Assembly (NCBI GenBank): GCA_950097015.1
Contig: CATNEN010000001.1
Span: forward strand, 23,312,001-23,376,000
Origin: Macrostomum hystrix
Lineage: Eukaryota > Animalia > Platyhelminthes
DNA: 64,000 nt
Reading direction: 5' to 3'
Shown in pieces: positions 1 to 64,000 of the stretch. A program made the translations under genes and the position numbers. Below the pieces are notes generated by a model. It saw only the letters and a list, made by a program, of their open reading frames with translations. It had not been told where the DNA came from and did no database searches. Every line of letters begins with the position of its first letter. The stretch's first letter is position 1.

Positions 1-1289
1 TGTGAATAATTTTGAAGGCCCAAATTTTGTCTTGGCTAGGCTTAACACTTATTTGTAGCATAACATTAAAATAGAATAGAATACAACATGTAAATTGTTA
101 AGATTAAGCACTAGCAGTACCATTTAGCATCGCCAAGTCAATATTAAAATTCAATACTTCTTGCAGTGATAGGGGGGCCTAGGCCCTACCGAGCAACAAA
201 ACTTAAAGCTGATTAAAGTTTCAATGCAATGTGGGCAACTAATGATTCAGCTAATATAAATACAGACTTGTATACATTTATTTTAGAACTAAACATTCCT
301 AACTTAACTAAGCATAGGACACCTTTAATTGCAAACAATACAATAAAATGGATGAAACATAGTACGCCTGTCAAAATCAAATGTTAAAGAGCCGAAGCGA
401 TCGAGAACAAAGATGACCGTTTTTTCGGTACCAGTTCCAGTTCCAAATAATGCATAGTGGGAAATTTATTACAAAAAACTACTTTGCGCATTTCTAAGCA
501 CAAAATGCTTTAAAATGTCAAAACTGCCAGAAGAAATCTACTTATAAATTAAATTTCATTAAGATTCTTTGCCCAATCACTGAGTTATAGCCTTCTACTT
601 TATTATGGAATGCATGTCCCATTAAACCTAATGCATTTCAAAAGTCAAGTGACTTTTTTGCAGAAAAAAATGTATCATTTTAAGCGTCAGAGCCTATCGA
701 CATAACTTCAAATATCAAAACTGCCAGAAGAAATCTACTAAAAAATAAAATTTCATGCAGATTCTCTGCCTAATCTAACTCCCTAGAGAACATTGAATTG
801 AAGATTCTTACAAGATCTGACTTGAACTTCCCGCTACGGACTTGCAAGAAATTACCAGATCTTGCCTATGTAAATGTATATGCAGATCGTACCTGATCTT
901 GCATGTTCTTGTAAGACACGAACTGCCAAGATCATACTGAAACACATCACGATCTTATCAGATATTTCAAGATATGCCAAGACAGCAGTGTACATTTGCA
1001 CCCTTGGAACTTGGTTATCTGGTCAGATCTGGGCTTAAAGCTTGCCAGTTTATTGCAGTTTTATATTTTAAGCATAGTAAAAGAAAGTAGTCATAAGCAA
1101 GATTTCGTATTTTTTTCATTCTTTATTCAAAAAAATTTTATATATTTAAAATTATACTTCTGATTGTGCTTGTTCTAATTGTTCTGATTTGTGAATTTCT
1201 GTTTGGTTTTATTTATCGTTTTACACTGAACGTGGCATATACATAGTGACAGCGATTGTGATAGAATCTGCGTATAAGCAGTACAAAAA

Positions 1290-1495
1290 GAGTGACACTG
1301 ACAGAAAGACAGTAAAATAGACAGTAGCAACGAAAGACAATGACAAGCAAAATCGGCATATAAGTAGTACAAAAGGGACACTAGCAGCGAAATTAAAAGA
1401 CAATGACAAGCAAAATCAGCATATAAGTAGTACAAAAGGGACACTAGCAGCGAAATTAAAAGACAATGACAAGCAAAATCAGCATATAAGTAGTT
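1290..1495. repeat. ~63-bp tandem repeat, ~3 copies
   Basis: agcatataagtagtacaaaagggacactagcagcgaaattaaaagacaatgacaagcaaaatc recurs with 63-bp period (ctagcagcg at 1381 and 1444). Confidence 0.85.
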
Positions 1496-1732
1496 TCAAA
1501 GAGAGACAATTGTCACAAGAATAACTTTTTTAGTATGTGAATTCGACAAACTGCTTCCGCAGCAGTGGCAGTATAGAGAGCAGGCAGTGGCGATAGAGTG
1601 TGAGCAGTTGCGATGTGGTGCAGGAATCAGAATTCCGCAGTTCATAGCAGTCCTAACTGTAAACAGAATTATATATATTTTAAATGTAGACAAAATCTGC
1701 TGAGATACGAATACAACTGGAGTGAATTTTAC

Positions 1733-3100
1733 CTACCGTTTTCCCAGGCGCTTGCGATGGAATCTGGGGATATCGATGCGATCCTGATTGACATCGACCG
1801 ATGCGATCCGATTCGATCCGATCCGATCCGATAACAAAAAAATGAAAAAGAAAATCCTATGTAAATTTAAAAAAATATTATAAAGATGCATTATGATACA
1901 CAACGAGTTTAACTTCAAGATTTGCACAGCTTGGCACTGGTGAAAAATGTAATCGTTTCGGGCAGTGTTTATCCAAGGCCTGCAAGAAGACATGCGTGCA
2001 TCACGTGCAACCTCAACCTCAAAGTAGAAACTGTGTAACATTCTTTCTAACGTGATGAAAATATTTTCGCTGCCTCGTCACGAAGGTAAGGAACCATAAT
2101 TTGCGACATTGCATATAGAGAAAAGTTCTTTAGATCGTGCGCTCTCCATGACGACAGCTTCTGGTCGAGGGGCTTGAATCGAGGAAAATCGTGAGGAACC
2201 GGCTGATCCTTAAGACGCCGGTTAAGTGCATCAAGTGCATGCCGGCCAAGTAAACTTTTTTCGGCATACTTGGTCAGTCGTTTTACAATGCCTTCAAAAA
2301 GCATGTGCATAGAATCTAAAATTACGTTAGTCGGCATTTCTACGAAATTTGACAGCGAAGAGACAGACTTGAGACCGAAATTTTATTTTTTAGCTACAGT
2401 TGCTGCAAAAGCAGATTCCCAAAAATTGGCAACAGTTCTAGGCGTTCTAGACAGATATAAAAGCACCTAATCCAATTTCTGCAGTCTTCGATGTTACTAT
2501 AGACTACATTCTTTAATGCCCGACTGTCAGTTATGGGCAGATTAGCCCCGAAAAAGTTATTCAACTTCAAATCCGATTCGACTGCTGCTTTAGTTTTTTC
2601 GTGCCGAGTTTGTGACAAGAGGACAGACGCAGAAAATACCAAGCGCTGATCGCATTTGGGGCTGTTTTCTAACGCAGATAAATATACGAAGGGCTGTTCA
2701 GGTGGAGCATTTTCAGCAGTTGTTTTCCGATTCAGAAATGCTACTTTGGTCAGCATGGATTGCATTAGAGGAAAACTAAAATTCAATTAGCATTATACCA
2801 CAGAATTAAATAGCAGGAATGAGAGCACAAGTAAGATTGTGAAGTGAAAGCACAAACATAAGGAACCGAAAACTCACCTGTGCAGTTCCTAAACTTTGCG
2901 ACTCAACAATACTGGTGCCAGCAGAAGGACCCTGGCCTCTAACATCTGCAGCAGGCGTCTCCTGGTTTGCCACTGCGTCTGCGACATACGTTGAGTTTAC
3001 GCTATTGGAGTCATCGTCCTGTGACTCCCATACATAAGCACTTGAAGGGCGCAGACAGAGCCGTTTGTAACGTTGCTGCTGTGATTGCATGCTGCAACGA
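1733..3100 (-). pseudogene. Fragmented CACTA/EnSpm(CMC)-like transposase
   Basis: ORF 2047-2337 has LDSMHMLFEGIVKRL...P.DFPR...WRAHDLKNFSLY, matching the D-x-MH...G..K and W+A.E...F.LY motifs of metazoan EnSpm-like transposases; broken into several short ORFs. Confidence 0.6.
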
Positions 3101-3639
3101 ATGATTGGTCGATCAATAAAAATAAGTAAGCATTTAAAAGATGTTGCTACAAAATAATTTACTATCACTACTGCGAATCTAATTATTAAAATATCTACAT
3201 AAAATGAGTTTTTACAACAAAAATAGCATCGGCGGCTTTTGGATAGTTTTTCCAACAAATATTGGCACAAACTACTTTGTAATTAATTGACGAAATTTAG
3301 AAAAATGAATATAGTGAGTCAGTGACCTCAGTTTGGCAGTTAAGCGACAAAGCGATCGCAAAATGTTTAAGGTCAGGACAATTGACAAAAAATCGACAAG
3401 CAGTGGTGCAACCATGATTTTTCGAATAGGCCGGAGAGGGGCGGACCAAAGGTAAATACGAGTAAATCATCCTGGACGAGTGGCGGATGTGATAGGGCCG
3501 TTTTGATAAAAAATTCGCTCGGTCCCCCTTACAATATTTTGGATCCTCACGCGGAAGGGGGGTGGCCGCCCCCTGGTTGCGCCAGTGTTGCTAAGTTGAC
3601 TGAAACAAACCGTGATGATCAACAAACAGTTATTATCAA

Positions 3640-5244
3640 TTTAGAGTAAGCGGAAGATTTTTTCTCGACAAAAAGCTTGACAGTCCTTCAAATCAGCCGT
3701 CAGCAGTGTTTCCTTCGTCGGCTGACATCTTTTTCTTCTTATTCGATCTTCGGTCGCGGGAGGCTTGGTTTAGAGAAGCTCGTACCTGAGCCCACACGCT
3801 TGATGTTCCGAATCGCGTACGAAGAGCAGCTGATAAAGTAGTCAGGTTTATAGGACAAATAAGCTTTTATAAAATATATATTGTTTATTGAAATTCTATA
3901 TTTAAATATTTATACAACATAACTCATAGCAAGGAAAGAAACATGAAAAATCTATCAAAAACAACTGACACGCTCGTATTTATATTTGATCTGCACAATC
4001 AACTCGCCAGGGGCACTAGACACACCTTCTACAAGAGGACTCTGCTCGAATCGATTTTGGGCGACATAGTCTCGTCCCATGAGGCGATCAACGAGAGCCA
4101 AGGCAAACAATGTGCATGTTGTACTGGTTAACTCGTGGATGCTGAACTCTCGGCCAAGATAATCGGTAAGAAGCTGAAATTGTTTACACAATTTTAAAAA
4201 AAAGCTGAGTGTAAAAAAACTATAGTATGCCAAAGAATTACCATTTCATCTCCAGTACCCTGTACCGGTCGAGTACCCTTTCGCGAAGATCTACAAGAAT
4301 AATTTTGATTTGCTGGAGCAAACGAATCATGGCATCGGCCTGGGAACTTGTCATTAGATTGCTGCCTGTTTGCTGCCTTGAATGAGGCGTTTCAGAACAT
4401 GCCGACAGTCTTGCCGTAGCAGGTTGGCAGGAGGCCAAATTTGGTGTAGTTGGGACGTCGTCAATAACAATTGATCGTTTAGCTGTTGTACTAGAGTGGT
4501 CCATACTAGCACGATCAGCAGAAGAAACGACGGCCAGCTTTGCAACCTCTCGATCGAAGTGCGCTGTCTCTGGAAATATTTATACAAATTCATACAGAAA
4601 TGAAACAGTAATATTATTTGCTACTGCTTAAACAAAATACAGATGAATCAACATACAAGTTAAAGCTACAGCGCTAGAAGCTTCACTCGAAGCAGAAGCC
4701 TGTTCAGAGACGTTGAAATCGATGGCGCCTAAGTTAATAAAGTAGAGTCAAATATATTTTAATACATGCTTAAATTTTATGTACAAAACTATGCCAACAT
4801 GTTACATCCACCAAAATACTTACCTAAAGTTTTCCTTGCAATAGCTGACGCACTTAACTCTGCATCAGGATTGAAAGATGGATCAGCTTCTTCATCATCA
4901 GCCTCCAAACTTGAATCGGACTTGTCAGCGTCCAACTCATGATCTTGATATTTGATGGAAGCATCAGTTAATTTCAAAACAAAATCGATCAATTCCTTTT
5001 CAATATGTAAAATTCACTTACAGTCATTCTGGGCTTTATCAGCTAGCTCCATGGCATCTTCTGTGTCAAAGTTCTCACCATTCTTCGGAAAAGTAGAGAT
5101 GATTGACTCAAGAGCCTCTGCAAACCTTTCAATGTTGCCTTTTAGTTTGTCTTTCACAAGAACAGTACACAGTACCTTGTGTCCATTTTCTGAGATGAAA
5201 AAGGTAGATCCCTGAAATGTTTTTAATAAATACCTAGATAACAT
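3640..5244 (-). pseudogene. Spliced transposon accessory gene remnant, BEN/DUF4806-like C-terminus
   Basis: Short exon-like ORFs separated by AT-rich intron-like segments; Ser/Thr-rich stretch, coiled coil (MIRLLQQIKIILVDLRERV), then TLFALALVDRLMG...VWAQVRASLNQASRDRR, which resembles BEN-type accessory ORFs of CMC elements. Confidence 0.35.
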
Positions 5245-5364
5245 TAGTCATATATATATTTACAAAATATACCTAAGTTTATATGTATGCTAAAAAATTT
5301 TATATGTGCATCCAATATTATTCTAACACTATGTACAAACTTTAAAATATTTATGTAGGAGCAC

Positions 5365-7284
5365 TTACCTTTTTCCAATTCGCTCATCATCTGGCTCGAA
5401 TGTGCTGCAGCTGGTCGAATCATCGTCATCGTCCAAAAAGGTTTCGATGTCAGGCAGGCAATTCCAGTTGGAAACGTTATCCACGAGCAGTTTCCGTGTT
5501 ACAGGAACTGAATGCTTGGAGCCAAACAATGCGATAATTTGCTTCGCTACGGCCACGAAGTCTTGATATCTCTCTCGCTACATCAAGTAGACAAAACAAC
5601 GAATCCAAAAAAGACGAAATCTTGGACTCTGTGAATTCTGTGCCTGAGCGAAGATTTCTGCATACTGCGCCTATAATGTGGTTCGAGCAAAGAGAAGGGA
5701 TTGTTGACAAGCGTCCGGCTGCACCTTTGTCAACTATGTCAAATTGGAGCCGTAGAACGTCGGAAATGGGCATTTGAGTGAACAAAAGGCAGACACTGTG
5801 AATCATCGCCCATGAAAAATCCGTCACAACCATTCCGACTGGACTGACTGAGCGATTGTGTAGTCGACTCAATGAGAAATAAAAGCTCGACAAAACAGCT
5901 ACAATGCTGTCCGTTTTGTGAGAAGAAAGTAGGGCATCTGAAATATTTAGAGGCTTCAGCTCAAACCTGCTCTCTAGTGTTATGCTGTATAGCAGGACCA
6001 TTTCAGGACTGTATTAAATTTTCTGGATGATACTACCAGTTGCGTCTAAATGAAGCACTAGACTGCATGTAGGAGAGCAACTCTTAAGCAAGAAGCGCAA
6101 CTGATTTTCACAAAACATGTACACATGAAACGGACTAGCTTCAATTGATTGAATATAGCCCTGCAGCGTCAGATTTGGTGTTGCTAACTCTAGGGCACTT
6201 TTTGGTACAGCAGCTCAGTAATGATGTTAAAGCTGACCTTTTCAGCTGAGGCAGCCAAGTGACGCAGTCGAGTATGTCTATTTTTTGTTCCGACCGTGTT
6301 ATAATTGTTGGAGTCTGTCACTTCCTGTGCGGCGTTAACAAGACTAGCGTAGAAAAGACTCCTTCCAGGTAGCAGCCTAAATCCAGTTGATTGATCACTT
6401 TCACATCTAAGCCGATATACGCTTTCTCTTGTTTCTTCAGCAGTGCTGCGGCGACATCTCGGAAGGAAGTGGCACTCTTCACCTCTGAAGAAAATTTTAA
6501 CAAGTCGATGAGACTCAGTCGCGAGTGCTTGCTCTTTGGAGACAGTTACGATGTACTCCTTGCAATTATTTTGCTGACACTTCAGTTGCTGCTCTAGCCA
6601 AATAGGAGAACTTCCTGATGGTGAAAAAAACTGCCGTTTTTTTAATACAAATACACAGGCAGAGTGACGCTCTAGCGTGTCCAGAATTTAAGTTCGCTAT
6701 TTTTTAGCTAGAGACGTGTCGAATTTTCTTGTTTTCATGCCTTGTGAAATTATTTCTCTCCAAAGCTCATCATGGACGCAAAACTCGATGAGCTGCGCAA
6801 AGTGCATGCACGACCCTGAGTTTCGATGGTCTCCTGCAGGACGATGACGATGTTCTGCACTGTTGCGTCCAGGATCGTTCGCATTAGAATTTTCTGTAAA
6901 TGGCGATTCGCAGCTTTCATTAGCTGCTATTGATAGTGACTCTGGTGTCTCAGACTCAGTTAGTGAGTCTGTATCCTCATTTGACATTTTTTATTCTTGT
7001 TCATCAGCGGTTGAGTTTCCTGACTCTGAATCAGCTGAACTGTCTGGCCTAATTGGAGACGGTGCTCCAGCGTTAGATTTAGTTGAAGGTTTGCCAGTGA
7101 TGGAGTCATTTAGTGGGTTTGAATCATCATCCGACACTATGGCTTCGTGTTCATGAATGGTTGAGTTCCCTGGCTCTGAGTTCCCTGAAGCAGCAGCATC
7201 ATCTGAACTGCCTGGCCAAATTGGAGGCGGTAATCCAACTGATTGTGCTGTACTATTCGTAGCTTTTGATGTTTTACTTTCCAA
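5365..7284 (-). pseudogene. MULE-superfamily (NOF-FB-like) transposase, disrupted
   Basis: Minus strand reads LVLHLDATGSIIQK* (~6020-6065), then LLYS...LLSSH.T..I...VVTDFSWAMIHSV...LCSNHII: first D (DATG), second D (TDFS) and CxxH typical of MULE/NOF-FB transposases; stops and frameshifts; acidic Ser-rich N-terminal pieces at 6697-7284. Confidence 0.65.
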
Positions 7285-10200
7285 TCTATGAAACTGCTCT
7301 TGGAGGCGCTTCCTGTTTTTTGCCGTATTAACTATTTTGAGCCGCTTGCACTAGCGGCCCCATGACCTGCCAGGATCCCGCCAGCTGTCTTTGCGGGTCG
7401 GAAGCTGATTTTTGCTTAAGGAGTTCAAGAGGCGCTGGAAGTTCTCCTAAAGTGAGAATTAAAAAAACTACGCGTATGGGCACAATGGACTCGCCTATAA
7501 AGTTTTTTCTCATTGATAAATAAATACTCCATCTGAATAACGCATCTGAATTGAGTAATAAATCAACTCCTCTTGACAAGCGCACACCCACGCCTTCCAC
7601 TTCCTTTGATCTGTCTAATAATAAATTTTTCGTTTTCAACGTGCCTGTCTATTTTTTAAACTCATAAATCTTAATGTAACATTTTTCCTGTCATCATTTT
7701 TTATAAAGCGATAAATCACCCCCCATGATTTATGAACCACACCCCACTCCGCTCCCAACCAATCACCGTCCGGCTGGCGAAGCACGCGATCTGACTGTCT
7801 GGAATCCAGTTCAAGGTCGGGCTGATCACGCGATCACAGCGTGCGTGCGTGACTTGGGCTTTAAAGAAGCGGTTCCCTCGTTCAAGCAGACCTTCCTTCA
7901 CTTTGGTTACGTTCTCGAACTGTCGTGTTGATTCGGAACCCATTGGACCTCTCCAACATCTACTGTTCGGTCTCTGTTAGTATCTTCATATTTAGTTGTC
8001 GTCCGTCACTTGTTGGTCGTCTCCACCTTCGACCCTTCTATCCTCGGACACTGCTAGAAGAGTATTCGCGCTCGTCGTCTCGTCGCTGCTAGAGTCTGAG
8101 TCACGCCGCTGCGCAGCCCGGCCTAGCCAGCAGCCAGACACGTTGTCGCCGGTTCTGTGAGATCTCTCTCTGCACCTGTCTCTCAGTTTATTAGGAAAGT
8201 TTTTCACTGTGCCAAGTTAACTCCTCCCATCTCCTTCTCAAATTAACGCTCACTGTGTATATTTATATGTACTGAGAACTTACTAATTACGAGTTTAGGA
8301 ATCTAAATACTTTTAGCTTAACTTTAAGAATGATGACATTAGCCGATCAGAGTAGATAATATCAGAGCAACAGAACTGAAGCACATCAATTATATAGATA
8401 TGAGGAGAAGCGTGTCTAAATGCAATTACAATGTACTTTAATATTAACGCACTATGTCTAATGTAAGTCGAATGTATACTTCTATGATTTGTTGCACACG
8501 AGAATACATGGAAGCTGTGCTTTACCCTGTCTTCGCATTCCAGCATGGGCCTGATTATTATGAGTAAATAATTAATAGTTAAGAAGTTCGCTGATTGATT
8601 ACAAACGGTCACTCTTAACCTTGAGTAGGGCTCGTTGTCTTTGCTGCATCCCTAAGAATCCCCTATGCAAAAGTCCTCTCTCTTGCTGACCGATCTGCTC
8701 CCTGTCAGTGGGTTGTGCTGTCCCGAGGTGACTGGTGGCGGCCGTTGTCTAGCTGGTTCTACCTTTCACAACCTTGGCCCCTTCCGCTTGGTCCCTGAGA
8801 TCTCGGCCACTCAGTAACACCGCAAGCTACCAAGTACGATAAGAGGTGGAGTCGGTTTGAGGAGACCCCCAAATCCCTTCTATCCCTATGAGAGACAGCA
8901 CCGCCTTCGGGGTTCAAAAGCCAAGGGGCGACCTCATTATGGAGTCTGTAGCCCACTGAGAGTTCGAATCTCGCCCAAGGGAAAACAATCTCAGCCTACG
9001 AGTAGGACACTCCATAGTGCTTCAATTCAGTTTACCCAGTTGTTTACACGGATTGTAAATTTGGGTTGGTAGAGCGGCTTCCACAGTCCTTAGAGGACGT
9101 TTAAGACGCGCTATTGGCAGCTCTTATGCTATTTTCCTACTGTTTGTTCTATTCGCATTCAAACAATACTTTAGATTGACGCTTATTTTATCGTCAGCTG
9201 CATGGTTGATCCGTATTTAGAACAGGGCTACAATTTCCAGACCAGTCGAACTATCATTTCATTCCATTCAGGTTATTTATTCATTCAGGTCATGTTTTAT
9301 GTCACTTGTACTTAGGGCTCATAACCTACCTTTATTGGGATACTAATAACTTTACAAAAACTTGCAGAAGTTAATATAATAGACCGCATATAACATATGT
9401 TTGACTTTTTGTTTCTTAAAGTCTTGAGCCAGAGTTGTGCAAACGGAATTTCGCAAGCAATATGTGCTATAGCTTAAACGCATACTAATTTTATTCAAAA
9501 TCTACTCACTAAGATACTACATACAAAAATATTTATAGATATTACTAATAGTAATCACGTATAGAAGTCGTAACAATTCGAATTATGCAAAGCATTTGAT
9601 GTACAAAATATTTTTACTCATGTGATCTTGTCTAAACGAATGTGGGTTGATGATTTATATTTAAATGCATGTACATGTGCAGCAGTTATTCCAACTTATT
9701 CGATGCTTCATTTATTGGCAACCTAATTATTGACATTGATTATCAAATTGTTTATAGTTACTAGTCCCTATGTTACAGTATCTGACACCATCTGCGATAA
9801 TTTTAAATCGCCGCGCGATTTGAGTTAAAAAGTAGAAGACTTATTGTTCTGCCCAGTGAAGTCAGAAGAAAATATCAATAAGCAATTTAAGTTTTATACA
9901 CCAGTGGCTACATTTCTTCGCACAGTTATTGCATTTTAAGTAAATTAAATGGTACTAAAAAGGCAAAAGTCAACCCGATAGGCTCTGACGGTTGAAATGA
10001 TAAATTTTTCTTCTGCAAAAAAGACACTTGACTTTTGAAATGCAGTACGTCATAGAAATATACTTTCCTAATTTCCAGATTTTTGCTCAGCCTTTTCGAC
10101 TCATTATTCGGTCTTTTCGGAGAGCCATTTGGGCCTCATTGAAACGCAAACATAGCAATTTTCACATAGCGCTTATATTCAGCAGTTCAATTCTGCTCCA

Positions 10201-10315
10201 TTTAGCTAACTATTTAGATTTATTTATTCGGAAGTCAGATTAGGACAAAAAATAAACATAAAGGCCTTCTTAAAATCACTTTCAACTTCTCTCGTTTATA
10301 ACAACGTGTCGTACC

Positions 10316-10893
10316 TGTGGTAGCGTGGCACACACAATTGGTAAAATGACCAAGACAGGAACTAGATTCTGAGAGGATCTTTTCCGGCCTCAACACTGGT
10401 GCTTCGTCGCAGTGGAAGCAACCCGGTAGTCAGGCTCCAATTGCTAAGTTCTCTCTTACTTCCCTTTAGTCGGACTACGTCCAATCTGCCCTCGTGGACC
10501 TTATGCTTGATCGGGCGAGACACAAGGCTTCAAAATGCAGTGTACGGCCTAGATCGACAATAGACTTCTAAGATCTCTGAGGCAAGGTAAATGAATGCAA
10601 ACACAAACAGTAAGCACAAACGCAAACGGAAGAAATTTCAGTCCACACAGTGCCATCAATATAAAGAAATAGTGCTACCACGATACTAACACCATCTCAA
10701 GGATTCGTCGGACTGTGCCCTACTTATAGTAGGGGCATTTGAGCGTTGTTCTGCCAGTCTTCTTCCGAACTTAAGCGATTGCACCATGGTGTGCAATGTG
10801 ACTCAGTGCGCAGACAGAGCTGGAACGAGAGAGAGAAAGCGGAGGGGGTGGCGAGCGGAGGTGACAGTGCACGGGAAACACTAACTACCTACA
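10316..10893 (-). mobile_element. Putative LTR of a truncated LTR retrotransposon
   Basis: TGTGGTAG...CTACCTACA inverted termini; the adjacent ccccagccctccc reads as a polypurine tract on the minus strand; TATAAG on minus near 10725; no partner LTR seen. Confidence 0.4.
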
Positions 10894-11399
10894 CCCCAGC
10901 CCTCCCACAGACCTAGGACAGCCTGACTCACGGATTGTCTGGAGGCTGCTCAGCAGTCTACAGCACATCAAACGTAAACAGTGTATTTAATTTTTTTTCG
11001 CGTATTTAAATTCACGCGCTAGCTCTGTAGCTATTTTTAGAACTGGGAAGACCACGCTTCCTCTATGACTTTGCTCGCAAGCACTCTTTTTCTCTCGTTA
11101 TTGATATTGCATTAGAGCAGCAGCAGTGTACAGTATACTGAATGTATTGTTTCGTTCGAGATCGATTGACTGACTGATAGACACTGATTGAGACAGACTC
11201 TGTCTTATGGCATTCATTCATTTAATTTAACTTTGACTGGCGGCGGCAGCGACGACAAGCAAAAAACACGGAAAGGCAATTAGAATATTTTCTAAGCTAA
11301 AGTCTACTCGATTATATTTCGCAGAGGCTAACTAATGCTATCCAGTTGTACAATTGAATATTTATCTCACCTCGAAGTGGGCACAGGCGGACGGGGGCT

Positions 11400-13825
11400 T
11401 CGAGCCTTCTTTCTTTCTTTCTTTTTCTACTCAGCTCGCCGGTAGCGCATCGGCGCTAATATTGGCGGGGGCCAGCGCCCCATGTCGCGGAGGTAGGCGA
11501 TAATCTTCCTGGCGGGGCCGGCCAGGGGGTCGTCTGTGCCGAAGATGCGGTGGCGGGCCGCGTCGCCCTTTGGGCAGTGGTACAGGACGTGGTCCGTGGT
11601 GTCCGTGGCGCCGCAGTCTTGGCAGGTGTCGTCGTCCTGCAGGCCTAATCGTTGTCGCGTTGCGCCACAGATGGTGCTGACCCCGGCTCGGAGTTGGTTG
11701 ATCGTAGTGAACTCGAGTCTCGATCGACCAGGGTCAGTGGGGCGGAGCGGCGGTCCTAGGATCTGTTCGTCGAGTTCCTGGCGTCCGCGGCGAATGGCAG
11801 CTCGGGCTGCCGACCTGCTAATTGCGGCATTAGCTTGGTCCTGGGCTGCGGCTTCGGCGGCAAGCGGTAGCTCGTAGGGACGAGCTGTTGGGCTTAGTGC
11901 TGCAACAGCCGGTGATGAGGCGGGCGCAGATATTTTGCTGACGCTCCACGCTCTGCCGTGTGCTGGGAGAGGCGCCGGTGACCCAGATGGCGCTGCCGTG
12001 GTCGGCGCAGGCGCGGATGGTGGCGGTGTAGATCGTCCTCAGAGTTCGGGCGTCGGCCCCGTTGCTGCGGTGCGCGATGGCCGCTAGTGCTCGGCGGCGC
12101 TGGGCCATTCGCTGCCGGATCTCTGCGCCGTGCTTGCTGAAGGTCAGCTGTCCGTCGAAGGTCACTCCCAGGAGGCGCGGGTGCGGGTTGAAAGCAAGTT
12201 CGTTGCCATCGATGGTGAGCGAAAGGCGGACTTTGCCGTTGCTCTCCGATGGGCAGAGTGTGAAGGTGGAGTATTCACACTTCTCGAGGCAGAGCAGGAC
12301 CTTCCACCTCTTGCAACACCTGACGACCGCGTCGATCGCGGAGGAATCGGTAGATCCAGAGCGTGAAGCGCGGCGGCACACCGGCGTTACGGAGTTTGAT
12401 GCAGAGGGCACGGAGCCAGACGCGGTTGTAAGCACGGCGAAAGTCGAGCAGGACAAGGGTCGAGCGGAGCGCCGGGCTGGCCTCCAGTCAGTCGAACACG
12501 GATTGGCAGACGTGAGCTAAGATTTCTTCGGTGCTCCGCCCGGTCCGGAAGCCCGCCTGTTCCGGGGCGAGGATGCCGTTGCGCTCAAGCCAGCAGCTGA
12601 GGCGTTGTTGAATCATCCGCTCGGCGGTCTTGGCCACGCAGCTGGTCAACGCGATGGGGCGGTACGACGTGGGCGACGAGAGGTCTTTGCCCTTCTTGGG
12701 GATGGGCACGATGATGGCGCGCTTCCAGCCGGTCGGGATCGGGGCGCCATTCCACACAGCGTTAACGATCGCAAGGACGCGCTGTTCTGCCGCCGGGGGG
12801 AGCTGCTTGAGCATCTCGTTGCAAATGTCATCCGGCCCGGCGCTCTTCCCAGATTTGAGGCGCCTGATCGCAGCGCGGAGCTCGACGATGGAGAAATCGT
12901 TCTCGGCATCGTTGTGGCCGGCCGTCCTGCGGCAGGAGCGGAGGTACGCGTTGGCTTCTCTGCGGGTAGGAGTGTCGTCCGTGCTCTTTTTAAGGCGGGA
13001 CTCAGCGGCGTAGATGCCGGCGAAGAGATTGGCCTTTTGGCGGTCGCTCACGGCCGTGTGCTGGTGCCCACGCTCAGTCGTGAAACTGATGCAGGCGCTG
13101 GAGCGGGCCGCCGGGGCGTCGCCACGCAGGGACCGGGCAAGTTTGAACAGATCGGAGTTGATGGTAAGACTCTCGCAGGTACGGCTCCAGTGATCGCGTT
13201 TGGCGTTGGACACCGTGGACCGGAAGTCCCTCCGGGCCCGGTTCAGATCCGCGACGTTGGTCTCGGATGGTGCAAGCTCGGTCCTGAGGCGGGCCTCTTG
13301 GCAGGATTTAAGAGCGGCGTCACAAGCTGCGTTCCAGAAGGATTTCTCTTTGCCCTTGCGGGATCCTCTGGTAATGGAGTCGGCAGCGGCCTTGAGGATG
13401 TCTTTGCAGAGGGATCTGTAGGCGCGATCGGAGTGGCGGACGCCGCCGTCAGTAGGTTCTCTCGCCGCGTTGAGGCTAGCCTTGAACAGGGTCCAGTCCG
13501 CCTTCTTGAAGGACCATTGGGTGTGGCACGGGCCTGGGCTCAGTTTTTCGGCTTGAATAGCGAAAATAATAGGTAGATGGTCGGATCCGAGGTCGGCGTC
13601 GACCTTCCAGGAATTGCACGCGGTCTGGCGCAGGGCCCCCCTAGCCCAGGTCGTGTCGGGCGCGGACTTGCCGCCTGTGGCCGGGTTGATCCTGGTGCTG
13701 AATCCTGGACGGTTGCAGAGCTGGAGCTGGCGGTCGGCGGCCCAGAGCTCCAGGGCCACGCCGCGAGCGTCCTCGGTGCAGTCAGTGTCCCAGCTGCTGT
13801 GCGCGTTGAAATCGCCATCGCGGTT
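11400..13825 (-). mobile_element. Truncated, internally deleted non-LTR retrotransposon (I/Ingi-like; APE-RT-zinc knuckle)
   Basis: APE motifs GDFNAH, PDTTW, DLGSDHLPI; RT N-terminus KSAGPDDI.NEMLK, SYRPIALTSCVAKTAERMI, EQAGFR; RT C-terminus RLLGVTFD..LTF..H; CQDC...DHVLYHCP near 11570-11625; (AGAA)n tail near 11407-11425; YxDD region missing. Confidence 0.9.
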
Positions 13826-15537
13826 ATCATTTACACATTCCACAAATGAGAATCACCGTCTTCATTAATCATCTGCAACTGAATCAATCGTGCCATTTCT
13901 TCTGTGTGGCCGAAACTTCCAAAGCGCGTTGTTTTTCTATCTTCTATCTTCTATTATTGATATACTGTGTGAAAAATGGCAATAATTGAGCTATCGAGGC
14001 GCCACCTACTGTATAGGCAATCAGATAGTAGCTCGTGCGATAATGCTTTTTTCCTCCATCCCGCCAGTTCCTGACTCTTACAATGCAGTCAAATCAATTG
14101 TTTCCAAATTCATGTTGGATGAAAGGCCTGTCTAAAGCAAGCTCTGAAAACAACTAGCTACTCAATACCTACTCAAAAACAGCTACTCAATTTTTCTTGG
14201 GAAAGTAGCATGTGGAAATATCCTATTATAATTTGGATAGGTTTGGTAAAATGTTCCTGTAATAAAATGAATGTCCTAGCTGGAGCGTGAGGTATTTAAA
14301 GCTAGCGACTATTCACTATTCACCGGGGTCGGTGTCCTACCAATCGTTTCAATAGCAGCAGGGAATCTGGAATTAAATAGCGTTAGAAACTGTTAGCGAG
14401 CGAAGCGGAATAGATAAGCGATGAGACCCGAGTGTCCTCCGGCCCGGCGAAACTCCCAATGAAAAAGAATAACACAGTATGAACGCGAAGACTCGAATAA
14501 TTTGATTAGGAGTGAGTTAATTGGCTGTGACTAAGATTCCAGATACGAATAGGAATTACTTTGAATATCGTTTACTTGACTTAAAAGTTATACTGACAGA
14601 ATAGATGTTCACACGGAAATAAATTATAGCGCGCTCACAGTGAGAAGCAAGTCTGGTCTAACAATTTGGATATAACAATTTTTTACTTAACTGGCCTACA
14701 TCCGCGCCCTACTCTTCCCGAGAGGCTCCGGTTGTCTCTGCTTTCAGCGCTGCCCCGACAGATCCTATCGGTTGGCACTCCTTCTGCCTGACGGCGGAGT
14801 CTCCGAAGAGAGCACGTACTGACTTCGACAACAAGCGCCTATCTAGACCACCCTTGTCAGCGGCGCACTCTCAAGACGCGTAGCGCCGAAAGCTACCTAA
14901 CTGAACAAGCGGAGTGTGGTCGGGCGGGGAGGGACAAAACAAGTGGACTAGTTGCACGTGCTTCTCACAGTGTGAGGCGAATTGCAGAGAAAGATAATTT
15001 GCACGTGCTTCTCACAGTGTGAGGCGAATTGCGAAGAAAAAGAGAATAATTTGGACTACAAAAACACGCTTCGTTATATAGAGTCATTTTAACCCCAAAT
15101 TAGGTCGATCGGCGAGGTGGATGCCTGGCTGTAGCTTGAGCCAAGGCGACAAATCGCAGTAGACTTGCGACCGCCATTCTGAGCCCCGGGGTCGTTTCTT
15201 GCCGAGGGTAGACAGGTAGTGAGGCCGGGTCGCTCGCTGATTGGCCGGGACCGTAGCCCAGGGGTAGCGCTCGCGGGGTGGTGGGCGTCCGTTCCCCCAG
15301 CTGGTCCGGCCCGGCTTGGCGTGGGTGAACTCTTAGCAAAAACACGTCTAAAAATAAGTACTGAATAATAACACGGGCAAACAAGCTGACACCACATTCC
15401 AATTAAGCATTCTTCAAAATACACATTGTGTCATATTGTCCGCTTCAGGTCATCTTCATTCCCCACCTAAAAAGTCGTGTCATTTTGTCCGACCGTGTCA
15501 TATTGTCCAGTTCGTGTCATTCAGTGCTCTTAAGGCC

Positions 15538-15968
15538 AGACAAAATGACCTTGAATGGCTGAGAGGCTGGCCGGACAAAATGACCTTAAATGGCTTAGAG
15601 ACTGGCTGGACAAAATGACCTTAAATGGCTGAGAGGCTGGCTGGACAAAATGACCTTAAATGGCTTAGAGGCTGGCCGGACAAAATGATCTTAAATGGCT
15701 GAGAGGCTGGCCGGACAAAATGACCTTAAATGGCTTAGAGACTGGCTGGACAAAATGACCTTAAATGGCTGAGAGGCTGGCCGGACAAAATGACCTTAAA
15801 TGGCTTAGAGACTGGCTGGACAAAATGACCTTAAATGGCTGAGAGGCTGGCTGGACAAAATGACCTTAAATGGCTTAGAGACTGGCTGGACAAAATGACC
15901 TTAAATGGCTGAGAGGCTGGCCGGACAAAATGACCTTAAATGGCTTAGAGACTGGCTGGACAAAATGG
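15538..15968. repeat. 35-bp minisatellite, ~12 copies, two alternating variants
   Basis: ggacaaaatgaccttaaatggc(tgagaggctggcc|ttagagactggct); inverted partial motifs gtcattttgtcc/gtcatattgtcc at 15429-15510. Confidence 0.9.
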
Positions 15969-16204
15969 ACATCAGGCGGGGAAAGAGAGAGGATTGAGTT
16001 ATATATATCATGTCAAAGATAATGTGTAGAACACACGACAGACACAGAAGAATATTACAGTTTTAAATTGTAATTTTTTCTTTGTGCTGACAAACAAATT
16101 AGCTAATTATAATACGAGTATATTTCGAGATTTAATTGAAGAAAATGCAATTAGTAAAAATTTGCGAACTTGTTTGAGTGCATATGCATACTTTTGACGA
16201 GTTA

Positions 16205-16393
16205 CCCGTTGTTCCCTTCTCCGACAGATAGACAAAAATCCGACAGTGTCGGACATTGTCCTATAAGTTTACTCAACAATGTTCGTCTGCCTCCGACAAT
16301 CTACGACAGTCTCGTTTTCTCCGACTTTCGCTGACAATTTCCGATAAAGTGGCATAAATAATTTTCTTCTTGTCGAAGAAAGGGAACAATGGG
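16205..16393. mobile_element. piggyBac-like MITE
   Basis: Terminal inverted repeats cccgttgttcccttctccgaca / tgtcgaagaaagggaacaatggg; right flank TTAA, left flank GTTA; internal ccgaca repeats. Confidence 0.6.
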
Positions 16394-16443
16394 TTAAGTC
16401 AGTACTACAGTTTAGTAATACAGTAGACTTAGTTACTAGTCAG

Positions 16444-16760
16444 TTAAACTTTCAAAAAGTGCTCGAGGCGCTCCAATCTCGACATTTTTAAAGCCAGCTT
16501 CAGTTTCTTCATGGAAAGGATGAAGGCCTGGCTTTTAGCCTCGAAGCCAATGCCATGGTTTGCCGCGGGCCGCACGTTGTCGACCCAATCCCGGGTTGGG
16601 GGCTCGTCCAAAAACTGCACATGGACGCGGTTGCCACGTGTAGCTAATTTGCCTCTTGGCGGCAAGCAGACAATTGCAGGCCACCACTGCTCGCCATCGC
16701 CAGGCCAAAAGGCAAGCACCAAGTCACCCGGCTGCCAGGTGTTGTGATTGCTTGGTGCAG
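16444..16760 (-). pseudogene. PWWP-domain fragment
   Basis: WQPGDLVLAFWPGDGEQWWPAIV...VHVQFLDEPPTRDWV matches the PWWP consensus (GDLVWAK..G.PWWP.+V...HVQFF....RAWV). Confidence 0.7.
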
Positions 16761-16764
16761 TGAT

Positions 16765-16955
16765 GCCGCTGCGCTCCGACGCGGGGGCGGTGGCGCTGCG
16801 CATCGACGCGGCGGCGGTGGTGGCGCTGCGCATCGACGCGGCGGCGGTGGTGGCGCTGCGCTTCGACGCGGCGGCTGTCGTGGCGCTGCGCTTCGACGCG
16901 GCGGCGGTCGTGGCGCTGCGCTTCGACGCGGCGGCGGTCGTCGCGATGCGTTCCG
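16765..16955. repeat. 30-bp GC-rich tandem repeat, ~6 copies
   Basis: ggcgctgcgc(a/t)tcgacgcggcggcggt(g/c)gt repeated. Confidence 0.9.
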
Positions 16956-16964
16956 ACGCAACTC

Positions 16965-17126
16965 ATGCGTGAGAAGCAACTCAACCAAGTCCTCATTGCC
17001 AGACAGGACCGCACAATGCACAATAGAGTGTCCGCGGGAGTCAACACATCCAACATCTGCCCCATGTCGGATGAGACTTTGAGCACACTGAGCATGCGAC
17101 TCGGTGGCTCGGGAAAATTCTTCCAT
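16965..17126 (-). pseudogene. Ankyrin-repeat fragment
   Basis: CAQSLIRHGADVGCVDSRGHSIVHCAVLSGNEDLVELLL fits the ankyrin consensus. Confidence 0.7.
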
Positions 17127-17279
17127 CGAGGCTGCAACAGCGCACAGCAGACTAGTTCGGTGGGGAATCGTGCCGCTCGTGCACTGGCGAATGCTTTGAG
17201 CGCAGGATTTGTTCCAAAGTTGTCAAGTCTGCATCCGCTGCTGCTTGAAACAAAGTGACGTAGGATGCAGTCTAAAGTG

Positions 17280-17950
17280 TCGTGAAACGCATTGGCCGAC
17301 AGCCTCGCCAAGGCCGGTTCGACGGGTTCGCTTTTTGGCCCCGTGCCTGCGGTCTCCACCCCTACCGCCGTCGTCAACACTCGGATTAACCAGTGGGTGA
17401 CCTCAAAGCACAAGGACAGATGGATCAATACCGCCGATTGTCGGCAGTCTCGCGCTGCTGTCCCTTGTCCCTCCACTGCCCTTCGCAAAGCCTTGCTTGG
17501 ACTGAACCGCAAGGACATCAGGGCAGTCACCATGGCCCTCTCTGGCCATGGCTGTTTCGCCAGGCACCGCTTCCTGCAAGGCAAAATCCGCAGTGAGGAA
17601 TGCCCCTTCTGCCTCTCCTATGTTGAGGATGCAGAGCATTTTATTTGCGACTGCCCCGCCTTCACTCAGGACCGGCTCACCTATCTCGGCCCAAACCCGG
17701 ATCTCCCCGACGTTTTCAGGCCTGAGAACATCTGCCAGCTCGTCCGATACCTGAGGGCCACCGGGCGAGCAACCCTCCACCTCCTGGACACTCCGGAGGA
17801 GGACCGCGCTGCGGACGCCGGCACCACCGGATCCCCATGCGCGACACCGCAGCTCTAGTTGCCCGTGGTCGCCAGGGGCTAGCGGAATGGGCGGCAACGC
17901 CTCCCCGCTGCATCCGGAAGATGCCCCCTGCAGCTAAGTCAAGTAAGTCG
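17280..17950 (+). mobile_element. 3' fragment of LOA/R1-like non-LTR retrotransposon
   Basis: ADSLAKAGS (RNase H C-terminus) ... [14 protein letters not shown]...[12 protein letters not shown] (CCHC-like C-terminal motif), then stop and short 3' UTR. Confidence 0.8.
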
Positions 17951-19610
17951 TGAAACGCAATAATAAAGATGCAAATAAAAAAGCTCGTAAAGATAAAATG
18001 CTTTTTTAATACCTTCAAGGTATAATAAAACAGAACATTTAACTTACTGGGCTGCTTTGACTTCGGACGTCTGCACTTTTGATTTTGCTAAAAAGGTTTT
18101 TTATTTAGCAATTTTTAGACTTATTTACCAAAGCAATATTTTTTCATCAATGAAAATTTAAACGTTTAAATATAAGTTGTAACTCTTAAGCTAATCATTA
18201 AAGCTATAAAAATCGTTTTTAGTAGTTGCAAATTAAAGTACCGATCATCAGCACACTACAAGCTAGTCATGCACTTATTTTAGATACTTTACTTACTCGT
18301 ACAAACGAAAAGATTGAGCGAAGCTACGAGTACGTAAAAACACGCACGGAACAAATACTTTGCATCTATCGCGACCATATCCAGCCACTTGATCGTGGTC
18401 CCGCAAGGCACTGTTAGGCAGACCAAATGAAGTGACTGATGGTCGTGACACGCCTCTGTAAAGAGACGCAGTACCGTGACCAGTAGCGCATCGTCCTTGA
18501 ATCGAGTTAACGATAAGCTTTTACTTAGCTCCATCTGAACTACGCTGTACGAGTACTTGTGCGCCGATTCGTCAAAAGCTGTCACGCGTAATTTTATAGT
18601 TCCGTCTATTTGATCGAGCTCAACCATGCTTGTGTCGTGACTAGGAAGTCTGTCATGCTGATTTTCGATACCTCTCGCCTCTAGATACCAGTTGCAAGCC
18701 TCAAATTCATCGAAGAGCACGCAAAGATATGTTGGAGTTGATCGGAAAGTTTCACCACTTGACGAAAAATTCTTCCTGAAATCTGGCATTCCGCTCCTTC
18801 AAGCTGAAGGTCATTGTTTTCAGTGGACAGGGGGCTCCGTCTCCGATTTTCAGGCGGAGGGAACACTCAGATACTGTGATCATCTGCTCACCTGGGACTC
18901 TAATTAGATGCATGACATGCATCAGTATTAGACATGAAGGCGCCAGTAAGAAGCCGCTTCACTTGCTCATGATCGAGGCGCTCCTTGAAGTCGAACAGAC
19001 ATTTCACTGTGCTTAATTCGCATTGAATGCTCATTTCTGGCAGGTTCAGACCCTTCAGGCATCGGTATGCCTGTAGGCAGAGATTGTAGAGTAATAACTC
19101 GCTGCGATATTCACTGGCTTCAATGTTTACCGCTTCGTTTGTTTTAATGACAATATTATGATAAGTTGAAGTCCAATGAACACAACTTTCCTTTTCTAGA
19201 GTGTCAATTGGTTTCGCTGAATCAGTGGCAACAAAAGTAATTTTGCAACACTTCTCGTCTGCTTTCGGTCTCGAAATATAATTCAAAATTAATGAATATC
19301 CTCTTCTTTTAGGCAGTGTGTACTGAGTGTTGCCTTCAATGCGCAGACGATTGTACATGCTGAGAACCGCCATTTTTCCATTTTTTGTGGCTGCTTACTA
19401 CTTCGGGTTCGCCATGCTGAATGCATGAACATGTTTTGCCAGTCGCAACACATAAAATGTATAGGGCTTTGCTGATATCAGACTCAGCGTACATGAAGTG
19501 TGCGTAATTGTTCTTAGCTACTCGCATTAAAAACGGAGAGAGATATTTGAGTAGAAACCGACCAGATAATAATTTTGACCAGTTCTAAGACGTACGTAGC
19601 CTACAACCTA

Positions 19611-19905
19611 GAGGTTGTAGCCTAGTGGGTAGGGCGTCGGACTCACGACTTGAAGGTCGGGGGTTCGATTCCCGACTCCACTGGAACAATTTGCGTCCTT
19701 TAGCAAGACACTTAACTCTGCATTGCTTCAGTTCACCCAGCTGTTAAATGGGTACCAGCATCAGCTGGGATTATTGAAGGTGGGTGTGGCGTCCCCCCAG
19801 TCCGTGGACTGAACAGCTGTACGCAGCCTTCAGATGCGCCGCGCATTAGCTGCGGCTGTGCTGTCGGCTGCACATCTGACCCAATTGGGGCAGGTGTAAT
19901 ATAAA
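19611..19905 (+). mobile_element. tRNA-derived SINE, family A (CORE-like central domain)
   Basis: A-box TAGCCTAGTGG, B-box GGTTCGATTCC; central gcaagacacttaactct...cagtt...ctgttaaatggg resembles the CORE domain; related copies at 37683 and 48293. Confidence 0.8.
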
Positions 19906-20184
19906 AAAAGACGTACGCTTTTATATTTCTCCATGGTTATAGTATTTCCAACCGGTGCTGCCTTTTCTGTCCTTGCAAAAGCGCACTGAGTTGGTCTCGC
20001 ATTCTGCAATGAAATCTGCCTGGCGTAAAACAATTTTCTGTGAACAGTCACTTACCAACAGTACGAGCGTACCAAAATTCGTGGTTGCAGAAGATTAATA
20101 CGTAAATGGCTGAAGGTCGTAGTGTTCGAAAGGCGTATATACTTACAATACATAAAATTAAATTTCAGTTAGCTATCTACTTTT

Positions 20185-21065
20185 CACTTCCTCGGCTGTG
20201 AGCATCCTGGCCGGGACAGTGCACACCTGCCTGTTGAGCCTGCTGTCAGGTCTCAGCAGCACTCACAAACCATGGGCTCAATCACTCTCTGCATCTCGCG
20301 ACCTTCAATGCTCGCACCCTCTATCAAAACTGGAGGCTGCTTGAGCTATGCAAGGCGCAATCGACCTCTATCTCGGCATAATCGCCGTCTAAAAACATCG
20401 CCGATCTGGTCCTGAAGACCTGAGGGCTCTGCTTGACCTCCATTACTACTACCGGACGCATTGGCCAAGCCCCGTCGCCACTGCCGACCGCCGCCTTCAT
20501 GTCTTCTGCGTCTATGCTCCGACTGCCACAAGGACCATCGTGGACGACTCTGTCACAACCAATTTTTACAACACCTTGGGCCAGGCGCTGGATGGCCTTG
20601 CAAGCGTGACCATTGCTACATCACGGGCGACTTTAACGCTCCTGTGACACCTGATGGTAAAATGGTAATGAATAAATGCGGCAGATGTTACACAAACTCC
20701 TCAGATGTTCCTCAGCAGCTTCATGACTGCCTTCGACACCTGCGAGCTAGGCTTTCTGCTACATCGGCGTGTCGGTAATGAGCACTGATGTGATTGTGGA
20801 GACACGCAAGTGTATGGCCTGGCGCGCCACGTACCTACTGCGCTCGATCTTTAGATCCGAGGCCGCTGACCAGCTCAAGCTGATCTTGTCCCAAGCAGCA
20901 GTTGAATCTGTGCTGGCCCATGTCTTTGAAGCGGTTCCCTCAAGCCGGCGAACAATGCCACCATCGACGCTGCTCACCGGCAGGTGATGCAAGCTGCTCT
21001 GAGCATCAGCAATAACGAGACCATCAGTAATGCGGACCTCTACGCCGTTGTCCGCTTCTTGCCAG
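20185..21065 (+). mobile_element. RTE-like LINE, 5' part (APE, internal deletion), interrupted by Gypsy
   Basis: HLATFNARTL, VFCVYAPT and GDFNAP (APE) in shifting frames; RKCMAWRA..., LKLILSQAAVESVL (post-RT region typical of RTE); RT core absent. Confidence 0.75.
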
Positions 21066-21735
21066 TGTTGTGTCTTGGCCTAATGGCCGACGGAGGGAGA
21101 TGGGATTGGGTCCACCGCACGAGACACCTAGGTCCCAGCACAACCCTGCCTAGGCCTAACAAGTCTGATTGGTTCCGCGAGAGTTCGCAGAACCAACAAC
21201 CCTGGGACTAGCGAGAGTTCACTCGTCTCAGGTCCCTAACGGAGCGAAAGTTCACTCAGTCTTCCCACCGGCCCAACGCGGCACTCCCGGAAGAAAGAAG
21301 ACACGAACTCACCTATGTATTCTAACTCAAGCTGATAGCGGAACAGCGTGTATTGGCGGTGCGTGAATAATGAACAAGATCCGTGGCAGATAGAAAACAC
21401 AAGCGCGCGGCTTTGCAGATAGAAAAACAAGCTTATATATTTACGGTACAGGGGTAGAGAAGGGAGACAGACAAAGCCTGGGGCCACAGGACTTACCGGC
21501 CCCAGCCAATGCGAATGGTCCAGGCGGGGGAGGTGGAGAGGGGGGAGGCGGGGCTTGCGCAACGCTTGGGCATGTGCAGGTGGGCGCAGAGCAGAGAGAG
21601 GGGCTAGGCCAGGGTTGAGGCGTAAGCCTCTTACAAACCCTGACCTAGGCAGGCACGGGCGCAGGAAGGGGTGGGGCAGACATAAACACGGGTCACACAC
21701 AGAGCAGGGCAAAAGTGCATATGCACGGCACAACA
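21066..21735 (-). repeat. Gypsy 3' LTR (670 bp)
   Basis: Matches 28897-29557 apart from ~4 substitutions and 7-bp and 2-bp indels (counted by eye). Confidence 0.97.
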
Positions 21736-21755
21736 TCCTCCCCCTCCAAGAAAAA
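21736..21755 (-). other. Polypurine tract
   Basis: Minus strand TTTTCTTGGAGGGGGAGGA immediately before the 3' LTR TG. Confidence 0.9.
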
Positions 21756-22011
21756 GCAGAGCAGAAGGGGGAAATAAAAAAGCATTGCATGCGGAAAACA
21801 ACAGGAAAAAACAAAGGCTCACTGCACGAACACTTGTAAAAGTTGGGGTTTGGACCATAGACAAATACGCACCCAGGTGCCAAAGCAAAGAACGACTTTG
21901 AAGAAAACAAGTAGACGCACGCCAGAAAACAGAACACCCAACACCAGCATAAAAACAATAGGACAGAAAAATAAATTGTCATCAGCAAGGATACGCAAAA
22001 GCAACGTAGGA

Positions 22012-22830
22012 TTAATCAAAGAGTCGGCCGAAAAATCGGCTCGCGTTTGTAGCAAAAAGTTGAGTCCAATACTCACGACGGCAATCACTGTCAGCTAGGG
22101 CATCTGGCACAAAATTTACGGCGGTCGGGTCCTTGGGGTCTCCACCGAACGGTGAGGCAGATGTCACTAGAAGACGATGTCGCGGAAGTCGCCTAGCCCG
22201 TTGCACTGCTCGTGGGGATCCACGGCGACGGACTGATACCTCGAAGAATACACCGTGGCACACGTCCACGAGCACAGTCTCGACGGCTGCCGGCATGTCC
22301 AGGTCCTCAGCCAGCATGATGTACATAGCGTGGAACTCGTGCTGCTGGAGGAATCCTAGGGCGACCGCCCAGGCAGGTTCACAACCGATAACTCGGAACA
22401 GGACCGGTAGACCGAACTCCTTGGCTAGGAGAAACTGCTCCATCGCTGCAGTCAGCTGATCTTGCCGCTGTGAGCTCGTGACGTCCCAATTGAGCTCGAC
22501 TTCGCCGACAGCAACGGCACGCGGCCAGCCACCCGCTAGAAATTGTCGCAACTTGTCTCGCAGCGACGGCCACCACGTTGCAGACTCCCGTTCAGGCCCA
22601 GGGCGAACACGATCCGACGATCTTACAGCAATGGTTGCACCACGGGACAATCCCGACGTAGGCAGTAAGGTGAGTTCACAATCGCCAAGCATCGACGCAC
22701 ACCACGAAGATCTTCGGTTTGTATTGGTCGGCCCAGTCTAGTTAGATACGCCTTGGCATCGACCAAGTGTTCCTCGGAGCCGACACCGTGCTGGCCGGCG
22801 CTGCTATCGCGACTCAGCTCCTGGCCCATT
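22012..22830 (-). CDS. TatD-family (amidohydrolase TIM-barrel) homolog carried in the Gypsy; likely catalytically inactive; one frameshift near 22640-22690
   Basis: HLVDAKAYL ~ lvDsHcHL; AVAVGEVELNW ~ VVAIGECGLDF; EQFLLAKEFGLPVLFR ~ QL.LA..L.LPV.IH; RLPRHRLLVTSASPF ~ IP.DRLLIETDAPY; ATNASRFFG ~ T..NA.RLFG. Confidence 0.75.
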
Positions 22831-23191
22831 TCGGCTGTCCTTGGCTGCACTGAGTTCTCGCTGATCGGCGTTGCGGTCGACGACGAATCGAGCAGTCTTG
22901 CCATCAGGGCCTGCGAAAGGTGCGGCCCGTGACCTCGCCCTCCCGGGCGCCGCGCAGGGCCGGGACACACTACTAGAGACAGGGACCAGAGCCTCCTAAG
23001 CAAGGGACCCCCCAACTCGCAACTCAAAGCAACGCACCGCTAGCACAACACACTCAAACGCTGCCTGCAACACCGAAGGCGGAATCCGCCGACACCTCCC
23101 CGACCCAACACCGCGACCACGCTTCCTCCCATACTGATTACTCAAAAACGAAACAGACATGGCTAAAAACCTTGACAATAAAAACCTAAAC

Positions 23192-23671
23192 CTAAAAACC
23201 TAAAAACCTAACCCTAACCTTGACAACCCCTTTAAGAAACTTTGCCACCTTGCGAACGACTAGGCAAGCTCCATCACTGTCACCAACCCTAAAGCAGGAC
23301 AAAAGCGCAACTCTCAGCCGTTTACACTCAACGACTGCGGCTGGAGTTAACAACTCGGTTGGGATCTCCGCGGGAATTGGAACCTCCTCAGCGTCATCTT
23401 TGAGGCTGGTCAGAGCTAACTTGACATGCTCCGGCAAAGCAACATTCGGTGGAGGATTGAAAAAGTAGGCGTACTTTAACACCCCTTGGCACGCAGCTTC
23501 TCCATCCCGATTGTACACTTCTCGGAACACTGGATCAGTCAAGACACAAAATGCCATCACGTCTCGCGGAGACTCCGGAGACTGTCTCGGCCGATACGAC
23601 GACGGGCCGTCGAGAGTACATTCGACTACACGCTGCCTCAATTTCTGCAGAACTAGCCGTCCGACCCACAC
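23192..23671 (-). CDS. Orphan ORF inside the Gypsy 3' region (up to 159 aa)
   Basis: Open frame with globular-protein-like composition, same strand as pol; no motif recognised. Confidence 0.4.
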   Translation of the reverse strand: MWVGRLVLQKLRQRVVECTLDGPSSYRPRQSPESPRDVMAFCVLTDPVFREVYNRDGEAACQGVLKYAYFFNPPPNVALPEHVKLALTSLKDDAEEVPIPAEIPTELLTPAAVVECKRLRVALLSCFRVGDSDGACLVVRKVAKFLKGVVKVRVRFLGF

Positions 23672-23964
23672 CTACACCTACTTATAATGCCATACAAGTC
23701 AGTCGGTGTCTCCTGCGATCACATGTTGATCCTGCAATTTTTTTTGACGGTAAAGATTCCATTTACTACCGGTGTCTACCCGATTACCAAAAGCCATCCC
23801 GGATTGCCCGCCTCTAATGCCGAACAATGAAATGTAATGGAATACCTTACGAACGATGACGCAACCTGTCAATGTTATTTTTTTCTTTTCTTTTTTAGTG
23901 CATTTTATGATTTTTTGTTCTTTTTTTATCTTCCTTTGTGTGGTGTATGTGGTTTTTTTTTCTT

Positions 23965-25330
23965 TTAATACAGTATTGGATTGCCATATCGTAATGGCGG
24001 ATGACCTCTTCGGGGTCGCAAGCGGCGCGGCGACACCGGAGGTGCGTCGACGACAGGCGAGTGACGCACAGGTGCCGGTCCCTGGTTACGGTTTATTAGA
24101 GGTACAAAGACGAATTCGTCCGGGTCCCCATCTTCAAAATCGGGCTCCGACTCCTGATGGGTTCTCTCAGCCCCCTCACTCCGCCTCTTTTGCGCGTTAG
24201 ACTTCCGTTTCACTTTTCGTAAGCTTTGCAGTCCTGGAGGTCGCTCCGGAACTTTGCGAAGGTTGTTGTAATGCACAATTTTTGTCTTTTTCTTATTTTC
24301 CAAACGAATTCTGAAATTAACGTCAGAATTTTTTTCAACGACTTTGGCCGGCCCCTTTCAATAGTTGTGGAACTTTGCAGCTTCATTCGGCTGCAGGGCA
24401 GGTGAGTATTCGAGTACGGTATCACCTACTTCAATTGACGGGCCTCTGACTCTAGAATCGTACATAATCTTTTGCTTTCTCTGATATTGCTGCAGATTTT
24501 CCCTTAACTCGGAGTGCACTTCGGCTAGCCTACTCCCTAGGAGCTGCAGATACTCAGGTGCATCACCAGGCATTGACTCGGGTAAATTGCCTATATCAAC
24601 CGGCAGACACATTTCTTTTGCGTAGAGCATGTAGTACGGGGTGTACCCCGTGCCACGATGCACACTACTACGATAGGCAAGAAGTGATGGCGCGATCAAC
24701 TTCTCCCAATCACCCCGAGCTTCACTTTGACGGCATTTGATCATATACTTTAGGGTTTTATTAAAGCTCTCTGCCTGGCCATCGGCCATGGGATGGTAGG
24801 ATGTGGTTCGGCATTTCTTTACCGACATCAACTGACACAATTGCCTTACCAACAAAGACTCGAAATTAGTACCCTGTTACAAGAAACTCCGGGCACCCAA
24901 AGTGTGCAATCCAGTGGTCGAAAATAGCTTTAGCTACAGTGTGCGCCCGCTGATTTGACAGGGGAACCGCCACTGGCCATTTTGTGAACGAATCATGGAT
25001 CGTTAGCACGAATCTAGACCCGTTCCGTGATCGGGGCAACGGCCCTACAATGTCAGCCATGATTCTTTGGAACGGGGCTTCAGAAACAATTGGCTGCAAC
25101 GGAGCTCGATTGGCCTGTCTTGGCTTAGCTCTAGCACAGTGGATGCAGCTTTTACAGTACTCTTCTACTCTACGCGATAGCCCGGGCCACCAGAACCTAT
25201 CTTTTACCTTTTCCTGGGTTTTCCTTACGCCTAGGTGCCCTCCTGCTACCCCATCATGCAGCTCCTGGAACACTTTAGAGAATAACGTTGGAGGTAAGAC
25301 AATCTTTTTTACTCCTCGGTTTCCCGGGCT
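23965..25330 (-). pseudogene. Gypsy integrase, disrupted
   Basis: HDGVAGGH...CIHC zinc finger, ADIVGPLP, TTSYHPMADGQAESFN, C-terminal VHYNNLRK; the second catalytic Asp region (TDQG) is lost by a frameshift near 24870. Confidence 0.92.
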
Positions 25331-27795
25331 TCAAAAGTACAGCAACTGAGATTCTTCATGCAACAGTTGACGATGTGCCCAAAGGCCTCGCTCTTCAGTC
25401 GACATCACTACTGGCGGTTGTCCAAATCCCTCAGGATCACTAATGAAGACCCTTACACTGGAAAGCTTACTTTCTGCTTCCTGAGCTTGCTGAATTTCCT
25501 TCTTGTCAAGGCTACTTCCTAGAATGACGTTTACGACCGGACAGTTAGGCTCGTAAGAGCAGCTAGGACAGCTCTCATGTCCAGTGTGTTTGCGATATTT
25601 CCTGGATAACGAGTCTGCGTTCGAATGGTCTCGCCCAGGTCGATGGATGATTTCGAACTCGTAGTTCTGAAGGGACTCCAACCACCTAGCACACTGTCCA
25701 TCCGCATCTCTCAGACTAGTCAGCCATTTCAACGCTCTGTGATCGCTCCTGATAATAAATTTGCGGCCTAAAAGATAATAACGGTATTTCTTCACAAAAA
25801 ATGCACGATCGCTAGCAGCTCGAGACGGGTAGTGCAGTAATTCTGCTCCGCAGACGTGATACTTCGTGACCCGAAAGCGATCACCTTCTCTTTTCCATCA
25901 ACCTGCCGTTGAGACAGCACAGCACCAAGACCTACTCTGGAACTCGTATCCGTGTCCAAAATGAACTCAGCCGCCGTAGGGGCGAAGTCCGGAAATTCCA
26001 TCACGTTGGGCGAGCACAGCGCTGCCTTCAACTTACAGAATGCACTTTCTTCGTCTCCTCCCCATCTAAACTCTGTACCAGCAGCGGTCAAGCGATACAA
26101 CGGAGCTGCAATCACTGAGAAGTTCTGAATGAATGTCTGATAATACGCACAGACGCCGAGGAATGATTGAACCTTTTTTACACTGCATGGCCTCGGCCAG
26201 TTTTGAATTTCTATGCACTTATCCGAGTCTGTACCTATTCCACGGGCCGAGATCCTATGACCTAGAAACTTGATTTCACTGGCCAAGAAAACACACTTGC
26301 TAGGTTTCAACTTAACATTTGCGGCGCGCAGATGCTGAAATACATGCTCAAGACGCTCGAGATGTTGTTCCACACTCTTGGCGAAAACGACAATGTCATC
26401 GAAGTATACCAGACACTCCTTCCAATTTAGGTCTGATAAGGCCATAGACATCAGCCGGGTAAACATCGCTGGTGCATTTCGGAGGCCAAAGCTCATGCAC
26501 TTCCAAGCGAACTGACCTTTATTCGGCACGATAAACGCAGATTTTAGCTGATCTTTCGCAGCTAATGGACACTGATGATATCCGGACGCCAAATCCATCA
26601 TCGAAAAGATGCTGTTGCCTCCTAAAGCATCCATCGTCTCGTCCATTCTAGGTGGCGGGTAGGGGTCCGGAACTGTTACCTCATTTAGCCGCCTGTAATT
26701 CAGACACAGACGCAAGCTGCCATCCGGCTTTTTTACCGGAACAATGGGGCTAGCCCAAGGCGAATAGCATGGATAAATTCGATCGGTATCCAATAACTCA
26801 TCTACCTGCTTATCTACCTCGCCCTTCCAATGAGGCGGAATCCTCCTAGGAGCCAGATGGATCGGCTTGGCATCACCTGTATCGATTTCGTGCGACAAAA
26901 GGTGACTACATCCTAATTCGGAGTTGTCTTTTGCGAAAACATCGCGATTCCGAGAAATCAGCTCAATGAACTGGTTCCTTTCATTCTCAGCAAGCCCACA
27001 TTGGCCCCACTCCTTGACATCGTCCAACGGGCTCCAATTCCCGTCAGCTGCGATCGCACCGTTGACTTGCAATCCAGCGGGTTGTTGGGCGGCGATAGGC
27101 GAGAACCATCCTACTCTCGTTCCCTTTCTCAGGGAAAGAGGACAGTCTGACGTGTTAAGGATTCTCACGGGCATGAGTCCTTCATCTCCAGGCTTCTGGA
27201 TCGATCTAGCAACCATGCGCTCATGACTGAATCGCTGCTCAGACTCTACCATTCCTAGAAACTGGACTCCAGCGACTCCGTACCGCTGAACCCTGACCTG
27301 GACAATCTTTTCTTGCCCTGCACTGCTCGGATCTACTCAGAATCAGACGGCACAGCCGCGGCTTTTTCGCTGTCAGACGGAACGGATAAACATACGCGCC
27401 TGCCTGCAAGCAAGTTCGAGCAAAATCGATTGACATGCCGTTCTTGAGAAAAAATCTACACCCAAAATGCACTCAGCAGACAGGTGATCAACAATAGCAA
27501 ACTCTTGCTCAAACTCAGTTTCACCAACCTGGAAAGTTATCTTCGCTGTTCCACACACAGGAATTGCCTCACCATTAGCAGTAAAGATTGACCATTGATT
27601 CAGATTAGGGACGACTTGAATCTTCAACTTGTTTTGATTCACTACTGTACGATTAAGAATTGACACGGTAGCACCACTATTCAACAGACACGCTATCGAG
27701 GGCCCAGAGCCAAACTTGGCATCCAGATAGCCTAACCCAGTTCTGCTCAATACACTCTGGGTCAAGGCTGGAGCCCTCGGAGGACTCGAACTCAA
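25331..27795 (-). pseudogene. Gypsy protease-RT-RNase H, disrupted
   Basis: LLNSGATVS (protease, D->N), SPWASPIVPVKKPDGSLRLC, DLASGYHQ, FGLRNAP, YFDD, ILDTDTS, ELLAIV, SDHRAL, NADSLSR; several frameshifts. Confidence 0.95.
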
Positions 27796-28768
27796 TGGCG
27801 CGGGGGCCCGGGACGCTGACCCACCCGAGCCCCGCTCCCGTTTCCCTGACTACCGCGATTCCAAAGCTGATAGCAGCCGTTCCGCAAGTGGCCCGGCTGA
27901 CCACACTCAAGACAGACGACTGGATTCCTGCACTGAGACGCCCCATGTCCCAACTGCAGGCATCGACTACAAGACCTTGGTTGTTGGGGCGCCGCAGACC
28001 CCCCTGCTGAAGCCCCTTCGCCGGCTGGACTTTTGGATGAACTATCGGCTTTGAGTTCGCCACGGAAGCTGCACTAGCCTTCAGCTGTGCTATTTCGGCT
28101 TTTAAAGCTACAATCTCAGCTACCTCCTCGCTCCGTTGCGCTACGGGCTGGCTCTCTATCATGTGGACTCCTCGACTAGACCCTCCTCTGTATTCCAGCA
28201 ACTTCATGGAAGCCATGGTTTGGCGAACTCTCTGGACAGCCTCCTGCAGAGTCTCTGGGTTGTGCATTAGCACGCCCTCCAGCACTCGAGTCAGTACTTT
28301 AATGCCTTTTAGGAAACGATCCTTAGCCAGTTCATCCCGCTGGGCGGCTGGTAAGTTAGGATAAGCTTTTCTCATGAGCTCCCTAAGCGAGTCAGCGAAG
28401 TCTTCAATCGCCTCTCCCTCTTTCTGGTGTCGGCCTTGGAATTCTAATTTGTAGTCCTGAGCAGTCCTGTTCTGACAGAAACGAGCCTTTAATCGCTCGA
28501 TAAACTCCTCATACGTTAATCCTTCATCTAGTTCCATGTTCGCTACAGCCTTAAACGCAGTCCCAAAGTCAAGAAGGCTTATCAACGTCTGTCGACGCTG
28601 CTCCGGTGCAACCTGCGCTGCATCACAGTATACTGTGAACTGTTGCAACCACAGGGTGAAATCCTGCGATGTTGCGTACTTATTTCGCCGTGGTACGCGT
28701 TGAGCTACATTTAACTGATTTTGCATGCGCACTGTCAGGGCGTCGATTAGATCATCTAAATTAGCCAT
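27796..28768 (-). pseudogene. Gypsy gag, frameshifted before the zinc knuckles
   Basis: QKEGEAIEDFADSLRELMRKAYP...RFLKGI capsid-like motif; CLECGQPGHLRNGC CCHC knuckle in a shifted frame near 27870-27965. Confidence 0.9.
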
Positions 28769-28875
28769 GGCTACAAAAGCAAAAACAATGCTCCAGCACA
28801 GCGACACGGACACACCGAGACAAACACAACAAACAGATCACACACACCTGCGCTAGGACAACGGGGAAGACTGGA

Positions 28876-28893
28876 ATCCTGGTCACGGCACCA
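28876..28893 (-). other. Primer-binding site, tRNA-His type
   Basis: Minus strand TGGTGCCGTGACCAGGAT, 3 nt after the 5' LTR; complementary to a tRNA-His 3' end. Confidence 0.85.
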
Positions 28894-28896
28894 CTT

Positions 28897-29557
28897 TGTT
28901 GTGTCTTGGCCTAATGGCCGACGGAGGGAGATTGGATTGGGTCCACCGCACGAGACACCCAGGTCCCAGCACAACCCTGCCTAGGCCTAACAAGTCTGAT
29001 TGGTTCCGCGAGAGTTCGCAGAACCAACCACCCTGGGACTAGCGAGAGTTCACTCGTCTCAGGTCCCTAACGGAGCGAAAGTTCACTCAGTCTTCCCACC
29101 GGCCCAACGCGGCACTCCCGGAAGAAAGAAGACACGAACTCACCTATGTATTCTAACTCAAGCTGATAGCGGAACAGCGTGTATTGGCGGTGCGTGAATA
29201 ATGAACAAGATCCGTGGCAGATAGAAAACACAAGCGCGCGGCTTTGCAGATAGAAAAACAAGCTTATATATTTACGGTACAGGGGTAGAGAAGGGAGACA
29301 GACAAAGCCTGGGGCCACAGGACTTACCGGCCCCAGCCAATGCGAATGGTCCAGGCGGGGGAGGTGGGGAGGCGGGGCTTGCGCAACGCTTGGGCATGGG
29401 CAGGTGGGCGCAGAGCAGAGAGAGGGGCTAGGCCAGGGTTGAGGCGTAAGCCTCTTACAAACCCTGACCTAGGCAGGCACGGGCGCAGGAAGGGGTGGGG
29501 CAGACATAAACACGGGTCACACAGAGCAGGGCAAAAGTGCATATGCACGGCACAACA
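28897..29557 (-). repeat. Gypsy 5' LTR (661 bp)
   Basis: Direct repeat of 21066-21735. Confidence 0.97.
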
Positions 29558-29845
29558 CCAGCGTCGCCTGCTGGGCCACTGCCTCCGCGCCCACCACCGC
29601 AACTGCGGTCCGCCCCTGGCTGAAATCCTTCTGGCTCAGCAAGGGGCACCGCTGCGCTGAGGACAAGCCCGTTACTGAACCTTTCTTAAGACTTTCTATG
29701 ATGACCTGACGTCGATTGGCCTGACGCCTGTGATTGCTTCTCGCCTTGACTCCAAGGCCTTCAAGCTGCGTGTGCTCGCTGCTTATAAAAGCGGTGTCTG
29801 TTATTGCTATATTATTATTATTATTCTATTATTATTATTACTACA
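29558..29845 (+). mobile_element. RTE-like LINE 3' end with (TAT)n tail
   Basis: QRRLLGHCLR...PLAEILL continues the sequence left of the Gypsy target-site duplication; ends in tattattattatt. Confidence 0.75.
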
Positions 29846-30706
29846 ACAAAGTACATACAGGAAATACTGGCCGCGCTTATTTATATGCAAGGACAACTGA
29901 AGTAGTATATTATAACAACTTCAGTTGTCTTTGATTATACATGTAAATGAAAAATATTTAATTTAATTAAAATTTCTGCAGGCTTGCATCTAAACAGATC
30001 AATGCCATTGTTTGGTGCGTTTCAGCGCTTGTATTGCAACACGTAAGCTGCTAAGTGGTTGCCAGCTTTCTCTAGTGACAATGCTACTTCAAAGACGGCA
30101 CCAATACACCCAAATGAAGGCATTATTCGTTTACAACGACAGTTTTCCGCGATTACCGCTTACCAGGAAAGGGTGTTGAAACTATGTCATCGGGAGAGTT
30201 GAAAATGCAGAAATAATATAAGTCTATGAAAGTCTACAGGATAGTTTTTATCGTCATATTTTATCGTTTCGCTGCACCTTCCGTGGCTAACGAGTATTAG
30301 GTGTTATTTGAAATTACACATTTGAAAAAACTTTTTAGGCCTATCATGCATCATCAGAATCGAATCCCATGACTATGCAAATAATCTGTGATTTCAAAGC
30401 TTCAGTAGTAATCGTATCTAGGCTGTAGCTTCAATTTTTTCAAATCCACTAACTGCATTCCTAATATAGAATATAAGTTTTAGAATAGACTATTCAACAT
30501 CATTTGTAGTCATAGAAGGCAAACTTCTTTAAGAATTACATGAAATTATTGGCTCTTATTTTTTCACTTTGTCTCTGGGTTTAGTTAAGACTTTTTTTAT
30601 CTAGCTCAGGCTTCAATCAAAATGATTAAAAGAATATGAATCTTTGTAAATGATAATTGTTATTTTATAATTTAATGCTTCTATACTTCAAATGGTATTT
30701 GATAAA

Positions 30707-31373
30707 GGAAGTGCTTATTCCCACGGTCCTGTGCCATTAATTTCAATTTTATCCACACGGATCCGTGCCGATAATTTTCTGCTTATCCATACGGCAGCTT
30801 GTATGAATAGGTCTACTTTCAAGTCCCTACCTATTCTTCTCTGAGCATAAGGCTTTTAAGTGTACACTATCAATGCATAGTGTAAAATAATAACAATGAT
30901 GTGTGATAATATGTGTGACGAGTTTGGTACTGACTAGAATTCTGCTGGTTGACTCATATGATTTTCTTTGATAGACTTCTTACTTTTTTAGTCAATACAA
31001 TTCGAATGAAAACATGTAACGATGACAAAAGATGTAGTAAGTTGTTATTACAATAATTAAAAAGGATGACATTAATGTCGGTTAATGAATGTGTAGGTCA
31101 AAATGTAGAACACATTCATAACACACTGGCAACTTTGTTGATCTATTGGCTTGAGGGTTCAACAAAACATTCAAACCCGAAAGGGCCTCGTTTTAAAAAA
31201 ACAGAACCATGTGGATAAAATTGAAATTAACGGCACGGCATATTTATATAAAGAGTTTTAGACCTATTCATACAAGTTGCGGTGTGGATAAGCAGAAAAT
31301 TATCGGCATGGATCTATGTGGATAGGCCTAAAATTGAAATTATCGGCACGGGACTGTGGGAATAAGCTCTGCC
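30707..31373. mobile_element. Mutator-like MITE
   Basis: ~110-bp imperfect terminal inverted repeats (GGAAGTGCTTATTCCCAC... / ...GTGGGAATAAGCTCTGCC) and a perfect 9-bp target-site duplication TTTGATAAA. Confidence 0.85.
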
Positions 31374-32693
31374 TTTGATAAAACATAAACTAAAAAAATT
31401 GTGTTCTTTAGGCTTACACCTAATAACAGTGGCTTATCCAAGGGGGGTAAAGGGATAGGCCCTACACCCCATAGGCTGTAGGCATTGTCATTTTTTCTGT
31501 AAATTTCTTAGAGTCAATGAACTGTAGCATCTAAGTCAGGGTATAGGGCCTAAGTAAAATTAAAAATAATTTTTTAAATATTTGTTTAATAACTGTAACC
31601 CTCATGGGTTACAGTTTGAAACAGTTACAAAATCCTGGTTGTGCACCTGTTTGTCAGCTGGATGTGTATGTTTGGCCACAGTTGCATTGTTTTATTCAAA
31701 AGATTCCTAGTCTAGATACATGTGCAACCTCCCAAATCTTAGCTGGCCGTTCGACTTAGTTTTTGGTCTATTCATGACTTAGTTTGCTCTCATTTGCTCT
31801 TTTTCTCTCCCCTTTTTCTCTTCTTCATGCCTTCCTTTTTTGTCCCTTGGTCCCCCCTTTGATTTTTTTGCACTTGGTTGATTGGTTTTTGCGACTTACC
31901 TTGCTTGGCCCTCGTTTCACCTGGCCAGGTCGGTCGGCCAGGTATTGCGCATGTATGTTGTAGTGTATGTCTATATTGTTCCTATACCAGCTTGTTGTGT
32001 TATATAGGTAGGGCTAATAAAAAGTTTCAAAATAATTAGCTAGCTGACAGACAAATTTTAATTATTTTAACCTTATGTCTTACTCAGTTAAATCTAATTT
32101 AAACATACTTTTGTGGGTCAGAAATGCAGGATATTGATAATTATTTTAGTAATGAGATATAAGTCAAGTAAATTTTTTTTCTGTGTTAGTAAGTATATAT
32201 AAGCATAGCTAATTGTAGGGGAACTGCATGGGCACAATGTTTAAATGTGTTGGTCACTTGCTAATTTAACTACGTTATGTTAGTTGGAGTTTGTAGTTAA
32301 AGAGATGTTCAATAACCAAGAATGTTGTTTGTCATATATATTTTAGTAATATAAATAGACTAATATAATATGCAAGTATAATCATTGTGTGTTCCCTGTT
32401 AAGTAGCCTGTGTCCTATTTATAATGGCCTATAAAGTTGTGAGTCAAATATAAAACAAAATATATAAGATAAATTTCTGTTGTAATCTCAACAAAAAAGT
32501 TCCCAAGTAAGAACTCTGAAGTAAGCAAAGAGAAAATCTAAATGTTTTTTATAGGCATCAAATGTTATTTACTAATTTGTTCTTAAAGACTAAGCCTTTA
32601 TTCTGCATAAAACCTTAGTTTTGCTATATCAAGATTATTTAATTTTGCTATTGCAGATATTGTTAGGCAAAAAAGTTACAACAGCAAAGCAAT

Positions 32694-35600
32694 ATGGCTA
32701 CCATTAAACGAAATTTGAAAAACATTGTACACAATTACTCCGATGCTCAAGTGAAAGTTCGCGAAGCCACATCCAATGATCCATGGGGCCCATCTAGTAC
32801 ACTGATGTCTGAGATATCCGATATGACTAACAATGTCATGGCCTACACTGAGATTATGTCCATGATCTGGAAACGGTTGAATGACAAGAACAAAAACTGG
32901 CGCCACGTGTACAAGGCTCTGGTTCTGTTGGAGTACCTCATCAAAACTGGCAGCGAGAAGGTTGCCCAGCAGTGCAAAGAGAATCTATTCGCCATTCAGT
33001 CCTTGAGAGATTTCCAGTACACGGAGGAGGCCAAGGACCACGGCTTGAATGTGCGAGAGAAGGCTAAAAATCTTGTGGCTCTCTTAAAGGACGATGAGAA
33101 GCTGAAGTCAGAGCGACAAAGCGCCATCAAGGCCAAGGAGAGGCTGCGGCACGGAGGTGGCTTCAGCTCTGAGGACCGGCCGCCTGACAGGTGAGACTAA
33201 TTGCTGATTGATGGACAGGTGTAAATACATTCTATTGGTTAATTACCTTGGTAATCCTTGGATTTGATTGACATGTATTGTAACTGTATACTTATTAACA
33301 TTTAGTGAGACAGACTGAAGATAGATTGACAAGTATAGAGACAGGTTACTGTAGACTGATTGACAGGTAATAGTAAAGAGACAGGTTATTGTAGACTGAT
33401 TGACAGGTAATAGTAAAGAGACAGGTTACTATATATTGATTCACAGGTAAGAGTAAAGAGACAGGTTACTATATATTGATTGACAGGTAAGAGTAAAGAG
33501 ACAGGTTACTATATATTGATTGACAGGTAAGAGTAAAGAGACAGGTTACTATAGATTGATTGACAGGTAAGAGTAAAGAGACAGGTTACTATATATTGAT
33601 TGACAGGTAAGAGTAAAGAGACAGGTTACTATAGATTGATTGACAGGTAAGAGTAAAGAGACAGGTTACTATAGATTGATTGACAGGTAAGAGTAAAGAG
33701 ACAGGTTACTAAAGATTGATTGACAGGTAAGAGTAAAGAGACAGGTTACTGTAGATTGATTGACAGGTAAGAGTAAAGAGACAGGTTGTTGTAGATTGAT
33801 TGACAGGTAAGAGTAAAGAGGCTGGTTACTGTAGATTGATTGACGGGTAAGAGTAAAGAGACAGGTTGTTGTAGATTGATTGACAGGTAAGAGTAAAGAG
33901 ACAGGTTATTGTTGACTTATAGACAAGAGATTCTAAGAATTGATGGACAGGTACAGACAGTCTGTAGATTGATAGGTGGGTTAGGCCAGGTAGAGTCAGA
34001 TTGTGATGGCTATCAGAGGCATGTACTTTTACAGTTTGAGCTGACTGGCCCCCATTCACCTGCAGGTCCCGCTTGGAAGCTCAGCGCCGGTCAGAGTCGG
34101 GCGCAGGCGCAGCCCCGGGTGCCGCTGCCTCGGCGCAGGAGGCGGAGGATCTGCAGCTGCAGCTGGCGCTGGCCATCTCTCGCGAGGAGCATCAGCAGGA
34201 GCTGAAGAGACGCGAAGCCGAGGGACAGAAGGAGGAGCTGAAACTGAAGATGGCTTTGGAGGCCAGCAAGAAGGAGGAGGAGGTGAGAATGGCATGAAAC
34301 TGGAGTTTATTAATCAGTAGAGCTACAAAGGGGTACACCCCTGACACTTTTTGTGCTACACCATAACGGAACAACGCATGCAGACGAAACTCAAGAATAC
34401 GAAATTTATCAGCATGTCACCCGACTGTGCCTACATCATCTCCGTCTTCGGCGGTCACCTACTTTTATCTAGACGGATTTGCTGGACCTTCAAGGGCTAT
34501 AACAGGTGGAACTAGACCACTATGGACACCCTGACGCTATTAAATATTAGGCGCAGCTCAACCACAGGACACCCTCGCCTAGTCTGTCAACCAATCGGGC
34601 ACCACCCAACTTGGGGAGGTAGATTTCCCCAATCCCTGGCTTGGTAGTCCTACTGTTAACTAATGCAGTGATTTCACGAAATTCTTATCAGTGGTCGTGA
34701 GTTCGAAAATCTGAGGCTCGAACCACATTCCTTTGGGGGTCCAACTTTTAAGGCACAGTGAGAGTGTACACTGCCTGATCATGAGAAAGTCAGGGCAGAT
34801 GTACACACCTGCGTGCGCGTGCGCGTGTGCTCAGGAGTCAGCGGAATGGGCAGAATTGCCTCCTCGCTGGCTGCGGGTCTAGTGTCACCAAATGATGTAC
34901 CATGACCTTGTTATTCCCTTGTTATTTTCGTTAGAAGAGAGACATGAAAATAGTACAGACCCCAGAGTTGTGTGCCGTAAATCCCCGTCCATTGTTTGCC
35001 AATCCCAAAGGTGCTGTCCCCGCTGAGAATGCCGCCAAAGCAACAGCAAAATGCTGTTCAACCAGTTTCCAACGCTGATTCAGATTTTGTGAGTATCTGC
35101 AGCATGGCTTAGCAAAATTGTACTCAAGTATTTTAGAAGTTTTTATTAAAAAAATGGCTATTACTGGTTGTTGAAATTGTTGCCAACACAATCTTGGATG
35201 GTTCGGTAATTTTATTAGCAATGTCTACATGGATTATACATTTGTTACATTGTGGTTGCGAAATAGATATTGCATTTAATAGAACTAGCTTGTAATAAAC
35301 CAGATTTTGTTTATTTGTAGATTTCAAATAATTCAGCGAAATTCATTAGCTTAAATGCGTGATTCATTTAGGTTACAAATTCACTTTCCGACGAGTTTAA
35401 ATTGTGTCAAGTTAAAGAAATTCCGTTGCACTAGTTTTTAACAAGTTTTTTTTCGAGTCCTGATAAATTAGTGTGCTTTCTTTCTAGTGAACAGCTCTTT
35501 TTAGAAAAAGATTCATAGATAAAACAGATTGAAAAGAGACGGAATGTAAAGGAAGAAATTCTGTTAGTCCGGCAATCTTTTTTGGATTTTACGGTTTACG

Positions 35601-38600
35601 TTAACGTTTTGACGTGCGCTATTGCTGCTGCTGATGCATGAGCTAGTGCCATATGCAGCCGAGTGAAGGAGTTGTAGCCTAGTGAAGGGTTGTAGCCTAG
35701 AGAAGGAGTTGTAGCCTAGTGAAGGGGTTGTATCCTAGTGAAGGGGTTGTATCCTAGTGAAGGGGTTGTATCCTAGTGAAGGAGTTGTAGCCTAGAGAAG
35801 GGGTTGTATCCTAGTGAAGGGGTTGTAGCCTAGTGAAGGGGTTGTATCCTAGTGAAGGGGTTGTATCCTAGTGAAGGGGTTGTATCCTAGTGAAGGGGTT
35901 GTATCCTAGTGAAGGGGTTGTATCCTAGTGAAGGGGTTGTATCCTAGTGAAGGGGTTGTATCCTAGTGAAGGGGTTGTATCCTAGTGAAGGGGTTGTATC
36001 CTAGTGAATGGGTTGTAGCCTAGTGAAGGGGTTGTAGCCTAGTGAAGGGGTTGTAGCCTAGTGAAGGGGTTGTATCCTAGTGAAGGGGTTGTATCCTAGT
36101 GAAGGGGTTGTATCCTAGTGAAGGGGTTGTATCCTAGTGAAGGGGTTGTATCCTAGTGAATGGGTTGTAGCCTAGTGAAGGGGTTGTAGCCTAGTGAAGG
36201 AGTTGTAGCCTAGTGAAGGGGTTGTATCCTAGTGAAGGGGTTGTAGCCTAGTGAAGGGGTTGTATCCTAGTGAAGGGGTTGTATCCTAGTGAAGGGGTTG
36301 TAGCCTAGTGAAGGGGTTGTATCCTAGTGAAGGGGTTGTATCCTAGTGAAGGGGTTGTAGCCTAGTGAAGGGGTTGTATCCTAGTGAAGGGGTTGTAGCC
36401 TAGTGAAGGGGTTGTATCCTAGTGAAGGGGTTGTATCCTAGTGAAGGAGTTGTAGCCTAGAGAAGGGGTTGTATCCTAGTGAAGGGGTTGTAGCCTAGTG
36501 AAGGGGTTGTATCCTAGTGAAGGGGTTGTATCCTAGTGAAGGGGTTGTATCCTAGTGAAGGGGTTGTATCCTAGTGAATGGGTTGTAGCCTAGTGAAGGG
36601 GTTGTAGCCTAGTGAAGGAGTTGTAGCCTAGTGAAGGGGTTGTATCCTAGTGAAGGGGTTGTATCCTAGTGAAGGAGTTGTAGCCTAGAGAAGGGGTTGT
36701 ATCCTAGTGAAGGGGTTGTATCCTAGTGAAGGGGTTGTATCCTAGTGAAGGAGTTGTAGCCTAGAGAAGGGGTTGTATCCTAGTGAAGGGGTTGTAGCCT
36801 AGTGAAGGGGTTGTATCCTAGTGAAGGGGTTGTATCCTAGTGAAGGGGTTGTATCCTAGTGAAGGAGTTGTAGCCTAGTGAAGGGGTTGTATCCTAGTGA
36901 AGGGGTTGTATCCTAGTGAAGGAGTTGTAGCCTAGAGAAGGGGTTGTATCCTAGTGAAGGGGTTGTAGCCTAGTGAAGGGGTTGTATCCTAGTGAAGGGG
37001 TTGTATCCTAGTGAAGGGGTTGTAGCCTAGTGAAGGGGTTGTATCCTAGTGAAGGGGTTGTATCCTAGTGAAGGAGTTGTAGCCTAGAGAAGGGGTTGTA
37101 TCCTAGTGAAGGGGTTGTAGCCTAGTGAAGGGGTTGTATCCTAGTGAAGGGGTTGTATCCTAGTGAAGGGGTTGTATCCTAGTGAATGGGTTGTATCCTA
37201 GTGAAGGGGTTGTAGCCTAGATAAGGGGTTGTATCCTAGTGAAGGGGTTGTAGCCTAGTGAAGGGGTTGTAGCCTAGATAAGGGGTTGTATCCTAGTGAA
37301 GGGGTTGTAGCCTAGTGAAGGGGTTGTATCCTAGTGAAGGGGTTGTATCCTAGTGAAGGGGTTGTAGAAGTGGTTGTATCCTAGTGAAGGGGTTGTATCC
37401 TAGTGAAGGGGTTGTAGCCTAGTGAAGGGGTTGTAGCCTAGTGAAGGGGTTGCAGCCTAGTAAAGGGGTTGTAGCCTAGTGAAGGGGTTGTATCCTAGTG
37501 AAGGGGTTGTAGCCTAGTGAAGGGGTTGTATCCTAGTGAAGGGGTTGTAGAAGTGGTTGTATCCTAGTGAAGGGGTTGTATCCTAGTGAAGGGGTTGTAG
37601 CCTAGTGAAGGGGTTGTAGCCTAGTGAAGGGGTTGCAGCCTAGTAAAGGGGTTGTAGCCTAGTGAAGGGGTTGTATCCTAGTGAAGGGGTTGTAGCCTTA
37701 TGGTTAGATTTTCGGAACCCTCACAACTTGAAGGTCCGGGGTTCGAATCCCGACTCCATTGGAGCAATCGGTGCCTCATTGTCTTGACACTTTACTCTGC
37801 ATTTAGTAGTTTGGTAACCCCAGTCCATGGACTGAACAGCCGTACGCAGCCTTCAGATGCGCCGTGCAATAGCTGCGGCTTTTGCTAAGTTTTGGCAGGT
37901 GTAATCAGTTATTAATGTTACAGTTTTCATAGGCCAGTGACCAGTGAAACCTATGAATTCGTGGTAATTTCTCATTTGTTCACTTATTTACAGCTAGCTA
38001 GACCTAGCTTTACAAATGAGCGATTGACCATAAGCGAAATTCTCTCTAGTTGACATAATAATTATCATTGAATGATCTGATGAACTGCGAAATACATTTG
38101 CTTATTCTGTTAGCTAGCATTGTGTACAACAACCTGTCAACTGTAACCTCAGTGGTATTGCATTGCCAACTTCAGCCAACCTATTAATATGTTTAATAGC
38201 GTTGTTCTGTTCCGCCAAATATTTTAATCGTTGTATGGTTCGGTTAGGTGATATTAAACATACACTTCTTAAATTAGACTAAATAACTTTTTAACGTATG
38301 CTTTAAACTACAATTTATAACAAAACATTACGAATTAATTTCTGTGCTTTTTTGCAAATCATTTAATTTTTAGGAACGAAAGAAAAATGATGTCACAGGT
38401 GGTGCATCAGTGAGTAAAATTGTGTTTTAAAATAACTCTTAATTTCACACTATTTTCTAGCTGTTAGACACAGAATCACACCTGTTCTACGCATGCCCAG
38501 CTGTGTTAGACACAGAATCACACCTGTTCTAAGCATGCCCAGCTGTGTTAGACACAGAATCACACCTGTTCTACGCATGCCCAGCTGTGTTAGACACAAT

Positions 38601-41600
38601 CACACCTGTTCTACGCATGCCCAGCTGTGTTAGACACAGAATCACACCTGTTCTACGCATGCCCAGCTGTGTTAGACACAGAATCACACCTGTTCTACGC
38701 ATGCCCAGCTGTGTTAGACACAGAATAACACCTGTTCTACGCATGCCCAGCTGTGTTAGACACAGAATCACACCTGTTCTAGGCATTTCCAACCGTGTTA
38801 GACACAGAATCACACTTGTTCTAGGCATTCCAACCCTGTTAGACACAGAATCTCACCTGTTCTAAGCTTTTCCGACCCTGTTAGACACAGAATCACACCT
38901 GTTCTAGGCATTTCCGACTCTGTTAGACACAGAATCACACCTGTTCTAGGCATCTCCAACCGTGTTAGACACAGAATCACACCTGTTCTAGGCATTTCCA
39001 ACCGTGTTAGACACAGAATCACACTTGTTCTAGGCATTCCAACCCTGTTAGACACAGAATCTCACCTGTTCTAAGCTTTTCCGACCCTGTTAGACACAGA
39101 ATCACACCTGTTCTAGGCATTTCCGACTCTGTTAGACACAGAATCACACCTGTTCTAGGCATCTCCAACCGTGTTAGACACAGAATCTCACCTGTTCTAA
39201 GCATTCCAACCCTGTTAGACACAGAATCACACCTGTTCTAGGCATTTCCAACCCTATTAGACACAGAATCACACCTGTTCTAAACATTTCCGACCCTGTT
39301 AGACACAGAATCACACCTGTTCTAAACATTTCCGACCCTGTTAGACACAGAATCACACCTTTTCTAGGCATCTCCAACCGTGTTAGACACAGAATCTCAC
39401 CTGTTCTAGGCATTTCCAACCGTGTTAGACACAGAATCACACCTGTTCTAGGCATTTCCAACCGTGTTAGACACAGAATCACACCTTTTCTAGGCATCTC
39501 CAACCGTGTTAGACACAGAATCACACCTTTTCTAGGCATCTCCAACCGTGTTAGACACAGAATCTCACCTGTTCTAAGCATTCCAACCGTGTTAGACACA
39601 GAATCACACCTGTTCTAGGCATTTCCAACCGTGTTAGACACAGAATCACACCTGTTCTAGGCATTTCCAACCGTGTTAGACACAGAATCACACCTGTTCT
39701 AGGCATTTCCAACCGTGTTAGACACAGAATCACACCTGTTCTACGCATGCCCAGCTGTGTTAGACACAGAATAACACCTGTTCTACGCATGCCCAGCTGT
39801 GTTAGACACAGAATCACACCTGTTCTACGCATGCCCAGCTGTGTTAGACACAGAATAACACCTGTTCTACGCATGCCCAGCTGTGTTAGACACAGAATCA
39901 CACCTGTTCTAGGCATTTCCAACCGTGTTAGACACAGAATCACACTTGTTCTAGGCATTCCAACCCTGTTAGACACAGAATCTCACCTGTTCTAAGCTTT
40001 TCCGACCCTGTTAGACACAGAATCACACCTGTTCTAAACATTTCCGACCCTGTTAGACACAGAATCACACCTTTTCTAGGCATCTCCAACCGTGTTAGAC
40101 ACAGAATCTCACCTGTTCTAGGCATTTCCGACTCTGTTAGACACAGAATCACACCTGTTCTAGGCATCTCCAACCGTGTTAGACACAGAATCACACCTTT
40201 TCTAGGCATCTCCAACCGTGTTAGACACAGAATCTCACCTGTTCTAAGCATTCCAACCGTGTTAGACACAGAATCACACCTGTTCTAGGCATTTCCAACC
40301 GTGTTAGACACAGAATCACACCTGTTCTAGGCATTTCCAACCGTGTTAGACACAGAATCACACCTGTTCTAGGCATTTCCAACCGTGTTAGACACAGAAT
40401 CACACCTGTTCTAGGCATTTCCAACCGTGTTAGACACAGAATCACACCTGTTCTAGGCATTTCCGACCGTGTTAGACACAGAATCTCACCTGTTCTAAGC
40501 ATTCCAACCGTGTTAGACACAGAATCACACCTGTTCTAGGCATTTCCGACCGTGTTAGACACAGAATCTCACCTGTTCTAAGCATTCCAACCGTGTTAGA
40601 CACAGAATCACACCTGTTCTAGGCATTTCCAACCCTATTAGACACAGAATCACACCTGTTCTAAACATTTCCGACCCTGTTAGACACCAAATCACACCTG
40701 TTCTAATCATTTCCGACCCTGTTAGACACAGAATCACACCTTTTCTAGGCATTTCCAACCGTGTTAGACACCGAATCACTCCTGTTCTAGGCATCTCCAA
40801 CCGTGTTAGACACAATCACTCCTGTTCTCAAGTTGTCGACGTGTTCACGTTAGACACTTCATCTCACCTGTAATTTTCAGAGCGAACTCATCGACACCGC
40901 TTTCTCGTCTGGCTCCGATCCATGGGCCACACCTGTTACCGCAACCGCATCAGCGTCCCTAGCAACCGGTGGTGGCCAGTTGCCTAGCAACGGCTTCAAC
41001 AGCGGCGCAGATCCTTGGGGCGGCTCTGCTGTCGTTTCGTCCTCCGAAGACCCGTGGGGTGGCTCTGGCGCAGTTGGCGGCCATTCCGCTATTGATTCAG
41101 GTAAATAAAACAGGCTCTATTCATGTTTCAGAAATGGTATAATGCAGAACAAAAAACACCACTGGCAGCCTTTTCAACAGCTCCGGCATCGAGCAGCATC
41201 GATCCTTGGTCAGCGGCTACCTCTGCAGCCCCGACTGCCAGCGTGGCGTCTTCTCAGCCGCCGGCCAGGCAAGCGCCGATGGACGAATTCGATTTCCTGG
41301 GCACGCGGGATGCTTCCGGAAGCGGCTTTGCCACTGCGGGTGAGAAGCTGTTTGTTCTAGATCTAGTATTCCTTCATTGTTCTAGATCTAGTAGTCCTTA
41401 ATTGTTCTAGATCTAGTAGTCCTTCATTGTTCTGGATCTTGTAGTCCTTCATTGTTCTGGATCTTGTAGTCCTTCATTGTTCTGGATCTTGTAGTCCTTC
41501 ATTGTTCTGGATCTTGTAGTCCTTTAGTGTTCTATATCTAGTTGTCCTTCATTGTTCTATATCTAGTAGTCCTTTAGTGTTCTAGATCTAGTAGTCTTTC

Positions 41601-44600
41601 ATTTTTCTAGATCTAGTAGTCCTACATTGTTCTAGATCTAGTAGTCCTTCATTGTTCTAGATCTAGTAGTCCTTCATTGTTCTAGATCTAGCTAGTAGTC
41701 CTTCATTGTTCTAGATCTAGTAGTCCTTCATTGTTCTAGATCTAGTAGTCCTTCATTGTTCTAGATCTAGCTAGTAGTCCTTCATTGTTCTAGATCTAGT
41801 AGTCCTTCATTGTTCTAGATCTAGTAGTCCTTCATTGTTCTAGATCTAGTAGTCCTTTAGTGTTCTAGATCTAGTAGTCCTTCATTGTTCTAGATCTAGT
41901 AGTCCTTCATTGTTCTAGATCTAGTAGTCCTTAATTGTTCTAGATCTAGTAGTCCTTCATTGTTCTGGATCTTGTAGTCCTTCATTGTTCTGGATCTTGT
42001 AGTCCTTTAGTGTTCTATATCTAGTTGTCCTTCATTGTTCTATATCTAGTAGTCCTTTAGTGTTCTAGATCTAGTAGTCTTTCATTGTTCTAGATCTAGT
42101 AGTCCTTCATTGTTCTAGATCTAGTAGTCCTTCATTGTTCTAGATCTAGCTAGTAGTCCTTCATTGTTCTAGATCTAGCTAGTAGTCCTACATTGTTCTA
42201 GATCTAGTAGTCCTTCATTGTTCTAGATCTAGTAGTCCTTCATTGTTCTAGATCTAGCTAGTAGTCCTTCATTGTTCTAGATCTAGTAGTCCTTCATTGT
42301 TCTAGATCTAGTAGTCCTTCATTGTTCTAGATCTAGCTAGTAGTCCTTCATTGTTCTAGATCTAGTAGTCCTTCATTGTTCTAGATCTAGTAGTCCTTCA
42401 TTGTTCTAGATCTAGTAGTCCTTTAGTGTTCTAGATCTAGTAGTCCTTCATTGTTCTAGATCTAGTAGTCCTTCATTGTTCTAGATCTAGTAGTCCTTAA
42501 TTGTTCTAGATCTAGTAGTCCTTCATTGTTCTGGATCTTGTAGTCCTTCATTGTTCTGGATCTTGTAGTCCTTTAGTGTTCTATATCTAGTTGTCCTTCA
42601 TTGTTCTATATCTAGTAGTCCTTTAGTGTTCTAGATCTAGTAGTCTTTCATTGTTCTAGATCTAGTAGTCCTTCATTGTTCTAGATCTAGTAGTCCTTCA
42701 TTGTTCTAGATCTAGCTAGTAGTCCTTCATTGTTCTAGATCTAGCTAGTAGTCCTTCATTGTTCTAGATCTAGCTAGTAGTCCTTCATTGTTCTAGATCT
42801 AGCTAGTAGTCCTTCATTGTTCTAGATCTAGCTAGTAGTCCTTCATTGTTCTAGATCTAGCTAGTAGTCCTTCATTGTTCTAGATCTAGCTAGTAGTCCT
42901 TCATTGTTCTAGATCTAGCTAGTAGTCCTTCATTGTTCTAGATCTAGCTAGTAGTCCTTCATTGTTCTAGATCTAGCTAGTAGTCCTTCATTGTTCTAGA
43001 TCTAGCTAGTAGTCCTTCATTGTTCTAGATCTAGTAGTCCTTTAGTGTTCTAGATCTAGTAGCCCTTTACTGTTCTATATCTAGTTGTCCTTCATTGTTC
43101 TATATCTAGTAGTCCTTTAGTGTTCTAGATCTAGTAGTCCTTCATTGTTCTAGATCTAGTAGTCCTTCATTGTTCTAGATCTAGTAGTCCTTCATTGTTC
43201 TAGATCTAGTTGTCCTTCATTGTTCTAGATCTAGTAGTTCTTAATTGTTCTATATCTAGTTGTCCTTCATTGTTCTATATCTAGTAGTCCTTTAGTGTTC
43301 TACATCTAGTAGTCCTTCATTGTTCTAGATCTTGTAGCCCTTTACTGTTCTATATCTAGTTGTCCTTCATTGTTCTAGATCTAGTTGTCCTTTAGTGTTC
43401 TAGATCTAGTAGTCCTTTATTGTTCTAGATCTAGTAGTTCTTAATTGTTCTAGATCTAGTAGTCCTTTAGTGTTCTATATCTAGTTGTCCTTCACTGTTC
43501 TATATCTAGTTGTCCTTCATTGTTCTAGATCTAGTAGTCCTTAATTGTTCTGGATCTTGTAGTCCTTCATTGTTCTACATCTAGTAGTCCTTCATTGTTC
43601 TAGAACAATGAACATTTAGTTTTCTAGTCTAATAGCCTATTAAATACATTTTCCTACTAGATCTAGAAGCCCTCATAACAACATACCAATTCCCAATTTC
43701 AATTCCCTCCATAGCAAACGCATTCGGCGATGCTAGCTCCGGTATGGTCGGCAGCGGCTCCCAAGGCGACCTTCTAGGCGGCGGTGGAGGCGGTTTCGCA
43801 GATCCGTACTCCCAGATGATGGCTCAGCAGCAGCAGCAGCCAGCTAGGGCCAAGTCAGCCATGGATTTCTTAGGCGAGCATGGCGGCCTTGTTAACCTTG
43901 ATAGTTTGGTCACTAAGCCCAAGGGTGAGTTGATTTTTGTATGCTATTTTCTCATTTGTTTAATTCAGTTTCTGCCATTTTCTCATTTGTTTAATTCAGT
44001 TTCTGCCATTTTCTCATTTGTTTAATTCAGTTTCTGCCATTTTCTCATTTGTTTAATTCAGTTTCTGCCATTTTCTCATTTGTTTAATTCAGTTTCTGTC
44101 ATTTTCTCATTTGTTTAATTCAGTTTCTGCCATTTTCTCATTTGTTTAATTCAGTTTCTGCCATTTTCTCATTTGTTTAATTCAGTTTCTGCCATTTTCT
44201 CATTTGTTTCATTCAGTTTCTGCCATTTTCTCATTTGTTTAATTCAGTTTCTGCCATTTTCTCATTTGTTTAATTCAGTTTCTGCCATTTTCTCATTTGT
44301 TTAATTCAGTTTCTGCCATTTTCTCATTTGTTTAATTCAGTTTCTGCCATTTTCTCATTTGTTTAATTCAGTTTCTGCCATTTTTACACGCATATTTTAC
44401 CCGCACCCAACTGCAGCAGCGGAGCCATTGTTTAACGTGTTCGGTAAATTGTCAGCAATTTATGATTGCATGCTTCGATGCTTTGTCATTATATTATATA
44501 ATTCTATTGTGTTCATCTTCAGTTTAGATACTTTAGGGCAACAGTTATTTACCATCTAACATTGTTCAGATTAACCAATGCCCAGTTAGTCGCAATGCAC

Positions 44601-46021
44601 GATTGTGACGGGACAGTATAAGAATTGCCAATAACTTTGCATGCGCTATTTTTTGTGCTGTAAAAGCTGGTTGTTTAACACTAAAATCTGAAATCTGCTT
44701 AAACTGGAATCAGCCCAGTCTAGAATCAGCCCAATCTAGAATCAGCCCAATCTAGAATCAGCCCAGTCTAGAATCAGCCCAATCTAGAATCAGCCCAGTC
44801 TAGAAACCGCCAAATCTAGAATCAGCCCAGTCTAGAATCAGCCCAGTCTAGAATCAGCCCAATCTAGAATCAGACCAGTCTAGAATCAGCCCAATCTAGA
44901 ATCAGCCCAGTCTAGAAACCGCCAAATCTAGAATCAGCCCAGTCTAGAATCAGCCCAGTCTAGAATCAGACCAGTCTAGAATCAGCCCAGTCTAGAAACC
45001 GCCAAATCTAGAATCAGCCCAGTCTAGAATCAGCCCAGTCTAGAATCAGCCCAGTCTAGAATCAGCCCAGTCTAGAATCAGCCCAGTCTAGAATCAGCCC
45101 AGTCTAGAAACCGCCAAATCTAGAATCAGCCCAATCCAGAATCTGCCCAATCCAGAATCAACCCAATCCAGAATCAGCCCAATTCAGAATCAGTCCAATT
45201 CAGAATCTGCCCGATTCAGAATCAGCCCAATCTAAAATCAGCCTAGTCTAGAAACTGTCCAATCCATAATCTGCCCAATCCAGAATCTGCCCAATCCAGA
45301 ATCAACCCAATCCAGAATCAGCCCAATCCAGAATCTGCCCAATCTAAAATCAGCCCAATCTAGAATCAGTCTAGTCTAGAAACTGCCCGATCCAGAATCT
45401 GCCCAATCTAGAATCAGCCCAGTTTAGAAACCGCCAAATCTAGAATCAGCCCAGTCTCTAAACCGCCAAATCTACTCGTAGAATTAGCCCAATCCAGAAT
45501 CTGCCCAATCCAGAATCAGCCCAGTCTCGAAACCGCCAAATCTAGAATTAGCCCAATCCAGAATCTGCCAATTCAGAATCAGCCCAATCCAGAATCTGCC
45601 AATCCAGAATCTGCCAATTCAGAATCAGCCCAATCCAGAATCTGCCTCGCTGAAAACTGCCAAAAACTCCGCAGGTTCCGCCGGTGCCTCGAATCCCTTC
45701 GGCGGCGGCGTCAGCGTGTTTGGCAATGCGGGCCCAGCCGGTCGGTCGCCCTCTGCAGCGGCCAATCCGTTCCAGCAGCAGCAGCACGCAGCCGGGCCGA
45801 CCCTAGCGGAGTTGCAGCATCGCCAGCAACAGCAATCTTCCGCGGGCTTTCAATCCAACGATTTCTCCGGAGGCCTACCGCCGCCGCTGATACAGGCGCC
45901 ACAGCAGCAGCCGCTCTTCAATGCGCCCGTGATGAACAACTACCCGGCTGCCAACAATCCCTGGGGCGCTCACGCGCAACAACAGCAGCAGCAGCAGCAG
46001 GCGTTCAATCCGTTTCTATAG
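32694..46021 (+). CDS. EPN: Epsin (ENTH-UIM-DPW-NPF), 572 aa; exons 32694-33190, 34066-34282, 38374-38409, 40881-41100, 41148-41339, 43715-43924, 45675-46021
   Basis: ENTH domain (NYSDAQVKVREATSNDPWGP...NWRHVYKAL), two UIMs, four C-terminal-region DPW motifs, FLGEHGGLVNLDSLV, three NPF motifs ending NPFL*; all introns GT-AG with compatible phases, CDS 1719 nt. Confidence 0.93.
33338..33910. repeat. 40-bp intronic minisatellite, ~14 copies
   Basis: gagacaggttactatagattgattgacaggtaagagtaaa. Confidence 0.95.
34690..34910 (+). mobile_element. SINE family B copy, degenerate head
   Basis: Body is homologous to the reverse complements of 56320-56610 and 63247-63566. Confidence 0.75.
35663..37699. 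repeat. 19-bp minisatellite, ~107 copies
   Basis: gaaggggttgta(t/g)cctagt; runs directly into the SINE A head. Confidence 0.97.
37683..37905 (+). mobile_element. SINE family A copy
   Basis: ggttgtagccttatggttag...GGTTCGAATCC...ccagtccatggactgaacagccgtacgcagccttcagatgcgcc, homologous to 19611-19905. Confidence 0.8.
38462..40830. repeat. 41-42-bp minisatellite, ~56 copies, several variant types
   Basis: tgttagacacagaatcacacctgttctaggcatttccaaccg and variants; fills almost all of epsin intron 3. Confidence 0.97.
41352..43612. repeat. 25/29-bp minisatellite, ~88 copies
   Basis: ttcattgttctagatctag(ctag)tagtcc. Confidence 0.97.
43945..44385. repeat. 31-bp minisatellite, ~14 copies
   Basis: ccattttctcatttgtttaattcagtttctg. 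Confidence 0.95.
44705..45648. repeat. 16-bp minisatellite, ~59 copies, decaying rightwards
   Basis: agaatcagccca(g/a)tct and variants. Confidence 0.95.
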
Positions 46022-46319
46022 TGAAATCTACTTTAATTTTTTTCTCTTTCCACCGCGGACAGTCTAGAGTCAATGCGAGCGAGACAGATTTTTTAAGTCG
46101 CTTATTTTCTTAGTAGTTTACACACAGTTTCTCATACATTCTGTTGTCTGTATTGTGTGCGTTTTGAGACTGGTTGTGTTTTTGTAGTTTTCGATCGTTT
46201 TAAGCTAAACTTAACTAGAGCGTAAAATTTTATTTATGACTAAAATAGACATATTCTAAGGGTTTAGAAAGTTTAAATTATTATAAATTTAGTAATTACT
46301 AAATTTCTTTGTTCTTGTT

Positions 46320-46385
46320 ATTGGTTCGAACTCGCGACCTTACTGTTACGAGTCCAGTGCCTTTCGACATCACTCTACGGCTCCG
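46320..46385 (-). mobile_element. tRNA-like SINE head remnant
   Basis: Minus strand ggagccgtag...ggtcgcgagttcgaacc (B-box); no 3' acceptor arm. Confidence 0.5.
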
Positions 46386-47169
46386 CGCTATATTGAATTA
46401 CGAGTTTGATTGGCTCCTTAAGGGAATGAAAATTATAATATTTTTCTATACATGTCGGCTAGTAATTTTTTAAACTTCATCAAATAATTTCTGTGCTTTT
46501 TTAGAAGCCAATCAGTTTGTTTGGTCCTTATGGGAATTTATCTTACTTTAATACATTATTTTTGTGAATTCTTAATCTTCTGCTTCACTTGGCTACTATC
46601 TCGAGAATTACTTTTCACTGTTTGTATACCTTAATAATTTTTTTCCATATAATGTTTTATTTTATCGACTTATTTTGTTGTTTTCTGTAGCGATTTTGGA
46701 CAAAAATATTTATTTATTGTGATAATTTAAAACCTATTCAACTGCTTTTTATTAATTTATTACATTTTTAGGTCGTTGTCGGGTAATTCGGCTTACAATT
46801 ACATTACACTACTATTAGTAGATTGCAAGCGAGAAAAATTGTCATTTATTTTTCTTTGTGCCATTTGTATCCAATTATTTTAAATTTGATCAATTGATTA
46901 AAAACAGGCAATTATTGTTTTTAAAAGACCTATATTCAGAGGCCAAAGCAATGCCTAATTATGCTTATTTTTGCTTCAACTTGGCTTTCTTGTTAATTTT
47001 AGTTTTTTAACTCAGCAGTAACGCGTGGTGAATTTCGATTTACTCACCTCGTCTCTTCTTAATGCCACAAAACTGCTTGATTTTTCCTGTCTTTTAATTC
47101 ATTTTATATCTTCCTTTCAAATTTGTACACATAATTTTGTGTTATCCACTGTTAATGCGTACATATATG

Positions 47170-47179
47170 CCTGTCTGGC

Positions 47180-47216
<37 letters not shown>

Positions 47217-47217
47217 G
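47170..47217. repeat. (CTGT)n microsatellite
   Basis: Direct observation. Confidence 0.9.
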
Positions 47218-47824
47218 GTCATTGCTAGTAGTCTAGTTGGCAGTAATATATAATTCAATTGAAATCATTATTTGTAATAATTCTGTTATGCTACTGACTC
47301 AAGTAGTATAATTCTACCGGTAATGGAAGATGGCAAAATTGAATGACTAAACAAATGATAACTTTGAATTCGATTTAGTCTTCTGTGTTAGATTTTCACT
47401 GCTATTATATTTGTTCTATTTCGTACTGTGCAATAATAGTAATATTGTATTGTGCTGTCTAATATTCTAATTTATTATTATTTGCGTCTGAATGGTTTGT
47501 TGACTGGTCTGTACTAATTATCTGAAAAATAATTAGTAAAGAAAATTATAAATCAATCTATTCACAATTCACTCTAATTTGGCACAATGAATCAATGTTT
47601 ACTTTATTGTTACAAAACACCAGACCTGTACTTTTATTCCCATCTGTTTATGTAGCTGTCTTATTTCTTAAAATAATTAATAATCTTATCTTTTTTTAAT
47701 AAAACCACGAATAAATTTTTTGTGTTTTTAAGGACAAGCACTTGGTCGATTGAATTCGCGCTAAAAGTTACAAATTATCACTACTTTTTGTTTTTTTATC
47801 ATACTTTCTTTGCAAGCTGTTAAT

Positions 47825-48243
47825 CCGCTAAAAATAGGGATGTTTCTTTGGGTGATTCCAGTTGGAATCTGCGGTGTTTCCAGAAAAAGAAACAGCCGAA
47901 CACTGGAAACATACCAATCAGATGATTCCATGCTTAGAATCTACCCAACTGGGCGTTTTCTCGGTGCTTCTTGGTGGCGAAATGGAATCACCCAAAGAAT
48001 CCTCCAGTTCGGAAGATTCCATGCTTAGAAACCGCCGAGGAATCGCCCGTAAATAATTCTCTGGTTGTCCCATGGGCCACTGGTTCGGGTGATTCTTCGG
48101 CGGTTTCCGCACAATTTACGGTTACATCGGCTGCTTCCTGGGTGGTTTCTTTAACTCTTGCGAGATAGGGGGGATTTTGGTAGATTCCACTCCTATTTTG
48201 CACAAAAAAACCCGCCGAAGAAGCAGCCGAATTTTTTACAGGG
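47825..48243. mobile_element. Possible non-autonomous DNA transposon with subterminal repeats
   Basis: Recurrent gattccatgcttagaa and gccga(a/g)gaa motifs in both orientations; right end TTTTTTACAGGG resembles a CCCTGTAAAAA-type terminus; left end degenerate. Confidence 0.35.
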
Positions 48244-48292
48244 AAAGCTTTGCTCTCCTGACTGACAGGTCAGGAGACCTTCCTGGCTTCCT

Positions 48293-48345
48293 CCCAGTCC
48301 ATGGACTGAACAGTCGTACGCAGCCTTCAGATGCGCCGTGCTTGT
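48293..48345 (+). mobile_element. SINE family A 3' fragment
   Basis: cccagtccatggactgaacagtcgtacgcagccttcagatgcgccgtg. Confidence 0.7.
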
Positions 48346-48639
48346 GTGCGGAATGCAACGGTGGGTCAAGGACTTCTATATAACAGGATCCAGTCCAGAT
48401 GCCATTGTATAGAAGTCCTTGGGTGGGTCCTGAGGCCTGCAATGAATATCTTAATTAACTAATTTACATGCAATAGCGGACTCCTGTCTTCCTGTTTCTC
48501 TTCTTTTTTGCGTGATCTTCGCAGTTCGCGAACGGCTATGCACGACAAACGAGTCTCATTCTTCTAGAAAGAGAAAGAAGATTAAGCAACTGTGAAAGGA
48601 AAAAGGAATTGCTTTGGCCGAGAACTGGGCCCCCAAGCC

Positions 48640-49500
48640 CCGCCTCTCTCAGCTCCACTCGAAATCCTGAGATCCTGGCCTGTCTGTCAAACCCTGCTTT
48701 GCGCTTTGTTAGCTTTTGCCTTTTCTTACTTCTGGCCAGGCTCGCTCACTCTGCCCACTTGCCGCCTCGAGGGCAAAGGGCCGCCCTGCCCGGCCCTGTC
48801 CCCAACAACTGCGCCGGTCACACACTGGGCCAGGTCGGACCATCAGAAGAAGCGGCAGCGGGCCACACACACACACACAGCTCCCACATGGCGCTGACGC
48901 ACGCACCGGGCAAGGCGGGCACCCTTCACTCTCTCGCTCTCGCTTTATTTCCTGCCTCCGGGCCCATGGGGGCAGGCAACGGCGCACCCGGGGCGGACTG
49001 TGAAACCCCACCCCCGCAGCCAGCAGCCCAGCCCCGTCAACGATTTGCGCTTGCACAAGAGGCCGCGGGCCAAAGCGCCAGACAGAGGTTTTTAGCTGTG
49101 TGTGTCTGTGGCTTGGGGGGCTAGTTTTCCTGTGCTAAAAAGCCTTTGGCTCGACCCCCCGTGGCGCCCCCACCCGCCGCCCTCCAGACCCTTGAAATCT
49201 GCGAGGCGGTGGCGGCCTCCGCGCGGGGGGGGGCGGCGGGTCTGCTTTTCTCGCTCTAGTGGAGCGGCGCCCCGCAGAAGCCCGGAACCGGGCCCGCCCG
49301 GTCAGCCACGCCTCTCTCTCTTACGGACCTCCAGGGCTTATTCCCATCCGGAGACAGGGTCGGCCATATCCCAGCTCCCCCGCTCAACACCCCTCGTGTG
49401 CGTGACGTCCCCGCGGGCCGCCCGCCAACCCCCCGCCAGGCCGCGCTGTGAGGAAGGACCGGCGGCCGTCGACCACCCACCCCCGACCCGCAGTCTCCAT
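48640..49500 (+). promoter_or_regulatory. GC/CpG-rich island upstream of the SAMD1-like gene
   Basis: Sharp GC/CpG enrichment against AT-rich flanks, GC boxes (GGGCGG), TGACGT CRE-like site near 49403. Confidence 0.55.
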
Positions 49501-49594
49501 ATAATTGAGAAAGCTTAGCCCAGAAGGAATAAAGACAGCGAGAAGAAAAAGCGAGACAGCTTCACTCGGGTCATATATTTTTGTCCAGCGTTAG

Positions 49595-51323
49595 ATGAAA
49601 TCCGACATGTTCGTTGCCTCGAATTCGGCTGCCGCTGCTGCTGCTGCCGCGGCTGCGGCGGCTGCTCAAGCTAACTCCACTGCCTCTAGTATCAGCGCTC
49701 CGGGATGGCCGCCAGCGGCTCTCAGCCACCATCATCAGGCGTTGCATCAACTGCAACAGCAGCATCATCAGCAGCTGTTGCAGCAGCACCAGCAGCAGCA
49801 GCAGCACGCGCTTCTCCTGGAAGCAGCCGCAGCTTTTAGTCAACACTATTCCTACGCCGCATTCTACCCATCCCCACAGCAGCAGCACCAGCAGCAGCAT
49901 AACATGGACCTTACTCACATCTTACTAGCCCAGCAGCAGTTTCTGCAACAGCAGCAGCATCAGCTGCACTTGCACAACCAGCAGCAGCAGAAGCAGCAGC
50001 AGCAACAGCAGCACTACCAGCCTCCTCTACCGGCCTGTCTTACTGGCCCACAGGCCCAAGAAGAGCCGACTCCATCCGCCACTTCACCGGATTCGTCAGT
50101 CAACGTCAAATCCAGCCTGCTGACAATCATCGACCGGCTGCGCGAACGCAAGGCTCGCCCGGACGCTGACAGAATCTGCTCGATGATGTCGCGGCAGCAC
50201 GGACTACCTCGGGAGGTCATTGCCAGGACACTGGAGCGCCTAGTTGAGGAGGGTTCTGTGCTTCGCGTTGAGTACAAGGGCTCCGTGTCCTACAGAAATG
50301 CCGCCAAATGGCGCAACAAAGTCGGCGGCGTTGCAGTTCATGACGCCGCAGCCGCCGCTGCCGCCGCTGTTGCATCGATCGGCGGTGCTAAGAAACGTCG
50401 CAAGCAGAACAGCGCCTCGCCAACTAATTCCTGTGTGAATGCTGTCAAGCTGGAGCAGAAATCTAAAGAGCTGGATGCTTCGAACGGTTGTACCACGCCG
50501 CTCGACCTGTCTGTTGGCACCGTCGTGAAGGTCAAGACCGAATCGGATGTACCTGCAGCACCATCATGCACAGCTAACGAACCAGCCGCTAAGAAGGCTG
50601 CTGAACTCGAGGCTGAGAATTCCGATACGATGAAAACCTTGCCAGTTCAGGATGCTGATAAAGAGGTCGCTGCAGCGGAAGGAGCTGATATTGGCAACGA
50701 GTTGATGTGAGTCGATGGAAGAATTATTACAGCCTAGTTTAATAAGCTCAGATGGCTGCTTTCGTACGACCCTTGAGACTCTAAACAATTAAAAAATCTA
50801 TCGATGCCGCTCACCTGAACACATTCCCAGGGACCCAACCGTCGACTCTAACAAGAAAACTGACGAAAGCGATGTCGAAATGAACAGTTCCGTAGCCACA
50901 GGCAAGAGTCTTGATGAGAATGATCTGGGCTTCGACCAACCTGATCAGCCAGTGCAGGTAGAAGACAGCAAGGACAGCATGGACGGTGATCTTGACGAAG
51001 ACGACCATAACGACGAGGACGACTGCACCGGTGATGACACCGACGACGAGAGCTACGACGTTGACGCCTCGGACTGGACGATAGACGAAGTTGCCAACTG
51101 GCTGCAGGCGAAGAGCTTTGCAGAGGCCGCTGCGGCTTTTCGAGCTCAAGAGATCGACGGCGCCGCGCTGATGCTCCTTCGACGCGGCGACATTCTGGCT
51201 TGTCTGGGACTGCGGCTGGGTCCGGCTGTCAAACTGTTCCAGTGCATCTGCCGGCTGCAAGCTGCCAGCCAACTGAGGATGAAATGGGGCTGCAGCAACG
51301 GATCTATGGACCTCGGGCACTGA
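49595..51323 (+). CDS. SAMD1: SAMD1/atherin-like protein (polyQ, SAMD1-type winged helix, PLDLS, acidic tract, SAM), 534 aa; exons 49595-50706 and 50831-51323
   Basis: IIDRLRERKARPDADRICSMM...VLRVEYKGSVSYRNA is the SAMD1/KAT6-type winged helix; WTIDEVANWL...FRAQEIDGAALMLL...LGLRLGPAVKL is a SAM domain; GT-AG phase-2 intron joins the two in frame. Confidence 0.85.
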
Positions 51324-51410
51324 TCTAGGGACCTTGGGCACTGATCTAGGGACCTTGGGCACTGATCTAGGGACCTCGGGCACTGATCTATGGACGTCGG
51401 GAACTCATCT
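51309..51410. repeat. 21-bp tandem repeat across the SAMD1-like stop codon, ~4-5 copies
   Basis: ggacct(c/t)gggcactgatctag. Confidence 0.85.
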
Positions 51411-51831
51411 AGAGACTTCAGACTTCGGATTTAAGGAACTGGGATCAACGTAACGGATTGGGAGATAAGGAAAAACAGGACTATTTATATTCAAACATTT
51501 CTGTTCTTTTGCTTTTTTATGTTTTTCGCTATACTTATTCAGCTAGAATTTTTAACTTTTCGTAAAACTCGCGCTGCATTTATTTTTGGCTGTAAATATC
51601 TAGAACAAATAAGTTGGCTCTCCTCGCACAGCAATCTCAGTGCAATTTGTACTGGGAATACACACACTTTCCAGGATTTCTATGTTTCTCAAAAATCTGT
51701 ACATGCGTGACCTATATCGCTCGTATAGTGTGTAAATATGTGTAGTCGCATTGTCACACGTTTGAATGATAAAATAAACTATTCATTCATCATCAAGTCA
51801 ACTAATTTAATAATTTTGTTTGTTTTTTATA

Positions 51832-51902
51832 GGTGCGCGGTTAACGCGTTTCCCACTCGCACCAAGGTCCCGGAGCTCGCTTCCGCGGGGAGGCCACATT
51901 CA
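51832..51902 (+). mobile_element. SINE family B head fragment
   Basis: gcggttaacgcgtttcc..tcgcaccaaggtcc...ttccgcggggaggccacatt matches the reverse complement of 63485-63555. Confidence 0.7.
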
Positions 51903-54168
51903 TTTTTGTTGCAAGCTTACGAGTATGAGCTTGTCCGTATACTGATCCGTCTCCTATATATACTCAAAGTAGATTTATACAGGAGCCTTGAGATGCCTGA
52001 ATGTTGGCTACTGGCTCAACCCAACCGGATCCTACTAGCCAAGCACACTGCCCCCTAGGGGATTCTCTTCCCAAAATCTTTAGCCCTCCTTTAGTCGGGC
52101 CTCTTCATCTCCGCGGCGCAGACTCCAATTCCACTTGATCGGGACCCGAGGCTAGCGCTGGCCTTGCTGCCGCGGTGGTTCGATAGTATAGTTAACATTT
52201 TAGTCGATAATTTACTGGAAAGAGCAGAGCTCTCTGCCATACCTGCAGCCATCAATAAATATCGACCGATTTTCATGCAGGCTTATATAAAATTATTTGG
52301 TGATAATATGTTGCGTATAGCATCGGCATCATGTTAAGTTGTCGCAATTAAAAAGTATTTTATCTGAGAAATTTAAGACCTATTAGTGGTATAATATAGA
52401 GGTAATTTAAATTATTTGATACGTTGTCTTATTAAATTGCTGATGGTGTCTCATGGGGTCTCGTGTTAAATGATCTGGGCATTGCCATTTGACCTTCGAT
52501 CAAGCACATGTAAATGGCCCTCTTCGGTCTTTCGTCTTTTAATGACGATCTTTGCCAGCATTTAGCAGATAAATTATAAACTCATGTTAAAACTTAGACC
52601 ACGCACAGCGGTAAAAGGAGTTTTTTTATTTCTGAGTGCGTAAGAATACTGGTTTATATACTGTTCGCGTGCATGGTATTATGTAAATTAAAATTTATTC
52701 CCATGTATTCCCATTTATTACCATCAACTACGTAAACTACGTATTGAGTATACTAATTTCTCGCATTAGTCTTCTAGCTAGACCTAGCAGTTGTTTATTA
52801 GTCTGTTTTTACATAAAAATCGTATTTAACATGAACTAACAGTCTTTTAATAAACAGACATAGTTTTACTTAAAATATATAAATATTTATGTCAAATCTA
52901 AGTAACATTCAGGTAGGTTAAAAAACAAATTACATCTTCATCAGCTTTGCATCAAGATTTATTGAACTAATCGCGGTCACTTGTCCAGATTTATTGGAGC
53001 CAGATCCTAATGGCCGTTTAAAAAGGCATTTTTCACGAATGTGTCCTAAATGCCATTAGCAACAGAAACAACGAGAACGTAACTTGAAGTTTTTGAACGG
53101 TTAAACAAAAAAGCAGAAACTGTTAGTAAATACAGTATTATAAATGACAAGTTGATTCATTTTCTGCAATAAAAATTCTAATACAAGCTAATTGTATTAA
53201 AAATTAAGCTAAATAAAAAATAATGGTTACCACGGTTCCATAGTAGCAGTAGAAAATTTCGACTTTGATATGCCAAGCATTTTCATACACAATGTCTGTT
53301 TTACAGACGTATTCTTTTTTAGCATTTCGATATTCAGATTATTATTAGTTTTGTGCAGTTTAGATACTGTAAAATAATGCATAAGAAAAATAAGTTGGAA
53401 CAGTTAGTGTGCTTAAAAATAGTATGGATAAACTTATTTAATTGAATGGTAATTAACGTTACTTAAAATGCCGTCTTACAACTCTATAAACGTACTCGTA
53501 ACACACAGCTTTAACTCTTATACAGACGCACAGAAATGTATGCATTTTTATAAACACTTATCATTGAAGTTTGTTTACATTTTATTGTTATTAAAAAATC
53601 GAAATACAAAATTAAATTCATGGTTTATAAAATTAACTGATCAGTAAATCAGTAAATCTGATTAAATCAGGTAATGGACATAAATTATATTAATAAATAT
53701 AGCTCCTTAGCGAATACATTTTTATTTGATGTTTTGCTTTCATTATCTTTTGATTGATAAGGATTAAATGCAAAAAGTAGTTGACATATAAGTTGAACTT
53801 TATTCACCAGTTTACAAAATGTAAAAGCATTGTCAAGAAACAGTAAGACTTATAGAAATTTGTGCTGTTGTTTGTCATTTGTAATTATATTTGCACATTT
53901 TTTGTCTATTACATATGATTTTTTAATTTTCGGGTGCAAATAATTGTTGTATTTGAGCCTCCTTTAAGTATATAAAAGCTAGATATGAAAACTTACAAAT
54001 TGATTCAAAACAATACTCAATAATGTTTGATGCCATCAAATGTTTTATTTTTAATATGCTTTAGAAGCATATGAAGCGCTATATCTTTAAAAAGTTTGTT
54101 AAACATAGATTGTCCATCTCTTCACTCTGTTTTGTTTCCAGTCCTAGACTCGAGTCTCCGCTGTTGCC

Positions 54169-57100
54169 ATGGAGATCCAGTATGTTTACACTAAGAAGCG
54201 AGCCGAATTCGGCCGCCAGTGCATCTTCAGCGACCGGCCGGCCGAGCTGCTGGTTGACATAACGCCGAATCCGGACGCCCTGAAGGAATTCGTGGAGCGC
54301 GACCCCGTGGACAGAGGCGTCCAAGTTGTTCAAGAGATGAGCGAGCATGATGTCAACACTGAGCGCTTCGAGACTGACTCTCACGGTGTAAACCACGCCG
54401 AGGGAGGCTGGCCGAAGGACGTCAACGCCCAGGAGGTCGAGCAGGTGATCCGTTTCCGCAAGAAGGTCGAGAAGGACGAGATGTACATCAGCACCGTGCA
54501 GACTTTGGGCGGTCAGATGGAGCACTGCATCAAGCAGAACAACGCCATCGACATCTATCAGGACTACTTCAGCGACGTGGAGATTCAAGCATCCGAGGAG
54601 CCACCGTCGGCAAAGACCATTAACGTGTTCAAAGATCCCAACAAGGACCGCGGCGTGGCCCACATCAGCTGGTACCCGGATGGTCCAACCAAGCTGGCCA
54701 TTGCCTACTGTAACACCGACTTTCAGCGGGCACCGAAGGACACATCCACGGAGTCCTACGTCTGGGATGTGATCAACCCCAACAAGCCGGACCTGGCCTT
54801 AAAGCCGGTGTCGCCCCTGGTGTGTCTGGAGTACAACCCGAAGGACGCCCACATTCTGGTTGGCGGCTGTTACAACGGCCAAGTGGCGTACTGGGACTGT
54901 CGCAAGGGTTCACAGCCAATTGAGACCAGTGAGGTGGCCACCGGGCATCGCGATCCGGTCTGGAAGGTCATCTGGAATCAGAGCAAGACGGGCACCGAAT
55001 GCTTCTCCGTGTCCACTGATGGTCAGGTCAGTTAAAAAGTCCACTATATTCCATTGCCTCTGAGAAGACTTTTTTACTTTGACAATTAAAGAGTTCGCAT
55101 TAAAACAAACGAAATTCAGGTGCTATGGTGGGACATCCGCAAGCTGGCCGAGCCAATCGAGAAGCTTTACTTGGACGCCACTAAGAAGCAGGACTTGTCG
55201 CAGGCGCAGGGCGCGTACGCCCTGGAGTACGAGCCGACCATCCCCACCAAGTTCATGGCCGGCACAGAGCAGGGCGCCATCTTCTCCTGCAACAGGAAGG
55301 GCAAGACCGATGCGGACAAGATTGTGGCCGTGTATCCGGGACACATCGGGCCGGTCTATGCTCTGCAGAGGAACCCGCAGTTTCCCAAGGTTATACATTG
55401 TTCATTTTATGCACACTTTTCAGTTGGGAACGTGGCGTGCCCGGAGTACAACCCGAAGGACGCTCACATTCTGGCTGGCGGCTGTTACAATGGGGCCGAG
55501 GGGCATCCATTAGAAATGCATTAAAATAGCTTTTTTTCAAAATAATTGGCTGACCCTAATATTGAAGCAACGCTATGGTTAAATATGTTAAATGAGTTAC
55601 GAAGTAACTATAGAAATTGTACTTTTTGAGTTTTATTTTTCGTTTCAAAGTTTTTCTTAACGCTTTCGATCTCTTCTATTGACGTTTGCTTACAATAAAT
55701 CGGCACAAAAGGTCATCAAAAAACATAAAACTTCAAAACTTAGAGCAAACAGAAGAGACCACAATATTGGGAATTTAGCGACTCCTGCAGTCGGCACTAA
55801 TTAACATGAGTTATTTACAACGCGTTTTCAATCCAGATCTTTATGTCCGTCGGAGACTGGACGACTCGGATTTGGTCGGAGGACATCAAAGAGAACGCCA
55901 TCATGTGGACGAAGTTTCATCAGAGCGGCCTCACCGACGGCTGCTGGTCGACGGTCCGGCCGGCCGTTTTCTTCACCTCTAAAACCGACGGCACCCTGGA
56001 CGTCTGGGACCTGCTGTTCAAGCAAAACGACCCGACACTCACCGTGCAGGTCTGCGACGAGCCGCTGCAGTGCCTCCGCCTTCAGGAGCACGGCCGCCTC
56101 ATGGCATGCGGCAGCCAGGGCGGTGTCGCCACCATCGTCGAGCTGTCAGAAGGCTTCTACGCGCAGAACCGCAACGAGCGCAACCTGGTCAACACCATCT
56201 TCGATCGCGAGACCAGGCGAGAGAAGATTCTGGAGGCCCGGCACAGGGAGATGAAGCTTAAGGAGAAGAAGGGTGGAGCGGTGAGTACCTTTGAGTTCAA
56301 GGCTCAAAAATAATTAAAGTATTCGCAAGAGTGCTGCGGGCAAAAGCACATCATTTGCTGACACTGAACCCGCAGCCAGCGGCGAGGTGGCATTTCTGCC
56401 CATTCCGCTGACTCCTGAGCACACGCACACACAGACACCGTACGCAGTCACGCGCATACTCAGGTGTGTACATCTGCCCAGACTTTCTCATCGTCAGGCA
56501 GTGTACACTCTCACTGTGCCTTGGAGTTTGGGCCTCAAGGGCGCGAATTAAACGACAAGCCCCCCAAGCCTTCTCTCCGAGGCTGCGCCCCAAATTAAAG
56601 TGGCCTCACCTCACCTATAAACTACAATACTTGTTCGCAGAGTGTTTCAGAATCTGACTCACCGCGAGCTGCGCAGACTGAATTTTCGACTAGAAACAAT
56701 CCGGTAATGAGGCCTGAGGTGAAATTAATGCTGAGAGTTTTACAAGTTAGCCGTGTCTGTGTTTTGCTTTAAATGTTTACTTATTAACTTGGATGCATCT
56801 CCATGGACACTCCTCTATTATTCCCATGCTCAACGAATGCTGATATTGTCTAGGAAAAATATTCCAAGCATGGTTGAGAAAATTTCCTCCGAATGTTGTC
56901 CGCTTGTCCGACAGCCAAAACAAAATTTGATAATTTTTTGTTGCTTCGCTCTGCCTTTAATGAAGAGGAATGTTTAGCTTCCTAGACGTGTTGTCGTTGC
57001 AGTCACCCACCGAATTATAGGATAAAGTTTTATTCATTGATTGTGGGCATCGCGATACAAAATACGGTTTTACCCCGGAAATCTAGTTAATTTCGTTGAT

Positions 57101-58079
57101 AGTAGTCCAAATCGATTGTCCCACCAACTCAGGAGGACGAGGAAGAGCGAGGCGAGGAGCAGGTCGAGGACCTCATGGCCAAGGCCGAGCAGGACTTTTT
57201 TGCCGCCATCGACAACGAGAAGAAGTTGCGCGAGCGTCGCAAGGAGGAGCGCGAGAACGCGATGCGCGAGGTCGAGGCTGCGCCCGAGGAGGAAGCCGCC
57301 GGCGCCGAGGAGGAAGTCAAAAATCTGGAGCGGGTGAGGCTGGTGTACATTCTGGAGGGTCGGCTGGGGTGGGGACGAGTGTACATTCTAAAGGGTTGGC
57401 TTGGTTGGGGACAAGTGTACATTCTGGAGGATTGGTTGGAGTGGGGACGAGTGTACATTTTCTGGAGGGTCAGCTGGGGTGGGGACGAGTGTACATTCTA
57501 AAGGGTTGGCTTGGTTGGGGACGAGTGTACATTCTGGAGGATTGGTTGGAGTGGGGACGAGTGTACATTTTCTGGAGGGTCGGCTGGGGTGGGGACGAGT
57601 GTACATTCTGGAGGATTGGTTGGAGTGGGGACGAGTGTACATTTTCTGGAGGGTCGGCTGGGGTGGGGACGAGTGTACATTCTAAAGGGTTGGCTTGGTT
57701 GAGGACGAGTGTACATTCTGGAGGATTGGTTGGAGTGGGACGAATGTACATTCTGAGGGTGTTTCTGGGTTGGTGCCAAGTTCATAATAGTTTTTTAAGT
57801 CAAGGTGCTGAGTCTGATGTTGCACCCATTGTACTCTTCTGTTAGCAACAAAAATCACCGAATCTTACCTCTCGCAGGTGGAGGAAAACGGCGAGGACGA
57901 GGCTGAGAATCCGCAGAGTGACGAGCCGGTCTCTGCGGAGGAGAAGGGAGAGACGGTGAGCGTTATTAACTGTTTCCCGCCCATCCTACTGACAGTAGTA
58001 CGATTAGAATATTTTAATGAATTTCTATTAAAAACGCACTTTTCACCCGCCGTTTCAGGAGGGCAACGAGAAGGCGTAA
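54169..58079 (+). CDS. DNAI2: Axonemal dynein intermediate chain 2 (IC69/ODA6 type), 623 aa; exons 54169-55026, 55120-55389, 55837-56280, 57133-57333, 57878-57955, 58059-58079
   Basis: [31 protein letters not shown]40 repeats ([23 protein letters not shown]; [13 protein letters not shown]), [10 protein letters not shown]; all introns phase 0, GT-AG. Confidence 0.93.
56320..56610 (-). mobile_element. SINE family B copy in DNAI2 intron 3
   Basis: Homologous to 63247-63495. Confidence 0.8.
57342..57760. repeat. G-rich ~34-bp minisatellite with three-unit higher-order repeat
   Basis: gagtgtacattct followed by one of three variants (ggagggtcggctggggtggggac / aaagggttggcttggttggggac / ggaggattggttggagtggggac). 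Confidence 0.9.
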
Positions 58080-59910
58080 TCAAAGCTCTTCCATTGGATC
58101 ATCGGCAGGGAGAGAGTTTTGGCTAGCAGTGATTTTCAACAAACGATCAGGAGAATTAGAGATCGTTCACACCCCAATTTTGTTTCAGCATCAAAGAGCG
58201 AGCTAACTCTACAAATATATTTGAAGTTTTCTGAAATTATGAAATAAACTCTTTGGATGTTGCGTCGTAATAATTTTTCAAACCAACTCCGTCAGTAATT
58301 ATTGCTATTATTTTCGCTGTTGTCGCCTTTTCTGCTGCTGTTGTTTCTCTTCCTGTTTATTTGTTTCGAATTAATATGGACTAGGTAGCATCCTTTTGAA
58401 GACGTCAATGACTTCTCTTCCTGTTTATTTTTTTGTAACATTTTCTTCTACGGTTCCTTTGAGGGAGTTTTTTATTAGTGTTTTGTGACAATAAACTGTG
58501 AAGTTCAGATTTGCGAAGCAAAAAATGTTATGAATTCAAATAATTAGGCACGACAATTTAAAAGAGGTGCAATGATTTTTCATGACTTTTGTGCTTTTAT
58601 CATGGCGTGAGTGCAGGCGCTGTCTGAAGAGTTCGCCTCTAGCACCAACGTTCCTGAGTTCGATTCCTGAGTTTGAGTCTGAGTTTGTACCTTTGCCCAC
58701 TGCCCTCCTGCAAAAAAAGAGATATTTATTAATCGCATTGCACAAAAATTTTTATTGACTCGAATATTAATTTATTTACACTCGAAAGTGTCAACATTAC
58801 ATCATTATTGTCGTTGTCTAGATGTCGTGGCACGTATCCCAATTGTCTCATCCATAATCCGTTTCTAATCCCAAGCAATAGTTTTCATAGAGTTTTCATT
58901 TTAATAGAAAATGCCGCCAGCATGCCGTGAGGATATCTTCTCGCAGACTCAAGTTGCAGGTAAATGACATCTTGAGCTTATGACGCCAATCAACTATAGC
59001 AACGCCGCGTCGCGTCCCAGGTGTCAATTCGCTCCTACGTCAAAGCGAAGTAGCTTTCGCTGTCGTTAGGACCTCGTCCTGCTCCTCACACAGCTTTGGT
59101 GTCGAGTTTCCTCATCAGAATGCCGCTCGCTAGAGGCAAGTCGTCTCAGTTACCTGAAGAGGCCTGGGGGGTTTAAATGCTACACTGGAGCCAGCAGCTC
59201 GAGACACAATCACGAAATCGGTACGCTCATGGTTGATACTAGTAATTAGACTAGGACCCCACGGCTATTGCTCAACTGACTGTCGACTGCAGGAAATTTG
59301 ACATCACAGAAAAACATAGCGGAAAGCTAATTAAATATCTTCTTAGGAGGACAAGAAAGTTTCAAGATAAGAAACCCAACTGATTCTAAATGCGGCCTCA
59401 CAGTTGAAGCGAAAAGAATTCTTTTGCCCAATCTATTTCTCAGCAATGCTTATCGATTTCTTAGGCAGTTGTCGGCCGCGGAAAACACGCTTTCGAAATA
59501 TTCGGCGCCGATTCTTAATGCCATTTTCTTAGTTGCCATGCAACCAAGCTTGTGGAATTCTCCGCCCCTTCAAGACTTAAGACTCGCGGTTTTGAGTAGA
59601 AATTCTTGTGGGAAATCAGTCCATTTCACTAGCCTGTCTGTGGCACTTTCATGCTTAATCTCCTCGGAGGAAACTTGGAGGGAAAACTTCAGCTCCCATG
59701 GCATGTTCCAGCTCTGTGCTAGCGGGCTATTCTGGTAGTCTGTGTTAAAATCTCGTTGTTAGACATCTATGGACAGTTTAAGCTTTATCTACTCGTTTCT
59801 TTTGCTATGCAAATAGTGCAAAAACTTTGGAGCTTGGCCACTTTATCATTCTCAATCCTTTTTACTCTGCAATGATACATCGCCTACGTACCAGGTCGTA
59901 ATCTACACTT

Positions 59911-60185
59911 TGTCCTCCAATCACATCATCATCTGCCATGTACATTGGACTTTTCGTCCTCCAATCGCATCGTCATCTGCCATGTACATTGGACTTTTCG
60001 TCCTCCAATCGCATCGTCATCTGCCATGTACATTGGACTTTTCGTCCTCCAATCGCATCATCATCTGCCATGTACATTGGACTTTTCGTCCTCCAATCGC
60101 ATCGTCATCTGGCATGTACATTGGACTTTTCGTCCTCCAATCGCATCGTCATCTGCCATGTACATTGGACTTTTCGTCCTCCAGT
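59911..60185. repeat. 44-bp minisatellite, ~6 copies
   Basis: tcctccaatcgcatcgtcatctgccatgtacattggacttttcg. Confidence 0.93.
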
Positions 60186-61250
60186 CGTGTCTATTTGTTT
60201 CTATAGCAGCCGATCTGGTTGGTAAAACCAGTCGCCAAAAAATCTTTGCCAGCTCATTGCTATTTTTTCGTGATTTTAATATGGCACCACTGGCACAGCT
60301 GAAATAATAATTAATAAGGCAAAAAAGCACTGCAGCACGCTGGCTGTTTCCCCAAAAGTTTTCCCAAAAAATCTATAATTTTTATACATAATCTTTTGAA
60401 CTGCCGACAGACTCAAAATGCTAGTCAGATCAATTCTTTCAGCTGCGCAAGAAAGTAAAGAACGAGAAAAGTTAAGTCGAACGCAGAAGACAAAAAAGGG
60501 GTAAGGATTTTATTTAACTGAGAGGCCTTTTTCCTGGAAATGTGCTCAGTTTTTGCTAGAGCTCTCAACTCAGCCGGCTAAAGCGGTACCAAGAGCCGGT
60601 TTTTAAGTGTGAAGCATTCAGTTCAGTTCAGAGAAACGCAGCATGTTGCTAAAAGCCATTAGAGCACTGAGCTGAGCAGTAACTCAGCAACAGATCATGA
60701 CCACAGCATTTAGTTAAGGGGGGTGTGGGGGGCAGTGTCGTCACTAAAAAGTTGCCGGCAAACGGCCGTGAAAGCAAGATCCGGAGCTAAAGCTGAGCAG
60801 GAGCGTCACTTACTTAAAAATGTATTTTCAGTCCAAATTAACTAATAGGCAGTCGGTGTAGCGAAATCCTGGTTGAAAGCATTTTAAATATTTTCCGAAT
60901 TCGCCAAGCATTCGCTAGACTATTATCTTTGCTGGGTAAGATTTCACTAGACTAACCAAGACATAGCCACGGTTGCAATCAGTTAAAGTGTGGCAGGTTA
61001 TATCAATCTGATGATTGACACACTGCTCTGCCTAGCACCTAGCTTCAGCATTTTTTTAATCCGCAGAAAGCTTCTTGGGGACCTACTGGAGACATTGTAG
61101 CGATATCCTGCTGCTTGAGGGGAGCGAAAAACCACCCACACGCACTCACCACACGAGGAAGTTAGAGCTTAAAGTTCCTAAAAGGCTTTCTCTCGCTAGC
61201 TCTCTCTTTTACTCGAATCCCTCAAGACAAAACAGCCCAAATCTCGGCTT

Positions 61251-61278
61251 CTGATTGGTCAAGAGCGCTGATTGGTTG
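61251..61278 (+). promoter_or_regulatory. Two inverted CCAAT boxes upstream of the mGluR gene
   Basis: CTGATTGGTC and CTGATTGGTT, 17 bp apart, ~450 bp upstream of the ATG. Confidence 0.4.
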
Positions 61279-61708
61279 CAGAGAAAAGACTGGGGAGAGA
61301 GTGGTCGTTAGACGCTCTCGAGCGAACACTGAAAAGCCTCGCCCACACAAACTGACCCGGAGGATCAGCGGCCAGCGAGCGCAAACGGTGAGTCCGTTAA
61401 TTTTTCTCTTGGAACAGACGCGCCTTCAAATTGCCGGACACAAGCCCTGGCCTACGACTCCAGCGGAATAGAAACAGGCGAGATAAAAACACTGCAGAGA
61501 ACTGAGAAAAATCAATACACAGTCAAGCGCTCAATGCCTCTCTTTTCGCCGCTTCGGTCTCTCCCAATGCTCGATGCGCTGCTTAATTAAATCCGACGAA
61601 CTGGAAACAGACGACCACAGCAGCGACCGTAGCGTCCCAGTCTCCGCTTGAAGAGCCTCACGAAACCCAACTGAAAGTTCACTAGAGAGTCCGTCAAGCG
61701 GAAGCGTC

Positions 61709-63215
61709 ATGTCCGCGGTCAACTCCTGGTTGCGGTTCGCCGCTACAGCAACCGTCTGCCTGCTGCTGCACTTCCGCAGCAGCGACCTCTCCACCGCGGC
61801 CAGCAGCGTCACTTCACTGACGGCCTCTGCCGTGGGCGCCTCTTCACCCGACGTCGACAAGGTGGTTCTGGACGGCGATATCCTTCTAGGTGGCCTGTTC
61901 CCCATCCACAGCAGCGCCGACACTGGCGAGACCCGCTGCGGCCGGATGGACAGCCACCGCGGCATTCAGCGCATGGAGGCCATGATCTTCACCTTGCTTG
62001 AGATCAACGCGAACCGGAGCTACCTAAACTACGGCAAGCACACCATCAACCTCGGCGGCCTTCTGTTCGACACCTGCTCCAAGGAGACCTACGCTCTGGA
62101 GAAGGCGCTCGAGTTTGTCAAGAACTCGCTCACTCACGAGTACGATGGCGAGTTCGTCTGCCAGTACCCGAACGGGACGCAGCTGCCAGCCCTCCGGTCC
62201 AGCAGTCGAAAGCACTCGAAGAAGCCAATCCGGGGAGTGGTGGGCGGCGCCTACAGCCAGGTGTCCATCCAGGTGGCTAACCTGCTGCGCCTGTTCTCCA
62301 TTCCGCAGATCAGCTACGCTTCAACTTCCGCTGCCCTCGGCGATAAAAACCGATTCGAGTACTTTGCCCGAACCCTGCCATCTGACACCCAGCAGGCGAA
62401 AGCGCTGGCCGACATTGTGAACTACTTCAACTGGACCTTCGTGTCGACAGTGTTCAGCAAGGGCGACTACGGTGAGGGCGGTATTCAGAGCTTCGAGAAC
62501 GAAGTTGACAAGCTGAGCGTGTGCATCGCAGAGAGACTGCTCATCAACCTGGAGCCCACCAAGGACGAGCTGGACATCATCGTGGAGAGGCTGCAGAGCC
62601 AGCCGCGAGCTCGCGTTGTGGTCATGTTCACCCGCGAGGACCACACGGAGAAGTTTCTGGACGCTGTCAGGCGAGCTAATGTCACGAACAAATTCGTGTG
62701 GATCTCAGCAGATGGCTGGGGCAAGAGCTACCTCCCAGTCACCAACAACACCTTGGTTGCCAGCGGCGCCCTGACCCTGGAAATCTCGGCTGGCGAGATC
62801 CCGAACTTCAACAGGTATTACACTGGCCTGAAGCCTGGCCAGCTGCGTCACTCGACGCCAACGAATTTCAGCTTCACCAATCCGTTTTTCGACGAGTACT
62901 GGCAGCTGAAGTTTGACTGTCACTTCGCCGGGGGAGCCGGTGGACCGCATGGGGCCAGCAAGAAGGTGTGCGCCAAGAATCTTGCCATCGAGGCCGACAA
63001 GTTCAAGCAGGAGCCGAAGGTGCCGTTCGTCTACGACGCTGTGTACACCTTCGCCAACGGGCTCAGGAAGGTGAGGGACCTTGTCTGCTCAAAGCAGCCA
63101 GACCACGTGGACACCAAAGCAACAGATTTGTTCGCTTCGTGCGTTAGAAACATCAGCGCCTTCTCGGGCAAGGATTTCTACAACATCCTGATCAGCGAGG
63201 AGAACTTCTTTGTCA
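61709..63215 (+). CDS. GRM: Metabotropic glutamate receptor (class C GPCR), first coding exon (signal peptide + Venus flytrap domain); gene continues beyond the window
   Basis: GDILLGGLFPIH, RGIQRMEAM, DTCS, GGAYSQVSIQVANLLRLFSIPQISYASTS, FARTLPSD, GDYGE.G, ADGWG, QEPKVPFVYDAVY; glutamate-contacting R/S/T/D/Y/D/K positions all present; donor GTGAGT at 63216. Confidence 0.93.
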
Positions 63216-63246
63216 GTGAGTGGTCAAAAGCTCCGTTTTGTGTTCT

Positions 63247-63566
63247 TAATAATTGCAGGAGGGCTGCGGGCAATGGCACATCATTTAACGATACTAGACC
63301 TGCAGCCATCGAGGAGGCAATTCTGCCCATTTCGCTGATTCCTGAGCACATTCGCACACTGATACTGTACGCAGACTTTTTTCGTCAGGCAGTGTACATT
63401 TCACTGTTCCTTAGAGTTAGGCCCTCAAGGGCGTAAATTGCACGACAAGCCCCCAAGCCTTCTCTCCGCGGCTGCGCCCCAAATAAATGTGGCCTCGCCG
63501 CGGAATCGAACTTAGGGACCTTGGCGCGAGAGGCAAACGCGTTAACCGCTCTGCCACCGACCCCCC
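63247..63566 (-). mobile_element. Full-length tRNA-derived SINE, family B
   Basis: Minus strand GGGGGTCGGTGGCAGAGCGG (A-box) ... AGTTCGATTCC (B-box), followed by the body shared with the 34690 and 56320 copies. Confidence 0.85.
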
Positions 63567-64000
63567 TGCATTGTTTTCTTAGTTGTTATTGATCCGAATT
63601 CTGCTTACTGAATGAACGCCCACTGAATAGACTGAAGCGATTGGGAATTTTGTGTCATGCTCAAAGACACGTTTTTTGCACCAAGATTCGAACTCCTGAA
63701 CGCTCTAACCGCTGGGCAAAAATGCTAGAAATAGTTTTTTTATTCCCTCGAGCTCTGGCTGGGATGAACTTTGGTCCCGGCTGCTGAACTGGCGGGGATG
63801 AAGTCGAGGAGTCGGAACAAAAAACGATTCAACAAAACATTCTTCTGGTCCGCTTGGCCAAGTCTACTCAGCAGTGTGTTAAAGAATTCACGATGGGGCT
63901 GAGCTGAGACTGAGACACATAAACTCAACAGCAGTGACTGAACCAGAGAATTTTGGCTTCAAGTCTCCTAGTACGCAAAATTTACCTCCCATACCAGCCT

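What the first reader, a model, noticed from the sequence alone, without database searches (positions are those of the whole stretch)
22012..22830. Gypsy retrotransposon carrying a TatD-like pseudo-nuclease where env would be
Seen: between integrase and the polypurine tract, on the element's sense strand, a ~260-aa reading (one frameshift) aligns end to end with TatD TIM-barrel motifs (LVD.., VAVGE, QF.LAKEFGLPV, LP..RLLV...PF, NA.RFFG). Established: TatD DNases use HxH, E, H, H and D metal ligands; canonical Gypsy elements carry only gag/pol and sometimes env or a chromodomain. Here only the GE glutamate is kept (HxH->KAY, H->R, H->M/L, ETD->TSA). Inference: the LTRs differ by only ~4 substitutions, so this clustered loss of ligands in an otherwise conserved fold probably predates this insertion. 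That suggests a retrotransposon lineage that domesticated TatD as a non-catalytic nucleic-acid binder, for example to protect cDNA, chaperone RNA or act as a decoy against host nucleases or silencing.
Basis: partly seen in the sequence, partly recalled or inferred. Interest (0 to 1): 0.88.

Follow-up and report, generated by a model that had tools for sequence, protein, structure and literature searches.

The report
Flatworm retrotransposon's disarmed nuclease-chaperone gene
A Gypsy-type jumping gene, likely from a Macrostomum flatworm, carries a third gene that joins a chaperone-like domain to a TatD nuclease-like domain; both lack their usual working residues, yet the nuclease-like part shows purifying selection between copies, so the protein likely binds rather than cuts.

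Summary
The TatD resemblance is real. It scores Pfam E=4e-5 and profile-profile 95-96% over 214-222 columns, and true TatDs are the next hits among 1.84 billion proteins. It lies on the sense strand between integrase and PPT of a complete, broken Gypsy element. Corrections: the frameshift is near 22583, there is also a stop at 22623-25, and the start at 22829 is not conserved. The TatD part is the C-terminal domain of a larger ORF3 (23724-22012) that begins with a J-like domain lacking HPD. Relatives in three other runs lack these two lesions. Differences to one relative give dN/dS about 0.2 (24 synonymous of 38). Only 1 of 6 metal ligands, the bridging Glu, is kept. The same losses occur in two Macrostomum lignano models (79-81% identity) and, where covered, in a 50%-identity relative, so they are old. 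Best reading: a non-catalytic accessory protein that probably binds nucleic acid; function is inferred only. Residual activity is not excluded, because the kept Glu is the one ligand whose single mutation cut both TATDN1 activities. Ten literature searches found no report. This scan noted the same kind of ORF3 five times in another flatworm genome, which gave the J-domain lead.

The parts
28897..29557 (-). 5' LTR (TG...CA)
   Evidence: LTR pair alignment; 4-bp target-site duplication at 29558-29561 and 21062-21065
28876..28893 (-). Primer-binding site
   Evidence: TGG-starting tract 3 bases after the 5' LTR; the priming tRNA was not tested
23965..28768 (-). gag-pol (capsid, 2 zinc knuckles, protease, RT, RNase H, integrase), broken by several frameshifts and stops
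   Evidence: ORF list; Pfam
22012..23724 (-). ORF3 remnant, J-like + linker + TatD-like. Broken in this copy by stops (second codon; 22623-22625) and frame breaks near 23675, 23581, 23200, 23017 and 22583
   Evidence: tblastn of P0001 covers 23733-22060 in five pieces; relatives' contigs
23500..23700 (-). J-like domain, HPD motif replaced (RPV here, RPR in P0001)
   Evidence: P0001 Pfam DnaJ E=0.007; against E. coli DnaJ score 80, 0 of 5000 shuffles as high; window pieces 23/30 and 87/119 identical to P0001
23225..23499 (-). Conserved segment after the J-like domain, no family hit
22911..23224 (-). A-poor, G/T-rich mid-linker without counterpart in P0001 or P0003; possible in-frame intron or low-complexity linker
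   Evidence: composition and acceptor-like site; no alignment to P0001
22012..22766 (-). TatD-like TIM-barrel domain lacking 5 of 6 metal ligands
21736..21747 (-). Polypurine tract
21066..21735 (-). 3' LTR

Best explanation
This is the broken copy of a third gene in a Gypsy retrotransposon family, likely of Macrostomum flatworms, encoding a J-like domain fused to a TatD-like domain that has lost its two-metal site and likely acts as a non-cutting binder for the element. Shown: position, homology of both modules, ligand loss across relatives, and purifying selection on the TatD part. Inferred: the protein would be made from a subgenomic, possibly spliced RNA. The barrel would keep a nucleotide or strand-end pocket in which an invariant Arg stands where a metal-binding His was, next to the kept Glu. 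It would then hold or cap ends of the element's RNA or cDNA and shield them from host 3'-5' nucleases or help the particle assemble. The HPD-less J-like module would serve as a docking surface rather than as an Hsp70 activator.
For: Homology: hhalign 95%, E 3e-8, 214 columns; 96%; of 6 hits among 1.84 billion proteins, 3 are family members and 3 are TatD enzymes, Pfam; 11 of 14 PDB hits are TatD, best E 3e-5. Selection: 24 synonymous and 14 non-synonymous of 38 listed differences to run X10, dN/dS 0.18-0.22, p 1e-6 to 2e-5; in five of the six segment-by-wrong-frame controls there is no synonymous excess at all, and the sixth is not significant. X11 differences fall on third codon positions at 15 of 20 sites in the TatD part, against 7 of 17 in the adjacent linker. 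Old ligand loss: the same pattern in P0001 and P0003; Glu kept, His->Arg and ETD lost in P0004 at 50% identity. These eight active-site columns are conserved in 79-80 of 80 control TatDs. Charge: the P0001 barrel has net +6 against a mean of -10.7 (maximum -2) in 80 bacterial TatDs. PMC10085689 cites an E. coli TatD-trinucleotide structure without metal.
Against: No binding, expression or activity data exist. PMC10085689 concludes that both metals are needed to engage nucleic acid fully in the site. The DNA-intercalating Arg119 position of TATDN1 is not a conserved Arg in the three family sequences (read by eye). The C-terminal 188 residues of the window copy are not basic (21 K/R, 22 D/E), and no eukaryotic TatDs were in the charge control. 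dN/dS rests on one pair and on 38 of the 68 differences in that contig. That P0001, P0003 and P0004 lie in LTR elements was not shown here. The second barrel His maps ambiguously, and the HxH column is placed by whole-length alignment only.
Confidence: 0.55

Rival explanations
1. The protein is a decoy or scaffold that acts through protein contacts: both disarmed modules mimic host J-proteins and TATDN nucleases and occupy their partners (Hsp70 system, repair or silencing factors), without binding nucleic acid.
For: Both modules lost their catalytic motifs in parallel. A long invariant surface-like stretch unrelated to TatD conservation is kept at 50% identity (P0001 residues 672-680). M. lignano LTR elements are known to tap the heat-shock response at the promoter level (PMC12801592).
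Against: HPD, the Hsp70-contact motif (established knowledge, recalled), is the part lost. No canonical three-unit heat-shock element lies in this element. No partner is identified.
Confidence: 0.25
2. The barrel keeps weak or altered catalytic activity, using the kept glutamate with one metal or with cationic side chains in place of metal.
For: In TATDN1 only E112A cut both activities; single changes of D222, E220, H149 and H174 did little (PMC10085689). That Glu is the residue kept in all family sequences. Class I TatDs work without HxH.
Against: Five of six ligands are lost together, and the catalytic mechanism needs two metals. D218A cut TATDN3 activity 30-fold. KAY fits neither the HxH nor the (G/A)xN class.
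Confidence: 0.12
3. A one-off captured host or bacterial gene fragment is decaying neutrally inside the element.
For: This copy is broken at several places. The Pfam score is below the family cut-off.
Against: Relatives lack the lesions, dN/dS is about 0.2 and 69 of 150 columns are invariant down to 50% identity. The lesions fit decay after insertion: about 11 indels are expected over the internal region at the LTR-pair rate, though that rate rests on only 2 events.
Confidence: 0.05

Closest known systems
Non-env ORF3s of bdelloid rotifer LTR retrotransposons Juno and Vesta (DEDDy exonuclease, GDSL esterase; PMC5408684)
   Same: A third ORF of enzymatic origin in the env slot of a Gypsy-like element, including a 3'-5' exonuclease fold; function untested.
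   Different: Those keep their catalytic residues and showed no significant departure from neutrality within the genome. Here the fold is TatD, the site is lost, selection is detected, and a J-like domain is fused.
TatD / YcfH / TATDN nucleases (PF01026, TIGR00010; PMC10085689)
   Same: Sequence homology along the barrel; GE glutamate; AVGE, LAKE..LP, LP..RLL and NA.RFF motifs; best PDB matches are S. aureus YcfH.
   Different: Neither HxH nor (G/A)xN; the other His ligands and ETD are lost; the score is below the Pfam cut-off; it is a retrotransposon cargo domain.
J-domain proteins (PF00226)
   Same: Helix I-II and helix IV motifs align with E. coli DnaJ well above chance.
   Different: HPD is replaced and helix III is poorly conserved; Pfam score 16.8 against a cut-off of 27.8.
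Burro/GYPSM1 giant Gypsy elements of planarians (PMC6431247)
   Same: Flatworm Gypsy elements carrying captured host-like regulatory domains.
   Different: There the domains (BIR, BCL2-like, ankyrin, MATH) lie in a huge polyprotein with env; the passages read name no TatD or J domain (those terms were not searched in it).
Maelstrom and EXD1 (inactive DEDD nuclease derivatives, as described in PMC5408684)
   Same: Precedent for a nuclease fold that keeps RNA binding after losing its catalytic site.
   Different: These are host piRNA-pathway proteins of another fold, not transposon cargo.

Membership tests
TatD nuclease family | Sequence homology to the TatD profile | tested here: met
   E=3.8e-5 Pfam; hhalign 95-96%; TatD enzymes are the nearest non-family hits
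TatD nuclease family | Reaches the curated Pfam cut-off (27 bits) | tested here: not met
   23.6 bits for the window piece, 20.2 for P0001
TatD nuclease family | TIM-barrel fold | tested here: inconclusive
   A model of P0001 538-776 gave pLDDT 74.6 and Foldseek's top 12 were TatD, but 39 of the 41 alignment rows were TatD enzymes, so this is partly circular. The single-sequence model failed (pLDDT 38.5).
TatD nuclease family | N-terminal HxH or (G/A)xN motif | tested here: not met
   KAY in the window and P0001, and no difference listed there for X11; the column is placed by whole-length alignment only
TatD nuclease family | Bridging glutamate (GE) | tested here: met
   Kept in the window, P0001 and P0004
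TatD nuclease family | Two barrel histidines and ETD aspartate | tested here: not met
   His->Arg; no His in the HCF column of the three family sequences; ETD->TSA or ASG
TatD nuclease family | Metal-dependent exonuclease / AP-endonuclease activity | not testable with these tools
   needs an assay
J-domain proteins | Homology to the J-domain | tested here: met
   0 of 5000 shuffles reach the score against DnaJ; Pfam E=0.007 for P0001. The window's separate fragments gave no Pfam hit (0 of 4).
J-domain proteins | HPD motif | tested here: not met
   RPR in P0001, RPV in the window
Ty3/Gypsy LTR retrotransposons | LTRs, TSD, PBS, PPT and the order gag-PR-RT-RH-IN | tested here: met
Ty3/Gypsy LTR retrotransposons | Clade placement by an RT tree | not tested
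   no reference RT set was at hand
env-bearing elements (errantivirus type) | ORF3 is a membrane fusion glycoprotein | tested here: not met
   ORF3 pieces hit TatD and DnaJ and no env family in Pfam

The most novel reading that the evidence does not exclude
A flatworm retrotransposon lineage has built a double pseudo-enzyme from two captured genes: a TatD barrel in which cationic side chains replace the metals, making a cap for RNA or cDNA ends, tied to an HPD-less J-domain that engages or jams the host chaperone system, made from a spliced subgenomic RNA. It would be a transposon-encoded counter-defence protein of a kind not found in the literature searched.
Probability: 0.3. Interest if true: 0.85.

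Novelty: new variant of a known kind. Interest (0 to 1): 0.62.

Why it matters
Third ORFs of LTR retrotransposons are mostly env or of unknown origin, and whether non-env ORF3s benefit the element is an open question (PMC5408684 found no clear selection). Here an ORF3 has recognisable parents, a clear loss of both active motifs, and measurable purifying selection, in a genus with an established transgenic and RNAi model (M. lignano). That makes the accessory-gene question testable. It also gives a natural metal-free TatD variant that bears on how TatD binds nucleic acid.

Tried and rejected
No whole genome is held for the window, so copies could not be collected. The word-indexed protein search at 132-422 aa found 0 of 998 candidates. 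Locus scans with the single protein found no relative in metagenome contigs (0 of 133 stretches) or viral contigs (0 of 17). A scan with the 3-sequence alignment gave 8 of 394 stretches, of which 7 read as ordinary TatDs with HxH and/or ETD and 1 was too short to judge. Single-sequence AlphaFold gave pLDDT 38.5 and no match at Z>=5. phmmer against the PDB with the single ORF gave only E 0.7-2.1, though 6 of 7 hits were TatD. The ESM Atlas never returned a result. No RNA holder was listed, which says nothing about expression. Run X9 laid no contig. No canonical three-unit heat-shock element lies in 21000-29600. Rejected: the join at 22623-22692, the start at 22829, and assembly error as the source of the breaks (window-type versions are present in X1 short-read contigs at the breaks). 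I also considered that the copy was already dead when it inserted, and could not support it: the lesion count fits the LTR-pair rate. No complex prediction was sent, as no specific partner is claimed.

Full report
Anatomy. The finding lies in an 8.5-kb minus-strand element, 29557-21066. The LTRs align with 657 matches, 4 substitutions and 2 gaps. A 4-bp target-site duplication, a PBS and a PPT are present. Pfam finds capsid, zinc knuckles, protease, RT, RNase H and integrase in Gypsy order, in several frame pieces. The host is probably a Macrostomum flatworm: the closest proteins are two M. lignano gene models, P0001 and P0003, at 79-81% identity. The species was not determined, and no genome was held.

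Is it TatD? Yes by homology, no by active site. The piece 22015-22581 hits PF01026 at E=3.8e-5, 23.6 bits, below the cut-off of 27. All 5 NCBIfam hits are TatD-type or related metal-dependent hydrolase models. On a profile of 80 bacterial TatDs (77 of 80 fetched loci plus 3 E. coli proteins), the window reading with X at its breaks scores 20.5 bits; the best of 1002 decoys scores 4.7. Profile-profile alignment gives 95-96% over 214-222 columns. An index-free search of 1.84 billion proteins gave 6 hits: three family members and three TatD enzymes, the best at E=1e-6. Against that, HMMER aligns only from profile position ~80 on, and the N-terminal part alone is not above shuffles (164 of 200). 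A confident barrel model (pLDDT 74.6; TatD structures in Foldseek ranks 1-12) was obtained only with a TatD-rich alignment and is partly circular. The single-sequence model failed.

Where the copy is broken. Eleven DNA runs from 4 studies hold part of the stretch; six were laid. Contigs of X5, X10 and X11, 90-95% alike, all differ from the window by one indel near 22583 and lack the stop at 22623-25. P0001 reads through both places in one frame. Window-type versions appear in X1 short-read contigs, so the breaks are not assembly errors. About 11 indels would be expected over the internal region at the LTR-pair rate, so decay after insertion suffices; that rate rests on 2 events in short repeats.

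The gene is larger than reported. Earlier notes of this scan (five notes on another flatworm genome; leads only) pointed to a J-domain, which I then tested. P0001 residues 330-775 carry a J-like domain (Pfam E=0.007) and the TatD-like domain in one frame and align to the window from 23733 to 22060 in five pieces. The J-like part scores 80 against E. coli DnaJ, with 0 of 5000 shuffles as high, and HPD is replaced by RPR (RPV in the window). By hand arithmetic on the contig lengths (table 8), relatives' net length from 23724 to 22012 is a multiple of three, about 560 codons. Stops in their mid-linker could not be checked, since 186 substitution rows and 31 indel rows were not shown. P0001 and P0003 lack about 100 codons of that mid-linker. 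The region is A-poor and ends at an in-phase acceptor-like site, and one relative's contig shows a donor-like motif at its start (read by eye). An in-frame intron is therefore possible, but both models are automatic and carry unrelated flanks.

Selection. Of the 68 differences in the X10 contig, 38 were listed inside the TatD part and used; the stop site, four 3'-UTR sites and the unlisted ones (mostly 22125-22379) were left out. 24 are synonymous and 14 are not: dN/dS 0.18-0.22, p 1e-6 to 2e-5. The synonymous excess follows the frame switch at ~22583 and is absent or not significant in the other frames. X11 shows 15 of 20 differences at third positions in the TatD part and 7 of 17 in the adjacent linker; X10 and X11 are the same coded organism and share most differences, so they are not independent. 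Selection on the J-like part was not measured at codon level, but it is 73-77% identical to P0001 while the linker does not align.

Active site. PMC10085689 (abstract and three Results sections read) defines a two-metal site: HxH or (G/A)xN, a bridging Glu, two His and an Asp. Here only the Glu is kept: KAY; His->Arg; no His in the HCF column; ETD->TSA; and the substrate His of GxHP is gone. P0001 and P0003 share this pattern, and P0004 at 50% identity has Glu, Arg and ASG but lacks the N-terminal part. The Arg that replaces His is invariant in the three aligned sequences. The same paper tempers the conclusion: the kept Glu is the only ligand whose single change cut both TATDN1 activities, and single loss of the others was tolerated. 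Loss of five at once makes two-metal catalysis unlikely but is not a test.

Mechanism. I commit to a non-cutting accessory protein that probably binds ends of the element's RNA or cDNA (0.55). Rivals are a protein-level decoy or scaffold (0.25), residual catalysis (0.12) and neutral cargo (0.05). That ORF3 is a real, selected, lineage-wide gene with a lost canonical site is much firmer (about 0.85) than any stated function.

What is known. Enzyme-derived ORF3s are described in rotifer LTR elements, with intact catalytic residues and no clear selection (PMC5408684; abstract, section 3.3 and Discussion read). Planarian Burro elements carry other captured domains (PMC6431247; passages). The M. 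lignano LTR survey (PMC12801592; abstract, first of two parts of Results, term searches of the main text and 5 supplements, supplement 1 whole) has no TatD and no DnaJ in its main text; in one supplement DnaJ occurs 13 times, and the rows seen were ordinary transcript annotations. PMC8905726 (passages) has no TatD. Ten searches (listings seen) returned no paper whose title or abstract start describes TatD or a J-domain in a retrotransposon. Subscription journals, Repbase, Dfam and the supplements of the bioRxiv version of the M. lignano paper were not visible and may bear on novelty. UniProt labels P0001 automatically as 'J domain-containing protein'.

Verdict. It was not found in print, but this scan has already noted it on other DNA. 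Interest 0.62.

Noticed in passing
window 22911-23224 (-): The A-poor, G/T-rich mid-linker of ORF3 has no counterpart in both M. lignano gene models and ends at an in-phase acceptor-like site. It may be an intron retained in genomic RNA. Its first ~45 bases are a low-complexity T/G tract that differs from all relatives.
   Followed up: partly
window 20324-21065 and 29558-29800: The element seems to have inserted into a decayed LINE-like sequence (weak Exo_endo_phos hit, E=0.057, at 20437-20775).
   Followed up: no
window 27373-27849 (-): The protease motif reads LNSGA in this copy, with Asn at the usual catalytic Asp position (motif recalled).
   Followed up: no
window 32667-33194 (+), further pieces near 45488-46021: Host epsin gene (ENTH, E=7e-52), with NPF-motif pieces downstream.
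   Followed up: no
window 35554-37600: Tandem array with a 19-bp period, about 95 copies in register.
   Followed up: no
window 11427-13852 (-) and 17286-17858 (+): Non-LTR retrotransposon fragments (endonuclease, RT and RNase H-like readings, recognised by eye).
   Followed up: no
window 49595-51323, 54148-56313, 61652-63436 (+): Host genes resembling a SAM-domain protein, a dynein intermediate chain and a metabotropic glutamate receptor (recognised by eye; names recalled).
   Followed up: no
P0004 (unnamed Logan contig, 1208 bases): A 50%-identity family member from an unknown organism; its context would show how far the family reaches.
   Followed up: partly
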